This document shows, piece by piece, positions 1 through 64,000 of a DNA stretch of 64,000 nucleotides. The notes beneath the pieces are model-generated. The model was not told where the DNA came from. It worked only from the letters and a program-made list of their open reading frames with translations, and searched no databases. The stretch lies in the NCBI GenBank assembly GCA_003344405.1, contig NOWV01000189.1:1-64000 (forward strand). The letters are read 5' to 3'. Within the stretch, counting starts at the first letter, position 1, and every line of letters starts with the position of its first letter. The position numbers and the translations under genes were made by a program. This DNA comes from Trichoplax sp. H2. Taxonomy: Eukaryota.

Positions 1-2
1 CT

Positions 3-588
3 TGTCACAACCCTCACTTGTGGCAAAGGAAAGTAAAGAACTCTAGTGTAGTTACTTAAAACTTGGGCTATTTCTCCCAGTACTTTCAGTTTCTATGAGA
101 GAAGTATTTGAGAACTCGATTTCTCGGCTGATCTCCACAGACAACTGACTAATTATTACACTATTCTTCACGATATGAGTCTTGTCGTTTCTTGAGCAAT
201 TACTAACTTTATTCTACAACACACGCGCTTAAATAGGTTTCTACAGTGAATTCCAATATTAACGAGTGAGAATTCATGCTTTACAAGTTACATTAATTAG
301 TATAATACCATTACTAAATATACATGTCGATATTCTCAGACTTAGATAGCTACAAGCTATCAGGTGTTAAAACGCTTAAACTTCGTCCATATACGGCTCA
401 ATTTTTAGAGATTAACACACCTAATAAACCTACAGTAAATTAACTGCTAACAACTTCTTTTTTTATCTCATTTCTACCATCCTATTATCAGCTACAAGCG
501 CATTAAACATAGCACATAACCTTATATTATCTATTCAGAAGCATTCATTAATCAACAGTTACTTAATTAGTAACGGCGTACCGTGACG
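3..588. mobile_element. Probable solo LTR
   Basis: Starts TGTCACAA and ends GTACCGTGACG, matching the termini of the TSD-flanked element at 9514-9946 (TGTCACAA...GTACCGTGACA). The left TSD lies outside the window. Confidence 0.5.
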
Positions 589-1424
589 CACGACTAAATT
601 ACGTTAGTTGCGATGGTCTTGCTCACCACCTCTAAGTAGTTATACACACGTCAAGTTTTACATTTGAGTGACTAGTATTCTTGTAAAATTACTTGTCAGT
701 CCATGATTTCTAGTATCTGTTACTCTAAAAGCTTTCTTCTGTATTTGGTAGAAAACCAGTAGTAGAATCTATTCTTATAAATCCTTTTGTGATTTAAACA
801 TTGAGTATACTTAATGGAACAAGTTTATTAAAATTTTTATACATTATTAATGTGGCACTATTGGTAAAAATATAGAAAAAAGTACTAATTGCATGAAACA
901 TTAAAATATATCAACTTAGAGAATTGTAAATGTTATGTTTCGAAAGGTTGAGAGTTCGGTAGTAGTCGCAATAAAGTACAAAAGAATGGTTAATGGAAGA
1001 GTAATCTTTATTGAGCTAGTATAAGACAATAATCGAGTAAGATTATCGTGCGAGTAACGACATGACTACTCGAATAACTATAGTAGTGCAGGATAGGTAA
1101 AGCGTGCAAGCTTACCGTGTAACTACCAGAACTAACTAATGAGATAGGCGAAAGAAGATAGTTTTTATAATGTTAAGAGCATAGCAGGAGGAAATTACTT
1201 ATAGCCACGAATGATTCTTAATAATATGTTACTTCTATGCAAGGGTTATGCTACGGTATAATCTAGCTAGAGTCTAAGAGATTTCCACAGTTTAAATTAT
1301 TAAATATAAATTAAGCATATTTAGAGTTATGTCACAGTCTAGTGGAAATTAATGTTTTACTAAAATTGGACTATACCGTACTTAGAAGTAAACACTACTG
1401 TAAATTCTATCTTTCATTTCTTAG

Positions 1425-4400
1425 AGATTTGTATCAAAATAAAATTGAAACGATTGGAGATAGAATTTTCGCAACTATGCCAAAGCTAAAAAGCCTGTAA
1501 GTTATCATAAAAGAAGAGCAATTGTGTATCGACCATTTTGTCTTGAGAAAGATTGGAACATAAGTAGATAATATGATTTGATTATATTTTTCCTTGATTA
1601 AATACTTGTTTTATTGATATTGTCCGTTCACTCTCTTTTTCAGTCTACAAACAGATTTCTAATCAATTTGCTGGATTTTACTTAAATTTGCTGTTATAAC
1701 TTTATTCACAGCAGACTTATCAATAACTCAAAAATTTTTATTTATGAACAATTCCTTATTGTTCTACGGACAAATTTCTAATCATAATCTAAAATTTTAC
1801 ATGAACTAGTTATACCTCAATTCATAACTTAACTAATCAATCGCTCAAGTATATTTATGTTTGGAATAATTCGTTATTCTTCATTTTTCGAATAAATTCA
1901 TGCAAATGGCGAATTTAGGAAATTATATAAGAATTCACTCAGTTCTTTAACTTATCCGAGAATATTTGAGGGATTATCAAACTTGGAAACACTGTAAGCT
2001 ATTCTATTGTACATATTGAAATATAAATACTTTTAGTTTTATAATATTATATTGTAGGTATAAAATTGCTATCAAGTGATAGTAAAAGGGGCTTAAAGTT
2101 ACGGAATTATCTTTTACACTTTAAGAGACTTAGAAAGCAGCAAGATTCAAAGGATTGGTGATAGAATTTTTGCAGGCTTACAAAATTTGACAAAATTGTA
2201 GGTTTTCACGAGATACAATAATTCTGTTTTAATTCTTATTGCATAGCCTTTAAAATCTTTTCTTCTAAGATATTATTGATGATAAGTTATGATGAAGTAT
2301 TTAAATCAATCAATTGAAGATTCATAATTTTAAGTAACAATTTATTAATGATTATTCCAGATCCTTAAATGGAAATTTGTTGGACTCTATATGTTCTTCA
2401 CATATATTCAAAGGGCTATACAAATTAAAATATTTGTAAGCTGCCTAGTATTATGATCTTTAAAGCGTTATAAGTGCTTACTTGGGCTTTAGAGCTTCGG
2501 CTATAATAAATCAAAAGAATTTTTCATTGCTAATTAAATTGTAACAATGCATCATAAGGTATAAGTATCTCCAGATACTTCGCATTACATCGTAATATAA
2601 TGTCTTTGAATTGCATTGTAAAATATTATGGTAAACGTGAAAAGTAATCCAGTCGGCTTAAAGCTAATTTTATCGGTGCTAGATTAGCATTATTGATACT
2701 TTCAGTCTTAAAAAGTTACGTCTTGCTGTAAATTATTATATGGACACGAAAGGACAGGCTACTCATATATGTGAACTCTAAGGGAGAGGCTAACTTATTC
2801 TGTAATACCCTAGAACCACAGACTGTGAGAGTAAATAAGTACCTAGTCGTTCGAGTATCTTGTTTTAAAAGATGTTTAGCTAATCGGTAATATACACGTG
2901 TATTAAATAATTATCGTATGATATATGATCCTAGCATGAATGTTAACCTTACAAACTAAGTGTTGTAACAACTGAAGTTAGATACGATAGTTAAGGATTA
3001 TCTTATTTATATAATTTTTTTACATTAGATAGAATACTTATAGCAATGCAAGTGTTATTTGTATTTGTGTATTATATCTCAGCAAAGAATACAGAATAAG
3101 AATAATATCGAAAATTGAGAAGTTTCTTTATCTTTTAGGTACTTAAATACAAATAGGATAGAAAAGATCGACGACGCAGCATTTATGGATTTGCAGAACT
3201 TACGAATACTGTAAGTTATTGCTATTTAGGTGCGATAGAGCTCTAATTAGCCTCTATGGCATTAAAATTTGAAGAAAGTCTTCTAATGAAATTAGATAAT
3301 ATTGATATGAAAGTTTTTAGAGTTCACCGAGTTCAAACGAATACCTATTAGTAGCTTAAATGATGCATTCACATTAATATCTAAATCATTATGATGTTCA
3401 AAATTAATATCGAATTTGAAAAGATTTGAAACATAATTACTTAGATTCCAAATCTATAACATTAGCAGTTTAATGAGGAACTGCTAAATATAGCTATCTG
3501 TTTGAAGATTCCGTTTTAGTTCGTTAGTCGGTTAGATAGTCAACTAGTTTTTCAATTGATATTTAATTGTAAAGACTATAATCTTGGGTGCCAAGATTCC
3601 TTCAGTAATAAATGATAGTAAATCTCTGACTATCTCGTCTGCATTAACTGTGACGCTATAATTATACCATAGTATTCGGTCGTTGGAACTGAATTATTTG
3701 GTGATATAGCTAATCTCGCCTCTTTAAGTTAGTAAGTGGCGTTCTCCGCAAGGGTTGGCGTGTGTAGACTACTTTGTCACTAGTGGTGTGTGACTCTGTT
3801 TTATCAACTATTCAATAATTGCAATGTTATTACTATATTAGCGTATAGACGGTTCTGATATTATATTACAGACTGTGCAACTAATCTTAGCTAAAATTAA
3901 GCGAATATAAGAAATAAAATGAGCTAATTTTACTGCAGTATCATGAGACGATACTATCTAGGATGCTTATCATTTCTAGAAATTCCGTATAAAATCTTTA
4001 AATATATTCAAGCTTTTATGCAATATGAAAGCGTAACGATTGAAAGTTATATTTATTTAAATCTGTAAAGATCTACAAGTTATTTCGTAGTATTGTAGAT
4101 AACAACAAAATTAAGACGCTTATCTTTATCAGTAAAGCATTTTCCAATACTGTACTCCTTATACCACTAAAATGAATTTACTAGTATACTCTAATTGGAC
4201 TAAAACAGTTTATTAAAACACATAATTGCTGACAGAATGATGCTCATCATTCGGTTATCACACGGTGTTTAATAGTACAATAACAATCTTAACTCTGATT
4301 CTTTCTGTATCGATTTCGTATCATTTGAAAATGACTTGAAATAAATTTCTTTTAGCGGACTGAAAGACAATAAGATAGAAAGAATTTCAGATAGAGTTTT

Positions 4401-7400
4401 CTCGAAATTACATCTTTTAGAGTGGCTGTAAGTTACCTACGAATTCCCAAAGAATACTTAATTAATAATATATACTTGGTTCTTTTGAAATTGACGAAAT
4501 TACCTCGTATTCATCCGTAGTAGATGACTGATTCAAATATTTTTGTATCATTTTATTTTACAGTTCGTTGGAAAAGAATTTATTAAATGATTTAACTTCT
4601 CCCAAAATATTTGAAGGATTGTCGAACTTGGAATATTTGTAAGCTATGCAATCGAATACTACAAATAAAAATTGACAAATGAACAGTGCAGTAGTATTTA
4701 AAATCCATTTAGATATAAATTAATAATAAATATGCTTACTGCACCTACTGCATTTCGTTGACAATTGCATAAAAATTATACATGAAAACAGTATCAATTG
4801 AATGATTGAAGATGAAAATTAAACGTAGCAGGAAATTGATATACGACTGATTATTTGCATAGGTATTTAGAAAGTAATAGATTGGTAAAAATAGAAGATG
4901 GAGTTTTTGCGAGCTTGCCTAGATTAGCTAAACTGTAAGTTTTCGTGGAATACTGTAAACTTACCTACTTTATTCTATCTAATTTCTTGTAAATGATAGT
5001 TGAGAAAACTATACTTTGAAAGCATGACCTTATAATAGTCATTTTTAAGTGACTTGCAGCTATATTTTGTTAAAAGATCTTCTAAGACTTAGTTTTCTTA
5101 CTAATAACTTATACAGGGTGATGTACGAAAATTTATTGAGCTCTTTATCAGCAGGAATGTTTCAAGGATTATCTAGCTTGACAAATTTGTAAGCTAAATA
5201 GAGATATTTAGCTAATGCATAAACTCTTTGACTATATTTTTTATTATAAATAGATTCCATATGCTAATGATAAGTTCTAGATTATTCCATTTTACAATTA
5301 TTTTCTCTAACTTAGTTGAATATTATTCACTATATGATATTTAATGTAATTTAGCCTAAATACGTATGTTATGCGCTATAACTGAGAAATCATACTAAGT
5401 GAGGGTATCTCGTGGTTTAGTGGAGTATTCCATGACAAAGTAAAAATAGGATAGTTAGACAACATATAAATTCCAAGAGGCTTAATTATTACACAACTTA
5501 TAGCGATAAAATAAATAAGAACACTTTCTTCAATACATTAGAGACATAGAAAAAAATAACATAGAAAAAATTGAGGATGGGGCTTTTGCAGACTTAAATC
5601 AATTAGAAACGCTGTAAGTTTTCATAAGACAACATTCTCATTCGATCATCGCTCTGTTGTAATGTAATATTTCTATTTAAATATATGAGATAGTAAATTG
5701 CGTAATTTAAATTGCTTTTGGTTCTTCTGAAAATATCATAGGATTTGAACACTGTTATTTAGTTGTATACTACTTTTACAGGAGCTTAAGTGAAAATTTA
5801 TTGAATACTTTAACTTCTAAAAGAACTTTCGAAGGATTAATAAATTTGGAAAATCTGTAAGTAACGAAAACTACTGATAATTATTTGTGATAATCATTAG
5901 ATTAGACTGTTAAAGGTTGATGCCGAATAAGCTATTGATATGGATGGACAATTTAACTATTAATTATTAGTAAACTTAACGGTTCACATTTTATCAGACT
6001 ACTCGTATGATAAAGTGGATATCATATACGGTATATGTATTGCTATGGAGAGCTAAATTGTAATTTCGAATATTGCTTGCAAAATCGATTATATGAACAG
6101 CATGAATTGTATTTTAGCATTTCCATGCTATAATTACTACTATTTCACATTGCTTTTATTATTTAAATATAGTAATACCATTTTTTGTATCATACTATTA
6201 ATCACTTAATTATTATTTACTGTAATATAAGTCTTGCTGATAACATCTTCAATGAGATATTTTGTGTATTAATAAAAGTATGATACAATTCCGAGGTTAA
6301 ACAGCATAGATGTAGTTATAGTTCTGGAACAATAGCTTGATCGTTTGATTAGATATAAGAAAGAATATAACAAAAAAAATTTTGTGCTTTTAATGCAATG
6401 ACTGGGTTTAATCATTTTTTATTCTATTTGATTGCTTCAGACACCTAAGAAATAATAGAATATCTTTAATTGTAAATGGGGTTTTCGAACCACTTAGCAA
6501 ATTATCAAACTTGTAAGTTTTAATAAATCAAATGCATTGATTTAAAGCTCTATTTAATCGGCTTTTTTGTGAGTTTTATTTCTAATTTTACTACCATAAG
6601 GTATTGTACATTATTACGATATTATAATCATTAACCTAAGCAGTTACAATTTACACTACAATATTGCTGTAGTGATATAAATATCAAATCGTAAATTTAA
6701 ATGCAATATTAGTAACTATAGTTAAAGCTCTTGCCCAGTACGTCCTGTTTAGTATTAGGTAACTAATTGACATCATTAACCACACATAGGATATCATAAT
6801 AAGCTACTAGGCACAGCTATAGAACAGATAATAATAATAATAATATACTAACTATATGATTACGAAAATAATATTTCTAATAATATAATAATACTTATGC
6901 ACAAGACAGATTTCCATAGCTTCATTAATAAAAATAGTTAAACAGGCTAACTACATGCTCAAACGATACCTGCTTCAGTTGCTTTTATACACTACATATA
7001 TTACGAATCAAATAGAATACTGACTAATCCCAACCGGCACCATGTTAGCTAATAGATACGGATAATTGGACAATTTATGTTTTAAGATGTTTCGTAATAT
7101 TCTCAACTATCAAAAATGATTTATCCGTATGAATGGCTATTTAGGAATTTTCATGAAACATTAAAATGTTTTTTTATTAGACTTAATAAAGTAAAAAGGT
7201 CAAAATATACTTATACGCTGATATTTTTTCGTTTATACTCCATAATTTATTAATCTGCGATTATAAAGTATAGATAGTTTGGTTATTTGATGATTAGAAA
7301 TATAAAATCTTCTTTAAATCTAATACATTCTATTTGATATCATTGATTTATTTATAGACAATTATCCAAAAACGAAATTCATAACCTGCGAAATATTAGC

Positions 7401-10400
7401 TTTATGGGTCTTAATCGGTTAACCACTTTGTAAGCTTGATTTATAAACATCTATAAAGGACTAGCAGATTAAAATTTTCGTTTTGACTGACTCCATTCTG
7501 TTTTAGTTCGAATAAAGCTGTAAATATATTTAAATTGTTAGGTCACTATCGCGAAACAGAATAGCTGCAATACCCAGCGGAGTATTTAGAAATATTCCTA
7601 AATTAAGGACTATGTACGACGTTTAATTGGCTTCAATAGCTAACTTTATATCAGCAGCTACAATACACTTGTATCATTAATTTGCAATAGCTGCTTAAAT
7701 TTTATAATACTTCAAATATGTAGGTATTAATTAATCGATTCTATGTATTGTATTCAGACGCTTATACGCAAATTTAATTGAAAGCGTTAGCCAAGGGGTA
7801 TGGGATGGTCTACAATACTTGCACGATATGTAAGTAAATGTACCTTGAGAATTTTTATAGTAGGATCGGATATGAAGACACAACCTAGGGTTTTATCCTA
7901 ACTTATTCAAAGGCTATAAAACTAGAAATATTTTCTAAGTTTAATTATTGTAGAGAATACTATAATTTTCCGATATTCGTATAAAAAATTGTTATCACTT
8001 TGGAAAATGAGAATTGTAGTAATACTCGTATGTACATGCCTTCACGTCAACATTGCATGTTGATCAAGTTTTTTTATTAATTTGTGTAGTTATTATATAT
8101 CCAATCGATATTGATGAATGCTTAGTAATGGAGCATTTCTAGAGTGTACAGTTTCTAATAATTATGGCTATCAAAAACTTAGCTTTCCTGGTAGTCTTTT
8201 TCATTAAAATAACTAAGAGCATCGGTTTCATACTTAAAAAAATAATAGAGAAATTCAAATCTAAATCTTTTTCCGGTTACACAGAGATTTAGCTAATAAT
8301 ATTATCAAAAATATCAGCGAAACGTACATTTCCAAAGTTAAAACAACAAAATCCATGTAAGTCTGCTTTCAATTATTGTACTTTATATAAATTCATGTTA
8401 CAGTGTTTATAATTACGTGAAAATGGTAGTAAGCTAGGAACTAACGACGTTCCTGATATACGAGACTTTGCATTTTCCGAAATGTCTGAGGTTCACACTC
8501 TGTGAGTTTATAATTTTAATTTCTTAAATACGGAAATTGAACCGAAATGACAAATTTCTTAATTTATTGATTGATTGCCTGATGAAATTTATTTCAAACT
8601 CGTTGCTGTTTTCGATAGTGAACTGTATGGAAACAACCTAAAAGTTATCCGAACCTACTCTTTTCATGGATTACAAAGATTACAGGGCTTGTAATGCAGT
8701 CAATTTTATTATATATCAATTTATTAAATTCAACTAATTTTTTCTTAAATGAGCAGTACTGCTAGGAGATTTCTTTAAATTATAGCTGCAAATATATTTT
8801 TTTAGAAATATATATAAAGATAAAATATATGATTTCTTCTACATTAGGTACCTTTTCGATAATGAGATTTCACTCATAAAACCAGGATCATTTGCTAACC
8901 TAAACAATCTAAGATTTATGTAAGTAACGTACTTAGTAACTTCATGTTAGCATAAAATACGAGCAAGATATTTAATTAATATTAGCCGGTACATAACTTA
9001 CTATTTTTACATTCGACTAAATTCGAATGGTTTCAAATGCATGCATTTATTTATACATACGTTGCTTTTCATGGATATGTAGTAATATTATTCTCAACGT
9101 TGTAGTGTAGAACAATAAATTGAGATTTCTTTAGCTAATATTTTCTATAATACCTGAGACTATTATTGTGTCAATACCTCGTGATAGGACATATCGTAAT
9201 CTGATTATTCTGTATTAGTCATCAGATGTCTATGTTCGTAAATAATGTTGTCTGTATTAAGGAGCAGTAGCTAAAACTAATCTCTTATTCAGTGAACAAT
9301 TCCAAAGTTAATCGTACTAACTATGACTCATAAACTATTAAGAGTATATAAATGCAGTATATCGTGTAATAAAGTGGATTCTTAAACTTAGTGTTTAACG
9401 TAAAATACGACTGATCTAAGTCTTTAAGTGGTCTGTTAGTAGAGTAAAAGTGTTTCTGATAGTGTAGATATCGTTCCTTGATACGTAGATCAAGGAATTG
9501 ACTTATTGATCGTTGTCACAAATCAACTTCGTGACAAGTATAACGTAAAACAAATCTCTAAATTACTATAGTCTCCGGGATTCAGTATCCCTACTTACAA
9601 GAATTTAGACGCCTTTGATTCTACGTTAAAACAACTATACAATTGAGAACTGCTTTATTCAACTATCTGACGGGTTTATATACCCTTCTACAGCAGCTAA
9701 CATTCACAAGTCATCTTATAATAATACTTGGGTGAGAACATCTTCTAACTAGTTTTTCACAGTCGGACTACAATAGTCCATTCACAGAATCATTTCAGCA
9801 CACATTACAGCACAGCAATAAATTTACTGTAACACATTTATAATTAGAGTAATTCCTATTGTAAGTAACTAGTTGTATATAATATCACTATACTATATTA
9901 ACCAAATTTAGATAGCTATTTCTTCACGGTAGTTCGTACCGTGACAATCGTACATTACGTTATCTTGCTGCAAAGCTGTTTGTGACAATACCATAATCAT
10001 ATATGCTGTATAGATAATCTCAATTTATTACCAAAGTATCTATGCACTTATGTTAGACAGATCTTGTTATGCAATTCAAGCTAAATTTTAGCTAAACATA
10101 ATTTGACTACAATATTGGTACAAAGCGTACAGAAAAAACCTACAGTACAGTGTAATTACAGTATATATTTATACCTTAATGTTATTGTACTATTCGATAA
10201 GGCCGTTATCAAAGTTAATAATTTTTTGATATCAATTTACGATGCAATGAAGATTAAGGCAGATACTAATAGTACCCACAAACGAAAAGATTACAACTAA
10301 AGAAATAATATTTTGTCATCCTATGTATAATAGTGATATATCCCGAAATAAACTGCTCTCTATCAGTAATCGTATCTTTAGCAACTTGCCATTATTGTCA

Positions 10401-13400
10401 GAGCTGTAAGTCTCATTTTATGACGTGGAATGCGCTTCATGTGGAAGTATTTATTGATAGGTCAAATTTGTTCAAATTTCAACATTTTAGATTAATTCCC
10501 GATAATTATATTGGCCATATTAGCTCAGCAGCTTTTGTCGGATCTCCGTTACTAAGCAGAATGTAAGAAAAAATTTACAATTACACAAATTTTATTAAAT
10601 TTTAGAAGAACTTTAGAAAGATTCTGATATGAAATTTTCCATGAAATTTTTTGAAGAGAATTATCAGGGAATGGAGTTGCACAAGTTTCTGACACCACAT
10701 TTTCTTATGTTGCCAATTTAAAGAAGTTGTTAGTAATGAAACAGTTTAAAGTATTATAGATCGTAATAATTGTAATTAATATTTTGGAGTATTGATTACA
10801 TAAGTTTTTGTATGTTTTCATATCCAGGGAGATTAGAGTTTGCTCTTTTAATAAAATTGGAACATACTTATTCTTAAACAACACTAAAATAGAATCTTTG
10901 TAAGTGGAAAATAATAATTTGAGAAATATTAATTTTTCTAGATCATGCATTAATTACAGATCTTATTATCATGAAAATGAAATCTAAAATTATGAAATGA
11001 TTTATTATTCTTAAGAGATCTTAGTAGCTGCAAAATTACAGTGTTGTTCTCTGGTGCTTTTTCTAACTGTGATATTATGAAAATAATGTAAGACCACATT
11101 TTCTTAATTCTAAAAATATAAATTTAAATGGTATATATCGTAAATTATCATGAATTGGCAATAATATTATCAGTCTTACTTTAAGAATTAAAAAAATTCA
11201 GTCAATTAAAGTTACAAAAAACTACATGCTTCTATCCTAGCTATCGAATAATACCCATATTTAGGCAAAAACAATTAGAAATTGCAAAAAACTTAAAAAT
11301 ATTAAAGCAATATCCATGTTATGATATATAGCTAATTTACTGTTAGAATTTTGAAGTATTAAGATTATTTTCTATCTGTTAAATCACAGAAATTTGTCTT
11401 CTACCTTCATACGCGTCTTGCCACCCTATATATTTGGTTCCCAAAAGCAAATGACTTTGGAAAGACTGTAAGTATGTCATTTTTTAAATTTCAGCGATTG
11501 CGAAAAATCACGTAACAAATTCATAAAGGCAGCGCAACAAAGATTTATCGTATTTTTATTTCTGACTTACATGAATCCATGCATACTTTACGATCATATT
11601 GAAAAAATTGCTTAGAAAATAGCTATTTTGAATCGGTTGTATTCTCTTGAGATATTCTAGTACCACAATAAAATACAAGCGACTAAATATAAAACTATTC
11701 ATGATCTAGGTATTTCAATGGCAGCTTGATAGATACCATAGACGAAATGGCCTTTTACGGACTTTATAGTTTGAAAATTCTGTAATTTTAAGTTCTATCG
11801 TAGTAACTTTGAAATTCTTAATCATTCATTCATTGAAATAACCAATATTTCAAAAATATCTTATGAACTAATGTATTTTAACAATATATTTTAGAAAATT
11901 AAATTCAAATAACATCCGATATTTGAATTTCAACACCTTTGAATCTCTTATTAGCTTGGACGAATTGTAAGTAAAAAATTGCCTAATGTTCATCATAAAA
12001 AATAAGAGCTATAACGACTTTATCCTAGATTGTTCTACTTTTAATGATCAACAATAACCGATTAAATTTTCATCATTGAAATCAGATTTAATCAAAAACT
12101 AACATGCTCAATATCATACAATTAACTGATTAGCATATTAGCTGCTGCTTTCTAATAAAAGTCACTAATAAAAAGTTATATATATATGTAAATTGCTACT
12201 GCAACTTATGAGTAGTTGCTTCACGCCAGTATTGCGCTGAAATAATTATAACTATAAGAATTTAATATCGATTTCAGCTAAGACGATAAAGCTATAAATA
12301 CCGTTAAAAATAAATACATTCATACGATATTGCAGTACCTCTCTGTTTTACTATATTTTAAGTGAGTCTAGGTTCATTTATTATGCAATATTCTACATGA
12401 AATAAAATTTAGACATAAATTGTATACTCTAACATCAGAAAAATCACCTTATAATAGTAGCTTGTGAAAGTGGCTGTATTACAGTGAATCACAAATTTTA
12501 AATCATGATGAGAACTATTCCATTTATAAGTCAGCATTCCATTCCTATGGATATGTTGCCATTAACTGTTGACTAATGTATCACACTGTGCAAGTCATTG
12601 TAAAATTAGATGCGATAATTTAAGAAGCCAATATTAAATCATTTATCTCATAGATAATATTAATAATTCTAGAAATCTTAATCAAAACAAGATTAAATAT
12701 TTGGAAAACTATGGGTTCAATCATCTTGTGTCTCTGAAAAAGCTGTAAGTAGCGATTCTTCGCCTCATTATGCTTACAGAAAGCTTTAGTGAAGTACCGT
12801 TCTTACTTTGATATCAAATTATTTGCAAATATTTGTTGTACTGTCTAAAATCAGTTATAATAAGATCACAATAACGGGGAGAGAATGTAAATACATTCTC
12901 TATCACACTAGTGCGGCCTTTTTAATAATATTATGGTAAAGAATTGATTATTGAAACTACTATATCATAAATAAGAAAATGTAGAAAATATTGATTGCTT
13001 GATTGCTTCTATTTCAATATAGGTACTTAACTTCTAATGAAATCGATGGAATTGATGAAGAAGCATTTACTGGCTTGGATGCACTAACTAATTTGTATGA
13101 ACGCCATAAATAAACCCAAAGTGAATTATATTTATTTGGATTCACACGAGAGGAAATTGATTTTACTTGATATAATTTAGAACTTAGTAATAATAAATTC
13201 GATCTTTGTATGCAAATGCTAAATTTGGAATATTTAATTTTTTAAATGCTGGGTAGACACATCAATAATAACTATCTCACCTCCCTAAATCGGACTATCT
13301 TTCATAGACTATTAAGTTTAACATACTTGTAGGTATTAAATCTGATATTGTAAGTTTGGACATGACAGCTTATGAATTTACTTCGTTTTTGATAGCGTAT

Positions 13401-16400
13401 TGTTTAAATGAACATAATCAATGCATTAAATTGAAAAAATACCTTTAAAATAAAGGAGCTGAATGTATTTATTGGAAACGACATTAGATATTTATTTACT
13501 TTCGCTTATCACTAATTTGTATTTTTGATGGATCAATATATTGTAGATTAATGGATGAGAACCAATTAAAAGTAATTCAGGATTTTCAATTTGCTAATTT
13601 ATCGACATTAGAATTTCTGTGAGTTTTTATTGTACTATTCAACCATGCAATACAAAAGATGGTCATAGGAAAACAGTTTTGTTCATCTAACATTATTTTT
13701 TGTAAACATTAGGTATTTAAGATCTAACAGAATCGAATTTATCCAACCTGATGCCTTTTACGGCTTGAATAATATGAAAGAAATGTGAGAAATTAGACAA
13801 GCTTTTAAATAGATTTACCGACGTTGAAACTGAATTACGATTTAATTCTTCTATTGACTTTTATTACCCTAGACGGCTCGATGGAAATCTTCTATATCAA
13901 GTAGCTGATCTACCTTTGGGTATCTTTAAAATTCTTCAGCATGTGTAAGAAGTTATGGAATTACAGCCATTAATGTATTAATTATATTAATCGAACAAAT
14001 TAGCAAAATCATATAATACACATAATTCTATTATCACAACTTATATCATCGTCAATTTGCTAGTGGATTATCAAAAAATAAAATGCGACGGCTCAGCATG
14101 GCATGCTTATCTAATATTACATATGATATTTACAAAATGTAAGTCAGTACGATCTCGTAATGTCAATCACGACTAGCATTAGATCGGAATGCTATGATTT
14201 TAATTATGCACTGTATAGCACGCTAAGAAAATTTTATAAACAGCCCTAATTACAATAGGAATGCTTGTTATCCAAAAGTAAGAACATTTAATATCTGTAT
14301 CTATCATTCTTGGAATTAGAGATTTATCAAACAATCTATTGGAAGAGTTCCAAATTCCTAGATGCTTTCAATGCCTGCGACATATGTAATTTTATGACTA
14401 TTTATATATTATAAATCAGTTTAATTCCTCTTAAACTAATTAAATTTGATGTATTATTATCGACCGATGAATACCTATACTTAGCTGATTTACCTGATTA
14501 TCGAATATTACTTAGGCGCTACGCAGAAATTTAACTGAAGTAATCTCTTTTTTAGTAATATCTTTAATAACAGGTTTGCCAGTGATAAAAGTTTATCGTT
14601 CCGCAACATTGACTGCGTTTCATCTATGTAAGTCGATTAGATATAATCGAAATCAATGGTAATAATGGTTTTTTATGCAAATATGTATATTGACAGGTTC
14701 ATTATACGCATAAATAGCAATTGGTGTTTGAAAGCAAATCATTAATTTCCTTGTTCAGCGTTTCATTTACAGTCACAGTTATAATATGTAAAAAATAGAT
14801 ATTAGCAGTGTATTGACATCATCATAACAAACAAAGTGTTGATTTACCTTAACGTTAGGATATTGTAATAGTGCAGTAGTAGCTTATATGAATAATATCC
14901 ATATTTGTAGTGCTATGTAAGATAAGTAATGCTATTACGTGAATATTATTTTTGATATTTTATTAAATATTTAATATTGATTGTGATTATGTTTAGATAG
15001 TAGTAAGATGATTCTAGTTCTAGCTAATGATTATTGAATTAGACAACATACATGCTTAGGTTAGGATTAGGCATGAGTAAGAGATTAAAATATTTACTGA
15101 TAGAAAAGCTATATAAGGAGCATCTCAGTTGGAGATGTCTCTCCTAGCTGGGTATAATAATAATACTGTTGTTGTTTACAAATAAGACGGTTCCTATATA
15201 AACCGGAACGTTTGCCTTGAATTCTGTGATAAAAAGTTGTAGATGTGTCTATGCTAATAAAAGTTTTTTTTAAGGTACTTCGCTCTGAGTGTTTAACGTT
15301 TAGTAAAAGGGCGTTTAAGTCAGTAGTTAATTATAGACTTTTATTGTATATTTCCTTGTTGCAGAGTTGAAATTGTGACAGCGTTTAATTTAAAAACTAT
15401 AGCCATGGCCTAGAGTACCAGACTTTTGTCATCTCATTTCTTGATAATACGTTTATAAAATCTATTTCGATATATTGATCTTGACATTAATGAGAATAAA
15501 CAGTGCATAGTTAAATAGTACATAACATAATCCTAATTAATTTATAGTAAGTTCAATACGAGATTTTTCTTTTACTCTCATGCCAATGCAACTAGCTTTA
15601 TATTCAATTAAAATTTTTAATTTAATCCTCAGTTAAACGTTGCTTTTATATTGCAGCGACATCAGCCAAAACAGAATTACTAAGTTGCAAACCGATATTT
15701 TCTCTTCATTGCAAGACCCAACTATTCTCTCAGCTCTGTATGCACGCACTTTATTACTATATATTCATCGTACCTTGCAACTCCTGCCTGTTCTTAATTT
15801 ACTTTGTGGCTTATGATGATAGAAATATTTCCAATAATCGTCTAGAAAATATCGAACCCGACTTATTTAATTCGATTTCAAGCTTAAAAGAATTGTAAGT
15901 AGCAACAGATAAAGAAAGCAAAGCACTACTAGTACCTATAATGAATTGATTCTAGCCCAGTAGTAAGAGCGATCTTCTTACTGTGCTTAAAAATCTACTT
16001 AATGACTGTTAGCAAGTTATTATGAATGAACCTCTTTTCTGAATTAGTCAAAATTGTTGTCTAATGGCAAGTATTATTAATGGAATGCTGTAATTGCTAT
16101 TTAAATCGTAACATTTACAAATATTGGCTTTTACTTCTTAAAATACATTCAATGAACATGCACTGTATAGTAACGTTTGCTATAAATAAAGTTATACCCT
16201 AATTTACTGTACATTATAGAAACGAAAGTTACTAAAGCTTTTATAAAATTTATTTTTCATTGTTTGATCAGGATAATTCATAACAATCGTATTGATAAAC
16301 TGGAATTTGTGAAACCGTTGCGTTACCTGAAAATACTGTAAGTTTGTGTTAATACTAATTGCAGTTACCAACATTAATTGAAATTGGTATTTGTATGCTC

Positions 16401-19400
16401 TTGTAGGATATTATCAGTGACGCTATAACTATAATATAGTATTCGAATGTTAGAACCGATCTATTTGTTCATATAGCTAATCATGTCTCAGTAGTATTGT
16501 TCGTCCAAAAAAACTTACGAAATTAAATTAAACTGCCAACGACTGAAGTCCAAACAAAATAAACTAGGGAAAAACACCAGTTTATTATAACTTTAACAAC
16601 AATCTTAGCGAAACTTCTCAAATGAGCAACTAAATACGGGCAGAACTACTACCACAACCAACCAAACCATCAATTAATGAGATGACTCATGATTATCCTA
16701 AGCTTTTCTTATCTTCTCACTAACTTACCGAACTATGCCATTTTTTATATGTTACGCAGAGCAGTTGGTGGTATTCGACTGTCCAACTATCATTCTAAAG
16801 TACTCCAAATTAAGCTAGTAATCAAACACACAAGATAAGATAAATTGTACCCTAGACTCCCGAAAATTACTAAATTAATACTAAATATAGTTTAGCTTGA
16901 AACTGCACATTTCTGCAATATACACTATGACAAAATAGCAATCCGAGATCAAGTGCTTTAGGTTCATACTGTATGAAATTACAAAGTAACATCAACTTTT
17001 ACCGTAATTAATGATCAAAATTAGCACACATATATTATATTAACTAAATACATCGCTTGAATTACAAAATTATAATATATGTTTCTTAACAAAAATTATG
17101 CTACGGATTATATTAACTTCTAACCTGAATACAGCAGTCGAGTTTACAATATAACAAGATACTTAATAAAATCTACTATTATAATCAACCAAATAATTCA
17201 TATTTTTAAAGCAAGAATACTTATTATGATACAAAAACTAAGCTAGAATAGTTAAAATACAAGAACTTGAAGGAAAATTCTAAAAGTTGACCTTTCTTAC
17301 ATCTCTAAGTCAGTAAGAGGTAGTTTGTATTAGCATTGGCGTTTGTAGACTTGATTTCACTAATGGTATCTGAAATCGTGCATACACAATAGCTGGATTT
17401 CGGGCTTTAGCCGTAACGGCTATTCATGTATATTTGAAACTCGATTCGTGGCATTCTTTCATTTTAAATAAATCATTCAAATTACTCGTATTGGTTTAAT
17501 TATAATTAAAATATGATACTATAATATGAAATATGTTTAGATCAGCTTCCAAAAATCGGATAAGGAACTTGAAAATTGGCCAATTTAAAAATTTCAGCAG
17601 TTTAACGCATTTGTAAGATTTGATATTTAGGAATATTTCCTAAAATTTAGACCCTAGATTACATGATATGTATATTTATAGCTAGTGAGGTATTTATAAT
17701 ATCTAACAGTAATTTCTCTGAATAATTGAATAAGATTTTTGAGCTACAACAAGCTAGAATCTCTTATAAATGACATATTCAAAGGATGTAAGAATATGCA
17801 ATACCTGTAAGTTGAAATGTATTAATAGAGCTATTTAGTTATTCTCTTCATTTTACTACGACATGCTATCTCTTTAGTGTGAACTGCATTTAACTTTATT
17901 CCTAATTTTATTGTTTTACTAACTTATCGTAAGGATGTTAGACCATAACCAAATTACAGTTATAGAAAATCGATCATTTCTTGGTTTATCAAAGTTGATT
18001 ACTCTGTAGGTTTCGGGCCTTCCTTCAATAGATATATCATAAAGATATTGTATGCAGAATCTAACGCCTTTATTTTAATCTGGTAGAGATATTAGCTATA
18101 ATCGTATAATCTCTTTGAATGGAATTTTCCTCCAAGATTTAAATCTCTTAAATTTTTTGTAAGTTGTTATTTCGTTGGTTACATACGAATACGTTTTAAC
18201 TTTGTTTCATTAGCTTTCAATACCGTAGAGCTGTGTTCTTTGAAGCTAAAAACTATTTTTTAAAATTTGACTTGTTGGCAAGTAACCTATACCATACATG
18301 AAATAATTTCATTACGCTTCCTTTATTAATATAAACATTCCTTACTTTGTGTAATTATGAATTTTGTTTAAAATTTATAGAAATTGTAATGGAAATCGGA
18401 TTTCTTCCATCGCTGGAGCCCCATTCTATAATTTAACAAAAGTGACAACTTTGTATGTCCATTAGCAATTTTACATAGGTTTTGTAACAGATACTATATA
18501 TATTTACCTTACCGAATGCAATAATGTTAAACATAAAAAGATTTTGTATAAGTGGATAAGTGTTGACTACAGGTCCTTGGATTATAATTACTTGAGGAAG
18601 ATTGCAAATGACAGCTTTACCAATTTGATTAAAATACGTAAACTGTAAGCAAATACGTAGTTTACCCAAAGATTGCTCAAAATTTAAGGCTTGTTAGACA
18701 GTCTAAAACTCTAACTATTCTGAATATTTTTATCTTAACTGTAGATCAATAAATTATAATAAACTAGAAAGTTTATCCTGTAACTCAATTTACAAAACCA
18801 TTCAAGAATTGTAAGTAAAATCACGTATTATTACCAATGCTGCTGGTTGATGTCTTTAAAATAACAATAACACTTACGCTCCTATCCATTAGCTGTTTAA
18901 TTAAAATTTTCAATATTTTGAGTGCAAGTAACTGTATTCATTTACAAAAGAAGTATAGGTACCGTATTTCTTAAAGATAATTTAATGTTTTCAATTTACT
19001 GTAAAAGTATGCTGAATTAACTCTAGCTCAAGCACTCCCTTTTTGCCCTAAAATTGATGTTATGCTGACAATGTTAACTCTATGCAAAGCTAATTAATGA
19101 ATTTCACTTAGAGGATTTTACTCTGAACAAATCATCCTGCATTATCGCATCTGATACTTTAATATAACTATAAACTAATAAATTTCTATCATTTAACGCA
19201 AAATTTAGAAGTGTTAGTCACAATAATATTTCCTATATATCACTTAGTTGTGATAAGACGTTTGGCAGCTTAACACTAAGATTGTAAGTACTAGCTTTCT
19301 TTTAAATATTAAGATGTTTGCTTCAATATTTGTCTACATCTGTGACAGTGTTATATGCTGTATTAGAGTAGAAATATCTATGTTAGAATAATTCTGTTAG

Positions 19401-22400
19401 CCCATCCATATTTAGTTAACTTCTAATTTGGATATACTGTGTTTTAATATAGCATTGACTTTTTATGACAGTTACACATATACACATACTGAAATTAATA
19501 GTTAAAATAGGGAATGTAAATCATCTACTTACAGTTCGAATCATTGTGATAGTAACTTACTTATAGTAGATTGTAAATTATCGAGGAAATGTTCCGTGAT
19601 AGGACATATCATAATCTGACTATTCTGTATTAGTCATCAGATGTCTATGTTCATAAATACTGTTGTCTGTATTAAGAGAGCAGTAGCTAAAATTATATCT
19701 AATTCAGTAAATGATTCCAAAGTCAATCGTACTAACTATGACTCTTGAACTATTGAGGAAGAGTATATAAATGCAGTATATCGCGTAATAAAGGGGATTC
19801 TCAAACTTAGTGTTTAACGTAAAAATACGAGGTGTTTAAGTCTATGAGTAGTCTGCTAGTAAAGCAAAAGTGTTTCTGATAGTGCAGGTATCGTTCCTTG
19901 ATGCATGGTTCAAGGAATTGCCTTATAGATCGTACATTACGTTATCTTGTTGCAATGCTGTTTTATGACAACATCTTATTTTTGCATTAATTTAGAAAAT
20001 ATTAAGATTAATAATAGAAATATCATGTTATCATATTTTGACTTCAAGAATTCTATCAGTAATTTAGTATGCCAATAAATTAGTAGTAAGCTATTAACTA
20101 AATTAGTAAAGGTATTATTCATTTGTATTCGTACTGCCTATATTCCACACGAGTTTCACTTCGGCAACTGCCACCTTAAGGCAATATCAATTTTTTAGAT
20201 TATAAAATTTAAGAATTACCATAACAAATAATAATTAAAATTTTTAAGTTATAAAATTTCATGTTTAATATTTCTAGTTGTAATAGTTGTATAAATATTG
20301 TCAATATTCTATTTTCAGAGATATTAGCTATAATAATTTAGTAAGAAATGGAATCAGTTTAAATGAACAGATCTTGTTCAAACTGATAAAGCTACCTCCT
20401 ACTTTGTAAGTGTAAAAAAATTAAAAATATTAAGTTATAACTAAGTTTATAATTGCATGTTTAGATGCTACGGTAACATTTTGTAAGCATATTTTAGATC
20501 ATATTTGTCTATTTTTGACATGCTCCATGGATAACATCAAATACGTGTATACAGAATATTGGCAGGCAATGGCATTACATCCATACCACAATCATTTTTT
20601 AGATGGAATCTCTATCTGAGAGCACTGTGAGTGATACTCATAACTATTAAATTGACTCCATTTTAAATACATTTTAGTTAATATTCAATTAGATTAAAGA
20701 TTCACTAGAGCATTGCATTTTCATACATATAATAAATTTATTTTTATTGCCGTTGCATTCAGTGGGCAGATATAAATAGATTTTATTAGTATCTAAATTG
20801 TGAAAAGGCTGTCTCTGAAAATTCTGATATTATATTATCGTAATTCAAGTCGTTAATTCATTTTAGGTATTAAATTATTACCATTTCAAATTTTAGATCC
20901 ATAGGTCATAACAACATGTCACTGTCCACTATTAAGCAAACTATTCGAGGACTTTATGTTACCGATCTCTGCATACCACCACTAGTATCTTCAACAGGGA
21001 ATAAATTTAAATGCTTTGATTATGCTATGTAGGTGGTTAAGCTGTCTATTATTCTGTATTACAATTTTAAATTCAACAACTAAATTTGAAAGCCTGATAC
21101 TGATACTTAATAGAAATTTTTTTAGGCATAATTAGCATTTTCTATTGCCTTCATTTATTTCTGATTATTACAGCGACTTAAGCAACTGTAAATTGCAAGA
21201 AATTCCTGTTGATATTTTCGTTCATCTAAATGGCTTTTTGAAAGTATTGTAAGTTGAAGTAGCTAAAATGAAATCTATAGATTACTCATACTAATTCATT
21301 AGCGAATATACTGGTAATTTTTAAGACTTTCTATCGTAATTAGAAGCCCTTAGGAAAGAAATGATGGTGTTAAGTTAAAATTATTTATATAATTATTAGC
21401 AATAGTAGTTTGCTTGGTAGCTTATAAAATGTAGAATTAATAGGAAATACTTAAACTCCTTTATAATGATGAAATTTTCCAATTACCAACATTTTACAAG
21501 AATTTTTTCCAATTTTACTATTTGATAATGACGAAATCTGTTATTTTTACGGTAATAGATCTTACTGATTAGTCAATTAACCAAGTGCAAAACAATGTTA
21601 AACAAACCGAATTCAATAAGATTACATGATTTTGTCATAAAATTTCTATTTTAGATTTAGATTGCTGATAAAACTTCCTGAGTAATATCAATATACATCC
21701 AACTTTTGCTAATTTGATTTTAGATCTTATGTACCATAGCATTAGCCATGCTAAGGACTACTCCATAATTTTTATCCAGTCCAAATCCAAATTCATAAAA
21801 TGCCTAGCAATAAGAAGAAAATACGTAACCCTGAACGGACTCTACAATACAAATATTTGAGTCCGTTCAGAATCCCGCTTTTTCTTATTTTGGAATGTTG
21901 TGAATTTGGACTGGATAAAATTATGGAGCAGTCCCTAGCCATGCAAAGTGCAAAAGCTTTCATATTAATGATTTATTAGTCTAATCTGAAGTTTAGAAAT
22001 AGTTTTCATTACTAATATGTAAAATCGTGACTGCGTTTAAAATAAGTAAAGCCTTTTTACATATTTTACCCATCTAATTTGTCTAATCAGCTAATGTTAT
22101 ATAATGCACGATTGTAGTTGGCTATTGAGAAAATGATTGCTTTATACCTGTCTAGCTTTTAGCTCCATATTGCAAAGAATATGCATTGTCTGTAGCGCAA
22201 TTAATCTTTTCTTCTCTCAATTTCGGTTATAAATTCCCCTTACATACTATATTATTACTTATTTTCGCCAAGCAGTAATTATATTACATCCTTTAAATTA
22301 GAATCTGTTCATTGATTGGCATTTAAGTGTTTAACAGTGTAATTGTACTTGCACATAATATTAAGATGAAAACTTACAATTTATTCTCCTCCACAAACGG

Positions 22401-24742
22401 ACCACACTTTACGAATAATTCTTGATATTATTTCTTTTTATACATCAGAAAATTAAATTATAACCGCATAAAAGATGTCGATGCATCAGCAATATTTCGA
22501 GGAAGCAACTACAATTTACAAGAACTGTAAGTTACTTCCTATATCATTCTTACATTTCCACGCATTCTAACGGCAATTTATTAAATTGATCTGGTATAAT
22601 TGCTATAGAGTACTTAAGTTAATTGTTAGCAGAATATTGTTCATAGATAAATAGAAAAATTAACTCAGATATTCTTTTCTGATATAGGCACTTAACCCAT
22701 AACCAAATAGCTAACTTTACTAATCCGAACAACGTACAATTTAACGCGCTTCGATTGCTGTAAGTGTTGCATTTATCTTTAATACAAATTTCAAGATCGT
22801 GTAGTCAATTAATTTTTGATGTCACAATTTTATGTTTATTAGCAATTTAAAGCAAAATCAATTATCAAGCATCTGTGGCAGATCAGATTTGCTAGCAATA
22901 GCACCTAACCTAGTAGAGCTGTATGTATTCTTTTTAAATATTTTCTGGATAAGTGGTTTAACTAATTAACTTATGACTTAAATTTCCGTAGAAACTTGGA
23001 TTTCAATCAAGTCCGAATTCTAACAAGCAGATGCTTTAGAGCACTTTCCAATTTACAGAAACTGTATGCATTGGTATTCGTTCGATTTATTAATTTCAAA
23101 ATCTTTAGCTTTAAAATTCTATTTAAGCAAGCATGCTTAAATTGGCTGTTAAATTCATATAAGTCAAGTTACATTTCATTTGCTTATAGGTCAATAATAT
23201 CAAATCCGTTAGTAATTTTAAAAGGTATTTCATTCTATGGATCTGCTACATTAACTTCAATGTAAGTAAGCCTACATTAATTACAGTTTTAATTCATTTA
23301 AATCGAAGTATTAATAAGTGTAGTAGAAATTTAGTCTCAATGTATGGTCAATTTAATTAAGCTTTTTGTTAAGCCTTGTGAAAAAAGTTTTCATATTGTA
23401 AAAAAAAACTTAATCAGCTATACGGATTCACTAATTATGCCAAGAACTTGACATCGATTACAACGATATTATATCAATAGTTCATTAAATGAAAATATCA
23501 TGCTAAAAATTTTCATATGCAAGTTCGCCATTTATCGAAAATAACTTCTGATATTGAGAGTCATAATTGGATAACAAATGAAGTTAGATTTCAGATTACC
23601 TCATAATTTTACATCTAAAATTTGTACAAATTTGCTTTAATATTTAATATCTAAAATCCTTAGAGGCTTTAATCTCAAACCTTTTAATCATGTTCATTTT
23701 CAAGTTTATGCTTTTTTATATTTTTAACCCAATATCCGTCATTAGAGCTTCCTCACGTGCTTATTTATGCTGTACAGTACCAGCTAAGATTACTGCGTGC
23801 ACACCAGTTCCCGATTTAGATTCAGCATCAAGTTGTGAAAATATTCTCGCTCATACCTCTTTACAATTAGCTGTATGGGTTATGGGCATCACAGCTTTCG
23901 TTGGAAATATCCTTGTCATGTTTAAAATTCGTGCTAATAAAGATCGCAAAACAAGTAAGGCTACTGATCTAGTCTTTAACAGCTTAGCTCTATCCGATTT
24001 TTTAATGTCCATATACCTGTTTATTATTGCTGTTGGTGATATAATTTATCGCGATCGTTATGCTCAATATGCAGAAGAGTGGCTGAGCAGTCCAGCATGT
24101 GTTATTGCATCATTTTTAGTGTGTACATCAAGTTTAATGTCGGTTAGTATGATGCTGTTTATTGCCATCGATCGTTATTCCCTCGTTGTAAATCCATTTT
24201 CATCCGACGGAAGATATAAGCGAACTAAGACATCATTATTAATAGGATGGTTGCTGACTTGTATTTTCGTCGGTGTACCGATTATTATGGGTATTAATGA
24301 AACTGGAGATATGCGTTTATATCAGTTTAGTTCTATTTGCTCTCCAAGTAATCTAGACAATACATTCTATAGTGGTTGGATAGCTGTATTTGTAGCATTA
24401 CAAATAATATGTTGGATATCAACCGTAATTATTTATTTGTTCTTATTAATGACGGTCGGTAAATCGCAGCGCTCAGTTCGTAGCAATGCCCGATCTCGTA
24501 ATTATGCTATTGCTATCCGAATATCGCTTATTTTAATTACAGACTTAGTCGCTTGGCTACCCATCTATGCTATTTCTGTTATTGCTTTGATTAATGGCAC
24601 CATCAATATATTTGTACTACAGTTTGCGGTTATTTTGGCAATACCATTAAATTCAGCGATTAATCCATATATTTATACAGCAACTGGAACGGCATGTTTT
24701 CTTCGATTAACTACTATTACGAGTAAAAAATCTTCGTCATGA
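1425..24742 (+). CDS. Giant leucine-rich-repeat-containing GPCR (LGR, type-C/RXFP-GRL101-like hinge), 5'-incomplete; 53 LRR-region exons + terminal hinge/7TM exon
   Basis: AG..GT-bounded exons, all phase 2-2, mostly 72 nt (one LRR each): 1425-1496 (DLYQNKIETIGDRIFATMPKLKSL), 1919-1993, 2126-2197, 2361-2435, 3139-3210, 4356-4427, 4564-4638, 4863-4934, 5117-5188, 5542-5613, 5782-5856, 6441-6512, 7358-7429, 7542-7613, 7758-7829, 8285-8356, 8430-8501, 8619-8690, 8848-8919, 10491-10562, 11016-11087, 11390-11467, 11710-11781, 11895-11966, 12673-12744, 13023-13094, 13257-13328, 13547-13618, 13713-13784, 13873-13944, 14064-14138, 14320-14385, 14574-14627, 15657-15737, 15823-15894, 16272-16337, 17541-17612, 17735-17806, 17934-18005, 18087-18158, 18381-18452, 18573-18644, 18745-18810, 19209-19283, 20319-20405, 20555-20626, 20897-21028, 21174-21248, 22449-22526, 22688-22759, 22843-22920, 22992-23063, 23190-23261. 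Terminal exon 23746-24742 encodes YLCC..C..SSCENIL hinge and a rhodopsin-class 7TM (GN in TM1, LALSD, DRY, PLNSAINPYIY). No signal-peptide exon found in the window. Confidence 0.92.
3650..3781. mobile_element. Short MITE-like repeat (copy 1)
   Basis: Terminal GTGAC...GTCAC; similar sequence recurs split at 16416-~16490 and ~17302-17361. Confidence 0.45.
9179..9987 (+). mobile_element. Solo LTR family A copy 1, interrupted by a nested element
   Basis: Closely similar to 19590-19970. TATATAAA followed by AATAAA on +; ends TGTGACA; ATACC direct repeats at 9174-9178 and 9988-9992. Confidence 0.75.
9514..9946 (-). mobile_element. Nested solo LTR family B (433 bp)
   Basis: TGTCAC...GTGACA termini; perfect 5-bp TSD ATCGT (9509-9513, 9947-9951); the empty site is present in the paralogous copy at 19929-19933; TATA and AATAAA on the minus strand. 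Confidence 0.85.
16416..17361. mobile_element. Second copy of the 3650-3781 repeat, split by an ~800-bp insertion
   Basis: AGTGACGCTATAA..ATATAGCTAATC matches the left part of copy 1 and TCTAAGTCAGTAAG..GTAGAC..TCACT matches its right part; the intervening sequence has no clear TSD. Confidence 0.4.
19590..19970 (+). mobile_element. Solo LTR family A copy 2 (uninterrupted)
   Basis: TG..CA termini; high similarity to 9179-9513 joined to 9952-9987. Confidence 0.75.
21752..21937. mobile_element. Fold-back MITE (186 bp)
   Basis: TIRs TAAGGACTACTCCATAATT / AATTATGGAGCAGTCCCTA; internal arms CTGAACGGACTC / GAGTCCGTTCAG; flanking direct repeat GCCATGC (21745-21751, 21938-21944). Confidence 0.85.
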
Positions 24743-26860
24743 TTTCTAAACCAAGAAGAAATGGTCTTGTGATGACATATGAGGCAAACTAGACATTATA
24801 GGTTCGTATTTTTTTAATTCGAAACTCTTGTTGCGATGTAGTACCATAGTTTGTATAGTGTCTACAATATAAGAAATGACAAAACCATGCTTACATTGTA
24901 CTTACTAGTATGCGAATTAATATGCTATTGTAGCTTAAGATAAGCCATTCTTCATTCGAAAAATGACAGAGATAAAGGTTATTTGCAATATGATATACCA
25001 CTACTGGCCAGTAAGACTTGAAATGGCGTCCATAATCTATATAAGATTACACTTTAAAAATAAATTCAACTCTACATCTAATTACGTTATTAAGGTGATT
25101 CTGGTGATGATTGGATCAATCATATGATTAAAATAACTGATTAATAAGGTGTCTTCTGTTAAGAAAGCTGTCCATTCATAATTGCATTTGTTGCTTTAAA
25201 CTAGTTGACTTTGATAGACTAGTGAATTAACCGAATAAAATCGTTCCAGATTAAAGTATAGAGTGACCATTGATTGTGAGCTTTATAAAAAGGCACGGGA
25301 GTTCTTAGGCGTTGTGGTAATAGTACGATATTTTTACTAGATGTTACGCAGATTTGGCTAGCCATCTAATAAAATAACTAAACGTTAGTGCTTTACGCTA
25401 GTCAATCAAACTTTTCAGGAAATAATTCGCAAGAGTTGGAAACGCAAAATGAGGATAAGGTCTTCATGACTTATCCAATATTGTAATGGAAGTTCTCATG
25501 ATGGCATAAGAATTCTTAGTGACTTTAGCACATGGTCTAATTTGATATCGTATGACTGGAACTTTGAAGAATATAATCAAGAGAAGCAGCTTCATATCTC
25601 TACCGTGAATTGTAAAATATCACCTTTCGAAGAGTTTATTAAATAACAGTTAATCTCGTTTATACGAAGGTCCAATGTTTGCAATATATTTAAAAGTCAC
25701 TATTATAACGTAGTTATGTATGCAATAGTTAGTGCCTTAAACGCTTAGTGTATACAAATAGCGTTATTAAAGATTTAGCAGGACTTGAATCTTTAAATAT
25801 TGGCATATTGTAATCGCCAAGCTAATGAGTGTTGTAGCGCAAAATAGTTTTACACCGCTTACTCGGAACGTCAATATTATACAGCTGGAAATGCATAGAG
25901 TAGATTCAAGTAATAATATGTCTGTATTTATAAACTTTAGATATTTTAAATCATAATCATTATTCACTGCTTGAATTTTAGGTCGTTTATTTTCTCAGTC
26001 ATTAATAGATTATAAAAGCAACGTCATTATTATAAATTCAGTTCCTTGATGATAAATAACTGCGCTTATAAAGATATCATATTTAATGAAATTAAATAGG
26101 TTTTCAGTTAGTAACTCCTACAATAGTGTCTAAATTAAGTGAGTGCATGGAGCTTATTAGCTAGTTTAGTTAGGTTTTGGCTATACCAACTTTAGTTAAT
26201 AGTTAAGGAAGGAACTGATCACAATAATTAATATGTGGTTTACTTTTCTTGAAAAACTTAATATTTTTTACCAGCTACTATAAAGCATAGTATTATATGT
26301 CAATCCATCCTTATCTTTTATTACTTCAAGATGGGAAAGTCTAATTAAGTAAAATTAGTGGAAGTCTCTATAGCAATGGAACAGTTTACATTAGTAAAAT
26401 CACTTTACATATAAGTGAATACTAACAAAGACAACAGAATTCGATTCTATTTTTAGAAGAGCAGACTTACATTCTGTAAGTCAAATCTGTAAAATATAAC
26501 CTAAAAGGTAAATCCAAAACAGATAAATCTACAAAGCAAATCTAAAAGCTAAATCAACACTAAAAGTTTTATAGGTTCAATAAGTAATACAATATAATAT
26601 GGCCTATTTTCTGTGCTACAGTATGTGATTCTTTCGTAGAAGTAGTTCATTAAAATAGAGATAAAATGAATCTTTTGGATACAATATTGTAGTAAAAGTG
26701 AATTAATCATATAGCGCTAAATCGATGCAATTAATCAATGGACCGAAAAGCTATCTATATTATGCAAGTTAATAATATTACAGTAAACGTAACTGCAATC
26801 AGTAAAATGGTATTCCTAATAAGAATGTTAAGAAAATATCCTGTTGTTATATTTACAACG

Positions 26861-29800
26861 TTATTTTTTAGTTATAATATGATTGATCGTAACAAAGACA
26901 ACACATGCAATAGCCCAAATATTGATCACTGGAATCCATAGCCAGTGCTTAAAAGGCGATGAATAGATATTAACTTCATTTCCTAGTTTATCTCGAGCTT
27001 CTTTGCGTCCGTAATAAACTAACGTAGAAGGAATGACATATTGAACTCCAACGCCAGCATACGAGCCGGTAATACCAGCTAAAAATTCCAAATTCTTAGT
27101 AATAAGAGCCAAAGTTACAGGTGGTATGAGGGCTAGTAATGGAAAGACGATGCGGTCTATCCAAAATGGATAAATTTTATCTTCTTTTAGGAGCAAAGAT
27201 TTTAGATTGTTACGTAATGTGACCCCAATAATTGGAAAATTAGAACTAAGAGTGAAAACTGGAAAGAGCGATAGGAAAAAACTGATAAATTTAACATGAT
27301 AATGAGTAAAATTTAATGTATATAAATCTTCCAGCGAGTGAATTGGAAATGTAAATATGGCAGTGTGAGATAATAGCGCATAGAAGGCTAAAACAGTAAC
27401 GTAATCTCCTAATAGAATATACATGACATGCTTTTTCTCACGAATGGGTGTAATCATCGATGGCAATGAATGTTGGCACATGAATGAATAAATACAGATG
27501 CCAAAAAATGTTGGAATACCAGCAAAATTAGCTACCGGTGGATGACCTCTAGCCTTACCACTACCTAGAAAGATGAATGTTATAGAGAGCATCATAGCAA
27601 AGGCTGAAGATTTGGAAATTGGTATTTATGACGGATATTGTAGAAGGAAGAAACGTAAAAATGCAAAATTAGTCGTTCATCATTACAATATTCATGAATT
27701 CATTGCTATCTACAATGGAATAATTTAATTTTATGTAGTGTAATGTAAAAAAATACACGTCTTATAAAATATAGGCGAATCTCTAATCGCCATAAATACT
27801 ACTTAACTTCAATATTTTGAATTAAACTGTGATAAAAGTGATCATTAATTAAAGAAGTGATATTTAGCTCACCTAGCCACCGTAATATAGATGTTGTGAC
27901 TTGCAAGTATTTTGTCTTTTGAACATTGAAAAAGACAAATGGTCCAAGACAGATGGTAAAAGCGGCCTAATTAAATTTTTAATACTATTATTTACTCTTC
28001 AATATCTTTTTGGGACATTTAACTGATGTACAGTCCTATTTAGTTTAGGAATTATTTCTGTTAGTGTGTTAGAAGGAATGCTTACTACAAAGATTCGATA
28101 AGCACCACCAACTGTAAAATTTCCCCAGCAGGGTAATGAAGTATTTAGTCCGGTTCCGTTTAAATCATTACTAACCAAAAATTAAATAATTAATAACAAT
28201 AGCGGCACTTGGATAGTTAAGTTTTATTTAAATTATTAATTACGGATTGAAATTCTCTTGCACTTACCAAGCAACTTTGGTCAGAGATTTTGCAACGGCG
28301 ACAGCATAAATTGCTAAATCGCCATATAGGTAAATACAAATACACAGATAGAAGAAATTGTTGCCAACTATAAATTTAAGTATGCCATAATAGAGAATAA
28401 TTTAGTAATGAAAATCATATATGTAGTAATTGAAAAAAGTCAAAAGATTCAAGAGGCTTCCTATATTACATCCAACTTGAAGTAAAACACTTATTGGTAA
28501 AAGCCTCATATCTTGCAAAGATGAAATACCTTTATTGTAAAACATTCCCGCCATTTTCCCCTAGTTTACAAAATTTAATAAAGCATGTCGATTTAATGAT
28601 AACCTTAATCTGGCAATAGAAAGAGATAATGCTCGCAATAGGAAAAGGATAAAAAGTGGAATCAATTTGAAATCAATTAGTCACTAAATTTATAGCATAC
28701 GAGTATACTAATCAAATATGGGGCAGTATTAATTATTACTAATAAGTTTTAATTGCAAAAGTCGATTATTAACCTGGTATTGAAACATGATCCAATATCT
28801 ATAAAGGCAGTAAATCACAGAAAGATTTTAACCGATGCAGCTATGAAATTAATTGATGAAAAGCTCAAAAGCATAGTCATTTGCTAAACTTATTTTGCTG
28901 ATAGTTGTTTTGAGAGAAATCTATTAGTAGCTCGTTGTTTCTAATAGAAACGAGTTAGATGAAGATTTGAAATTTTGGCTTGCTAAATTAACTGATAAAT
29001 GTCCAGGATTTATAAAAATATACTAAATTAAAATAGTGTTATCTGCTGGTGCCAATACCAATCATTTTAACGATTTGTACCATACATTAAGTAATAAAAG
29101 CATTACTGAATTTATTCTTTAACACGACATGAGCTCGTTTGATTACAACTTGTATAAGGATTTAACTTACTATTGACGTGGAGATTCATTAAAGAATCTA
29201 TCTGGAACTACTCTATTAGCTATTTTTGACTGAATAACTTTATGTCAAGAATCAGATTGAAGATAGAATTCCTCTTAATTTCTTAATGCCTTAAATTTTT
29301 TTATCTGGCTATTGATTGTTGAATTACAGTTACGGTAATTTCTGTTATCTAATATTTCAATAATAATAAATTGCTATACCATAGATTTTAGCTAAATGCA
29401 ATAGTTTAATAAAATTTACCAATTCTACTCTCTCTTTGATTTCAAATACATTGGATATGTATTCCCTCTTAATTTCTCCTAAAGTCCATATCAAATATAT
29501 ATGGATTAATCATGGCATTTATTAAACTTATAGCAAATGAGAAAGAGGATACTCTATTAAGATCAGCCACTTGTAATGTTTATCGTTAACAGAGCTTTAT
29601 TATTTACATCAATTAGATTATAAAGTCATAAATCTTACCATTAATTTCAATTTCGAGATACTTTCGAGTTTGAAGTACTGGCGTTCTTTCAGTATTGATT
29701 GATTTATCTGTTTCTCCTTCTTGATCGCTATTCGACTATAGATAACAGTAATTAGATGAGATTCTTAAATAATTTAATTGTACACTGCACTATTAAATAT

Positions 29801-32349
29801 AATCATAAACGAATTCAAGTATAGCTAATATCTATAAAAGCAACAAATAAGCAGATACACGAACCATCAAAGGCTGATAAGATATTTTGGCATAAGTTGG
29901 AATATACAATAAGAGAGCAAAAGAAAGAAAAGGATGATGAGCATATCTTTAATATTAAGCATTGTTCGAAATCATTTGAAAGATTCCTTTACCTCCGATT
30001 CGACTTGAAATTGACCTGTTTTATCAAGTGCATTCGCAATTGCCATTGATTCCACAATAAATGTGGTAGTAATATAACTAAATCGAAATTGGAATGATTG
30101 AAATATATATTCAAATGTCTTCATGATTAACGCACACGGGAAATTAAGTGATAAATACGAAAACTACAGATAAACAGTAAGTAGTAGCACGGATGACTGG
30201 ATACTTTACCAGGTACAGTACAGTATCTAGTAGTCAATAAATTCAGTAACTTATTTCGTATAGATTGGAATAATAGAAGCCAATACTGTCAGTTTATACT
30301 AAACACTGAAGATTAATATTCAGAGACTCCTATAAAGATTCATAGCTACCTGATTATTGCTAATAAGACTAGCATAATAGTGGCCAACAACCAACCAGTA
30401 TGAGCAAAAGCTTTTGGCATGGTCAAAGCACCAACACCCACCACCAAATTAAAAACATAAATGAATCCAACCTAGTTCGAAAACAGAAACGGTGATCAAT
30501 TTCGATTTTTGACTTACGAATGTCTGAACTAGACTCTTGAGTTTTGGAATGGAAGACACCAGAAATAGTAATGATATAGTATAGATGTGAATCTCAACGG
30601 TAGATTATAGAACATTTAGTTATTATCGTAGCTTAGTTATTCATTTATGTCTGTTGTTTTAAATTGACTATGACTAAAAATGGGTCAGAAATGGATAGGT
30701 ACTGATTTATTGAGTCTACTAAATCCAAGTAGAAATTAAATCTAATTTTCCAAATAATTCAATATCCATCTTCGTATTATTCGTAGCGATAATCCAAATT
30801 GCGATTACAATTTGCTAATGAATAATTTCTTGAAATAAATGCTGGACTCTTTTTTATTCGCGGAGAAAAAAGGGTAAGTGCTTCATTTAAGTTCATATAA
30901 ATTATACATACGACTACCATCTATCGACCAAATTTTATAACTTAACTAATGTTTGTAGCGCATTGGATTACAGTATCGTTTCTACATAGAAATAGATATG
31001 TAGAACTGTTACAAATCTTCTTCTTTGTAACAAGAAACCGGGTCTTAAACATTATCTTCACTAGTACTTGTGTTCCCAACTAACTTAGGGACCTATCGTA
31101 GTTGAACTAACTCTCAGCTACACAAAAAACTACTATTAAGTAATAGGTATAAATACTTTACTTTATTTTCGTTAACCTTAGTCGTAAAATGTACTAAAGA
31201 AAAAACGTAAGAATATTCTTAGCAATAATAGTCAAAAGATCCTGCAAATGACTAACTGGAACTGAGAAGCTAAGCTAGTGCTCCGCTTTTTATAGTCTCG
31301 CCGATGGTACACTTGTGAATATTCTTGAAATAGCGGCTTACACTGTACAGTATACATATCCTAAAGGCTCTGCAAAGTAATTGATCTTACACTTAAAAAC
31401 ATCTATTAGGAAATTAAGAATTTTTTCTTCAAGGTGAAACAAATAAAAAGAAATTGAAACGTATTGAAACTATGTAGGCGTCGAAATGAATCAGATTATT
31501 TTAGGATTTCTAATTTAAACCTTTATTATTTATTATACTGTACACAAAGAGATCTTTACCTAATTTTTGCTATCGAATTCAATACTACTGTCAACTTGAT
31601 GTTAACTTTTATGCCTTTAACACTAAATTACATCGTATTGCTTTCGATATAAAGTTGTTCATTGATTTGATGATGTTAATATAATGTGGGTCTGGTAAGA
31701 AGTATTCACCATTTCAAAAATTTAGAAAATGGTCCCTTTCCTGATCGGCGTATTAATCAACGTCACCTGGATTGTGATAGGGATGCATTTGGATACTTGT
31801 ATGGAAAAGCAAATCAATAAATGCTAGCATAAAAGTACTTTATTCGAAGGCAAGTGACCTTTCTATAAGCAATCAGAAGATGAAGCTAAAATTTTTCGTT
31901 CATCAATCTTCCGATTAAAATTTTCCTATAGTTCGAGCTTCACCGAATTTTAATTAAAATTCTTTTTACATCTAATTCCTCATGTCTAAACTTAATCTAG
32001 ACTATACAGTTGTAGGCACTGTAATCTAAAAGAAATTGGCCAGCGTTATTCACTATTTAGCAAAGCAATGATTTCGACAAAGAAGAGAGAATTAATAAAG
32101 TGACTAAATAGTATCAGTAAAAATCTTTCAAGTCGTACTAATAGAAAATTGACTATTTTTATCATCGAAGGTTTATTTAAAGCATGGATTCAACTCTTTT
32201 ATATAAATTATTTGATATCATATTTATCGCAGCAGATAATTTTTGAATCCGTATTTCAAAAGAGAAAAAGTCAAGAAAACGGGTAGGGAAGAAAATTAAC
32301 TTACGTAGGCCGGATAGCTCGATCCTACTTCAGTCAGTGACGAAGGCAT
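26861..32349 (-). CDS. TMEM104: Transmembrane protein 104 (amino-acid transporter-like), 10 exons
   Basis: Exons 32349-32305 (MPSSLTEVGSSYPAY), 30471-30350 (VGFIYVFNLVVGVGALTMPKAF), 30077-29993, 29735-29639, 29478-29420, 28560-28530, 28367-28268 (YLYGDLAIYAV), 28170-28086, 27966-27873 (FNVQKTKYLQ), 27603-26861 (YSFMCQHSLPS, GITGSYAG). Phases are consistent and the motifs are characteristic of TMEM104. Confidence 0.93.
31007..31441 (-). mobile_element. Possible solo LTR in TMEM104 intron 1
   Basis: TGTT...AACA termini; terminal hairpin TGTTACAAA..TTTGTAACA resembling the elements at 3 and 9514; minus-strand TATAAAAA and AATAAA; no TSD seen. Confidence 0.35.
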
Positions 32350-32912
32350 AATTTAGATTGAATATACTGAATGATGATCGAAATGGCTAAAATTGCCTTC
32401 GTTGTTGGATTCAATGCCCGAAGAAATTAAAATAAAATAGACTAGTCTACTAGGGCTACTCAAAATTCGACTAGTCCACTCTTTTCCTTCCAATCTTTCA
32501 GGTACGGTAATTAGGCAGAAAATTGTCGATTTAGTCGATGACTTAATTAAGAAATTAATTCAGAACGCTAGAAGTAGCCAATGTCGGACGACTACGCCGA
32601 ATCAGGAGACTAGAAAAGACTCTTCATACTAATGCTTATATTTCATCGCTATCGTCATTAAGCTTGCTTATTATCCATTGAAATGGTAATCATGGCTTCT
32701 GTATATAGCCGTTTGATGGGACAGAGTTATGGATAAATATACATGTAAACAATAACCTGCATTAAAATTGGAAATCTTTTTAGCTATGTTATATCAACGT
32801 ATTACTGTATTGTCATCTACTGTACTTGTATACTGTTACTTCACAACAAGTTTATATAAAGGTATGAACTACCATATAGAAATTGACGGTAAAATTGCTT
32901 CTATCATATAAT

Positions 32913-33926
32913 ATTTGTGTATACGTATAAATTTATCGGCCAGTGGTTTAGATATCAGATAGTCCTTTTCATGTTATTAGCAAGTATTTTTACTCTTTTA
33001 CGGTTCACTTTCTTGAATTAAAAATGATGAATTGTAAATAGGTAGAAAATGAGATTGAAATAAAATATTTAAGCTATCTTTTTATTTCATCTCTGCCTTG
33101 ACAATTTATAAAATATATATTGACATGGCTAGGAGATTTGTTATTGCGTATACATATCGTCAGTAAATAAGGCTACAATGAAAATTCTTTCTCTATCTTT
33201 TATATTCTATTTCTGTCAATGTCACAGATCGGATTTTTTTTATTGATGCTGTTTGGAGATTTAATATCACAGCACTTTGAACTATTGCTATACATAGAAT
33301 ATCGGGACAAATGAAGCATTGTGCCCATTTTGAATCTCTCTCGCTCTCCTGGAATAGCTGGTAAAATTGATTTACTCGTCCGTTATTTTGAGATCCATTC
33401 TTACTATTGATAACTGTAAGATTTGCGTATACGTATAAATTTATCGGCCAGTGGTTTAGATATCAGATAGTCCTTTTCATGTTATTAGCAAGTATTTTTA
33501 CTCTTTTACGGTTCATTTTCTTGAATTAAAAATGATGAATTGTAAATTGGTAGAAAATGAGATTGAAATAAAATATTTAAGCTATCTTTTTATTTCATCT
33601 CTGCCTTGACAATTTATAAAACTTATATTGACATGGCTAGGAGATTTGTTATTGCGTATACATATCGTCAGTAAATAAGGCTACAATGAAAATTCTTTCT
33701 CTATCTTTTATATTCTATCTCTGTCAATGTCACAGATCGGATTTTTTTTATTGATGCGGTTTAAAGATGGTTTGGAGGCGGTTTAAACCATTGCTATACG
33801 TAGAATATCGGGATAAATGAAGCATTGTGCCCATTTTGAATCTCTCTCGCTCTCCTGGAATAGCTGGTAAAATTGATTTACTCGTCCGTTATTTTGAGAT
33901 CCATTCTTACTATTGACAACTGTAAG
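32913..33926. repeat. Tandem duplication, two ~507-bp near-identical copies
   Basis: 32913-33420 and 33421-33926 are nearly identical, with one divergent patch near 33250-33290 versus 33758-33800. Confidence 0.95.
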
Positions 33927-34679
33927 AACGTAAGACTAAAATGGAATGTTTATTCCATCTTTCATTTCCGTCTGTGTTGCTAAAATGAAGAGATTTCCAT
34001 TTATATGGCAAACCTGTGATTTCGACATGATGTCAAAGAGTTGCTCCATTGAATATACAGTACATACACAGTCTATCAGACCGAAATCGTTGCATTTCAA
34101 TATGCAAAGTAGACAGTACTGCACAGTCAGTGCTGACGCGTGGAATACTGTACTGTACACGTGTAATACTGTATAGTACTGTTCTGTTGCTCGCTTCTCT
34201 GTACTGTATGTGATTGTTGCATAGGGTTGAGAAAAAACACTATCTTAACTCTATGGATTCTTGTGAATAACCTGAATAAAAATCCGAATCCTTTTCAGAG
34301 TCTAAAGACGAGTCTGAATCACTGAGTTTCCTTTATACTGTACACTGTACAGTATGAAATACTGTATAACCAACAACAATCTCATAGAGATATCCAAAAA
34401 CCGCTATGGGATTTCCATTTAGGAAAAGCAGTCCGACGCGTACCGCCCATCATAATGCAGTACAAGCACAGTACAGTACAGTACAGTACTGCAAGTAGGC
34501 TTTGTACTGTAGAAATTTTTTCTGTACTGTACACTGTACACTGTATTTCAGACTACTGCGCACTGTCAATGCAATGATTATGCAGTTCAGTACAGTACAT
34601 GGAAATCAATTATTACTGTGCTCTGTCAATAAATACACTATATAAAACATATAGGATATATAGGAAGATATAAAACATA

Positions 34680-35070
34680 TACAACATATAGGATATAGGA
34701 GATGATTATGTGGTGCGTAGTACTGGTAGATGCTGACCAAGAAATATTGAAACGATGATGGCCTTCTACTATATTAGTTATTTGAGGTTGTGATGGTAAT
34801 CCACCTGGAGTAGTAGTTGATACTGTAGTATCTCCTCGAGTAGTCGGAGTAAATGTTATTGGGTTCTTAGATATTGAAATGAATTCTCGTGGAGTTATTG
34901 AAGTAGATGATGTTAGACTAAATACTATTGAGTTTTAGAGACTACAGAATCAACTACTGCTTGACTTGTTGAAATAAGTAACACTGGGCTTAGTGTAGTT
35001 GGAGTAGATATGCTTAAAGTAGATGATGTGGCAGTACTCAAACATGATTGAATTAAATGATGTTGAAGTA
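34680..35070 (-). pseudogene. Frameshifted fragment: Ser/Thr-rich mucin-like stalk followed by the start of an FN3-like domain
   Basis: Minus strand reads LSTATSSTLSISTPTTLSP..., then after a frameshift ...TPTTRGDTTVSTTTPGGLPSQPQITNIVEGHHRFNISWSASTSTTHHIIISYILY (P-x-x-P...W...Y pattern typical of FN3). Confidence 0.5.
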
Positions 35071-38000
35071 AAAATGGAACGGCGTACCAATACTTTGCAC
35101 TGTATAGGCATATGATAATGAATCAGGTAATTTGAACTTTCATTACAATCATATTTACTAAATTTTCTTACTTCGCTACAGTTACAATAAAGAGCAGATA
35201 ATCAATAGTTTTTGTGTCTTAATTCAAATAGTATAACCATCAATTATAATATGAGAACTATTAACAGTCTCTTGAGAGTTAAGAGGCACTATGCCGTGCT
35301 AATTTTCGTGTAAATAACTTATTGGTTAAACCAACAGCATCATAACAAAGCTACGTTCCATTGCCTATAGTCTTATTTCAAGTCATTCAATAAAATTGAC
35401 ATTGAATATGGCAGAGCATGCACCTGCTTACTGATAATGAGCTGATATAAGGTCTGTAGTGAAAATTGATCGATAAACTTGGAAACAATTCTGGAAAAAA
35501 ATTCTGTTTTATCACTAAGCTGTAACAGCGCTCCATCGTCATTAAAAAATTTTACGAATCAGTTTTGTACCGGAAACTAAACTTTCGGGAATCGTTCGTA
35601 GATAACGACGTAGATCTCCAACTGACTTTTAGAGACCTATATGGGTGAAAACGAACTCTTTTCTTCGCACAAAGATGACTCTTTCAAATATTTAATAGAG
35701 AATTCCTTTACTGTTCTAAGCTACAATATGTGTAAAGCCGTCACTCACTAACATCAGCCGGAATTGATCAATTCATTACCATGATCGTTGTTATATATCC
35801 TAGTCACCTCAGCACAATGCGACTATTAATATTTTAGTTGTGGCCGTTTGTAGGCCTCGGCATAGCGACGAGCTACTAAAGCTATAATAACTTATAGCGG
35901 CAGCTCGTAGACAAAGTTGATTCAAAATCGATTACGTTAGAGCCAAATTGGACATTATCCGGTGTTAATGAACAGACATAAATGATTACGCGTTCCAATT
36001 AGCAATTATGTTTTATTGCCAGCTCAGAAAAACAAACAAATAACAAGCTACATGAGGTAATCGAGTCACCAAATTATTACAAAGCTTAGCACTGTAACAG
36101 GGTATAAGGTTGTCAGAATTATGTTGAATGGATAAATTTATGTAAACGGCTGAAAAATTCTTATAAAACGATATATTGAGAATTTATGTGGTATGTAATT
36201 GCAACAATGTTTGTACATATTGTTGTGTGAAATCATCGAAAAATAAAAAATTACAGGGTAGCTTCAGGTAGAAAGTATTGATAGATTTTATGAGATGTAC
36301 GTTTACTTTCCTTCCCTCTTTATCTATTCAATAGACTTAGGTAAACGTCCAAAGGTTTTAGTCTTGTAATACTACTTGTAAGTCGGAAAAATAATAAAAA
36401 ATGCTCAGCCGGTTGTTCCTTGACCTTTTTGAGCATTTTAAAATAAGGGAAGACACGGTAGTATTCTTCTATTGTAAAAATTTTTTTGTAAAGATCAATT
36501 TCAGATTTACCGTAAAATTTTCTATTGCATCTGTTACGAGTTAGGAATAATCCTGACTTGTAACAAAGGTTGATTATGTATTTCGAATATACACGACTGA
36601 AAATTGAAATATCGGTTAAGGTTTCTTAAACCAGTTTAATCGTACAAGTCACCTCGTCTTTTAGAAATTATCCAAACTAATGCTCTAAAAGGTTTTCATG
36701 TATGTGTAGAATTAAATACAGTTTAGCACAACTAAATTCAAAGTGTCAGCATTACATTGATCACTTGCTAATAGTACGCTAGATTAATATACACGTACAT
36801 AAGTGTATATTTTGCTATCCCATGAAGATGTTTCATTTAAACTTACAAACTGTGCTTGCAGTCATAAAATCATTCAAGGTGATAGTTATAATCTAGTTAA
36901 AGTAGTTGAGAAATGCAATTACTATTTTAGTTTATCTAATTACAGGTTGCTAAAGTATCATTTGTTTAAGGCCAAAGTTACAGTTAAAGAAAGCGTGAAC
37001 ATTACTGACATAGAAGCGTATGCCCATATATCAAACGTAATATGAAAATAATATACATGTCACGAACATCATATAACAGATCTTTCCTCTACTTGTGCAA
37101 ACTTATATTTTATGCTAACTAGTCACGATACTGCTGTTATAGCAGGAACTATTTCTCATAAATGGTGATGTTGATAAACTAATTGTATTTCTCTTATATG
37201 TAGGATTGTGTTAATAATAACATCTTATTAGCCGGATACAGAACAATTACTACTTAGTAACAATACATTGCACATCTTCAGCAGTCAATGTCGCACTTTA
37301 TAATGCTTTACTTCAGCCTGGTCAATCACCTAGTAAATAAATTCTTAATTAATTACTACTAAAAGCCTTTTAAAAATGAAATATTGAATTAAAGATTTCT
37401 ATTATGAGAATTCTATACTTCAGCGTAACAGTTAATTATCTAGGGAATAAATTTATGAAGCAATAAACACTGCAGGTCTTCAAAAAGTGAAATAATGAAT
37501 TAGCATTTTCCCCATTCCATAAGATAATATGCTACACATAAAACTGTACTATACAATAATGTTAGTATAGATAGTGTTGCGTTACATCAGGTAACTGTCA
37601 GAACATAGCAGTAAGATTATTCGTATACCGAAGTAAAGTCTACAAAAACACTTGATAAATGATCTTACACACTCATCACCTAGATCAATTTTTAAATTAA
37701 TTTACAGAAATTACCGTATCGTAACATCCTTATTTAAGATATTTCGTTAATTATTCTTTCTATATAATTTCTTTGAACTAGCCTTCAAGATTACTAATAT
37801 ATGTTTACTACATTGTTATTTTTTGAATACGATTCAAATTCGTCTGAATCTATCATCAATTTACAAAGAGTAGGATAACGAAAGAAATAACAGGGAATCT
37901 GCTATTTAAAAATAAATATATACATAAGAACTTAATACAATGGTTTGACAGATTTATGGACGTCCTCGTTCCGCAGCTTTGAATAGTATCAGCTAAAATT

Positions 38001-38315
38001 AAACAAAAACATACAAATGCAAATATTTTAAATCTTCAGAGAGTTGAACTTTAATTAAGTTAATGATTTGAGTAATCCATTTATTCATACATTGATTTTG
38101 AAATATCTAATTATATACTATCTTGAATAGCTTCAGGCATGGCGAATTTTTGATGCGTTGCAATCTAATTCCATTGCAAACTGCATGATTACGAATCTTT
38201 AATACGGTTTACTAAGAGAAAGTTTACAAAGTAAAAGAAAATTTCTTGCGTTGCAATTGTGATTGTGACGTGGTCAAATCCCTTTGAGAATAACATAACC
38301 ATGAAAACTAAAACG

Positions 38316-38323
38316 TATAAATA
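38316..38323 (+). promoter_or_regulatory. TATA box of the microexon peptide gene
   Basis: TATAAATA about 120 nt upstream of ATG 38437, with no intervening ATG. Confidence 0.55.
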
Positions 38324-38436
38324 GGCTTTTACAAGTTAATTCTTGCCATTACTAACTCACCGCGATTGAATAATTTCTTGTTAGGAGTATATCAATTTTG
38401 ATTTAGATTCATTTAGAAAGCAACATATCTTGGAAA

Positions 38437-41400
38437 ATGTCGAAAGTTATTCCTTCCGTTTTGCTCATCGCCTGCGTCCTACTGGCTTTCTTTCATTCTA
38501 TTGAAATGTAATTAAGGCTAAGGCTAGAATTATCAAGTTAAATTTTGTTTTGCAAGTGGATTAACATAGTCGACAAATTTCAACTGCTTCTCCGATTTTT
38601 TAATTTCATCTCACGTTTATATTTTCTGTTCTACACTAGGAATCCTCGCAGGTAAAATATGAAATATCATGTAATAAAAGAACTTAACAGAAAATTCTAA
38701 GTCATAAACATCTTTCTTCTTTGCTTCAATTCATTTGATTTTTGCTGTCATCTAACTGTCGGAACATGTATCTGTAGCCTTAATGAAAACGAGATGTGAG
38801 TTGTAGTTGTAAGGGTACTATAACTATCTTTTTCAGTGCAGTAACAAATAAACATTTACATTTGTACAGCGTTATTAATGTCCTTTTCCTCTTTTCTGTA
38901 ATATCTTTCATGACACTCTTACTACTGTCACTACTTGGCTTTTCACTGCAGAAGGGAACTATAGTAAGTTAAGCCAGTTTGATCAACTATAGATAGTGTG
39001 GTGCCTACATCGACTATAATGCACGTAGCTATGTAATCCAAATTGATATAAATGTTGAAAAATGACCACTCCCTCTGTTTCTGTCTGTATATTCCATTTA
39101 TTCTCTTGGGACTCTACACGAAATAACACAATTATTATAGCGAAGAGTAAGATTAAAATTATGTTTACTAGTATTAATCTCATATTCCGGCTAAATTTCA
39201 ACTAATAATACAAATAATTTCTAATATTCTATGCATGGACCTGTTCGTGAAATTTAGATTTTCGGACAAAAGAAGAAGACCCACCAAGTACGATTTGAAT
39301 AAATTCTGAGATATAAAACTTAATGTATAAATAATTATAGTAAATGATTATCTAATATTTTTACAGGACATGGTAAGTAGCTCTTCAGGATTCCTTTGAT
39401 TAATACATTGGTGAAAAAGGTCTTAACTCATTCTACTTGTCTTTACCAGTTACGATGGCCCATATTGCCTCGTGAAGTACGGAAAATCAGAGTTCTGCTT
39501 ATAATACTTTGCTATATCGATATCAAATTTTTCTTACTATAAAAATAAGTAGCAAGAGTATATTGCAAGAAAATTGCGTACGAGACAATATTTGAAGATG
39601 TTTAACGATTGAAATTTTCATGAAAGCATCATAGCTTGATAATAAAATTAATTCATGCCTGAATACAGTGTTTTGTCATTACAGTACAAAACTATTATCA
39701 ATTCAATTTGTTTTAGCATATATAGCATATGAAGATAACAACGTGTATGTTCATTTTTTTTTTATTTCTACTATAATTATCTACTGACTTATTACTGCAA
39801 TGATCTTGATAAATCCTTATTAAGTTGAAATTTATTTTTAGTAGTACCTGTAACGTAGAGCAAAAATAACCTCTAATTTTAGCAATGTGTACATAAATTT
39901 AAGTTTCCGATAGAGTAATAATTATATATTTTCTTTTCTTTTATATGCTATTGCTACAATTGGGTATTAAATATAATCCGAAAACAAATACATTCTCAAA
40001 TTGACAAACAGATCCAGTAGAAATTGGTAAGTATGATTGCTGTGTCTCATACAGTATACCTTGCTTCTAGTTACAATAATCTAATGAATTATCACTAAAG
40101 TAATCACATTTTAAATTATCTATCTACCGAGAGAAATTAATCGATAAATTTCATTACATATGTAGTATTATCTTTGCAAGATATCTGACTAAAAATGATT
40201 GAATTTAATGTCTGATTGAAAGTTTAATTTTAATTGCCCTTAAATATATCTTATGTTAAATGGTAAACATGATTCTAATTAAATGTTTATAAATTGAAAC
40301 CAAAATTATAAGCTACTGTTAACACTAATAATGAAACTTATATTTTACTCCTATTCCATATCTTAATAAAAACGAATAATACCAAAGCTGGTAAGATAAA
40401 TTTTACATACTTACATCCTGCTATTATTCAAAATATTTGATTCAATTTATTATAGTCATTTATGGTAAAATTTTAAGACTCGCCATATTATACTATAAAT
40501 ATTTAATGCTTTACAATTGTCTTATATGAAATTATGGAATGTTATCCTGTCGATACCAATTATATTTTATTTATTCCACCGTAGCTTCGGGTAAGTATAT
40601 TAATGATTATGTTTCACGTGTAATTTCATTCTTTAAGCTATAAAAACAACATTATTTATTAAGAATTAAACTGCAGTCGAAGAGTTTGAAATATGCAAGT
40701 ATGCATATAATGCTTTGGGTTAGCGCACCTAAACTGAGTAGTAGCTACCATAGATAGTATCAAATGCAGTGCGATAACAATATTTATTGGAGTTGTTATG
40801 TATCTATGGTCGGCCACACAAAATGACGCAAACAGTAGAATGGTTTCAATGCAGTTTATTGAAAAGTATAACCTACTCAAGAACGGATGAATAGTAGAAC
40901 TCACTTAATAAAGAATAAATCAGTTTTACAGAATCAGTAGCTCATGAATGACTACAGGATAATAAAAATATGTTATGTAGAATATTGCTATGAATTACAG
41001 TTAGAAAATCAATATGTTCATCACGTACAATAACAACATGACTTAGCAATATTGCTAGTATGGAAAGTATATGAACTCAGAATTGTAATGTACTTTAATC
41101 CAAATATGAGTTATACGCTATAGAGTATAACTATTTTTATGATTACATACAGGCATAACAGTTAGAATAATGTCGTTGTCATTTTAAAGAGAAACCAAAT
41201 AGTTAATTATTAAACCGAACAAAAGTTGAAATGTTACTATAATACTAATCAATATTTGCTTTTAATCATTTATATTATTTTATACTTGATTGATGAACAA
41301 ACGGTGGTAATTCCCATAGAACTTGGTAAGTGCTATACTGCTGATAAAAATAAATTAATGATGCATAGTTTAGATAAAAATACTATTTTAGTTTTGTACA

Positions 41401-44400
41401 GTAATATCTTTTTAAAACTAAATACAGTTGCTTCAGCAACTTTGCTGAAGTGCCTTTTTTAAGAATTCAGTTATTACTTATTTTTACATAGAATGGCTGG
41501 CGATAACAGTTACAGTAAATTTGAGAATAATTGCAATTCGATAGCAAGATGCTCTATTGTTTCTGAAATATACTCTAGTATAGCTCTTTCATTATATCTT
41601 ATTTGAGAATAGATTAATTTAGTCAATCTTATTTGGGGATTATTAAGAAAAAGTGGATAGTGTTTAGAATCATATTTGTTATTAACACAGCGTATTGCAT
41701 AAATTATTAGATATTTCAATTAATTACTTACAAAATATACTTGTATAGCCACTAGAAGACTATTATATTACTCATTCTGAAATCATTAAGATATATAAAT
41801 GAATATTAATGCGATATGATTACCTCTAACTATTAAAAATTTAAAAACAGTCAAAACTATTTTACTACCTTATAGCTCTGTAACAGTTGCAATATCATTT
41901 TTTCTATTTCTTTTCTGCTATGAATGCGAACTACTATTCTCAACTACAAACACAAAATTTGCATTTAACAGCTAGTAAGTTATTATCTTCTTATATAATT
42001 GATTTCATTTATAATTTTTAACTCGTATATTACAATGTTATGATAATAATCTTTCTGAAAGCTAGTATATGAGTATTGGAACGTATGACTACGATACTGT
42101 CGTTTGTGTTCTTAAAACAAGAGATTCACAGTAATTGTTATCAGACACTGTATCTCTAACATCAATTGAGGTTTTTCAATTACAAATTATATAGCAGTCC
42201 ATGAATTTTAAAATAAAAATTAAATATCTATTGATACCTAATCGGGTAATAATTTCGTTTTTTTTATGATCACATTGTTCTTACGATTCGCCATGATATC
42301 TTGGTACGAAATATTTATCTATAGTTCGTAAGTATGATGCTAATAAGTAAAATAAATTGATAAGAATTGTACGCAAATATCAGAAAACCCTTTCAGAATT
42401 TAATATTAATCCATTTTATCAAATATACAATATCACAGTAGTTAAATAACTAATGCATAATATATAGGAATAATAATTATAGTACGGTCAATCTTTGACC
42501 ATAATAAAATTCTTTTAGAACGAGTTACCGCGACAATTTCATGTGTTTATACACGTATTATTTTAAACTAACATGCGTTAAATGTCACAATTATAATTAG
42601 TACTTTCAGTTTGCCTACAGTATCATCAAAATATTAGACGAAAATCATTATTTAGCTTTGAATTTTTATTGCATTTATAAACGGTAATGTGCAAAATTAA
42701 AACTTATCCATGGCATTATTTTAAAAGTGCTATGTATAATTTATTTTGTTCCGTTTCATATGTTAACTGAAGTTATTATTTTAGATGCTCTTCCGCTATT
42801 AGTAAAATTCATGACTCGTCTAACACATTCTCTTTAATTTATTTGTGTTATAAATATCATACCTATCTATTCCCTGGCAATGGTCGCATTAGGATGTAAG
42901 TAAAGCAATTAGATATAACTGTAAATGAGAAAATTTATTGTAACATGGGTCATTACAGCTTCTAGTAAAAATTATAGTAATATCAATGCAGGATAAACTA
43001 ATAACACTAATTGTCACTTGCAAAACATCGCAAAACATCGCAAAACGGAAATTGCAACTGTTGAGTTCGTCGTAACCAACATGCAAAATGCGAAGCTCTT
43101 AACTTATTCCTAGTGTTTGGAGCTAACAAAGTCTCTTTTAATTGACGTAGTCGTACGATTTATAGTAACGCTAATGCAGTTAATTGAAATTCGGTGCAAC
43201 ATACTATATCATGATCCTTCTAGTTCAAGATCATAAGGAGTAGCTTACTCTTTCATCTTTAAAAATTTTGTCTGTGATATGTCTGGTATTGTACACGGTA
43301 CTATAACAGAGTATATATGTCTATTCGCGGAGAGTGATAATGTCTAATATTGCATCCATGCCCTATTTGCAAAGTACATTATTATTTGCAAAACTAAGAA
43401 AGCGATACGATTTCAATGAGATACATTCCTTGTTTCATACATATTTTATCATTCAAGTAGTTACAGATATTACCGTTCGGTATCCTGTAGAAATTCAATC
43501 AAACCATATCGCATAAATTTTCGGTCATACTACGAACAACAACACTACTTTCTCTTACTATCTATGTCAAAACACTAAAGTTGTAATATGTTTAATTTTA
43601 ACAGTACGGCACAGCTTAAGAAATTTATGATTATAGTGCACTTATTAATACAGCATTTGAGTTTCAGCAGAACCAAGTAGTAACATCAGCAGAACCAAGT
43701 AGTAATTTAAATGACTTCAATTAACTAAGAATTTCTGTTAAAATCTTGCACATTATTGGTATGTTTATTGATTTGAATTAGAAGATTTTAATTGGATACG
43801 TTAAAATTAATTGTGTAAATAAGGTTGATCTATACTAGTTAATTCAGCAAGAAGAGCAAATACAATGCAGTTATTGATTGTGAGTTCTTTAGAAGGATTC
43901 TTCTTGAGTATTTTAGTAATAGCTATCTAATCCAGTAGTTTCAGTTTAGGTTAGTAATTTAAGTAAAGTGACAAGATAGCGGCTCTATATTATTTAGTAA
44001 TATATTGTCAGGTATTCCCATACAAATCGATTATGTATGTATTACTATAAGATGTTCCATAATTTATGAATCAAAAGGAATGTAAAGTCTACAAGTAAAT
44101 TAAGAATGTATATTTGCTTGCTGTTGTAACGAAAATATGCATATCATTTAATATTTTTTCAATTTAACTAACTTAACGTTGTTGGTATTCAAATTTTATC
44201 TTAAACTTGAGGGTTTAACACCAATTCTATCATTAAAAGTTGAATGTATGTAATTTCAAACTAAATATTTAATAGATGATGTCTAATAGGTAACTATTTT
44301 TAATTCCTTTTACTATTGCTCCGCTACCAACGCTGACACCATCTAATAATGCAGTACATCAGCGTAAGATATAATTATAATCAATTTACTTAATGCTATT

Positions 44401-47400
44401 TCATATATTTTTTATGCTTTACTTAATATAACTCTTCATTTTGTTGTATGGTAAGTATTTTAAGCTTATCTTTTTTATTAAGAATTATATACGATCGCAT
44501 TAAGATTGCATTAGATAACTCAATCGTAGGAATGAAAATTATTGGTTTGAATTTTTTATAAATGTTTCAATAGTCTTAAATTAGGACTGATGTAATCTTT
44601 ATTAGCACAAATAAATGTAAACCATTTCCGGCTAACAATTTTACATTAATTTCTAATTTGTATGGGCGATTAATAGCCTATCTAATCTTATTACTTTTAG
44701 CGTAAAATTGAGCCTTTAGGTATAGTAAACTTAGTTAGATGATCACAAAACCAGTAACGTGACCTTTTTGCTTATTATTGATTATTATAATCACGGAAGG
44801 TGATGCAAAAGTCTTTTGGAAAATTATAGGACTGAGATACCATAGTTTATGAATATAATTGCAGATTTCATGCTCTATGTATTCTTTATAGTTAATGCAT
44901 AGAAATTTGAAATAATTTATACTAGATATTAGATCGTATCATGCAATTGTCTTTGCATAGTTATGGTTAACTTACATTAGGTACATTGCTTACGGTATAC
45001 GAATACAGTATTATTGTATATATGAACGTATATACTGTTCCTTAACCTCAGTTGAAACTTGCAATAAAAATAAGTACCTTTAGAATAAGAATCACATAAT
45101 ATTTAGGGCAGAGCACTTCAGTTTTAAAATAACAGACCTTAATAACATAATAGATGGAAATGTTTGTGTTAATTCGTATCAAGAAACTGCTTACAATAAA
45201 TTAATCAGAATCATCAGCTACATATTACTAGGCTAATTTGATGAACTGGCAGTTTATAATATATTGTAGAGTAAGATAAAAGATCTCTTCTCTACCTTAC
45301 ACAAAAAATATTATGCATTCATTGATTAAAGTTGTATCAGTTATCTTCAACAAATATTAAAAAAAATGTTTTTTTTAGACATTTGAAATAATTAAGATTT
45401 ATTTTTATTTCTTTTTTATATCGACATCTCGTCTTTGCTTTCCTTTGGCAATTTACATTGAATTTACAGAAGCAAGTAAGTTGCCTATTTAGTATAGATA
45501 AATAATAAAGTGTTTAAGCTAGCTGTTCTTATGATCGCGGTATTTCAGCAAGTATCTATGATCATATACTCGCTAAATTTACCTGAAGGAGAGCGAATAG
45601 CAGATTACTGATATAGATAATCATCTACACGCTAATGTGAAGTACAGCATCTATGACGTATTTGTTCAATTTATACTTTAGTCTCTACGAGAAATTTTAG
45701 AGCAATTGACTAAGTGTTTTAGCTTGATAGCGATGTTATATCGATAATGTCTTGGACTGTTTGGGAATACTGAACAATCATATATTGCTAGAGCATTGAA
45801 ATTAATAAAGAATAGGACTAGGCTAGGATTAAATTCTGGAATAACAAAACAAATAATTTTTTAATTTTACTTCACTTTTATAATTAATTTTTATGTACGA
45901 TTCCGAAATTGGGCAATAAAGCGCGTAAGTACAATATTTTATTTACTTTATTTATTTAAATTCTAATAGTACCTTATTTACTTATAATTGGATATTTGAT
46001 ATATCTTATTTCTGATATCAGTTACTATTGATAAAGATTTCGAACTTTATTTTAAATTGCCACGATATTAATGCTTTTATCAACTCTAGCGAAATTAATT
46101 GTTTGCATAAAGATTACATTAAACAAATTTGACGACGAGAAAATATGAATTTAGTTTCTACTGCCACACATTATACAATTTTATCGCTAAGCTACTAGTG
46201 CTGTAGTTCGTATGCTTAAGCTACGATAATACTTCACAAATTAGAGCGATATGCGAATAAATTTAATTTTATGCCTACTATTCAATCTTATGTATGCCAT
46301 ATATAATTGTCCTTCATGCAAAATTGATGATTTTCTAAAAACGAATTGGTCTATCATAAAGTGGGTAAGTATTACTTCATAGATTGTTTACCTTTCCTGT
46401 CATAAGCGAGATTTTCGTGCAGAATAAATTTTATTTCAGGACTCTGTACCCTACATGTTTAATAATGTATTCATCCATGATCACGTTCAGTATTAAATAG
46501 AATCGTAAGCAAGTTGAATTCGTGATAAAATAAGTTGTCATCACACTTTAATCATCTCTTAATAATAGAAGATATTTTACGAACTGTTTTGTAAATTGGG
46601 TGAAGGTTTCAGAAACTTAGCACATTTGCGACACTGAACAATGCCAGACTAAACTACAACGGTCACAGATTATTTCATTTTAGTCATTATAAAAACAGCA
46701 ATGTAATGAAACTGCGATAATAGTACAAAGTGCTATACTATAACTTTTAGTATATCCGTAAAGTAAAAATTTCGCAAGTGGGTCTGTTTACCTAATTATT
46801 AGATAATACGGTTTAGTACTAAGTCCGTTTACGTAATCTGATCATTAATAGTGATTTAGGCTACTCGCATTCATTTTCAATAATTAATTATATACAATTA
46901 TTAATATCTTCCAATCATATTCTATGCATTTGAGACAGCATAAATTAAATTTATTACTATGCATAACCTGCGCTATATTCTACATGGTCAAGAACGACTA
47001 TCTATTAAAGTAACATACCTTTGTCAAAATTCAGATATTTTACGAAACTTAAAATAGTAAGATACTGATGTGATTATGTATAACTATCAACTAATAGAAT
47101 TGTCTTACTTTTTAATATTGCACTTCTATGTCATAAACTGTATGACCATCAACGTCTCAGAGTGTAAGTTAAATACTATCAAGCTGAAGTACATTTTACA
47201 ACTAATTATTTATTGTTTGCTTTATATTATTCAGTATTAATATTCTATAATACGAAATTAATATAGCGTTCTTTTACCATTTGAACGTTCTGTACTTCAT
47301 TGCCTATTTCAAATATTTTGCAACCATTCGTATACTACAATTAATCTAGTTTCTCGTAGATATTTTTTGTAGAGTATCATTTTTATCTTTATTTTATTAA

Positions 47401-47609
47401 TAATAACTTTCGTATTTTTAATTATGGAATATTTATACTATGCCCACTCGGAATGTTAGATGGTAAGAATTGATAGAATAAAGGATTTAAAGTTTAGTAC
47501 TTATCAAAAGTACTATATTTCAATTACATTTACGATCCCTCTTTCTCAATACTAAAAGAAATAGCTACATTTCTGATGCCTTTCTCTAATGTCTTTCAGT
47601 ATCAATTAA
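38437..47609 (+). CDS. Microexon-encoded secreted cystine-knot (knottin/toxin-like) peptide precursor, 85 aa, 22 exons
   Basis: Exons: 38437-38507 (71), 38640-38651 (12), 38778-38795 (18), 38952-38963 (12), 39141-39146 (6), 39258-39287 (30), 39367-39372 (6), 39450-39476 (27), 40012-40026 (15), 40388-40390 (3), 40585-40590 (6), 41320-41325 (6), 41972-41974 (3), 42325-42327 (3), 42893-42895 (3), 44355-44363 (9), 45470-45475 (6), 45922-45924 (3), 46362-46364 (3), 47161-47163 (3), 47460-47462 (3), 47600-47609. All introns are GT-AG and phase 2. Spliced product: MSKVIPSVLLIACVLLAFFHSIEMNPRSLNENEIRELYEEFSDKRRRPTKTCYDGPYCLVKSSRNCCFGTCYSITSASNAGVCIN*. Confidence 0.82.
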
Positions 47610-48769
47610 ATACTGCAGCATTAACAGAATTCAGCTGGTCATGCCTGCGATAGTATAGAATTAGAAGATCAGGAATTGGTATGGTAATCGTTACAAGAAG
47701 AAGAGAAGACTTAATTTAATCTGAAATACATCATGTATTGCAGTTGATTTTCTTGTAACTTTTAACAAAATTTAGTGGTAGATTCTACCTAGCATAATTA
47801 TAATCTAAGGATAATTTACAACATCTTATAGTGTAGGTTACATTGCGCACGTATTGCTCATAACCAGTAAAACCAATGCTCGTTCTATTTTCGTGTACTG
47901 CAAGTACACGTACCTATTACTTGGACAACTAACGAGGTTTTGGTTTACTGCTCGTAAATTTGCTTCAATATTGCTGGATTCTTGACATTAATATCCTAAA
48001 TTCCTAATCCATGACCAAGATATAATAAAAAGGCCTTTGAAATAAAATTTTTCTACTTATGAGCTACTATAGCTTAATTTTTGCAGCATGAATTGTTACA
48101 AAGGGACATGGCATGGCTTTGGATCAGTGTCTTATAATTCATAGTAGTAAAACGCTAACAATGTAGTTGCCATAGACATTACCGAAAATACAATTTATTG
48201 CCTTGATGGCGAGCAGTTGAATACCTATCTGTGCACAGTTCTCGGAGTATAAATAAATTAAAAGGAATCCTGTCACCTACAGAATCTATAGACGGGTCTG
48301 TATCATTGTGTATTCCAGCGACTACGACAAGAAATATTTCTAGTTGATCCTTAAATCGAAGTATAAAACTAAATTAAATCAATTGCAAGAGCGCTAACTA
48401 CGAGGTAATTTACAATTTAAAGCAGGAATCGGTACAGTCTCATAGACTATTCGAGTAGTTGCACATTTTTACAGTGAATGATGTCAGGAACTTCTTTTAT
48501 GGTGTAAAATTTCCTTTATTTTTACCAATTTTTTTTATGGAATAATCCCTGTTTAAAGCCTACCGGGAAAACTCCCGGCGGCGGATTGTAACCAATTATT
48601 AGAATGTTTGCAGAATCTACAGGATGCTTTCCTAATACTTGAAAATCCTAACTATCGAGGTTCTTCTAGACAGTCCTAACATAGCTGGACGTACATTACT
48701 GTCCCATGGACTCCGTACAGTCATGCTTATGCTGTATTCTAGATCACAGCCACTCATGGTAGAGTTAAG

Positions 48770-49382
48770 ACGACAGAGCATGATAAAATCAGAGCCTTCT
48801 CAAATCGATCCAAAAACATATCAATTGAGGATTCATCATTCCATTTGAACATTTTAATCGAAGGTTTAGGACCAGCCAGTCTCGAATCGTTGAGCTGGAG
48901 TTGTTGCAGCATTCGACTCTTCCACCGTGATGTATTGTGAAGTATTTCTTAAATATTAAACAAATATTAAAGAAAATGTACTGTACAGTAAGGCTAACTA
49001 GAGTATCCTGTTTATGACGCTAAATTGTTGTGTATTACTGTCTAGAGTTAAATACTAACAACTGTATTAAAAGTTCGTACTACTCTCACTTAGCATAGAG
49101 ACAAGAAATTGAACACTTAGTTGAAGTTATTGTAAAACTAACTACCAACTCTTACTCTCGTTATTGTATCGGAAACGGCGGCTTATATACGTGCACCGTT
49201 CACATTTCTAACGCAATGTAATTGCAAGTTTATGCAACAGGAAATTCATTATTAAACGTACAATCGAATAAATATAGCGTAGCGTAGTATATAGTAGTAC
49301 TGATTTCTATACTGTATGCTTGACTAATGACTTTGACTTTATGTCTTAAGTTTACGGTATGTCTAACGGTGTAGGTTTAACA
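48770..49382 (-). mobile_element. 5' remnant of an LTR retrotransposon (LTR, degenerate tRNA-Ser PBS, gag-like fragment)
   Basis: LTR-like 49026-49382 (TGTT..AACA, minus-strand TATA). 49005-49022 ATCCTGTTTATGACGCTA resembles the tRNA-Ser(CGA) 3' end ATCCTGTTCGTGACGCCA. Downstream minus-strand peptide PKPSIKMFKWNDESSIDMFLDRFEKAL resembles a Ty3/Gypsy Gag N-terminal motif. Confidence 0.55.
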
Positions 49383-50137
49383 GGACTATATAATATTCAA
49401 TAATAGTCATTCAGTCCATTTAAGATTACTACATGTGTTTGCGTCCATTCAATATTACCTACATTAAGTATATTACTGTGATAATTCATTCATTATAGTG
49501 TCATCAATGATCTAATTTTGTCGAGTAATGAATGCATCCTATGTTAACACCTAACCACGAATGAACTATTATTCGATGTCATGGAAAGTGTGCAAGTGAT
49601 TCTTGCAATATTCAGCATGTAGACTTAGCAATAAATTTATTATTGTTTTGCACCAACAAAGTTGGCGAGGCTATATAAAAGCCTCTAAATTCTTAATTGG
49701 GGGAAGTGGATAAGTTAGATGATAATTATAATAGATGGTTATCAGGTATTTGTAGTAGATTGGAAGTTGTCAGTTCAATGGGTTATTTTAATAAAGCTTT
49801 AATTCTTAGTGTGAGTGTTCATTCTCTTATCTAAGGCTCCAATCTAAGTTGGGTAGATTAAAGAGAGCTTAGACTTAGATAGTTACGACTAGTTTCCAGG
49901 AAAGAATCCCGTTCATTTTTGCGTTGCATTCTCGGCTGTTTTAATGGCTGACTTGCCGTTGAACTACGCCTTCAATTTCTTGTTTCGATAGTAACAGACG
50001 CTTATGAGACTACTGTCCTGTACACAGTACCGTACTGTATATCAATGTAAAGTACGATACTACACCCTAGTGTACCACACCATGAATCAGAACGTCGGAT
50101 CCTCATCGCGGTAACTCTATCGTTTAATCGTCAAAAG

Positions 50138-53584
<3,447 letters not shown>

Positions 53585-55295
53585 TCTTCTATATTAGCGT
53601 AAATCATACCATCATTATAATGTAGATTCTGCTTCATTACCGCGTTATCTGAATTAAAAATTTACTCTTGATAATTTCAATTGTGTAGCAGATGAGATGA
53701 TAGTGAAATTTCGTTTTTATGAATTGTTTTGCATAAGCGTACTCTACAAACGTATATGCTGAACTTAAAATATGATATAGATTCTGTATTTATTGCAGTG
53801 TTGTCCAAATTTAAAGACTTATTCTACACAATTTATATCGTGCTGATTGACTTGATGATAGAAGTTGGCATAGAAGTTGCCAACTTCTATCGTCGTAAAA
53901 TTGCTAATGTGCCATATAAGAGTGCTAAGTCAAGCAATTGTCGCAAGAATGCAATACAATTGCAATATATTCTATTTACGTAAAGTGAAGAAACCTTTCC
54001 GGTTTGGTACTGACTACAGCCATAGGTCAGGTAGACATTACCTTCATATTTACAATTACATAACATTTTTATTTCTTATTTTGTCAGAATGAACTAGTCA
54101 AGTGTTTAGTATAACTTATAAATCTAGCTAACCTTAAACAATATTTGAATAGCATCACTGGTGCCAATAATATTGATTGAAATATTTTGTAAAGCATAGC
54201 AAATAAATTCTATATCCTCGCACTTGATCAAGTTATCCTTTCCTTTCAGTTGTGTAATTATTAAAAGCATAGTTAGCCAATTGAATTCAATCACTTCAAT
54301 TGACCCGTCGATCAGTCTATAACTTATGCTGATGCAACCTAAATTTTGAACCATAATCTGATTACAAATAGTATTATTACATATAAAATCATCGTTTCCT
54401 GCTGAATTAACTAGTTAATTGATTAAATAAATTGATCAATTGTTGAAAAAGTGATTGCTACAATAATTTTTTAAGATCAATATTTATATCAAAAAGACAA
54501 AGTAAAAACAGAAGGAAAAGATCAGCGATTGAATCCTGTTATATAAAATTTTTAATACTGCTGCGAAAGTTTTTAAAATGAATGTATATTACTTTTAGTG
54601 CAATTTAGGAATAGGATTTTATAGACAATACCACTAGCTTGATATATAATCGATGCTAGTTAATTCTAATCGTAATCAATCCTTAATATTCATAGATATC
54701 AAAATTCAGATGACATAGCGACTCTAAATTAAAATTAAATGTATTATAAATATCTAGCTTGATTTACGCTGATGATTGCTTCAAGAAGAAACCCTATCCA
54801 TGAGCTACAAGCTTATTTGGCTTGAAAGTGTGTATTTGTTGAATCCGAAGTCCGATGATGTTCATCCTGGCTCAATAGCTACCACCGAATAACTTTCAAT
54901 ATAGCGTATATAGTAGTAAACTGGATGAAATGATATTCAGTAGGTTTATGTCTATTTGCTCGAGAATGAGGAGGCACTATTTATATAACATTTCCTGATT
55001 ACAGGTATTAAGGTTTCGTGCCCGTAACTGGTTATTCATATTTTACAAACGTCGCATTGGCGTAGGATTAAAGTATCATTAATCTATACCCTAGCTAGTC
55101 ATATTTTCTAAAACAATAGGCAATATTAAAATGTTTGTGATTGCCTAAGGAAATCCATTTGTGCAAATACTGTTTCATTATAGAAGTAAGAGATTGCATT
55201 ATAAAGCATTTTAGGGAGGAGATATCGACGGAATACACTACAATTTCGTAGTGATAAAATTAAAATAGATAGAGCTAGTCAATTTTCTTCTGCTA

Positions 55296-58200
55296 CTATT
55301 TACCATTAAGATAGAAATGAACACTATCCAATGCTTCATTTAGCGCCCTCATCCATTTTCGCTTTTCGCTAGCTGAATCAGCTCTTAAATAATAATTACG
55401 ACCAGGTGTTTTGAATACAAAGCAAAATCCATCACCACGCTGATGAGATGCAATGTCATCTTCTTGGACTTTATAACCTCTATCCTGTAGTCCAATATCG
55501 ATCTCACCTAGTGGATAAGGCTCCTAAGTAGGGAGAAAGGAAACAGAATAAAGCCATTTAGTTCGAGTCTCGAAGCATTGTCGCAGTTTTTGCATCTAAA
55601 ATAATTTTGATGGGTAAGTAGCTAAACTCACCAATAATTTAGACTTAATTGTGAACTATAATTAGCCCTGACAAGTTTTGTAGTTGGATTATTAATCATT
55701 TTAATAACATTTATGCATATGTGCCAGCCATAAAATAGAACTAATTCGGTCAGCACAATCTTTATTCTTATAACTGCATATTTTACATATAGTATCCACT
55801 TAGATCAAGCCTACAGATTAGTTCAATCTTGACTGTTATATCGCCTTTGAGTATTAGATATATAGTTTATACTACGAGATAGCTTAGTTGCAAATATTTC
55901 TAATTTCTTGGCTTATAGAATGGTTATATCATGTTACAATCAGCTTAGGAAATTGTGCTGACGTAGAAACATATATGAGCCGAAACTTACCAACGGGCCT
56001 TTAAAATACATTAATTTTCTGTCATATAACGAGAACCAGCGTCTGCGGAACGCTCCATTTTCCTTTTGATAGTAGCGAAGAAAAATGATTATTCACAGCT
56101 CAATATTTACGTTATAGATAGATTTTTTGAATAGAATATTTTGCTGCGATAAATTTAGGATCTAATAGTTCATTCTATTGCTGGGCAGTAAAAGTATATA
56201 GTACAAGGAATATTTTATCAAGAAAATAAAGAAAAAATATATCCTTAAAGAAAATAATAGAAGTGGTCTGAACATGATGACAATCTAATATATTAGGCTA
56301 CCTTTGGTTATAAATTACCGTAATCGTTAACTGGGATAACATTTTTTAGTTAAGATGCATAATATAAAAACCGATAATAATTACCTTTGGACCCGTCTTT
56401 TCTAAGTAGCCTTCATGTAGAAATTCAATGGATAACATACGTGATATCTAGAAAATTGAACAAGATCCATGAAATGAGGAAAGATTACAATTTATTTATC
56501 ATCGACATAACCAAGTAGAATTCAAGATTGTTGGCGAATAATTTTGACTTTAGTAAAGCTTAAATAGCATCTATATCTACATTCGTAAAGCCACATCATT
56601 AAACTTACTCTTTCTTCCTCTTGCTCTGGAATCGATTTATAAAGACAGCCAAGAACAGCAGCCTTGGCTGTTCGTATAGCGCATAACCAATCAATTACTT
56701 CCTACATTGTAAAATCAGTCTATCATCAATTATTTACAACAGTTTCCAGTTCAATTCTTGAAAAAACGGTGATAAAGCAGTAGTAACTGATCGATAAAAC
56801 TCATAGCATAGAGAAATCAATATTAAGGTCTCCTATAGCTTTATTATAACTTAACTAGAGATCGCTGGGCTTATTTACCTTGCCCGACTCGGAATACATG
56901 TAAAAATTTCTTGTTTTTCCGTCACTCTCTTTATATAAAAGCTGAAGACCATATGGTTTACCAAGTTTTTGTTTGCCAACCAAGGTTGCATTAATACATT
57001 CAACACTCATTTCACTTTTAGGTTCAATGTCCTGCAATTAGAAATTGCAGTCTTATAAGTATGAGACGGTAGAATAGGGTCGCATTTAAATTGGAAATAA
57101 AGATAGAAGTTGTCTACTTTTTCATTAATGAAATAGGATAAAGTTGTAGCATCATCGGATAATACGAAAAGGCGCCGGTTCCATTCATTCTTAATTTTTC
57201 CCTTTTTCCATAGGAAACCTCTTTTCGCAGCTAAGTAATAGAAAACGCAAGTTATATCTTTATTGCCGCATCGATCGATCAATACTAGCGAGTTTATCTA
57301 CTCTCATCCATACTTCATAATGAAAAATTTAACGATAGCAAAGATAATAAGCGTTTAGTATATTAAAACAGTAATTTCAGACTTACAAATATTCTGATGA
57401 CGAAATCTATTTAAAATGGCTATCCTAGAAATTAAGTTGTTAATACTAACTTGATAATGGAATAGTACTTTTTTCACCAGTAAAGAGACGATTTTCATAT
57501 TTAGCTTTAATCCAATGTTCTCTTAGCATCCTATTAGTAACCAGAGAGATAGTGCCATAGTTAGCAGTAATAAGATAAATATTCGGTAAGATAGATATAT
57601 ATTTATAAGAGATTAATCAGAGCCTTACTCAACGTTCCTAGCGGAGATCCTAGGAAAAAATATAGGAACACGTTTCTCCCACATTTTATTAGCTGATTTA
57701 TTATCGTTATCAGCCATAATCTAAAATGTGAGAAAGATGAAATAAGATAGTTGCTTCTAATTGCAAAAAAGGCAATTAGCTGACAGACTTACTTGTATAG
57801 CAGTATCAGTCCAATCATCCAGGAAAACTGATTTAACTTTGGAGATATGGACACCAAGACTTCGATGAACAGTAACGCAATCAGTGCAAATAAATACGCC
57901 AAGATTGAAGGAAGCCCATTCTAGTGATTCTAGATATCGAAAGTAAAATAGAAACTCGTCAGAGTCTAGAGAAATTTTCCATTTCACTTAGGGATGTAAG
58001 AGGACATGGAATATACTAAATTTCAGTAATCCTAGTAATTAAGCTTATCGCATTAACTGTAAAGCAAAAATGTTTGAATTATAAATTTAGTTAATATACC
58101 ACTTAAAGTATACTTTAGCTGTAGAATTTAATTTTAAAAGATTTTCTATATCCGACTTAATTTAAATTAGATTGCATCTGGCATAGCTAAAATATTGCTA

Positions 58201-58499
58201 TAAAAACGAATCAATGTTAGCCTTAACGGAACTTTACATCATTTCTAACGTTTTATACGTAATAACTGGAAATAATTTTTTGGAATATGGTTTATACTAT
58301 TAAGACAAAAAATTCTCCTTAAAATCATAGCTATTTGCATAAGATAACCATACTATTGAGACGAAGAAAACACCAAGATACAGACATGCTATGAAATACA
58401 TTTGCCAAACTTACTTTTGCCTTTACAATCCGCACAAATACTATTTTCTGGACGTTGCAATAATTTCTTTAATTCTTCTTTATGTCTTGTAGAGGACAT
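55296..58499 (-). CDS. ADAP1: ArfGAP with dual PH domains (centaurin-alpha), 10 coding exons
   Basis: Exons 58499-58415 (NSICADC), 57929-57793 ([27 protein letters not shown]), 57720-57629, 57530-57451 (EHWIKAKYE), 57230-57118 (KRGFLWKKG), 57031-56879, 56701-56609, 56447-56385 ([10 protein letters not shown]), 56062-55991 (FRRRWF), 55523-55296. The 3' end could instead splice onward at the GTAAAT near 55303. Probably co-orthologous to ADAP1/ADAP2. Confidence 0.93.
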
Positions 58500-61400
58500 G
58501 ACTGCTGATATATTAAATTCTGAATTCTATGTAATATATAGAAAAAGAATGATTATGAGTTAATTTCGCAAAGAAAACTTCGATATTTCCTAACAGAGAA
58601 AGATACAATCAATCTATACTGGTACATTTTCAAATTGTATTACCAGTTGCATTTGCTGGTGTTAACTACATCTACAAAGCCATGATCCGATAATACAGGT
58701 AATAAAAACTACAGCAAAATATGCTATGACAGATCTCCTAGTATTTACTGTATAAATTGTAAATAGGTGTAAATGTATTATAGTCGCTAAAGATTTAATT
58801 TCCATATCGAAAAAATTAATTTTTAAAAGCTGGCTTAAGTGAATAACTAGCAATTCAAAATTTAGATAGTAATGTTGAGAATTATATCAAAATATGAAAA
58901 AATTTCGCTACAATTAGTTGTGCCGTGAGATATTTAAAATCCTTTTGAGATAAGAAAACTTTAATATCTGTCAATTCGTTAAGCGCACAGAAGCCACATG
59001 ATTAATTGATGAGGTTAGGGGATTAGCAATTAGAAAAACGACGTAGCAACCCAAAGATTAAATTAGTAGAATGATTTTTATTCACAACTGAAAATTTACG
59101 TCCAGCATGAAATCAAGAAGAGTTTAGAAATTGCTAAAAAGGAATCAGCATGGATAATATAATAACGTATGAGTGAATTAAATCTATAAAATGATTGAGA
59201 AAATTTTTGAACCATCAGTCTAACTAATAATGGCGATTCTATATGTTACCATGAGATGAAATGTCTTGATTCTTAAGGTGAGTGGATTAAAAATCTAATG
59301 CGTAGGTAAATTTGGAATCACCAATCTAAATTATAACGGCCATTTCAAGGACTAAGATAGGCAATTGATATATAATGTCTTAATTATTAAGGATGTCTGT
59401 AATACCGGCAAGCAAATGAATACAGATGTCATAATTATAGACCATACCCACAATACCGGTCCTATATGAAAGAGGATGGCTATTTTTTCTCGATATCTTT
59501 CAAACTTCCGGTTAATATTACCTGGTGAAGATACTTAAGTTTTAAATGCTAGCTTCCGCTCCTGTCTGTACCATTATAAAGAATTGCTTGAATGTCAGTA
59601 CGGCAGTTATTGCGATTCTTTCAAATAAATTTGTAGCAGATATTAAAGGTGATAAGATGGTTACTTTCCCTGTCATTTCCTATTTCTAGCCAGTCACCTA
59701 TACAAGAGCCATTACACTCAGAATACTACTTACAATGCTTGTTAATTGCTCAATGGAGAATTGATATGCTGTCTTAAATTGTGACAGTAATGTTCGTGAA
59801 TTTGCTTCAATGAATGTTATGAACTTAAAATCGGGGGAAAATTAAGTTTATAATTAAGCTGATGTAAATTCCTAAGTAAAAACGTCGATATCTCTCTTAG
59901 CGATATTTAATCTTTACTAGAGAAAGATTACTTGATCATTCCATCCACAATTAACAACGAAATAAGAATATATTTTTGATTGATTTTGCGATTAAATTAA
60001 ATTATAATGATTGCAGATTTGAAAGTTGATTTCCGTATTGAAAAGCGTCAAGATTCACCCTAATGGTTGTGAATAAGAAGCAAGAAATGATTGTCGTTCT
60101 ATCCTGTTCAAGAATACGATTCCTAGATCTCTATAAGAAGGGCTGGCTATAACCTGTCATGAATTTGTATTGATTAGTTCAATGTCAAGGCGTGAAATAG
60201 GTGATATAATTTGACTATATACGTATTTCCATAGTATCCAAGATCAATATTTTGTTCAAGCTGATAAGAATTACTTTTCTAAATTAAATCTTTGATGCTA
60301 GATGCTAATTGTTAGTAGTTGTCAATTCAAGTACTGTCAAGAAAGATGGTAGCAGTGGCATTAATTTAGTCAAAAGCGGCGTAAAGATAGCTAAGGATAT
60401 TAGGAGGATCGACCAAAGCAGAAGGTATGAAATCGATTTCTATTTGTCACTCAGCAAGGTGTGAACTAGTAACTTAAATTCCGTAGAAATATTAGTTTGC
60501 TATAACACTCTTCAAAGGGAATAAATGCTAATTGTGATGGAAAACAATTTAATTAGTGCTATCCATTTTCCTGTAATTTCAAATAAATCCTTGTGATGGC
60601 AGCTGACCTTTTTAAGATTCATAGTAGTAAGAAAAATACCAGTAGATTTAGACAGATTAGCCCCGCTCCCCGGATTGGAAAAAACAAATTAGTCATGCCG
60701 TCAAGATAAAAGAAAAAACTCGTTCTAGTTAAAGTCTTATTAACTGTTGGTGTTTTTTACGCCTTTAAAGGATTTAAGACAATTGCTTATGTTGCATTAT
60801 AAGATGACTATCAATCATCACTTTTGGGATTATGAATAATGACATAAAGAGATATTACATTACTGTTTTGATCGAAACCTACATTAGGCAAGAGAAGGAG
60901 TGTTTAAAGAACAAGGAAATACTCTTCTTTAGCGGCGATTTAGAATGATTATAAATAATAATAGATAACTTACCTGATGGAGATATAAATTAATTTGAAG
61001 TTTGGAATAACTGAACAAGAACCACAATTTTAACTCAGTTAAACGATGAAAATAGATGGAAATTTCAAGACCAAAATTCTTTAATCAATTTAGATTAAAT
61101 GGGCTCTAGTACTACTTGAGTAGTAGAAATTAAGTCAAACTGATCGTAGATCAAACTTCTCCTCAATAGCGACCATCAACACTGCGGAGAAAGGAATCCA
61201 GAATAAATTAATCTAAGGAAAACGATGCAATTTAACCCTTTAAAGCTTATACCATTAATTAATTTATTAATTACATTTTAATAAGACTAATTTCTATTGG
61301 AGAAAGGAAAAGAAATAATGATTAAGAATAAACTTGCGACAAAATTAATGGAAAGATTTTAAGTATAGCTGAAAGACTGAAGTTTGACAAAGAACAGAAT

Positions 61401-62400
61401 GAACTCGTATAGAAAATTTTTAAAAAGAAAAATTTCAACCAATTCCAGTAAATAACATGAATTAATTGGATTAATGATAAAAAATACTATTATTACCATC
61501 ACTTTACGTATAAAACTTACCAATTTATGTATTAAAATAAAGGTATAGGAGTATAGAATTAATGTTTAAAGAAGTAGAATAACGATTTTGTGGTGAAGGT
61601 AAACGAGGAAGAAAAGAGGTAAGTTAGAAGAGAAGCTTCAATCGAGTTAATTTTGCCTTGTTGACCAATGGTAAATGATTTAATAATGATTAACATGTCT
61701 CACTTTAATAACATCTCCATGGTATAGATATTCATCGACGTCAATGTTAATGTCAATAAATTGTTGAACTTAGCCAATAATCATGCTGTGATGGATAATG
61801 AATTCAGCCCTAAGGGTTGCCAAGTCAATAAGCGAGTTAATTTTATTAATAACAATAATAAAAAATACAATATAATAACATGATTATCTTTCAATTAATC
61901 TATTTTAGAATGATTCCATTTTCTTCCGATCTCTAGGTTAGTTTGTTGGCGATAAAGTGATAGAACAGAACTTTTTATGTATCATTTTATTCAAAGGAAA
62001 GATAACAAAAACTCGAAGCAATGAATTTAAATTATCAACATGCCCTACTATTATTCTATTGAATTTATTTAATAGTATGCTCGTATTGATCATATCAATA
62101 AATGCATTCCATCATTTTGGAATAGCGGTAAAAATAAAAAGGGAAGGAGAGGCAATCCGTCCATCCAATCATTAATCTATTCTCTAACATTGATCGCTAT
62201 CGTTGAGTGAAGTTATCAATCTATAGGGACCTTTTAATTTCTAACTTATTAGAACTATTGCATTCAGTCCTCTCTCTATTTTAATAAAGCAAATTTAGCC
62301 TATGCATTATTTCCAATTACACTCAATTTTATTCCGATTTGATGAATAATATAAAACTTAAGACGATAAGTTACTTAATTGCAACCATCAGGCAATTAGT

Positions 62401-62540
62401 ATTTATAAATGGTAATCCCATCAAGTTTGTTAATTAATCGACTAGTTGTCTTTCTGAGCCTTAGGTCAAGCATTTTTAAATAGTAATCCCATCGAGTTTG
62501 TTAATTAATCGGGTTGATGTTTTTATGAGCCTAAAGTCGA
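62401..62540. repeat. Degenerate tandem duplication, ~71-bp period
   Basis: GTAATCCCATC(A/G)AGTTTGTTAATTAATCG...TGAGCCT occurs twice. Confidence 0.8.
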
Positions 62541-64000
62541 TTAAATGATATTATTTCTGTTTGGCAGGTAATTACAATCATTGATGACGAATTATCTTGA
62601 ACTATACTCAACTAATATTGATGTTTTAAATAAAATATAAGAAAGATAGCCAGTCATCTGTTGAATTATGATATCAATCTACCTACCAGTAAATATTCTA
62701 AATATTATTGGCAACAACGATAATAGACATAATAAATAGAAATGATGGAATATCCCTAGGACTATACGCATCTTCCATTGAGGTGATCAAGAGTTTAATA
62801 TTACTTATACGTAGTACAAATAGACGCCCTCTAATGATGACGTCTTCAAGGATGACAGCTACCCTTAAGCCATCATTTGCCTTACTTCTGTGTGCATGAG
62901 ATGATCAGAAAGTTTATTTAGTTGTATATTATTTTTACCTCTCATCCAGTTGGTAATTAATATCGACTAAGTAGTTTAGAATTCAATATATTGTCATCGA
63001 TATGTTTAAAAGTATTATTCAGCCATTGTCAAAAAAACAAATTAATTATGGATAGAATTGAAGTTAGCAGCGAGCTACTATAACATAATATACCGTGATA
63101 TTAATATATTCTACAGATTGATTTCATCCTATTTTCGTCGTCTTACATATCATTGTAGGATTGAAGCAGTCTTTAATCGCTAAAATAGTAACCTTCAAGA
63201 TAATCAATCTCATCATAATATCGTGTATCATGTAAAATCATAATGTACTATTAATTTATATGATTGAACTATCTCATAGATCGACTCATTCTTGAGGTAA
63301 TTAACAATTTTATTTAGTTGCTAATTGAATCTATTTTATGTTTATTATTCTCAGTATCATAAATAGAATGCTTAACGGTAGATTAAAGATAGTATGTGTT
63401 TTAGTAAAATTATACTATTCGAAATTATCAATTTTTAAACGAGTTATGACTTTCAATGCGTCCTATATCGCTAAATTATTTAATGAAGCCATTCCTTTTA
63501 CTGATTTATTATCGAGATAATGAAGATTCTAGTAGTTCTTATAATTTACTGCTTGGCTTAAAAACTAGGTTTCACTAAAATCATATTGTTCAAGCTACCA
63601 TAGTTAGAAATTTATTATCGAGGTAATTAAAGTCGTATTTATTCTATAGTATACTACGATATTAATGCATACTATTAGTTTTACCTCATATCTATTATTC
63701 TCAACCTCATAATAGGTTAAAAACAGCTTCCAATCTTCATAATACTGGCCTTCAAAATAATTAATTCAAATCCTAAAACATATCATCTATTTACTATCAA
63801 GCCATCACGAATATTAGCTAATTAATTCATTTATTACCAAGGTAATTTAGAGACATCAATTTTAAGTCATAGTAATGTATACCAGTGATTGTTTCATTAT
63901 CACAAATAATATACCCAACAAAAGGCTAATAGCAGTCTAGATATGCAAAATATCAAATTCTAACACAAATTGTAACATTACATTATATCATTAAAAGCAT

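What the first reader, a model, noticed from the sequence alone, without database searches (positions are those of the whole stretch)
38437..47609. Hidden knottin/toxin-like peptide gene built from 3-30 nt microexons
Seen: the apparent 9-kb gene desert holds a run of tiny AG-[3n nt]-GT(AAG) units, eight of 3 nt and five of 6 nt. Joined in genomic order they give an uninterrupted 85-aa ORF: hydrophobic signal peptide, acidic propeptide (NENEIRELYEEFSD), KRRR, then RPTKTCYDGPYCLVKSSRNCCFGTCYSITSASNAGVCIN. A TATA box lies upstream. Known: signal + acidic pro-region + basic cleavage site + C-x5-C-x7-CC-x3-C-x11-C matches the inhibitor-cystine-knot precursor layout of framework VI/VII conotoxins and spider toxins. 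Inference: a secreted defensive, predatory or antimicrobial peptide in a probable placozoan. Only 258 coding nt are spread over 22 exons, so gene finders and spliced aligners would likely miss it, and it may be undescribed.
Basis: partly seen in the sequence, partly recalled or inferred. Interest (0 to 1): 0.97.

Follow-up and report, generated by a model that had tools for sequence, protein, structure and literature searches.

The report
Micro-exon peptide gene in Trichoplax
The apparent 9-kb gene desert in this Trichoplax adhaerens window holds a real, transcribed gene whose small secreted six-cysteine peptide is encoded by 22 exons, thirteen of them only 3 or 6 bases long, a design so far described mainly in parasitic flatworms.

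Summary
Joining 22 exons between 38437 and 47609 (+ strand) gives a 258-nt CDS of 85 aa. Eight internal exons are 3 nt long and five are 6 nt.

- **RNA support.** Contigs from three RNA runs of one study join exon 1 to the last exon. They show exons 2, 4, 5 and 7 letter by letter. They leave exactly 177 nt for exons 2-21, the predicted sum. A DNA-like run shows no joints in the gene.
- **Blind scan.** A scan for an AG-free zone of at least 50 nt, then an AG, then a GTAAG-type donor within 30 nt recovers all 13 central micro-exons and few other sites.
- **Organism.** The window is Trichoplax adhaerens.
- **Product.** Signal peptide, acidic pro-segment, KRRR, then a 38-aa peptide with the pattern C-x5-C-x7-CC-x3-C-x11-C.
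- **Classification.** The gene meets the operational definition of a micro-exon gene (MEG) used for flatworms.
- **Untested.** Knottin fold and toxin function could not be tested, because the spliced protein could not be passed to the search or folding tools.
- **Literature.** No paper found describes nuclear micro-exon genes in placozoans.

Verdict: a new, extreme variant of a known gene architecture. Interest is high.

The parts
38316..38321 (+). TATAAA box, 32 nt upstream of the 5' end of the longest RNA contig (38348)
38348..38436 (+). 5' UTR as far as the RNA contig reaches (89 nt, no upstream ATG)
38437..38507 (+). exon 1 coding part (71 nt): start codon and hydrophobic signal-peptide-like N-terminus; donor GTAATT
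38640..38651 (+). exon 2, 12 nt
   Evidence: its letters appear between the two sides of the joint in 3 RNA runs (table 5c)
38778..38795 (+). exon 3, 18 nt (start of acidic pro-segment)
   Evidence: (aligned piece 38776-38795)
38952..38963 (+). exon 4, 12 nt
   Evidence: letters shown in RNA contigs of 3 runs (table 5c)
39141..39146 (+). exon 5, 6 nt
   Evidence: letters shown in RNA contigs of 3 runs (table 5c)
39258..39287 (+). exon 6, 30 nt: end of pro-segment, KRRR site, start of mature peptide
39367..39372 (+). exon 7, 6 nt (ends with TG of Cys I)
   Evidence: inner 4 letters shown in RNA contigs of 2 runs
39450..39476 (+). exon 8, 27 nt (Cys II)
   Evidence: piece 39449-39476
40012..40026 (+). 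exon 9, 15 nt; AG-free zone of 94 nt upstream
   Evidence: counted in the 66 nt that the RNA contigs leave
40388..40390 (+). exon 10, 3 nt; AG-free zone 73
40585..40590 (+). exon 11, 6 nt; AG-free zone 105
41320..41325 (+). exon 12, 6 nt; AG-free zone 92
41972..41974 (+). exon 13, 3 nt; AG-free zone 83
42325..42327 (+). exon 14, 3 nt; AG-free zone 125
42893..42895 (+). exon 15, 3 nt; AG-free zone 88
44355..44363 (+). exon 16, 9 nt; AG-free zone 63
45470..45475 (+). exon 17, 6 nt; AG-free zone 71
45922..45924 (+). exon 18, 3 nt; AG-free zone 93
46362..46364 (+). exon 19, 3 nt; AG-free zone 113
47161..47163 (+). exon 20, 3 nt; AG-free zone 61
47460..47462 (+). exon 21, 3 nt (TG of Cys VI); AG-free zone 83
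47600..47609 (+). coding part of exon 22 (10 nt including the stop codon)
47610..48036 (+). 3' UTR as covered by RNA contigs; AATAAA at 48024, contigs end at 48035/48036

Best explanation
This is a genuine, transcribed micro-exon gene of Trichoplax adhaerens.

Shown:
- A TATA-type promoter sits at 38316. The primary transcript is about 9.7 kb (38348-48036).
- It is spliced through 21 GT-AG introns, all phase 2, into an mRNA of about 774 nt.
- The first and only sizeable ORF encodes an 85-aa precursor. It has a hydrophobic N-terminus (exon 1), an acidic pro-segment (exons 2-6), a KRRR site (exon 6), and a 38-aa peptide with net charge +2 and six Cys in the pattern C-x5-C-x7-CC-x3-C-x11-C (exons 6-22).
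- Every acceptor is the first AG after a long AG-free zone (median 83 nt).
- Every exon of 9 nt or less is followed by a GTAAG donor.

Inferred (mechanism):
- Exons of 3-6 nt cannot hold 3' and 5' splice-site complexes side by side. They are therefore probably recognised by intron definition and in sequence.
- The pyrimidine-rich stretch lies some 40-90 nt upstream and the first AG is taken. Ligation then presents the near-perfect U1-complementary donor for the next step. This resembles recursive splicing, except that 3-6 nt are kept each time.

Inferred (product):
- The precursor is secreted and cut by a furin or prohormone-convertase-type enzyme after KRRR.
- The mature peptide folds into a three-disulfide mini-protein, possibly an inhibitor cystine knot.
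- Its role (defence, antimicrobial, prey lysis or signalling) is open.
For: RNA:
- X10 contig (773 nt): record 1-161 lies on 38348-38508 and record 337-773 on 47599-48035.
- X8 contig (728 nt): 38394-38508 and 47599-48036.
- Both leave 175 letters between. Adding the two boundary Gs that the aligner absorbed gives 177 nt, the predicted sum of exons 2-21.
- The letters printed between joints equal exon 2, exons 4+5 and the core of exon 7. X16 shows 3 of the 4 joints.
- X1, the DNA-like run, is colinear with the window and has no joint in the gene.
- The predicted mRNA is 774 nt. It has no upstream ATG and no other ATG-ORF of 25 aa or more outside the 85-aa frame.

Sequence statistics:
- 12 AG-(3 or 6 nt)-GTAAG units on the + strand against 0.71 +/- 0.88 in shuffles.
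- AG-free zones before the 21 acceptors have a median of 83 nt (range 24-125). The 392 other AG-AG gaps in the same introns have a median of 11 nt (Mann-Whitney p = 3e-13).
- The blind scan gives 23 hits on the + strand of the 64 kb. 16 are exons of this gene, including 13 of 13 central micro-exons, whose lengths sum to the 66 nt measured in RNA. The - strand gives 11 hits.
- The 6 decoy GTAAG sites examined in the gene have AG-free zones of only 3-22 nt.
- GTAAG donors follow 14 of 14 exons of 9 nt or less, but 2 of 7 exons of 12 nt or more (Fisher p = 0.001).
- All 20 internal exons are multiples of three.

Organism.
Against: - The 66 central nt of the mRNA (exons 9-21) were not seen as letters. 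Only their total length is known ('between: not known').
- All RNA support comes from Logan contigs of three runs of a single study labelled metatranscriptomic. Contigs cannot show level, strand or rare isoforms.
- There is no protein-level evidence.
- The signal peptide was judged from hydropathy only. No SignalP run was possible.
- Fold, connectivity, homology and function were not tested.
- The splicing mechanism is an inference from sequence signatures and general spliceosome knowledge, not from experiment.
- No orthologue or paralogue could be examined, so conservation is unknown.
Confidence: 0.88

Rival explanations
1. The gene and precursor are as described, but the mature peptide is a signalling ligand (hormone or neuropeptide-like) rather than a toxin, defence or antimicrobial peptide.
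For: - A convertase-type basic site after an acidic pro-segment is the usual layout of secreted regulatory peptides as well as toxins (established knowledge).
- Placozoans rely heavily on peptidergic signalling (PMC12013895, passages).
- A leucine-rich-repeat rhodopsin-type GPCR gene lies upstream on the same strand. This is a coincidence at best.
Against: - There is no C-terminal Gly for amidation, and the product is a single long disulfide-rich peptide rather than the repeated short peptides of known placozoan precursors (recalled).
- No expression site is known.
Confidence: 0.3
2. The six-cysteine domain does not form an inhibitor cystine knot. It adopts a mini-granulin-like fold or another three-disulfide fold.
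For: PMC11035057 (passages) reports that peptides with the same VI/VII framework can adopt a mini-granulin fold. It also reports that AlphaFold can mis-assign the connectivity and that the fold cannot yet be predicted from the framework.
Against: In that paper the mini-granulin cases have short loops of 2-4 residues. Here the loops are 5, 7, 0, 3 and 11, closer to typical ICK peptides.
Confidence: 0.3
3. The transcript is spliced as described but is not translated. It would be a non-coding or host transcript whose ORF is incidental.
For: There is no protein evidence, and the ORF is short (85 aa).
Against: - 20 of 20 internal exons are multiples of 3.
- The ORF starts at the first AUG, with no upstream AUG.
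- The ordered layout of signal, pro-segment, KRRR and six Cys is present.
- No Rfam family was found in 37000-49000 at E <= 1.
Confidence: 0.03
4. The central part of the mRNA is made of a different set of tiny exons than the 13 listed, with the same total of 66 nt.
For: One search gives only the length of that part, not its letters.
Against: - The blind scan finds exactly these 13 units in 39477-47599, and their lengths sum to 66.
- Four other GTAAG sites in that span lack a long AG-free zone.
- The frame and the cysteine pattern are kept only by this set.
Confidence: 0.04
5. The units are a chance pattern in AT-rich non-coding DNA, and no gene is present.
For: None remains after testing.
Against: - Spliced RNA contigs in 3 runs.
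- Shuffle controls.
- AG-free zones.
- Blind scan.
Confidence: 0.01

Closest known systems
Micro-exon genes (MEGs) of parasitic flatworms (Schistosoma, Echinococcus, Hymenolepis)
   Same: - The first exon carries the signal peptide and the last exon carries the stop and 3' UTR.
- Most of the CDS lies in a run of very short symmetric exons, all multiples of 3.
- Introns are short at both ends and long in the middle.
- The product is small and secreted.
- Gene finders and read aligners miss these genes (passages).
- It meets the operational definition of Olson et al. 2020.
   Different: - The host is a free-living non-bilaterian, whereas MEGs are described as restricted to platyhelminths or Schistosomatidae.
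- The exons are smaller: eight of 3 nt and five of 6 nt. Schistosome MEG exons are mostly 6-36 bp, with 15 bp the commonest.
- The product has a fixed six-Cys framework, so exon skipping would destroy it rather than make useful variants.
- No alternative isoform was seen, but contigs cannot show rare ones.
- Sequence homology to any MEG family was not testable.
Micro-exon gene reported in the myxozoan Tetracapsuloides bryosalmonae
   Same: It is a MEG outside flatworms, in a cnidarian (one sentence in the review PMC8481699).
   Different: It is a parasite surface antigen. I saw no structure or sequence. The primary source is a meeting abstract that is not in the library.
Conotoxin and spider-toxin type precursors with cysteine framework VI/VII (inhibitor cystine knot)
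   Same: The order is signal, then pro-region, then basic cleavage site, then one C-C-CC-C-C domain of about 30-40 aa (for this gene; the family layout is recalled and partly given in PMC11035057).
   Different: - Homology, connectivity and fold were not tested.
- The gene structure is entirely different. Cone-snail toxin genes have few exons (recalled).
- No venom apparatus is known in placozoans.
Recursive (ratchet-point) splice sites of long Drosophila introns
   Same: A 3' splice site is juxtaposed to a consensus GTAAGT donor, and the parts must be used one after the other (recalled knowledge; the pattern here is).
   Different: Here 3-15 nt between AG and GT are kept in the mRNA and code for protein. 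Sequential use is inferred, not shown.
Isolated 1-3 nt micro-exons in ordinary genes (for example Coprinopsis cinerea)
   Same: Exons of 3 nt are real and spliced. In C. cinerea there are 27 exons of 3 nt in 26 genes (PMC12230235, passage).
   Different: Those are single micro-exons in otherwise normal genes. Here 13 exons of 6 nt or less, within a run of 20 micro-exons, make up most of one gene.

Membership tests
Micro-exon gene (operational definition, Olson et al. 2020, PMC7653826) | At least seven exons | tested here: met
   22 exons; definition read
Micro-exon gene (operational definition, Olson et al. 2020, PMC7653826) | [quoted passage not shown] | tested here: met
   20 of 22 exons
Micro-exon gene (operational definition, Olson et al. 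2020, PMC7653826) | [quoted passage not shown] | tested here: met
   A run of 20 (exons 2-21)
Schistosome-type MEG (descriptive features) | About 80% of the CDS in short symmetric exons; signal peptide in the 5' exon; longer introns in the centre | tested here: met
   - 177 of 258 coding nt (69%) lie in internal 3n exons, somewhat below 80%.
- Exon 1 is hydrophobic.
- Introns 1-7 are 77-177 nt, introns 8-20 are 194-1459 nt, and intron 21 is 137 nt.
- Features read.
Schistosome-type MEG (descriptive features) | Protein variants made by skipping symmetric exons | tested here: inconclusive
   X8 and X10 contigs show one isoform of identical length. Contigs drop rare variants.
Schistosome-type MEG (descriptive features) | Sequence homology to a named MEG family | not testable with these tools
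   - The spliced protein cannot be submitted.
- The only natural ORF of 30 aa or more (P0241, around exon 1) gave one spurious hit among 1.84 billion representatives.
Inhibitor cystine knot / knottin | Six Cys in the order C-C-CC-C-C with compatible loop lengths | tested here: met
   Gaps are 5, 7, 0, 3, 11. The accepted loop ranges are recalled, not checked against a database.
Inhibitor cystine knot / knottin | Disulfides I-IV, II-V, III-VI with III-VI threading the ring | not testable with these tools
   No fold prediction was possible for a spliced product. Prediction would in any case be unreliable for connectivity.
Inhibitor cystine knot / knottin | Significant match to a knottin or toxin profile (Pfam) or a solved structure | not testable with these tools
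   The family and structure searches take only unspliced window translations or stored proteins.
Secreted prepropeptide processed by a convertase | N-terminal signal peptide | tested here: inconclusive
   The Kyte-Doolittle mean of 11-residue windows is 1.8-2.7 over residues 1-21. No dedicated predictor was available.
Secreted prepropeptide processed by a convertase | Basic cleavage motif between the pro-segment and the mature peptide | tested here: met
   KRRR lies at residues 44-47, after a 20-aa segment of net charge -4. Cleavage itself is not shown.

The most novel reading that the evidence does not exclude
Placozoans may carry a hidden class of micro-exon genes for secreted cysteine-rich peptides. 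These would be missed by gene finders and by single-cell atlases built on the resulting gene models. They would be spliced by a dedicated code: an AG-free zone of 60-125 nt, the first AG, 3-15 nt, then a GTAAG donor. That code would let the spliceosome string together many 3-nt exons. The architecture would have arisen independently of the MEGs of parasitic flatworms. It would therefore not be an adaptation to host immunity but a general way to build or diversify small secreted peptides.
Probability: 0.4. Interest if true: 0.9.

Novelty: new variant of a known kind. Interest (0 to 1): 0.82.

Why it matters
**Splicing.** Thirteen exons of 3 or 6 nt, within a run of 20 micro-exons that are all joined correctly, is an extreme test of how splice sites are recognised without any exon to define. 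The neural micro-exon factor domain (eMIC) is reported to have arisen only in bilaterian ancestors (PMC8797185). The sequence signatures found here are long AG-free zones and obligatory GTAAG donors. They give a directly testable rule and a simple genome scanner.

**Evolution.** MEGs have been tied to parasitism and immune evasion. A MEG in a free-living early-branching animal separates the architecture from that explanation.

**Annotation.** The locus looks like a 9-kb gene desert. Similar genes may be missing from placozoan gene sets and from cell atlases that depend on them.

**Biology.** It adds a candidate disulfide-rich secreted peptide to an animal whose lytic and defensive secretions are not molecularly identified (recalled).

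Tried and rejected
- **Whole genome:** none is held, so no paralogue scan was possible.
- **Full-length protein or relatives in the protein collections:**
  - The exon-1 translation (23 aa) was too short for the search for homologous proteins.
  - The natural stop-to-stop ORF around exon 1 (34 aa, P0241) gave 1 hit among 1.84 billion representatives. It is a 545-aa repeat protein that matches mainly the part translated from the 5' UTR, so it is spurious.
  - A blank here shows neither absence nor novelty.
- **Introner-like origin:** all-against-all blastn of the 21 introns gave only 3 rows, each 30 nt or shorter. The introns are not a repeat family.
- **Intron-hosted RNAs:** no Rfam match at E <= 1 in 37000-49000.
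- **ORFs inside introns:** four were scanned (40659-40904, 41214-41462, 42889-43098, 43307-43516). None has a Pfam match.
- **Second micro-exon cluster in the window:** none.
- **Shared k-mers near the 13 central micro-exons:** only TTCC upstream stands out (7 of 13 against 0.9 expected). This is marginal after multiple testing.
- **Low-depth unspliced RNA contigs inside introns:** these may be pre-mRNA or DNA carry-over. I draw nothing from them, nor from uncovered bins.
- **Literature:** searches for the exon-8 peptide motif, Trichoplax + knottin, microexon + Trichoplax, micro-exon + placozoa and placozoa + cystine knot/conotoxin/ICK found nothing relevant. Supplements are closed, so gene lists in supplementary tables of placozoan genome and atlas papers may hold this locus unseen.

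Full report
**What is in the sequence.** The region 38437-47609 (+ strand) was read directly. An ATG at 38437 opens a 71-nt exon. Twenty further units follow, each with the form AG-[3n nt]-GT, and then a last exon whose tenth base ends a stop codon at 47609. Joined by coordinates, the 22 exons give a 258-nt CDS of 85 aa with no stop. The internal exon sizes are 3 nt (eight), 6 nt (five), 12 nt (two), and one each of 9, 15, 18, 27 and 30 nt. All 21 introns are GT..AG and all are phase 2. 16 of 21 donors read GTAAG.

**Transcript evidence.** One search for sequencing runs listed three runs on record as RNA (X8, X10, X16; one study, three samples). It also listed DNA-like runs that hold up to 0.84 of the sampled words.

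I laid X8, X10, X16 and X1 on 35000-51000.
- The X10 contig of 773 nt lies with record positions 1-161 on 38348-38508 and positions 337-773 on 47599-48035.
- The X8 contig of 728 nt lies on 38394-38508 and 47599-48036.
- In both, 175 letters lie between. The aligner absorbed one G at each border, so exons 2-21 occupy 177 nt. That is exactly the predicted sum: 111 nt for exons 2-8 plus 66 nt for exons 9-21.
- The letters shown between the sides of the joints equal exon 2, exons 4 plus 5, and the core of exon 7. Exons 3, 6 and 8 are aligned pieces.
- X16 has two partial contigs with 3 of the 4 joints.
- For the joint 39476 to 47599 the letters are 'not known', so exons 9-21 are supported by length only.
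- X1 covers all 30 bins at even depth and has no joint inside the gene. The spliced form is therefore not a DNA copy.
- The predicted mRNA is 774 nt. It has no upstream ATG and no other ATG-ORF of 25 aa or more outside the 85-aa frame.
- TATAAA at 38316 lies 32 nt before the contig's 5' end. AATAAA at 48024 lies 12 nt before the contig ends.

**Independent sequence signatures.**
- *Density.* In 39477-47599 there are 12 AG-(3 or 6)-GTAAG units on the + strand and 2 on the - strand. 1000 dinucleotide shuffles give 0.71 +/- 0.88 (maximum 5). The rest of the window holds 13 per 53,910 nt on each strand.
- *AG-free zones.* Each of the 21 acceptors is the first AG after a long AG-free stretch, median 83 nt (range 24-125). 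The 392 other AG-to-AG gaps in the same introns have a median of 11 nt (Mann-Whitney p = 3e-13).
- *Blind scan.* I scanned both strands of the 64 kb for an AG-free zone of 50 nt or more, then an AG, then GT[AG]AG within 30 nt. The + strand gave 23 hits, and 16 of them are exons of this gene. These include 13 of 13 central micro-exons, whose lengths add to the 66 nt measured in RNA. The - strand gave 11 hits. The six other GTAAG sites examined within the gene have AG-free zones of only 3-22 nt.
- *Donor strength.* GTAAG follows 14 of 14 exons of 9 nt or less, but only 2 of 7 exons of 12 nt or more (Fisher p = 0.001).

Together with the frame (20 of 20 internal exons are multiples of three), these results make chance or a non-coding reading very unlikely.

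**Organism and surroundings.** A 254-aa ORF on the - strand (26861-27625) is 100% identical over 97% of its length to TRIADDRAFT_21298 of Trichoplax adhaerens, a TMEM104-type transporter. The next named hits are at about 54%. Upstream on the + strand lies a leucine-rich-repeat GPCR gene with a 7tm_1 domain at 23648-24742. Downstream on the - strand lies an ArfGAP/PH gene. No second micro-exon cluster is in the window. The introns are not related to each other and hold no Rfam family.

**The product.**
- Residues 1-21 are strongly hydrophobic.
- Residues 24-43 have net charge -4.
- KRRR sits at residues 44-47.
- The remaining 38 residues have net charge +2 and six Cys with gaps of 5, 7, 0, 3 and 11.
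- Five of the six Cys codons are split TG|Y by an intron.
- X1 differs from the window inside exon 9 (40017 G>A). By my reading of the frame this is a Ser-to-Asn change in the second loop. It is one observation and not followed up.

Secretion and cleavage after KRRR are inferences from this layout.

**How it probably works.** An exon of 3-6 nt has no room for the complexes that mark a 3' and a 5' splice site at the same time (established knowledge of exon definition). Recognition must therefore come from the introns and probably proceeds stepwise. The T-rich block sits some 40-90 nt upstream of most central micro-exons (sequences printed). Behind it lies a zone kept free of AG, so the first AG is the right one. 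The donor immediately after is the best possible match to U1 and U6. Formally this resembles recursive splice sites, except that a codon's worth of sequence is kept each time. None of this was tested experimentally.

**Comparison with known systems.** The architecture is that of the micro-exon genes of parasitic flatworms.
- It shares the signal-peptide first exon, the symmetric exons, the long central introns and the secreted product (passages in the 2023 bioRxiv preprint, PMC4350168, PMC5825161 and PMC7653826).
- It passes the operational definition in PMC7653826: at least 7 exons, at least half of them micro-exons, and a run of at least 4.
- Those sources call MEGs restricted to platyhelminths or Schistosomatidae. 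One review sentence reports a MEG in a myxozoan parasite (PMC8481699).
- Single 3-nt exons occur in ordinary genes, for example 27 in 26 genes of Coprinopsis (PMC12230235).
- The eMIC-dependent neural micro-exon programme is said to date from bilaterian ancestors (PMC8797185).
- Here the host is a free-living non-bilaterian, the exons are smaller than those reported for schistosomes, and the product has a fixed cysteine framework.

The precursor layout resembles framework VI/VII conotoxin and spider-toxin precursors. Membership in the knottin class was not tested. PMC11035057 shows that the framework alone does not decide between an ICK and a mini-granulin fold.

**Novelty and limits.** Searches joining microexon or micro-exon with Trichoplax or placozoa returned only the mitochondrial cox1 micro-exon paper and unrelated papers. 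Searches for knottin, cystine knot or conotoxin with placozoans and for a peptide motif of exon 8 found nothing relevant. A 2025 survey of placozoan secretory cells does not use the word 'exon' at all (0 occurrences) and none of the passages shown concern this gene. Supplements could not be read, and no annotation set could be queried, so an unpublished or supplementary record of this locus cannot be excluded.

The spliced protein could not be given to the homology, family, fold or structure tools. The only natural ORF long enough (34 aa around exon 1) found nothing real. No genome was available for a paralogue scan.

I rate this a new, extreme variant of a known kind of gene. The structure is firmly established and the function is open.

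Noticed in passing
window 1-24742 (+): A large gene for a leucine-rich-repeat rhodopsin-type GPCR. Many GTAAG donors sit at about 0.5-kb spacing, LRR-like ORF pieces are present (for example 15626-15898), and a 7tm_1 domain (E 3e-23) lies in ORF 23648-24742.
   Followed up: partly
window 26861-27625 (-): An exon of the TMEM104-type amino-acid transporter. It is 100% identical to TRIADDRAFT_21298 (Trichoplax adhaerens) and names the organism.
   Followed up: yes
window 55296-57987 (-): ORF pieces with ArfGap (E 2e-17) and PH domains. This is probably one ArfGAP/PH-domain gene.
   Followed up: partly
window 50137-50815: A tandem array with a 124-nt period, each unit holding an AG-28 nt-GTAAGT motif. 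The DNA-like run X1 has a contig that skips 440 nt (50258 to 50699), which suggests a copy-number difference between individuals.
   Followed up: no
window 37517-37619 and 48884-49951: Multi-copy elements. In X1 the depth is 2-10 times the flanks, and many contigs are only 90-95% alike with loose ends. RNA runs also hold diverged copies.
   Followed up: no
window 47636: In the 3' UTR, all three RNA runs read C where the window and X1 read T. This is probably a strain difference. It is not the A-to-I type of change for a + strand transcript.
   Followed up: no
window 40017 and 39290: X1 differs from the window inside exon 9 (G>A, read by me as Ser to Asn in loop 2). It also differs at position +3 of the donor after exon 6 (A>G, still a purine).
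   Followed up: partly
window, 100 nt upstream of exons 9-21: TTCC occurs in 7 of 13 upstream regions against 0.9 expected from deep-intron samples. T-rich blocks lie about 40-90 nt upstream rather than next to the AG. These may be splicing signals, but the enrichment is marginal after multiple testing.
   Followed up: partly
window 38673-38899, 39901-40225, 40311-40880, 42843-43448, 46236-46422: Low-depth unspliced contigs in the RNA runs run across micro-exons and their flanking introns. They may be pre-mRNA or DNA carry-over. One X10 contig joins 38229 to 40573 on opposite strands and is likely chimeric.
   Followed up: no

What the first reader, a model, noticed from the sequence alone, without database searches (positions are those of the whole stretch)
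41972..47462. C5-C6 loop encoded at about one residue per exon: possible splice-generated peptide library
Seen: the loop YSITSASNAGV comes from nine symmetric exons (3,3,3,9,6,3,3,3,3 nt) spread over 5.5 kb. All introns are phase 2, so skipping keeps the frame and shortens the loop, sometimes recoding the junction codon. Alternative in-frame acceptors exist at 45470/45473 (NAGNAG) and, earlier in the gene, 40012/40021. Known: schistosome micro-exon genes (MEGs) diversify secreted proteins by skipping symmetric microexons. Inference: a convergent system that varies knottin loop length and sequence.
Basis: partly seen in the sequence, partly recalled or inferred. Interest (0 to 1): 0.85.

Follow-up and report, generated by a model that had tools for sequence, protein, structure and literature searches.

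The report
Placozoan knottin gene built from microexons
A Trichoplax gene for a small secreted six-cysteine peptide is cut into 22 exons, eight of them only three bases long, and RNA assemblies show one main message whose length fits all of them being included, so the strange gene structure is real but nothing yet shows it is used to make a peptide library.

Summary
Window 38348-48046 (+) is one gene of Trichoplax adhaerens. It has 22 exons and 21 phase-2 introns, and encodes an 85-residue prepropeptide: signal peptide, acidic/basic pro-region with KRRR, and a 38-residue C-x5-C-x7-CC-x3-C-x11-C peptide. The C5-C6 loop is encoded by exons of 3,3,3,9,6,3,3,3,3 nt at 41972-47462, as reported.

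RNA contigs from three runs (two studies) join exon 1 to the last exon. Exons 2-8 are seen letter by letter. The remaining 66 nt equal the summed length of exons 9-21.

Three sequence signatures back the microexons:
- AG-N3-GTAAG occurs 9 times in 7.5 kb against 0.32 expected.
- 16 of 17 exons of 15 nt or less have GTAAG donors.
- 18 of 21 acceptors follow an AG-free zone of 61 nt or more, against 14 of 431 other AGs.

The splice-library reading is unproven. Only the full-inclusion form is seen, contigs cannot show minor isoforms, and the strong splice signals suggest constitutive splicing. Only 172 of 512 skipping patterns keep six cysteines.

It resembles schistosome MEGs and aphid bicycle genes in architecture but is a member of neither. 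My searches found no placozoan precedent.

The parts
38316..38321 (+). TATAAA box about 30 nt upstream of the 5'-most RNA contig end
   Evidence: motif position; X10 contig starts at 38348
38348..38507 (+). Exon 1: 5'UTR plus CDS 38437-38507 (71 nt). Encodes a 23-residue hydrophobic signal peptide. Donor GTAATT.
   Evidence: contigs of X8 and X10 aligned up to 38508; Kyte-Doolittle mean 2.52 over residues 4-20
38640..38651 (+). Exon 2, 12 nt, donor GTAAAA
   Evidence: its letters appear in the RNA contigs of X8, X10 and X5 (table 5c)
38778..38795 (+). Exon 3, 18 nt, donor GTGAGT
   Evidence: aligned piece 38776-38795 in three RNA runs (table 5)
38952..38963 (+). Exon 4, 12 nt
   Evidence: letters in RNA contigs (table 5c)
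39141..39146 (+). Exon 5, 6 nt
   Evidence: letters in RNA contigs, directly after those of exon 4 (table 5c)
39258..39287 (+). Exon 6, 30 nt, donor GTACGA. Holds the KRRR processing site.
   Evidence: aligned piece 39258-39288 in three RNA runs
39367..39372 (+). Exon 7, 6 nt. Ends in the TG of the C1 codon.
   Evidence: letters in RNA contigs (table 5c)
39450..39476 (+). Exon 8, 27 nt, donor GTACGG. Encodes the C1-C2 loop and C2.
   Evidence: aligned piece 39449-39476 in three RNA runs
40012..40026 (+). Exon 9, 15 nt, using the first AG. Unused in-frame AGs would start the exon at 40018 or 40021.
   Evidence: The 66-nt length of the RNA segment needs the 15-nt form. AG-free zone 94 nt.
40388..40390 (+). 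Exon 10, 3 nt, lying between the split codons of C3 and C4
   Evidence: AG-free zone 73 nt; length fit
40585..40590 (+). Exon 11, 6 nt
   Evidence: AG-free zone 105 nt; length fit
41320..41325 (+). Exon 12, 6 nt. Ends in the TG of the C5 codon.
   Evidence: AG-free zone 92 nt
41972..41974 (+). Exon 13, 3 nt. First exon of the C5-C6 loop.
   Evidence: AG-free zone 83 nt; length fit
42325..42327 (+). Exon 14, 3 nt. Skipping it alone makes a stop codon.
   Evidence: AG-free zone 125 nt
42893..42895 (+). Exon 15, 3 nt
   Evidence: AG-free zone 88 nt
44355..44363 (+). Exon 16, 9 nt
   Evidence: AG-free zone 63 nt
45470..45475 (+). Exon 17, 6 nt, using the first AG of a CAGAAG tandem acceptor. The second AG would give a 3-nt exon starting at 45473.
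   Evidence: AG-free zone 71 nt; the length fit favours the 6-nt form
45922..45924 (+). Exon 18, 3 nt
   Evidence: AG-free zone 93 nt
46362..46364 (+). Exon 19, 3 nt
   Evidence: AG-free zone 113 nt
47161..47163 (+). Exon 20, 3 nt
   Evidence: AG-free zone 61 nt
47460..47462 (+). Exon 21, 3 nt. Ends in the TG of the C6 codon; skipping it alone removes C6.
   Evidence: AG-free zone 83 nt
47600..48046 (+). Exon 22: completes C6, adds two residues, stop at 47607-47609, then about 430 nt of 3'UTR. AATAAA at 48024 and 48041.
   Evidence: RNA contigs aligned 47599-48035/36/46 in X10, X8 and X5, with depth 34-114 in this bin against about 0 in neighbouring intron bins

Best explanation
This is a real, expressed gene of the placozoan Trichoplax adhaerens. 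It encodes a secreted prepropeptide of 85 residues: a signal peptide (exon 1), a charged pro-region ending in KRRR, and a 38-residue mature peptide with the inhibitor-cystine-knot type framework C-x5-C-x7-CC-x3-C-x11-C.

The coding sequence is split by 21 phase-2 introns into 22 exons. Exons 9-21 are 3-15 nt long, and eight of them are 3 nt. Five of the six mature Cys codons are split TG|Y across an intron, so each inter-cysteine loop has its own exon or exons.

The main, probably constitutive, product includes every microexon.

Inferred mechanism of recognition: each microexon is defined by a consensus U1 site (GTAAGT or GTAAGA) placed 3-15 nt after the first AG that follows a 61-125 nt AG-free, non-pyrimidine-rich zone. 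That implies a distant branch point, scanning to the first AG, and step-wise (recursive-like) use of an acceptor and of the donor right behind it.

Shown: the exon structure, expression, the length of the dominant isoform, and the statistical signatures. Inferred: the knottin fold, secretion and processing, and the order and mechanism of splicing. The biological role is unknown; signalling, defence or antimicrobial activity are possible.
For: Organism: the neighbouring exon 26864-27625(-) is 100% identical to TRIADDRAFT_21298 of T. adhaerens.

RNA:
- Contigs of X8 and X10 (study P4, on record as RNA) and X5 (study P3) carry the joints 38508>38776, 38795>39258, 39288>39449 and 39476>47599.
- The inserted letters equal exons 2, 4+5 and 7.
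- In X8 and X10, 175 nt lie between 38508 and 47599, which leaves exactly 66 nt for exons 9-21. Their predicted sum is 66.
- X1 has even depth of 75-108 and long unjoined contigs over the introns, so it behaves as DNA, and it shows none of these joints.

Reading frame: 258 nt, 85 codons, all introns phase 2, Cys gaps 5, 7, 0, 3, 11.

Statistics:
- 9 AG-N3-GTAAG sites against 0.32 expected; 0 of 2000 simulations reached 8.
- 16 of 17 exons of 15 nt or less have GTAAG donors, against 0 of 4 larger exons; Fisher p=8e-4.
- 18 of 21 used acceptors have 61 nt or more of AG-free sequence upstream, against 14 of 431 other AGs in the gene; Mann-Whitney p=2e-13.
- The used AG is the first one after that zone at E9 and at E17.
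- Acceptors of E9-E21 have 6-15 pyrimidines in 20; 12 of the 13 have 12 or fewer. E2, E8 and E22 have 15-16. The intron background is 0.51.

Other features: hydrophobic N-terminus, a single multibasic site at residue 44, TATAAA at 38316 and AATAAA at 48024.
Against: - The letters of the 66-nt stretch (exons 9-21) were not displayed ('between: not known'). The nine exons of the finding therefore rest on length, reading frame and signals.
- The between-length could be computed only for X8 and X10, which belong to one study. For X5 only the joints are shown.
- Contigs cannot show minor isoforms, so 'constitutive' is not proven.
- The knottin fold rests on cysteine spacing alone. The spliced protein could not be handed to any family, structure or homology tool.
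- No relative was found. The only search possible, with the exon-1 peptide, gave 0 hits.
- No branch-point or enhancer motif stood out. The best 5-mer, ATTCC, occurs in 5 of 13 upstream regions (p=1.3e-4 before correction for about 1000 words).
Confidence: 0.78

Rival explanations
1. Splice-generated peptide library. Regulated or stochastic skipping of the symmetric microexons E13-E21, and use of the tandem acceptors, produces many mature peptides with C5-C6 loops of different length and sequence, as in schistosome MEGs.
For: - All introns are phase 2 and all internal exons are multiples of 3.
- 410 of 512 subsets of E13-E21 stay open. 172 keep all six cysteines, with loops of 1-11 residues, and all 172 are distinct.
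- In-frame alternative AGs exist at 45473 and at 40018/40021.
- MEG proteins are reported to vary by alternative splicing of central exons (10.1101/2023.06.21.545858, passages).
Against: - No other joint of this gene was reported in the three RNA runs. In X8 and X10 the contig length fits full inclusion; for X5 the length could not be checked.
- The microexons carry the strongest donors of the gene and long AG-free zones. Both are features expected of efficiently included exons.
- 102 of 512 subsets give a premature stop. Skipping E14 alone gives a stop, and skipping E21 alone loses C6.
- In run X1 the unused AG at 40016-17 is changed (40017 G>A), so that alternative acceptor is not kept.
- Contigs cannot exclude minor isoforms.
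Confidence: 0.15
2. Diversification over evolutionary time rather than by splicing. The one-loop-per-exon-set layout, with Cys codons formed at the junctions, lets exon gain, loss or duplication change loop length among paralogues and species, as proposed for MEG and bicycle families. Each individual gene is spliced constitutively. This is compatible with the best explanation.
For: - 5 of 6 mature Cys codons are split TG|Y at phase-2 introns, so loops are exon-delimited modules.
- The architecture parallels rapidly evolving secreted families. Bicycle genes average about 17 exons and almost all internal exons are phase 2 (PMC9168663, passages).
Against: - No paralogue lies in the window; there is only one microexon cluster on either strand.
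- The introns share no repeats that would show recent exon duplication. The call reported 3 direct-repeat families and 2 inverted pairs, all weak two-copy matches of 27-44 nt at 70-83%.
- The rest of the genome and other placozoan genomes could not be searched.
Confidence: 0.3
3. Chance pattern or artefact. The short AG...GTAAG matches are accidental, the RNA contig is a chimera, and no such peptide is made.
For: The letters of exons 9-21 were not seen in RNA. No homologue was found.
Against: - 0 of 2000 simulations reach the observed count.
- AG-free zones: p=2e-13.
- The same joints occur in three runs of two studies and are absent from the DNA-like run X1.
- The parameter-free length prediction of 66 nt matches exactly.
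- The frame restores the sixth Cys and stops two codons later.
Confidence: 0.02

Closest known systems
Schistosome micro-exon genes (MEGs)
   Same: Both encode secreted proteins, with the signal peptide in the first exon and then a long run of symmetric microexons in multiples of 3. Introns are short at the gene ends and long in the middle. MEG exons are reported as 3-81 bp, in 10-20 exons per gene (10.1101/2023.06.21.545858, abstract and passages). This gene has exons of 3-30 nt, 22 exons, introns 1-7 of 77-177 nt and middle introns up to 1459 nt.
   Different: The host is a free-living placozoan, not a blood fluke. The product has a recognisable six-cysteine framework, whereas I recall MEG proteins as mostly without known folds. 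The exons are far smaller: 8 of 20 internal exons are 3 nt, against a reported MEG majority of 15 bp. Alternative splicing is not shown here. Homology was not tested.
Aphid, phylloxerid and coccoid bicycle genes
   Same: Both encode secreted proteins from many microexons separated by long introns, and almost all internal exons are in phase 2 (PMC9168663, passages; 10.1101/2020.10.28.359562, passages). Here 21 of 21 introns are phase 2.
   Different: There is no CYC motif. The product is much smaller (85 residues). The phylum is different. The exon-length distribution of bicycle genes is in supplementary figures that I could not see, so I cannot say whether runs of 3-nt exons occur there.
Inhibitor cystine knot (knottin) peptides with the C-C-CC-C-C framework: cone-snail framework VI/VII, spider ICK toxins, sponge knottins (names recalled)
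   Same: Six cysteines with a CC doublet, short loops, and a signal + propeptide + mature layout with a multibasic cleavage site.
   Different: As I recall, the genes of known ICK peptides have few or no introns. This one has 21. Fold, disulfide pattern and sequence relationship were not testable here.
Recursive splice sites (ratchet points, AG|GTAAGT) of long Drosophila and vertebrate introns (recalled)
   Same: An acceptor AG is juxtaposed to a consensus GTAAGT donor, which implies step-wise use of the two sites.
   Different: Here 3-15 coding nt stay in the mRNA. The sites also lack the strong pyrimidine tract that I recall for ratchet points.
Exons with distant branch points marked by long AG-exclusion zones (described for human exons; recalled)
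   Same: A long AG-free stretch lies upstream of the acceptor: median 83 nt here against a background gap of 11 nt.
   Different: In this gene it applies to nearly every intron and is combined with 3-nt exons. The branch points were not mapped.

Membership tests
Knottin / inhibitor cystine knot peptides | Six cysteines in the order C-C-CC-C-C with short loops | tested here: met
   The mature part is 38 residues, with Cys gaps of 5, 7, 0, 3 and 11
Knottin / inhibitor cystine knot peptides | Disulfides I-IV, II-V and III-VI forming the knot | not testable with these tools
   The spliced protein is a joined sequence, so it could not be given to the fold or structure-search tools
Knottin / inhibitor cystine knot peptides | Sequence or profile match to a curated knottin or toxin family | not tested
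   No exon gives a contiguous translation long enough. Pfam and PDB searches need the joined protein.
Knottin / inhibitor cystine knot peptides | Secretory precursor: signal peptide, propeptide, basic cleavage site | tested here: met
   Hydrophobic N-terminus (KD mean 2.52 over residues 4-20); 12 of 26 charged residues in the pro-region; the only multibasic site is at residue 44. No dedicated signal-peptide predictor was run.
Schistosome MEGs | Most of the CDS lies in symmetric microexons between a signal-peptide exon and a last exon | tested here: met
   20 internal exons of 3-30 nt, all multiples of 3
Schistosome MEGs | Protein variation by skipping of central microexons | tested here: inconclusive
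   No joint other than the exon 1 to exon 22 chain was reported in 3 RNA runs, and in X8 and X10 the length fits full inclusion. Contigs cannot show minor forms.
Schistosome MEGs | Family restricted to Schistosomatidae, with sequence relationship to a MEG family | tested here: not met
   The host genome is Trichoplax adhaerens. Sequence relationship was not tested.
Bicycle genes | Many microexons with almost all internal exons in phase 2 | tested here: met
   21 of 21 introns are phase 2. The defining feature is taken from PMC9168663.
Bicycle genes | A pair of CYC motifs | tested here: not met
   There is no CYC in the 85-residue product
Recursive splice sites | A zero-length exon (AG directly followed by GTAAGT) with a strong pyrimidine tract | tested here: not met
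   3-15 nt remain between AG and GT. Pyrimidine content is at background for 12 of the 13 microexons E9-E21; E11 has 15 of 20.

The most novel reading that the evidence does not exclude
Placozoa carry their own, independently evolved class of micro-exon secreted-peptide genes. In it, each loop of a cystine-knot peptide is assembled from exons as small as one codon, with the Cys codons created at the splice junctions. Loop length and sequence are then varied by exon skipping in particular cells or by exon turnover between paralogues and species. That would make this the third known origin of such genes (after schistosomes and sap-sucking insects), the first in a free-living, nerveless animal, and the longest natural run of 3-nt nuclear exons, recognised by an unusual 'AG-free zone plus consensus donor' rule.
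Probability: 0.3. Interest if true: 0.85.

Novelty: new variant of a known kind. Interest (0 to 1): 0.66.

Why it matters
- Splicing. Eight 3-nt exons and thirteen consecutive exons of 15 nt or less in one abundantly assembled transcript are an extreme test of how a spliceosome defines exons. The acceptor AG lies inside the footprint of U1 on the donor just behind it. The acceptors lack a pyrimidine tract and sit behind 61-125 nt AG-free zones. That gives a concrete rule which minigenes can test.
- Gene-family evolution. Micro-exon secreted-protein genes have so far been tied to parasites (MEGs, bicycle genes) and explained by host-parasite arms races. Finding the same architecture in a free-living placozoan questions that link.
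- Annotation. Gene finders and short-read aligners cannot place 3-nt exons, so genes like this are probably missing from placozoan annotations and cell atlases. A genome-wide scan with the signature found here could reveal a hidden peptide repertoire in an animal whose behaviour is run by secreted peptides.

Tried and rejected
- Whole-genome search: no genome is held for this window, so paralogues outside the window could not be sought.
A 30-aa read-through (7 UTR-derived residues plus the signal peptide) against 1.84 billion representatives gave 0 hits. That is weak evidence, because a signal peptide alone has little power.
- The spliced protein is a joined sequence, so it was not given to the Pfam, PDB, fold, atlas or cluster tools. 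The knottin call therefore rests on cysteine spacing.
- My first guess of an aphid bicycle gene or a schistosome MEG was rejected once the neighbours identified Trichoplax. An atlas search of the neighbour gave no useful taxon.
- My first exon chain used a 40018 acceptor and missed exons 3, 6 and 8, whose donors are not GTAAG. The RNA joints corrected it.
- Intron repeats or introner-like elements: 3 direct-repeat families and 2 inverted pairs were reported, all weak two-copy matches of 27-44 nt at 70-83%.
- Rfam families in the window: none.
- Motif enrichment near the microexons: nothing survives correction; the best is ATTCC in 5 of 13.
- YTRAY branch-point candidates are scattered and not informative.
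- RNA runs show no cover over most intron bins between 44013 and 47519. That is expected for spliced RNA but proves nothing.
- Literature searches:
  - Placozoa + microexon gave 5 papers and Trichoplax + micro-exon gave 1. By title and abstract start, the only paper on placozoan microexons is the mitochondrial cox1 exon study, and none describes nuclear micro-exon genes.
  - Trichoplax + short/small exon terms: none of the 15 listed is relevant.
  - Placozoa + cystine knot: 11 papers, 10 listed, none relevant by title and abstract start.
  - Trichoplax + conotoxin: 7 papers, none on a placozoan knottin by title and abstract start.
  - Five-term knottin search: none of the 20 listed out of 420 mentions Trichoplax.
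  - At least 3 of microexon / micro-exon / knottin / cystine knot: 0 papers. This would miss a paper that uses only one term of each pair.
  - Six phrasings of 'three-base exon' (23 papers, 20 listed): by title and abstract start, single 3-nt exons in animals, none with a run of them.
- Subscription journals and supplementary files were not searchable.

Full report
**What is there**

The window is AT-rich (27-36% GC in 2-kb steps). The region 38.3-48.0 kb on the + strand holds a chain of tiny segments, each preceded by AG and followed by GTAAG.

The nine segments named in the finding are at the stated coordinates: 41972-74, 42325-27, 42893-95, 44355-63, 45470-75, 45922-24, 46362-64, 47161-63 and 47460-62. 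Their lengths are 3, 3, 3, 9, 6, 3, 3, 3 and 3 nt. Read in phase 2 they give the stated loop of 11 residues.

**Organism**

No whole genome is held for the window.

- A neighbouring exon (26864-27625, minus strand) is 100% identical over 97% of its length to the TMEM104-like protein TRIADDRAFT_21298 of Trichoplax adhaerens.
- The 7TM exon of the large LRR-GPCR gene in the first 25 kb is at best 72% identical to relaxin-receptor/GRL101-like proteins of Trichoplax sp. H2.

The gene is therefore placozoan. It is not an aphid bicycle gene or a schistosome MEG, which had been my first guesses.

**RNA evidence**

I laid the contigs of four public runs on 37500-52500.

- Three runs (X8 and X10 of study P4, on record as RNA; X5 of study P3) each hold one contig, at depth 46, 41 and 135.
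- That contig runs from 38348/38394 to 38508, then through pieces at 38776-38795, 39258-39288 and 39449-39476, and then jumps to 47599-48035/36/46.
- The letters between the pieces equal exon 2, exons 4+5 and exon 7. Two 6-nt exons and two 12-nt exons are therefore seen letter by letter.
- The last jump carries more than 40 letters, which the tool did not print. From the record coordinates of X10 (1-161 and 337-773) and X8 (1-438 and 614-728), 175 nt lie between 38508 and 47599.
- Subtracting exons 2-8 leaves 66 nt. This equals the sum of exons 9-21 when the first AG is taken at every site (66).
- X1 has even depth (75-108) and long contigs across the introns, and shows none of these joints. 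It behaves as genomic DNA.

The RNA corrected my first chain by adding exons 3, 6 and 8, whose donors are GTGAGT, GTACGA and GTACGG.

**Gene model**

- TATAAA lies at 38316 and the 5'-most contig end at 38348.
- The ATG is at 38437, the stop at 47607-09, and AATAAA at 48024.
- There are 22 exons, and 21 introns that are all in phase 2.
- The product has 85 residues: a hydrophobic signal peptide (exon 1), a pro-region with 12 of 26 charged residues and the only multibasic site (KRRR, residue 44), and a 38-residue mature part.
- The mature part has the framework C-x5-C-x7-CC-x3-C-x11-C.
- Five of its six Cys codons are formed at a splice junction as TG|Y. Each inter-cysteine loop therefore has its own exon or exons.
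- Introns 1-7 are 77-177 nt long. Introns 8-21 are 137-1459 nt long.

**More than chance**

- AG-N3-GTAAG occurs 9 times in 40000-47500 against 0.32 expected. None of 2000 first-order Markov simulations reached 8.
- The window has no second cluster on either strand.
- Of the 17 GTAAG sites between exon 8 and exon 22, 13 are the model's donors. The other four have no AG at an in-frame first-AG distance.
- 16 of 17 exons of 15 nt or less have a GTAAG donor, against 0 of 4 longer exons (Fisher p=8e-4).
- Most telling are the AG-free zones. 18 of 21 used acceptors are preceded by 61 nt or more without any AG (median 83 nt). Only 14 of 431 other AGs inside the gene are (Mann-Whitney p=2e-13).
- The microexon acceptors have no pyrimidine tract: 6-15 pyrimidines in 20, and 12 of the 13 have 12 or fewer, against an intron background of 0.51. 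Exons 2, 8 and 22 have 15-16.

**How it probably works**

Shown: the exon structure, and the length of the dominant message.

Inferred: each microexon is recognised through a consensus U1 site placed just behind the first AG that follows a long AG-free zone.

- This suggests a distant branch point and scanning to the first AG.
- The acceptor AG lies within the reach of U1 on the next donor, which suggests step-wise, recursive-like use of the two sites.
- The choice of the first AG at exon 9 (40012, not 40018 or 40021) and at exon 17 (45470, not 45473) fits this rule and the 66-nt length.

No enriched motif or clear branch-point word was found. The introns share no repeats, and no Rfam family lies in the window.

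**The library hypothesis**

Skipping any subset of exons 13-21 keeps the frame, but it is not neutral:

- 410 of 512 subsets are stop-free.
- 172 of 512 keep six cysteines, with loops of 1-11 residues.
- Skipping exon 14 alone makes a stop.
- Skipping exon 21 alone removes C6.

No joint of this gene other than the chain above was reported in the three RNA runs, and in X8 and X10 the length fits full inclusion. In X1 the unused AG at 40016-17 is mutated. The microexons also carry the strongest splice signals of the gene.

Contigs drop rare variants, and a variant wholly inside the microexon chain could not have been laid on the genome. Minor isoforms therefore remain possible. I put the library reading at about 0.15, and a constitutive micro-exon gene at about 0.78.

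**Comparison with what is known**

- Schistosome MEGs: secreted, 10-20 symmetric exons of 3-81 bp (majority 15 bp), introns of 0.1-5 kb that are shorter at the ends, and variation by alternative splicing (10.1101/2023.06.21.545858, abstract and passages).
- Bicycle genes of aphids and relatives: secreted, about 17 exons on average, 5-25 microexons, almost all internal exons in phase 2 (PMC9168663 and 10.1101/2020.10.28.359562, passages).
- The placozoan gene works like these in architecture but fails membership. It comes from another phylum, has no CYC motif, and has a six-cysteine ICK-type framework.
- Its exons are smaller than what those passages describe. The bicycle exon-length figures are in supplements that I could not see.
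- The knottin assignment rests on cysteine spacing alone. The joined protein could not be handed to family, homology or fold tools.
- The exon-1 peptide alone found nothing.

**Novelty**

In the held library I found no report of nuclear micro-exon genes or knottin peptides in placozoans. One search required 3 of 4 terms and is a weak negative. Reports of 3-nt exons that turned up concern single exons in animal genes (listing only).

I rate the finding a new variant of a known kind (micro-exon secreted-protein genes), with an unusually extreme and well-marked splicing anatomy. Interest is 0.66.

Noticed in passing
window 1-24742 (+): A large LRR-containing GPCR gene (relaxin-receptor/GRL101-like). 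It has many LRR exons ending in GTAAG and a single 7TM exon at about 23756-24742. Among proteins of 575-2000 aa, the best hits are Trichoplax sp. H2 proteins at 70-72% identity and one T. adhaerens protein at only 47%. This copy may therefore be unannotated or mis-modelled in T. adhaerens.
   Followed up: partly
window 50137-50815 (+): A tandem array of a 124-nt unit, about 5-6 copies at 91-94% matches. Copies at 50187, 50503 and 50627 hold an exon-like segment followed by GTAAGT; at least two others read AATAAGT there. RNA contigs of X5 and X8 join the first copy's donor (50214) to 51474 and on into the downstream N-acetyltransferase-like gene. The copies look like duplicated alternative first exons. 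The DNA-like run X1 has a contig that skips 440 nt (50258>50699), which suggests a copy-number difference.
   Followed up: partly
window 49023-50024 and 51528-52500: In the DNA-like run X1 the summed word depth is 576-977 and 3396-4968, against about 90 elsewhere. There are also many loose ends and variant contigs. High-copy repeats or mobile elements seem to be embedded here.
   Followed up: no
window 47636 (3'UTR of the knottin gene): All three RNA runs read C where the window and X1 read T. This could be a strain difference or RNA editing. It cannot be told without DNA of the same animals.
   Followed up: no
window 40017 and 39290: X1 differs from the window at 40017 (G>A), which removes the unused alternative acceptor AG. 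It also differs at 39290 (A>G), position +3 of the exon 6 donor. None of the listed X1 differences falls in an exon of the gene, but 51 rows were not shown.
   Followed up: partly
window 33393-33415 and 33899-33921 (+): Two near-identical 23-nt segments lie about 500 nt apart, each preceded by the same 22 nt and followed by GTAAG. This looks like a local duplication of an exon-like unit in the unexamined gene between 30 and 36 kb.
   Followed up: no
window 38229/40573 and 50076/52459: Single low-depth RNA contigs (X10 at depth 6.8, X8 at depth 6.1) join opposite strands at these places. They are probably assembly chimeras at short inverted matches.
   Followed up: no
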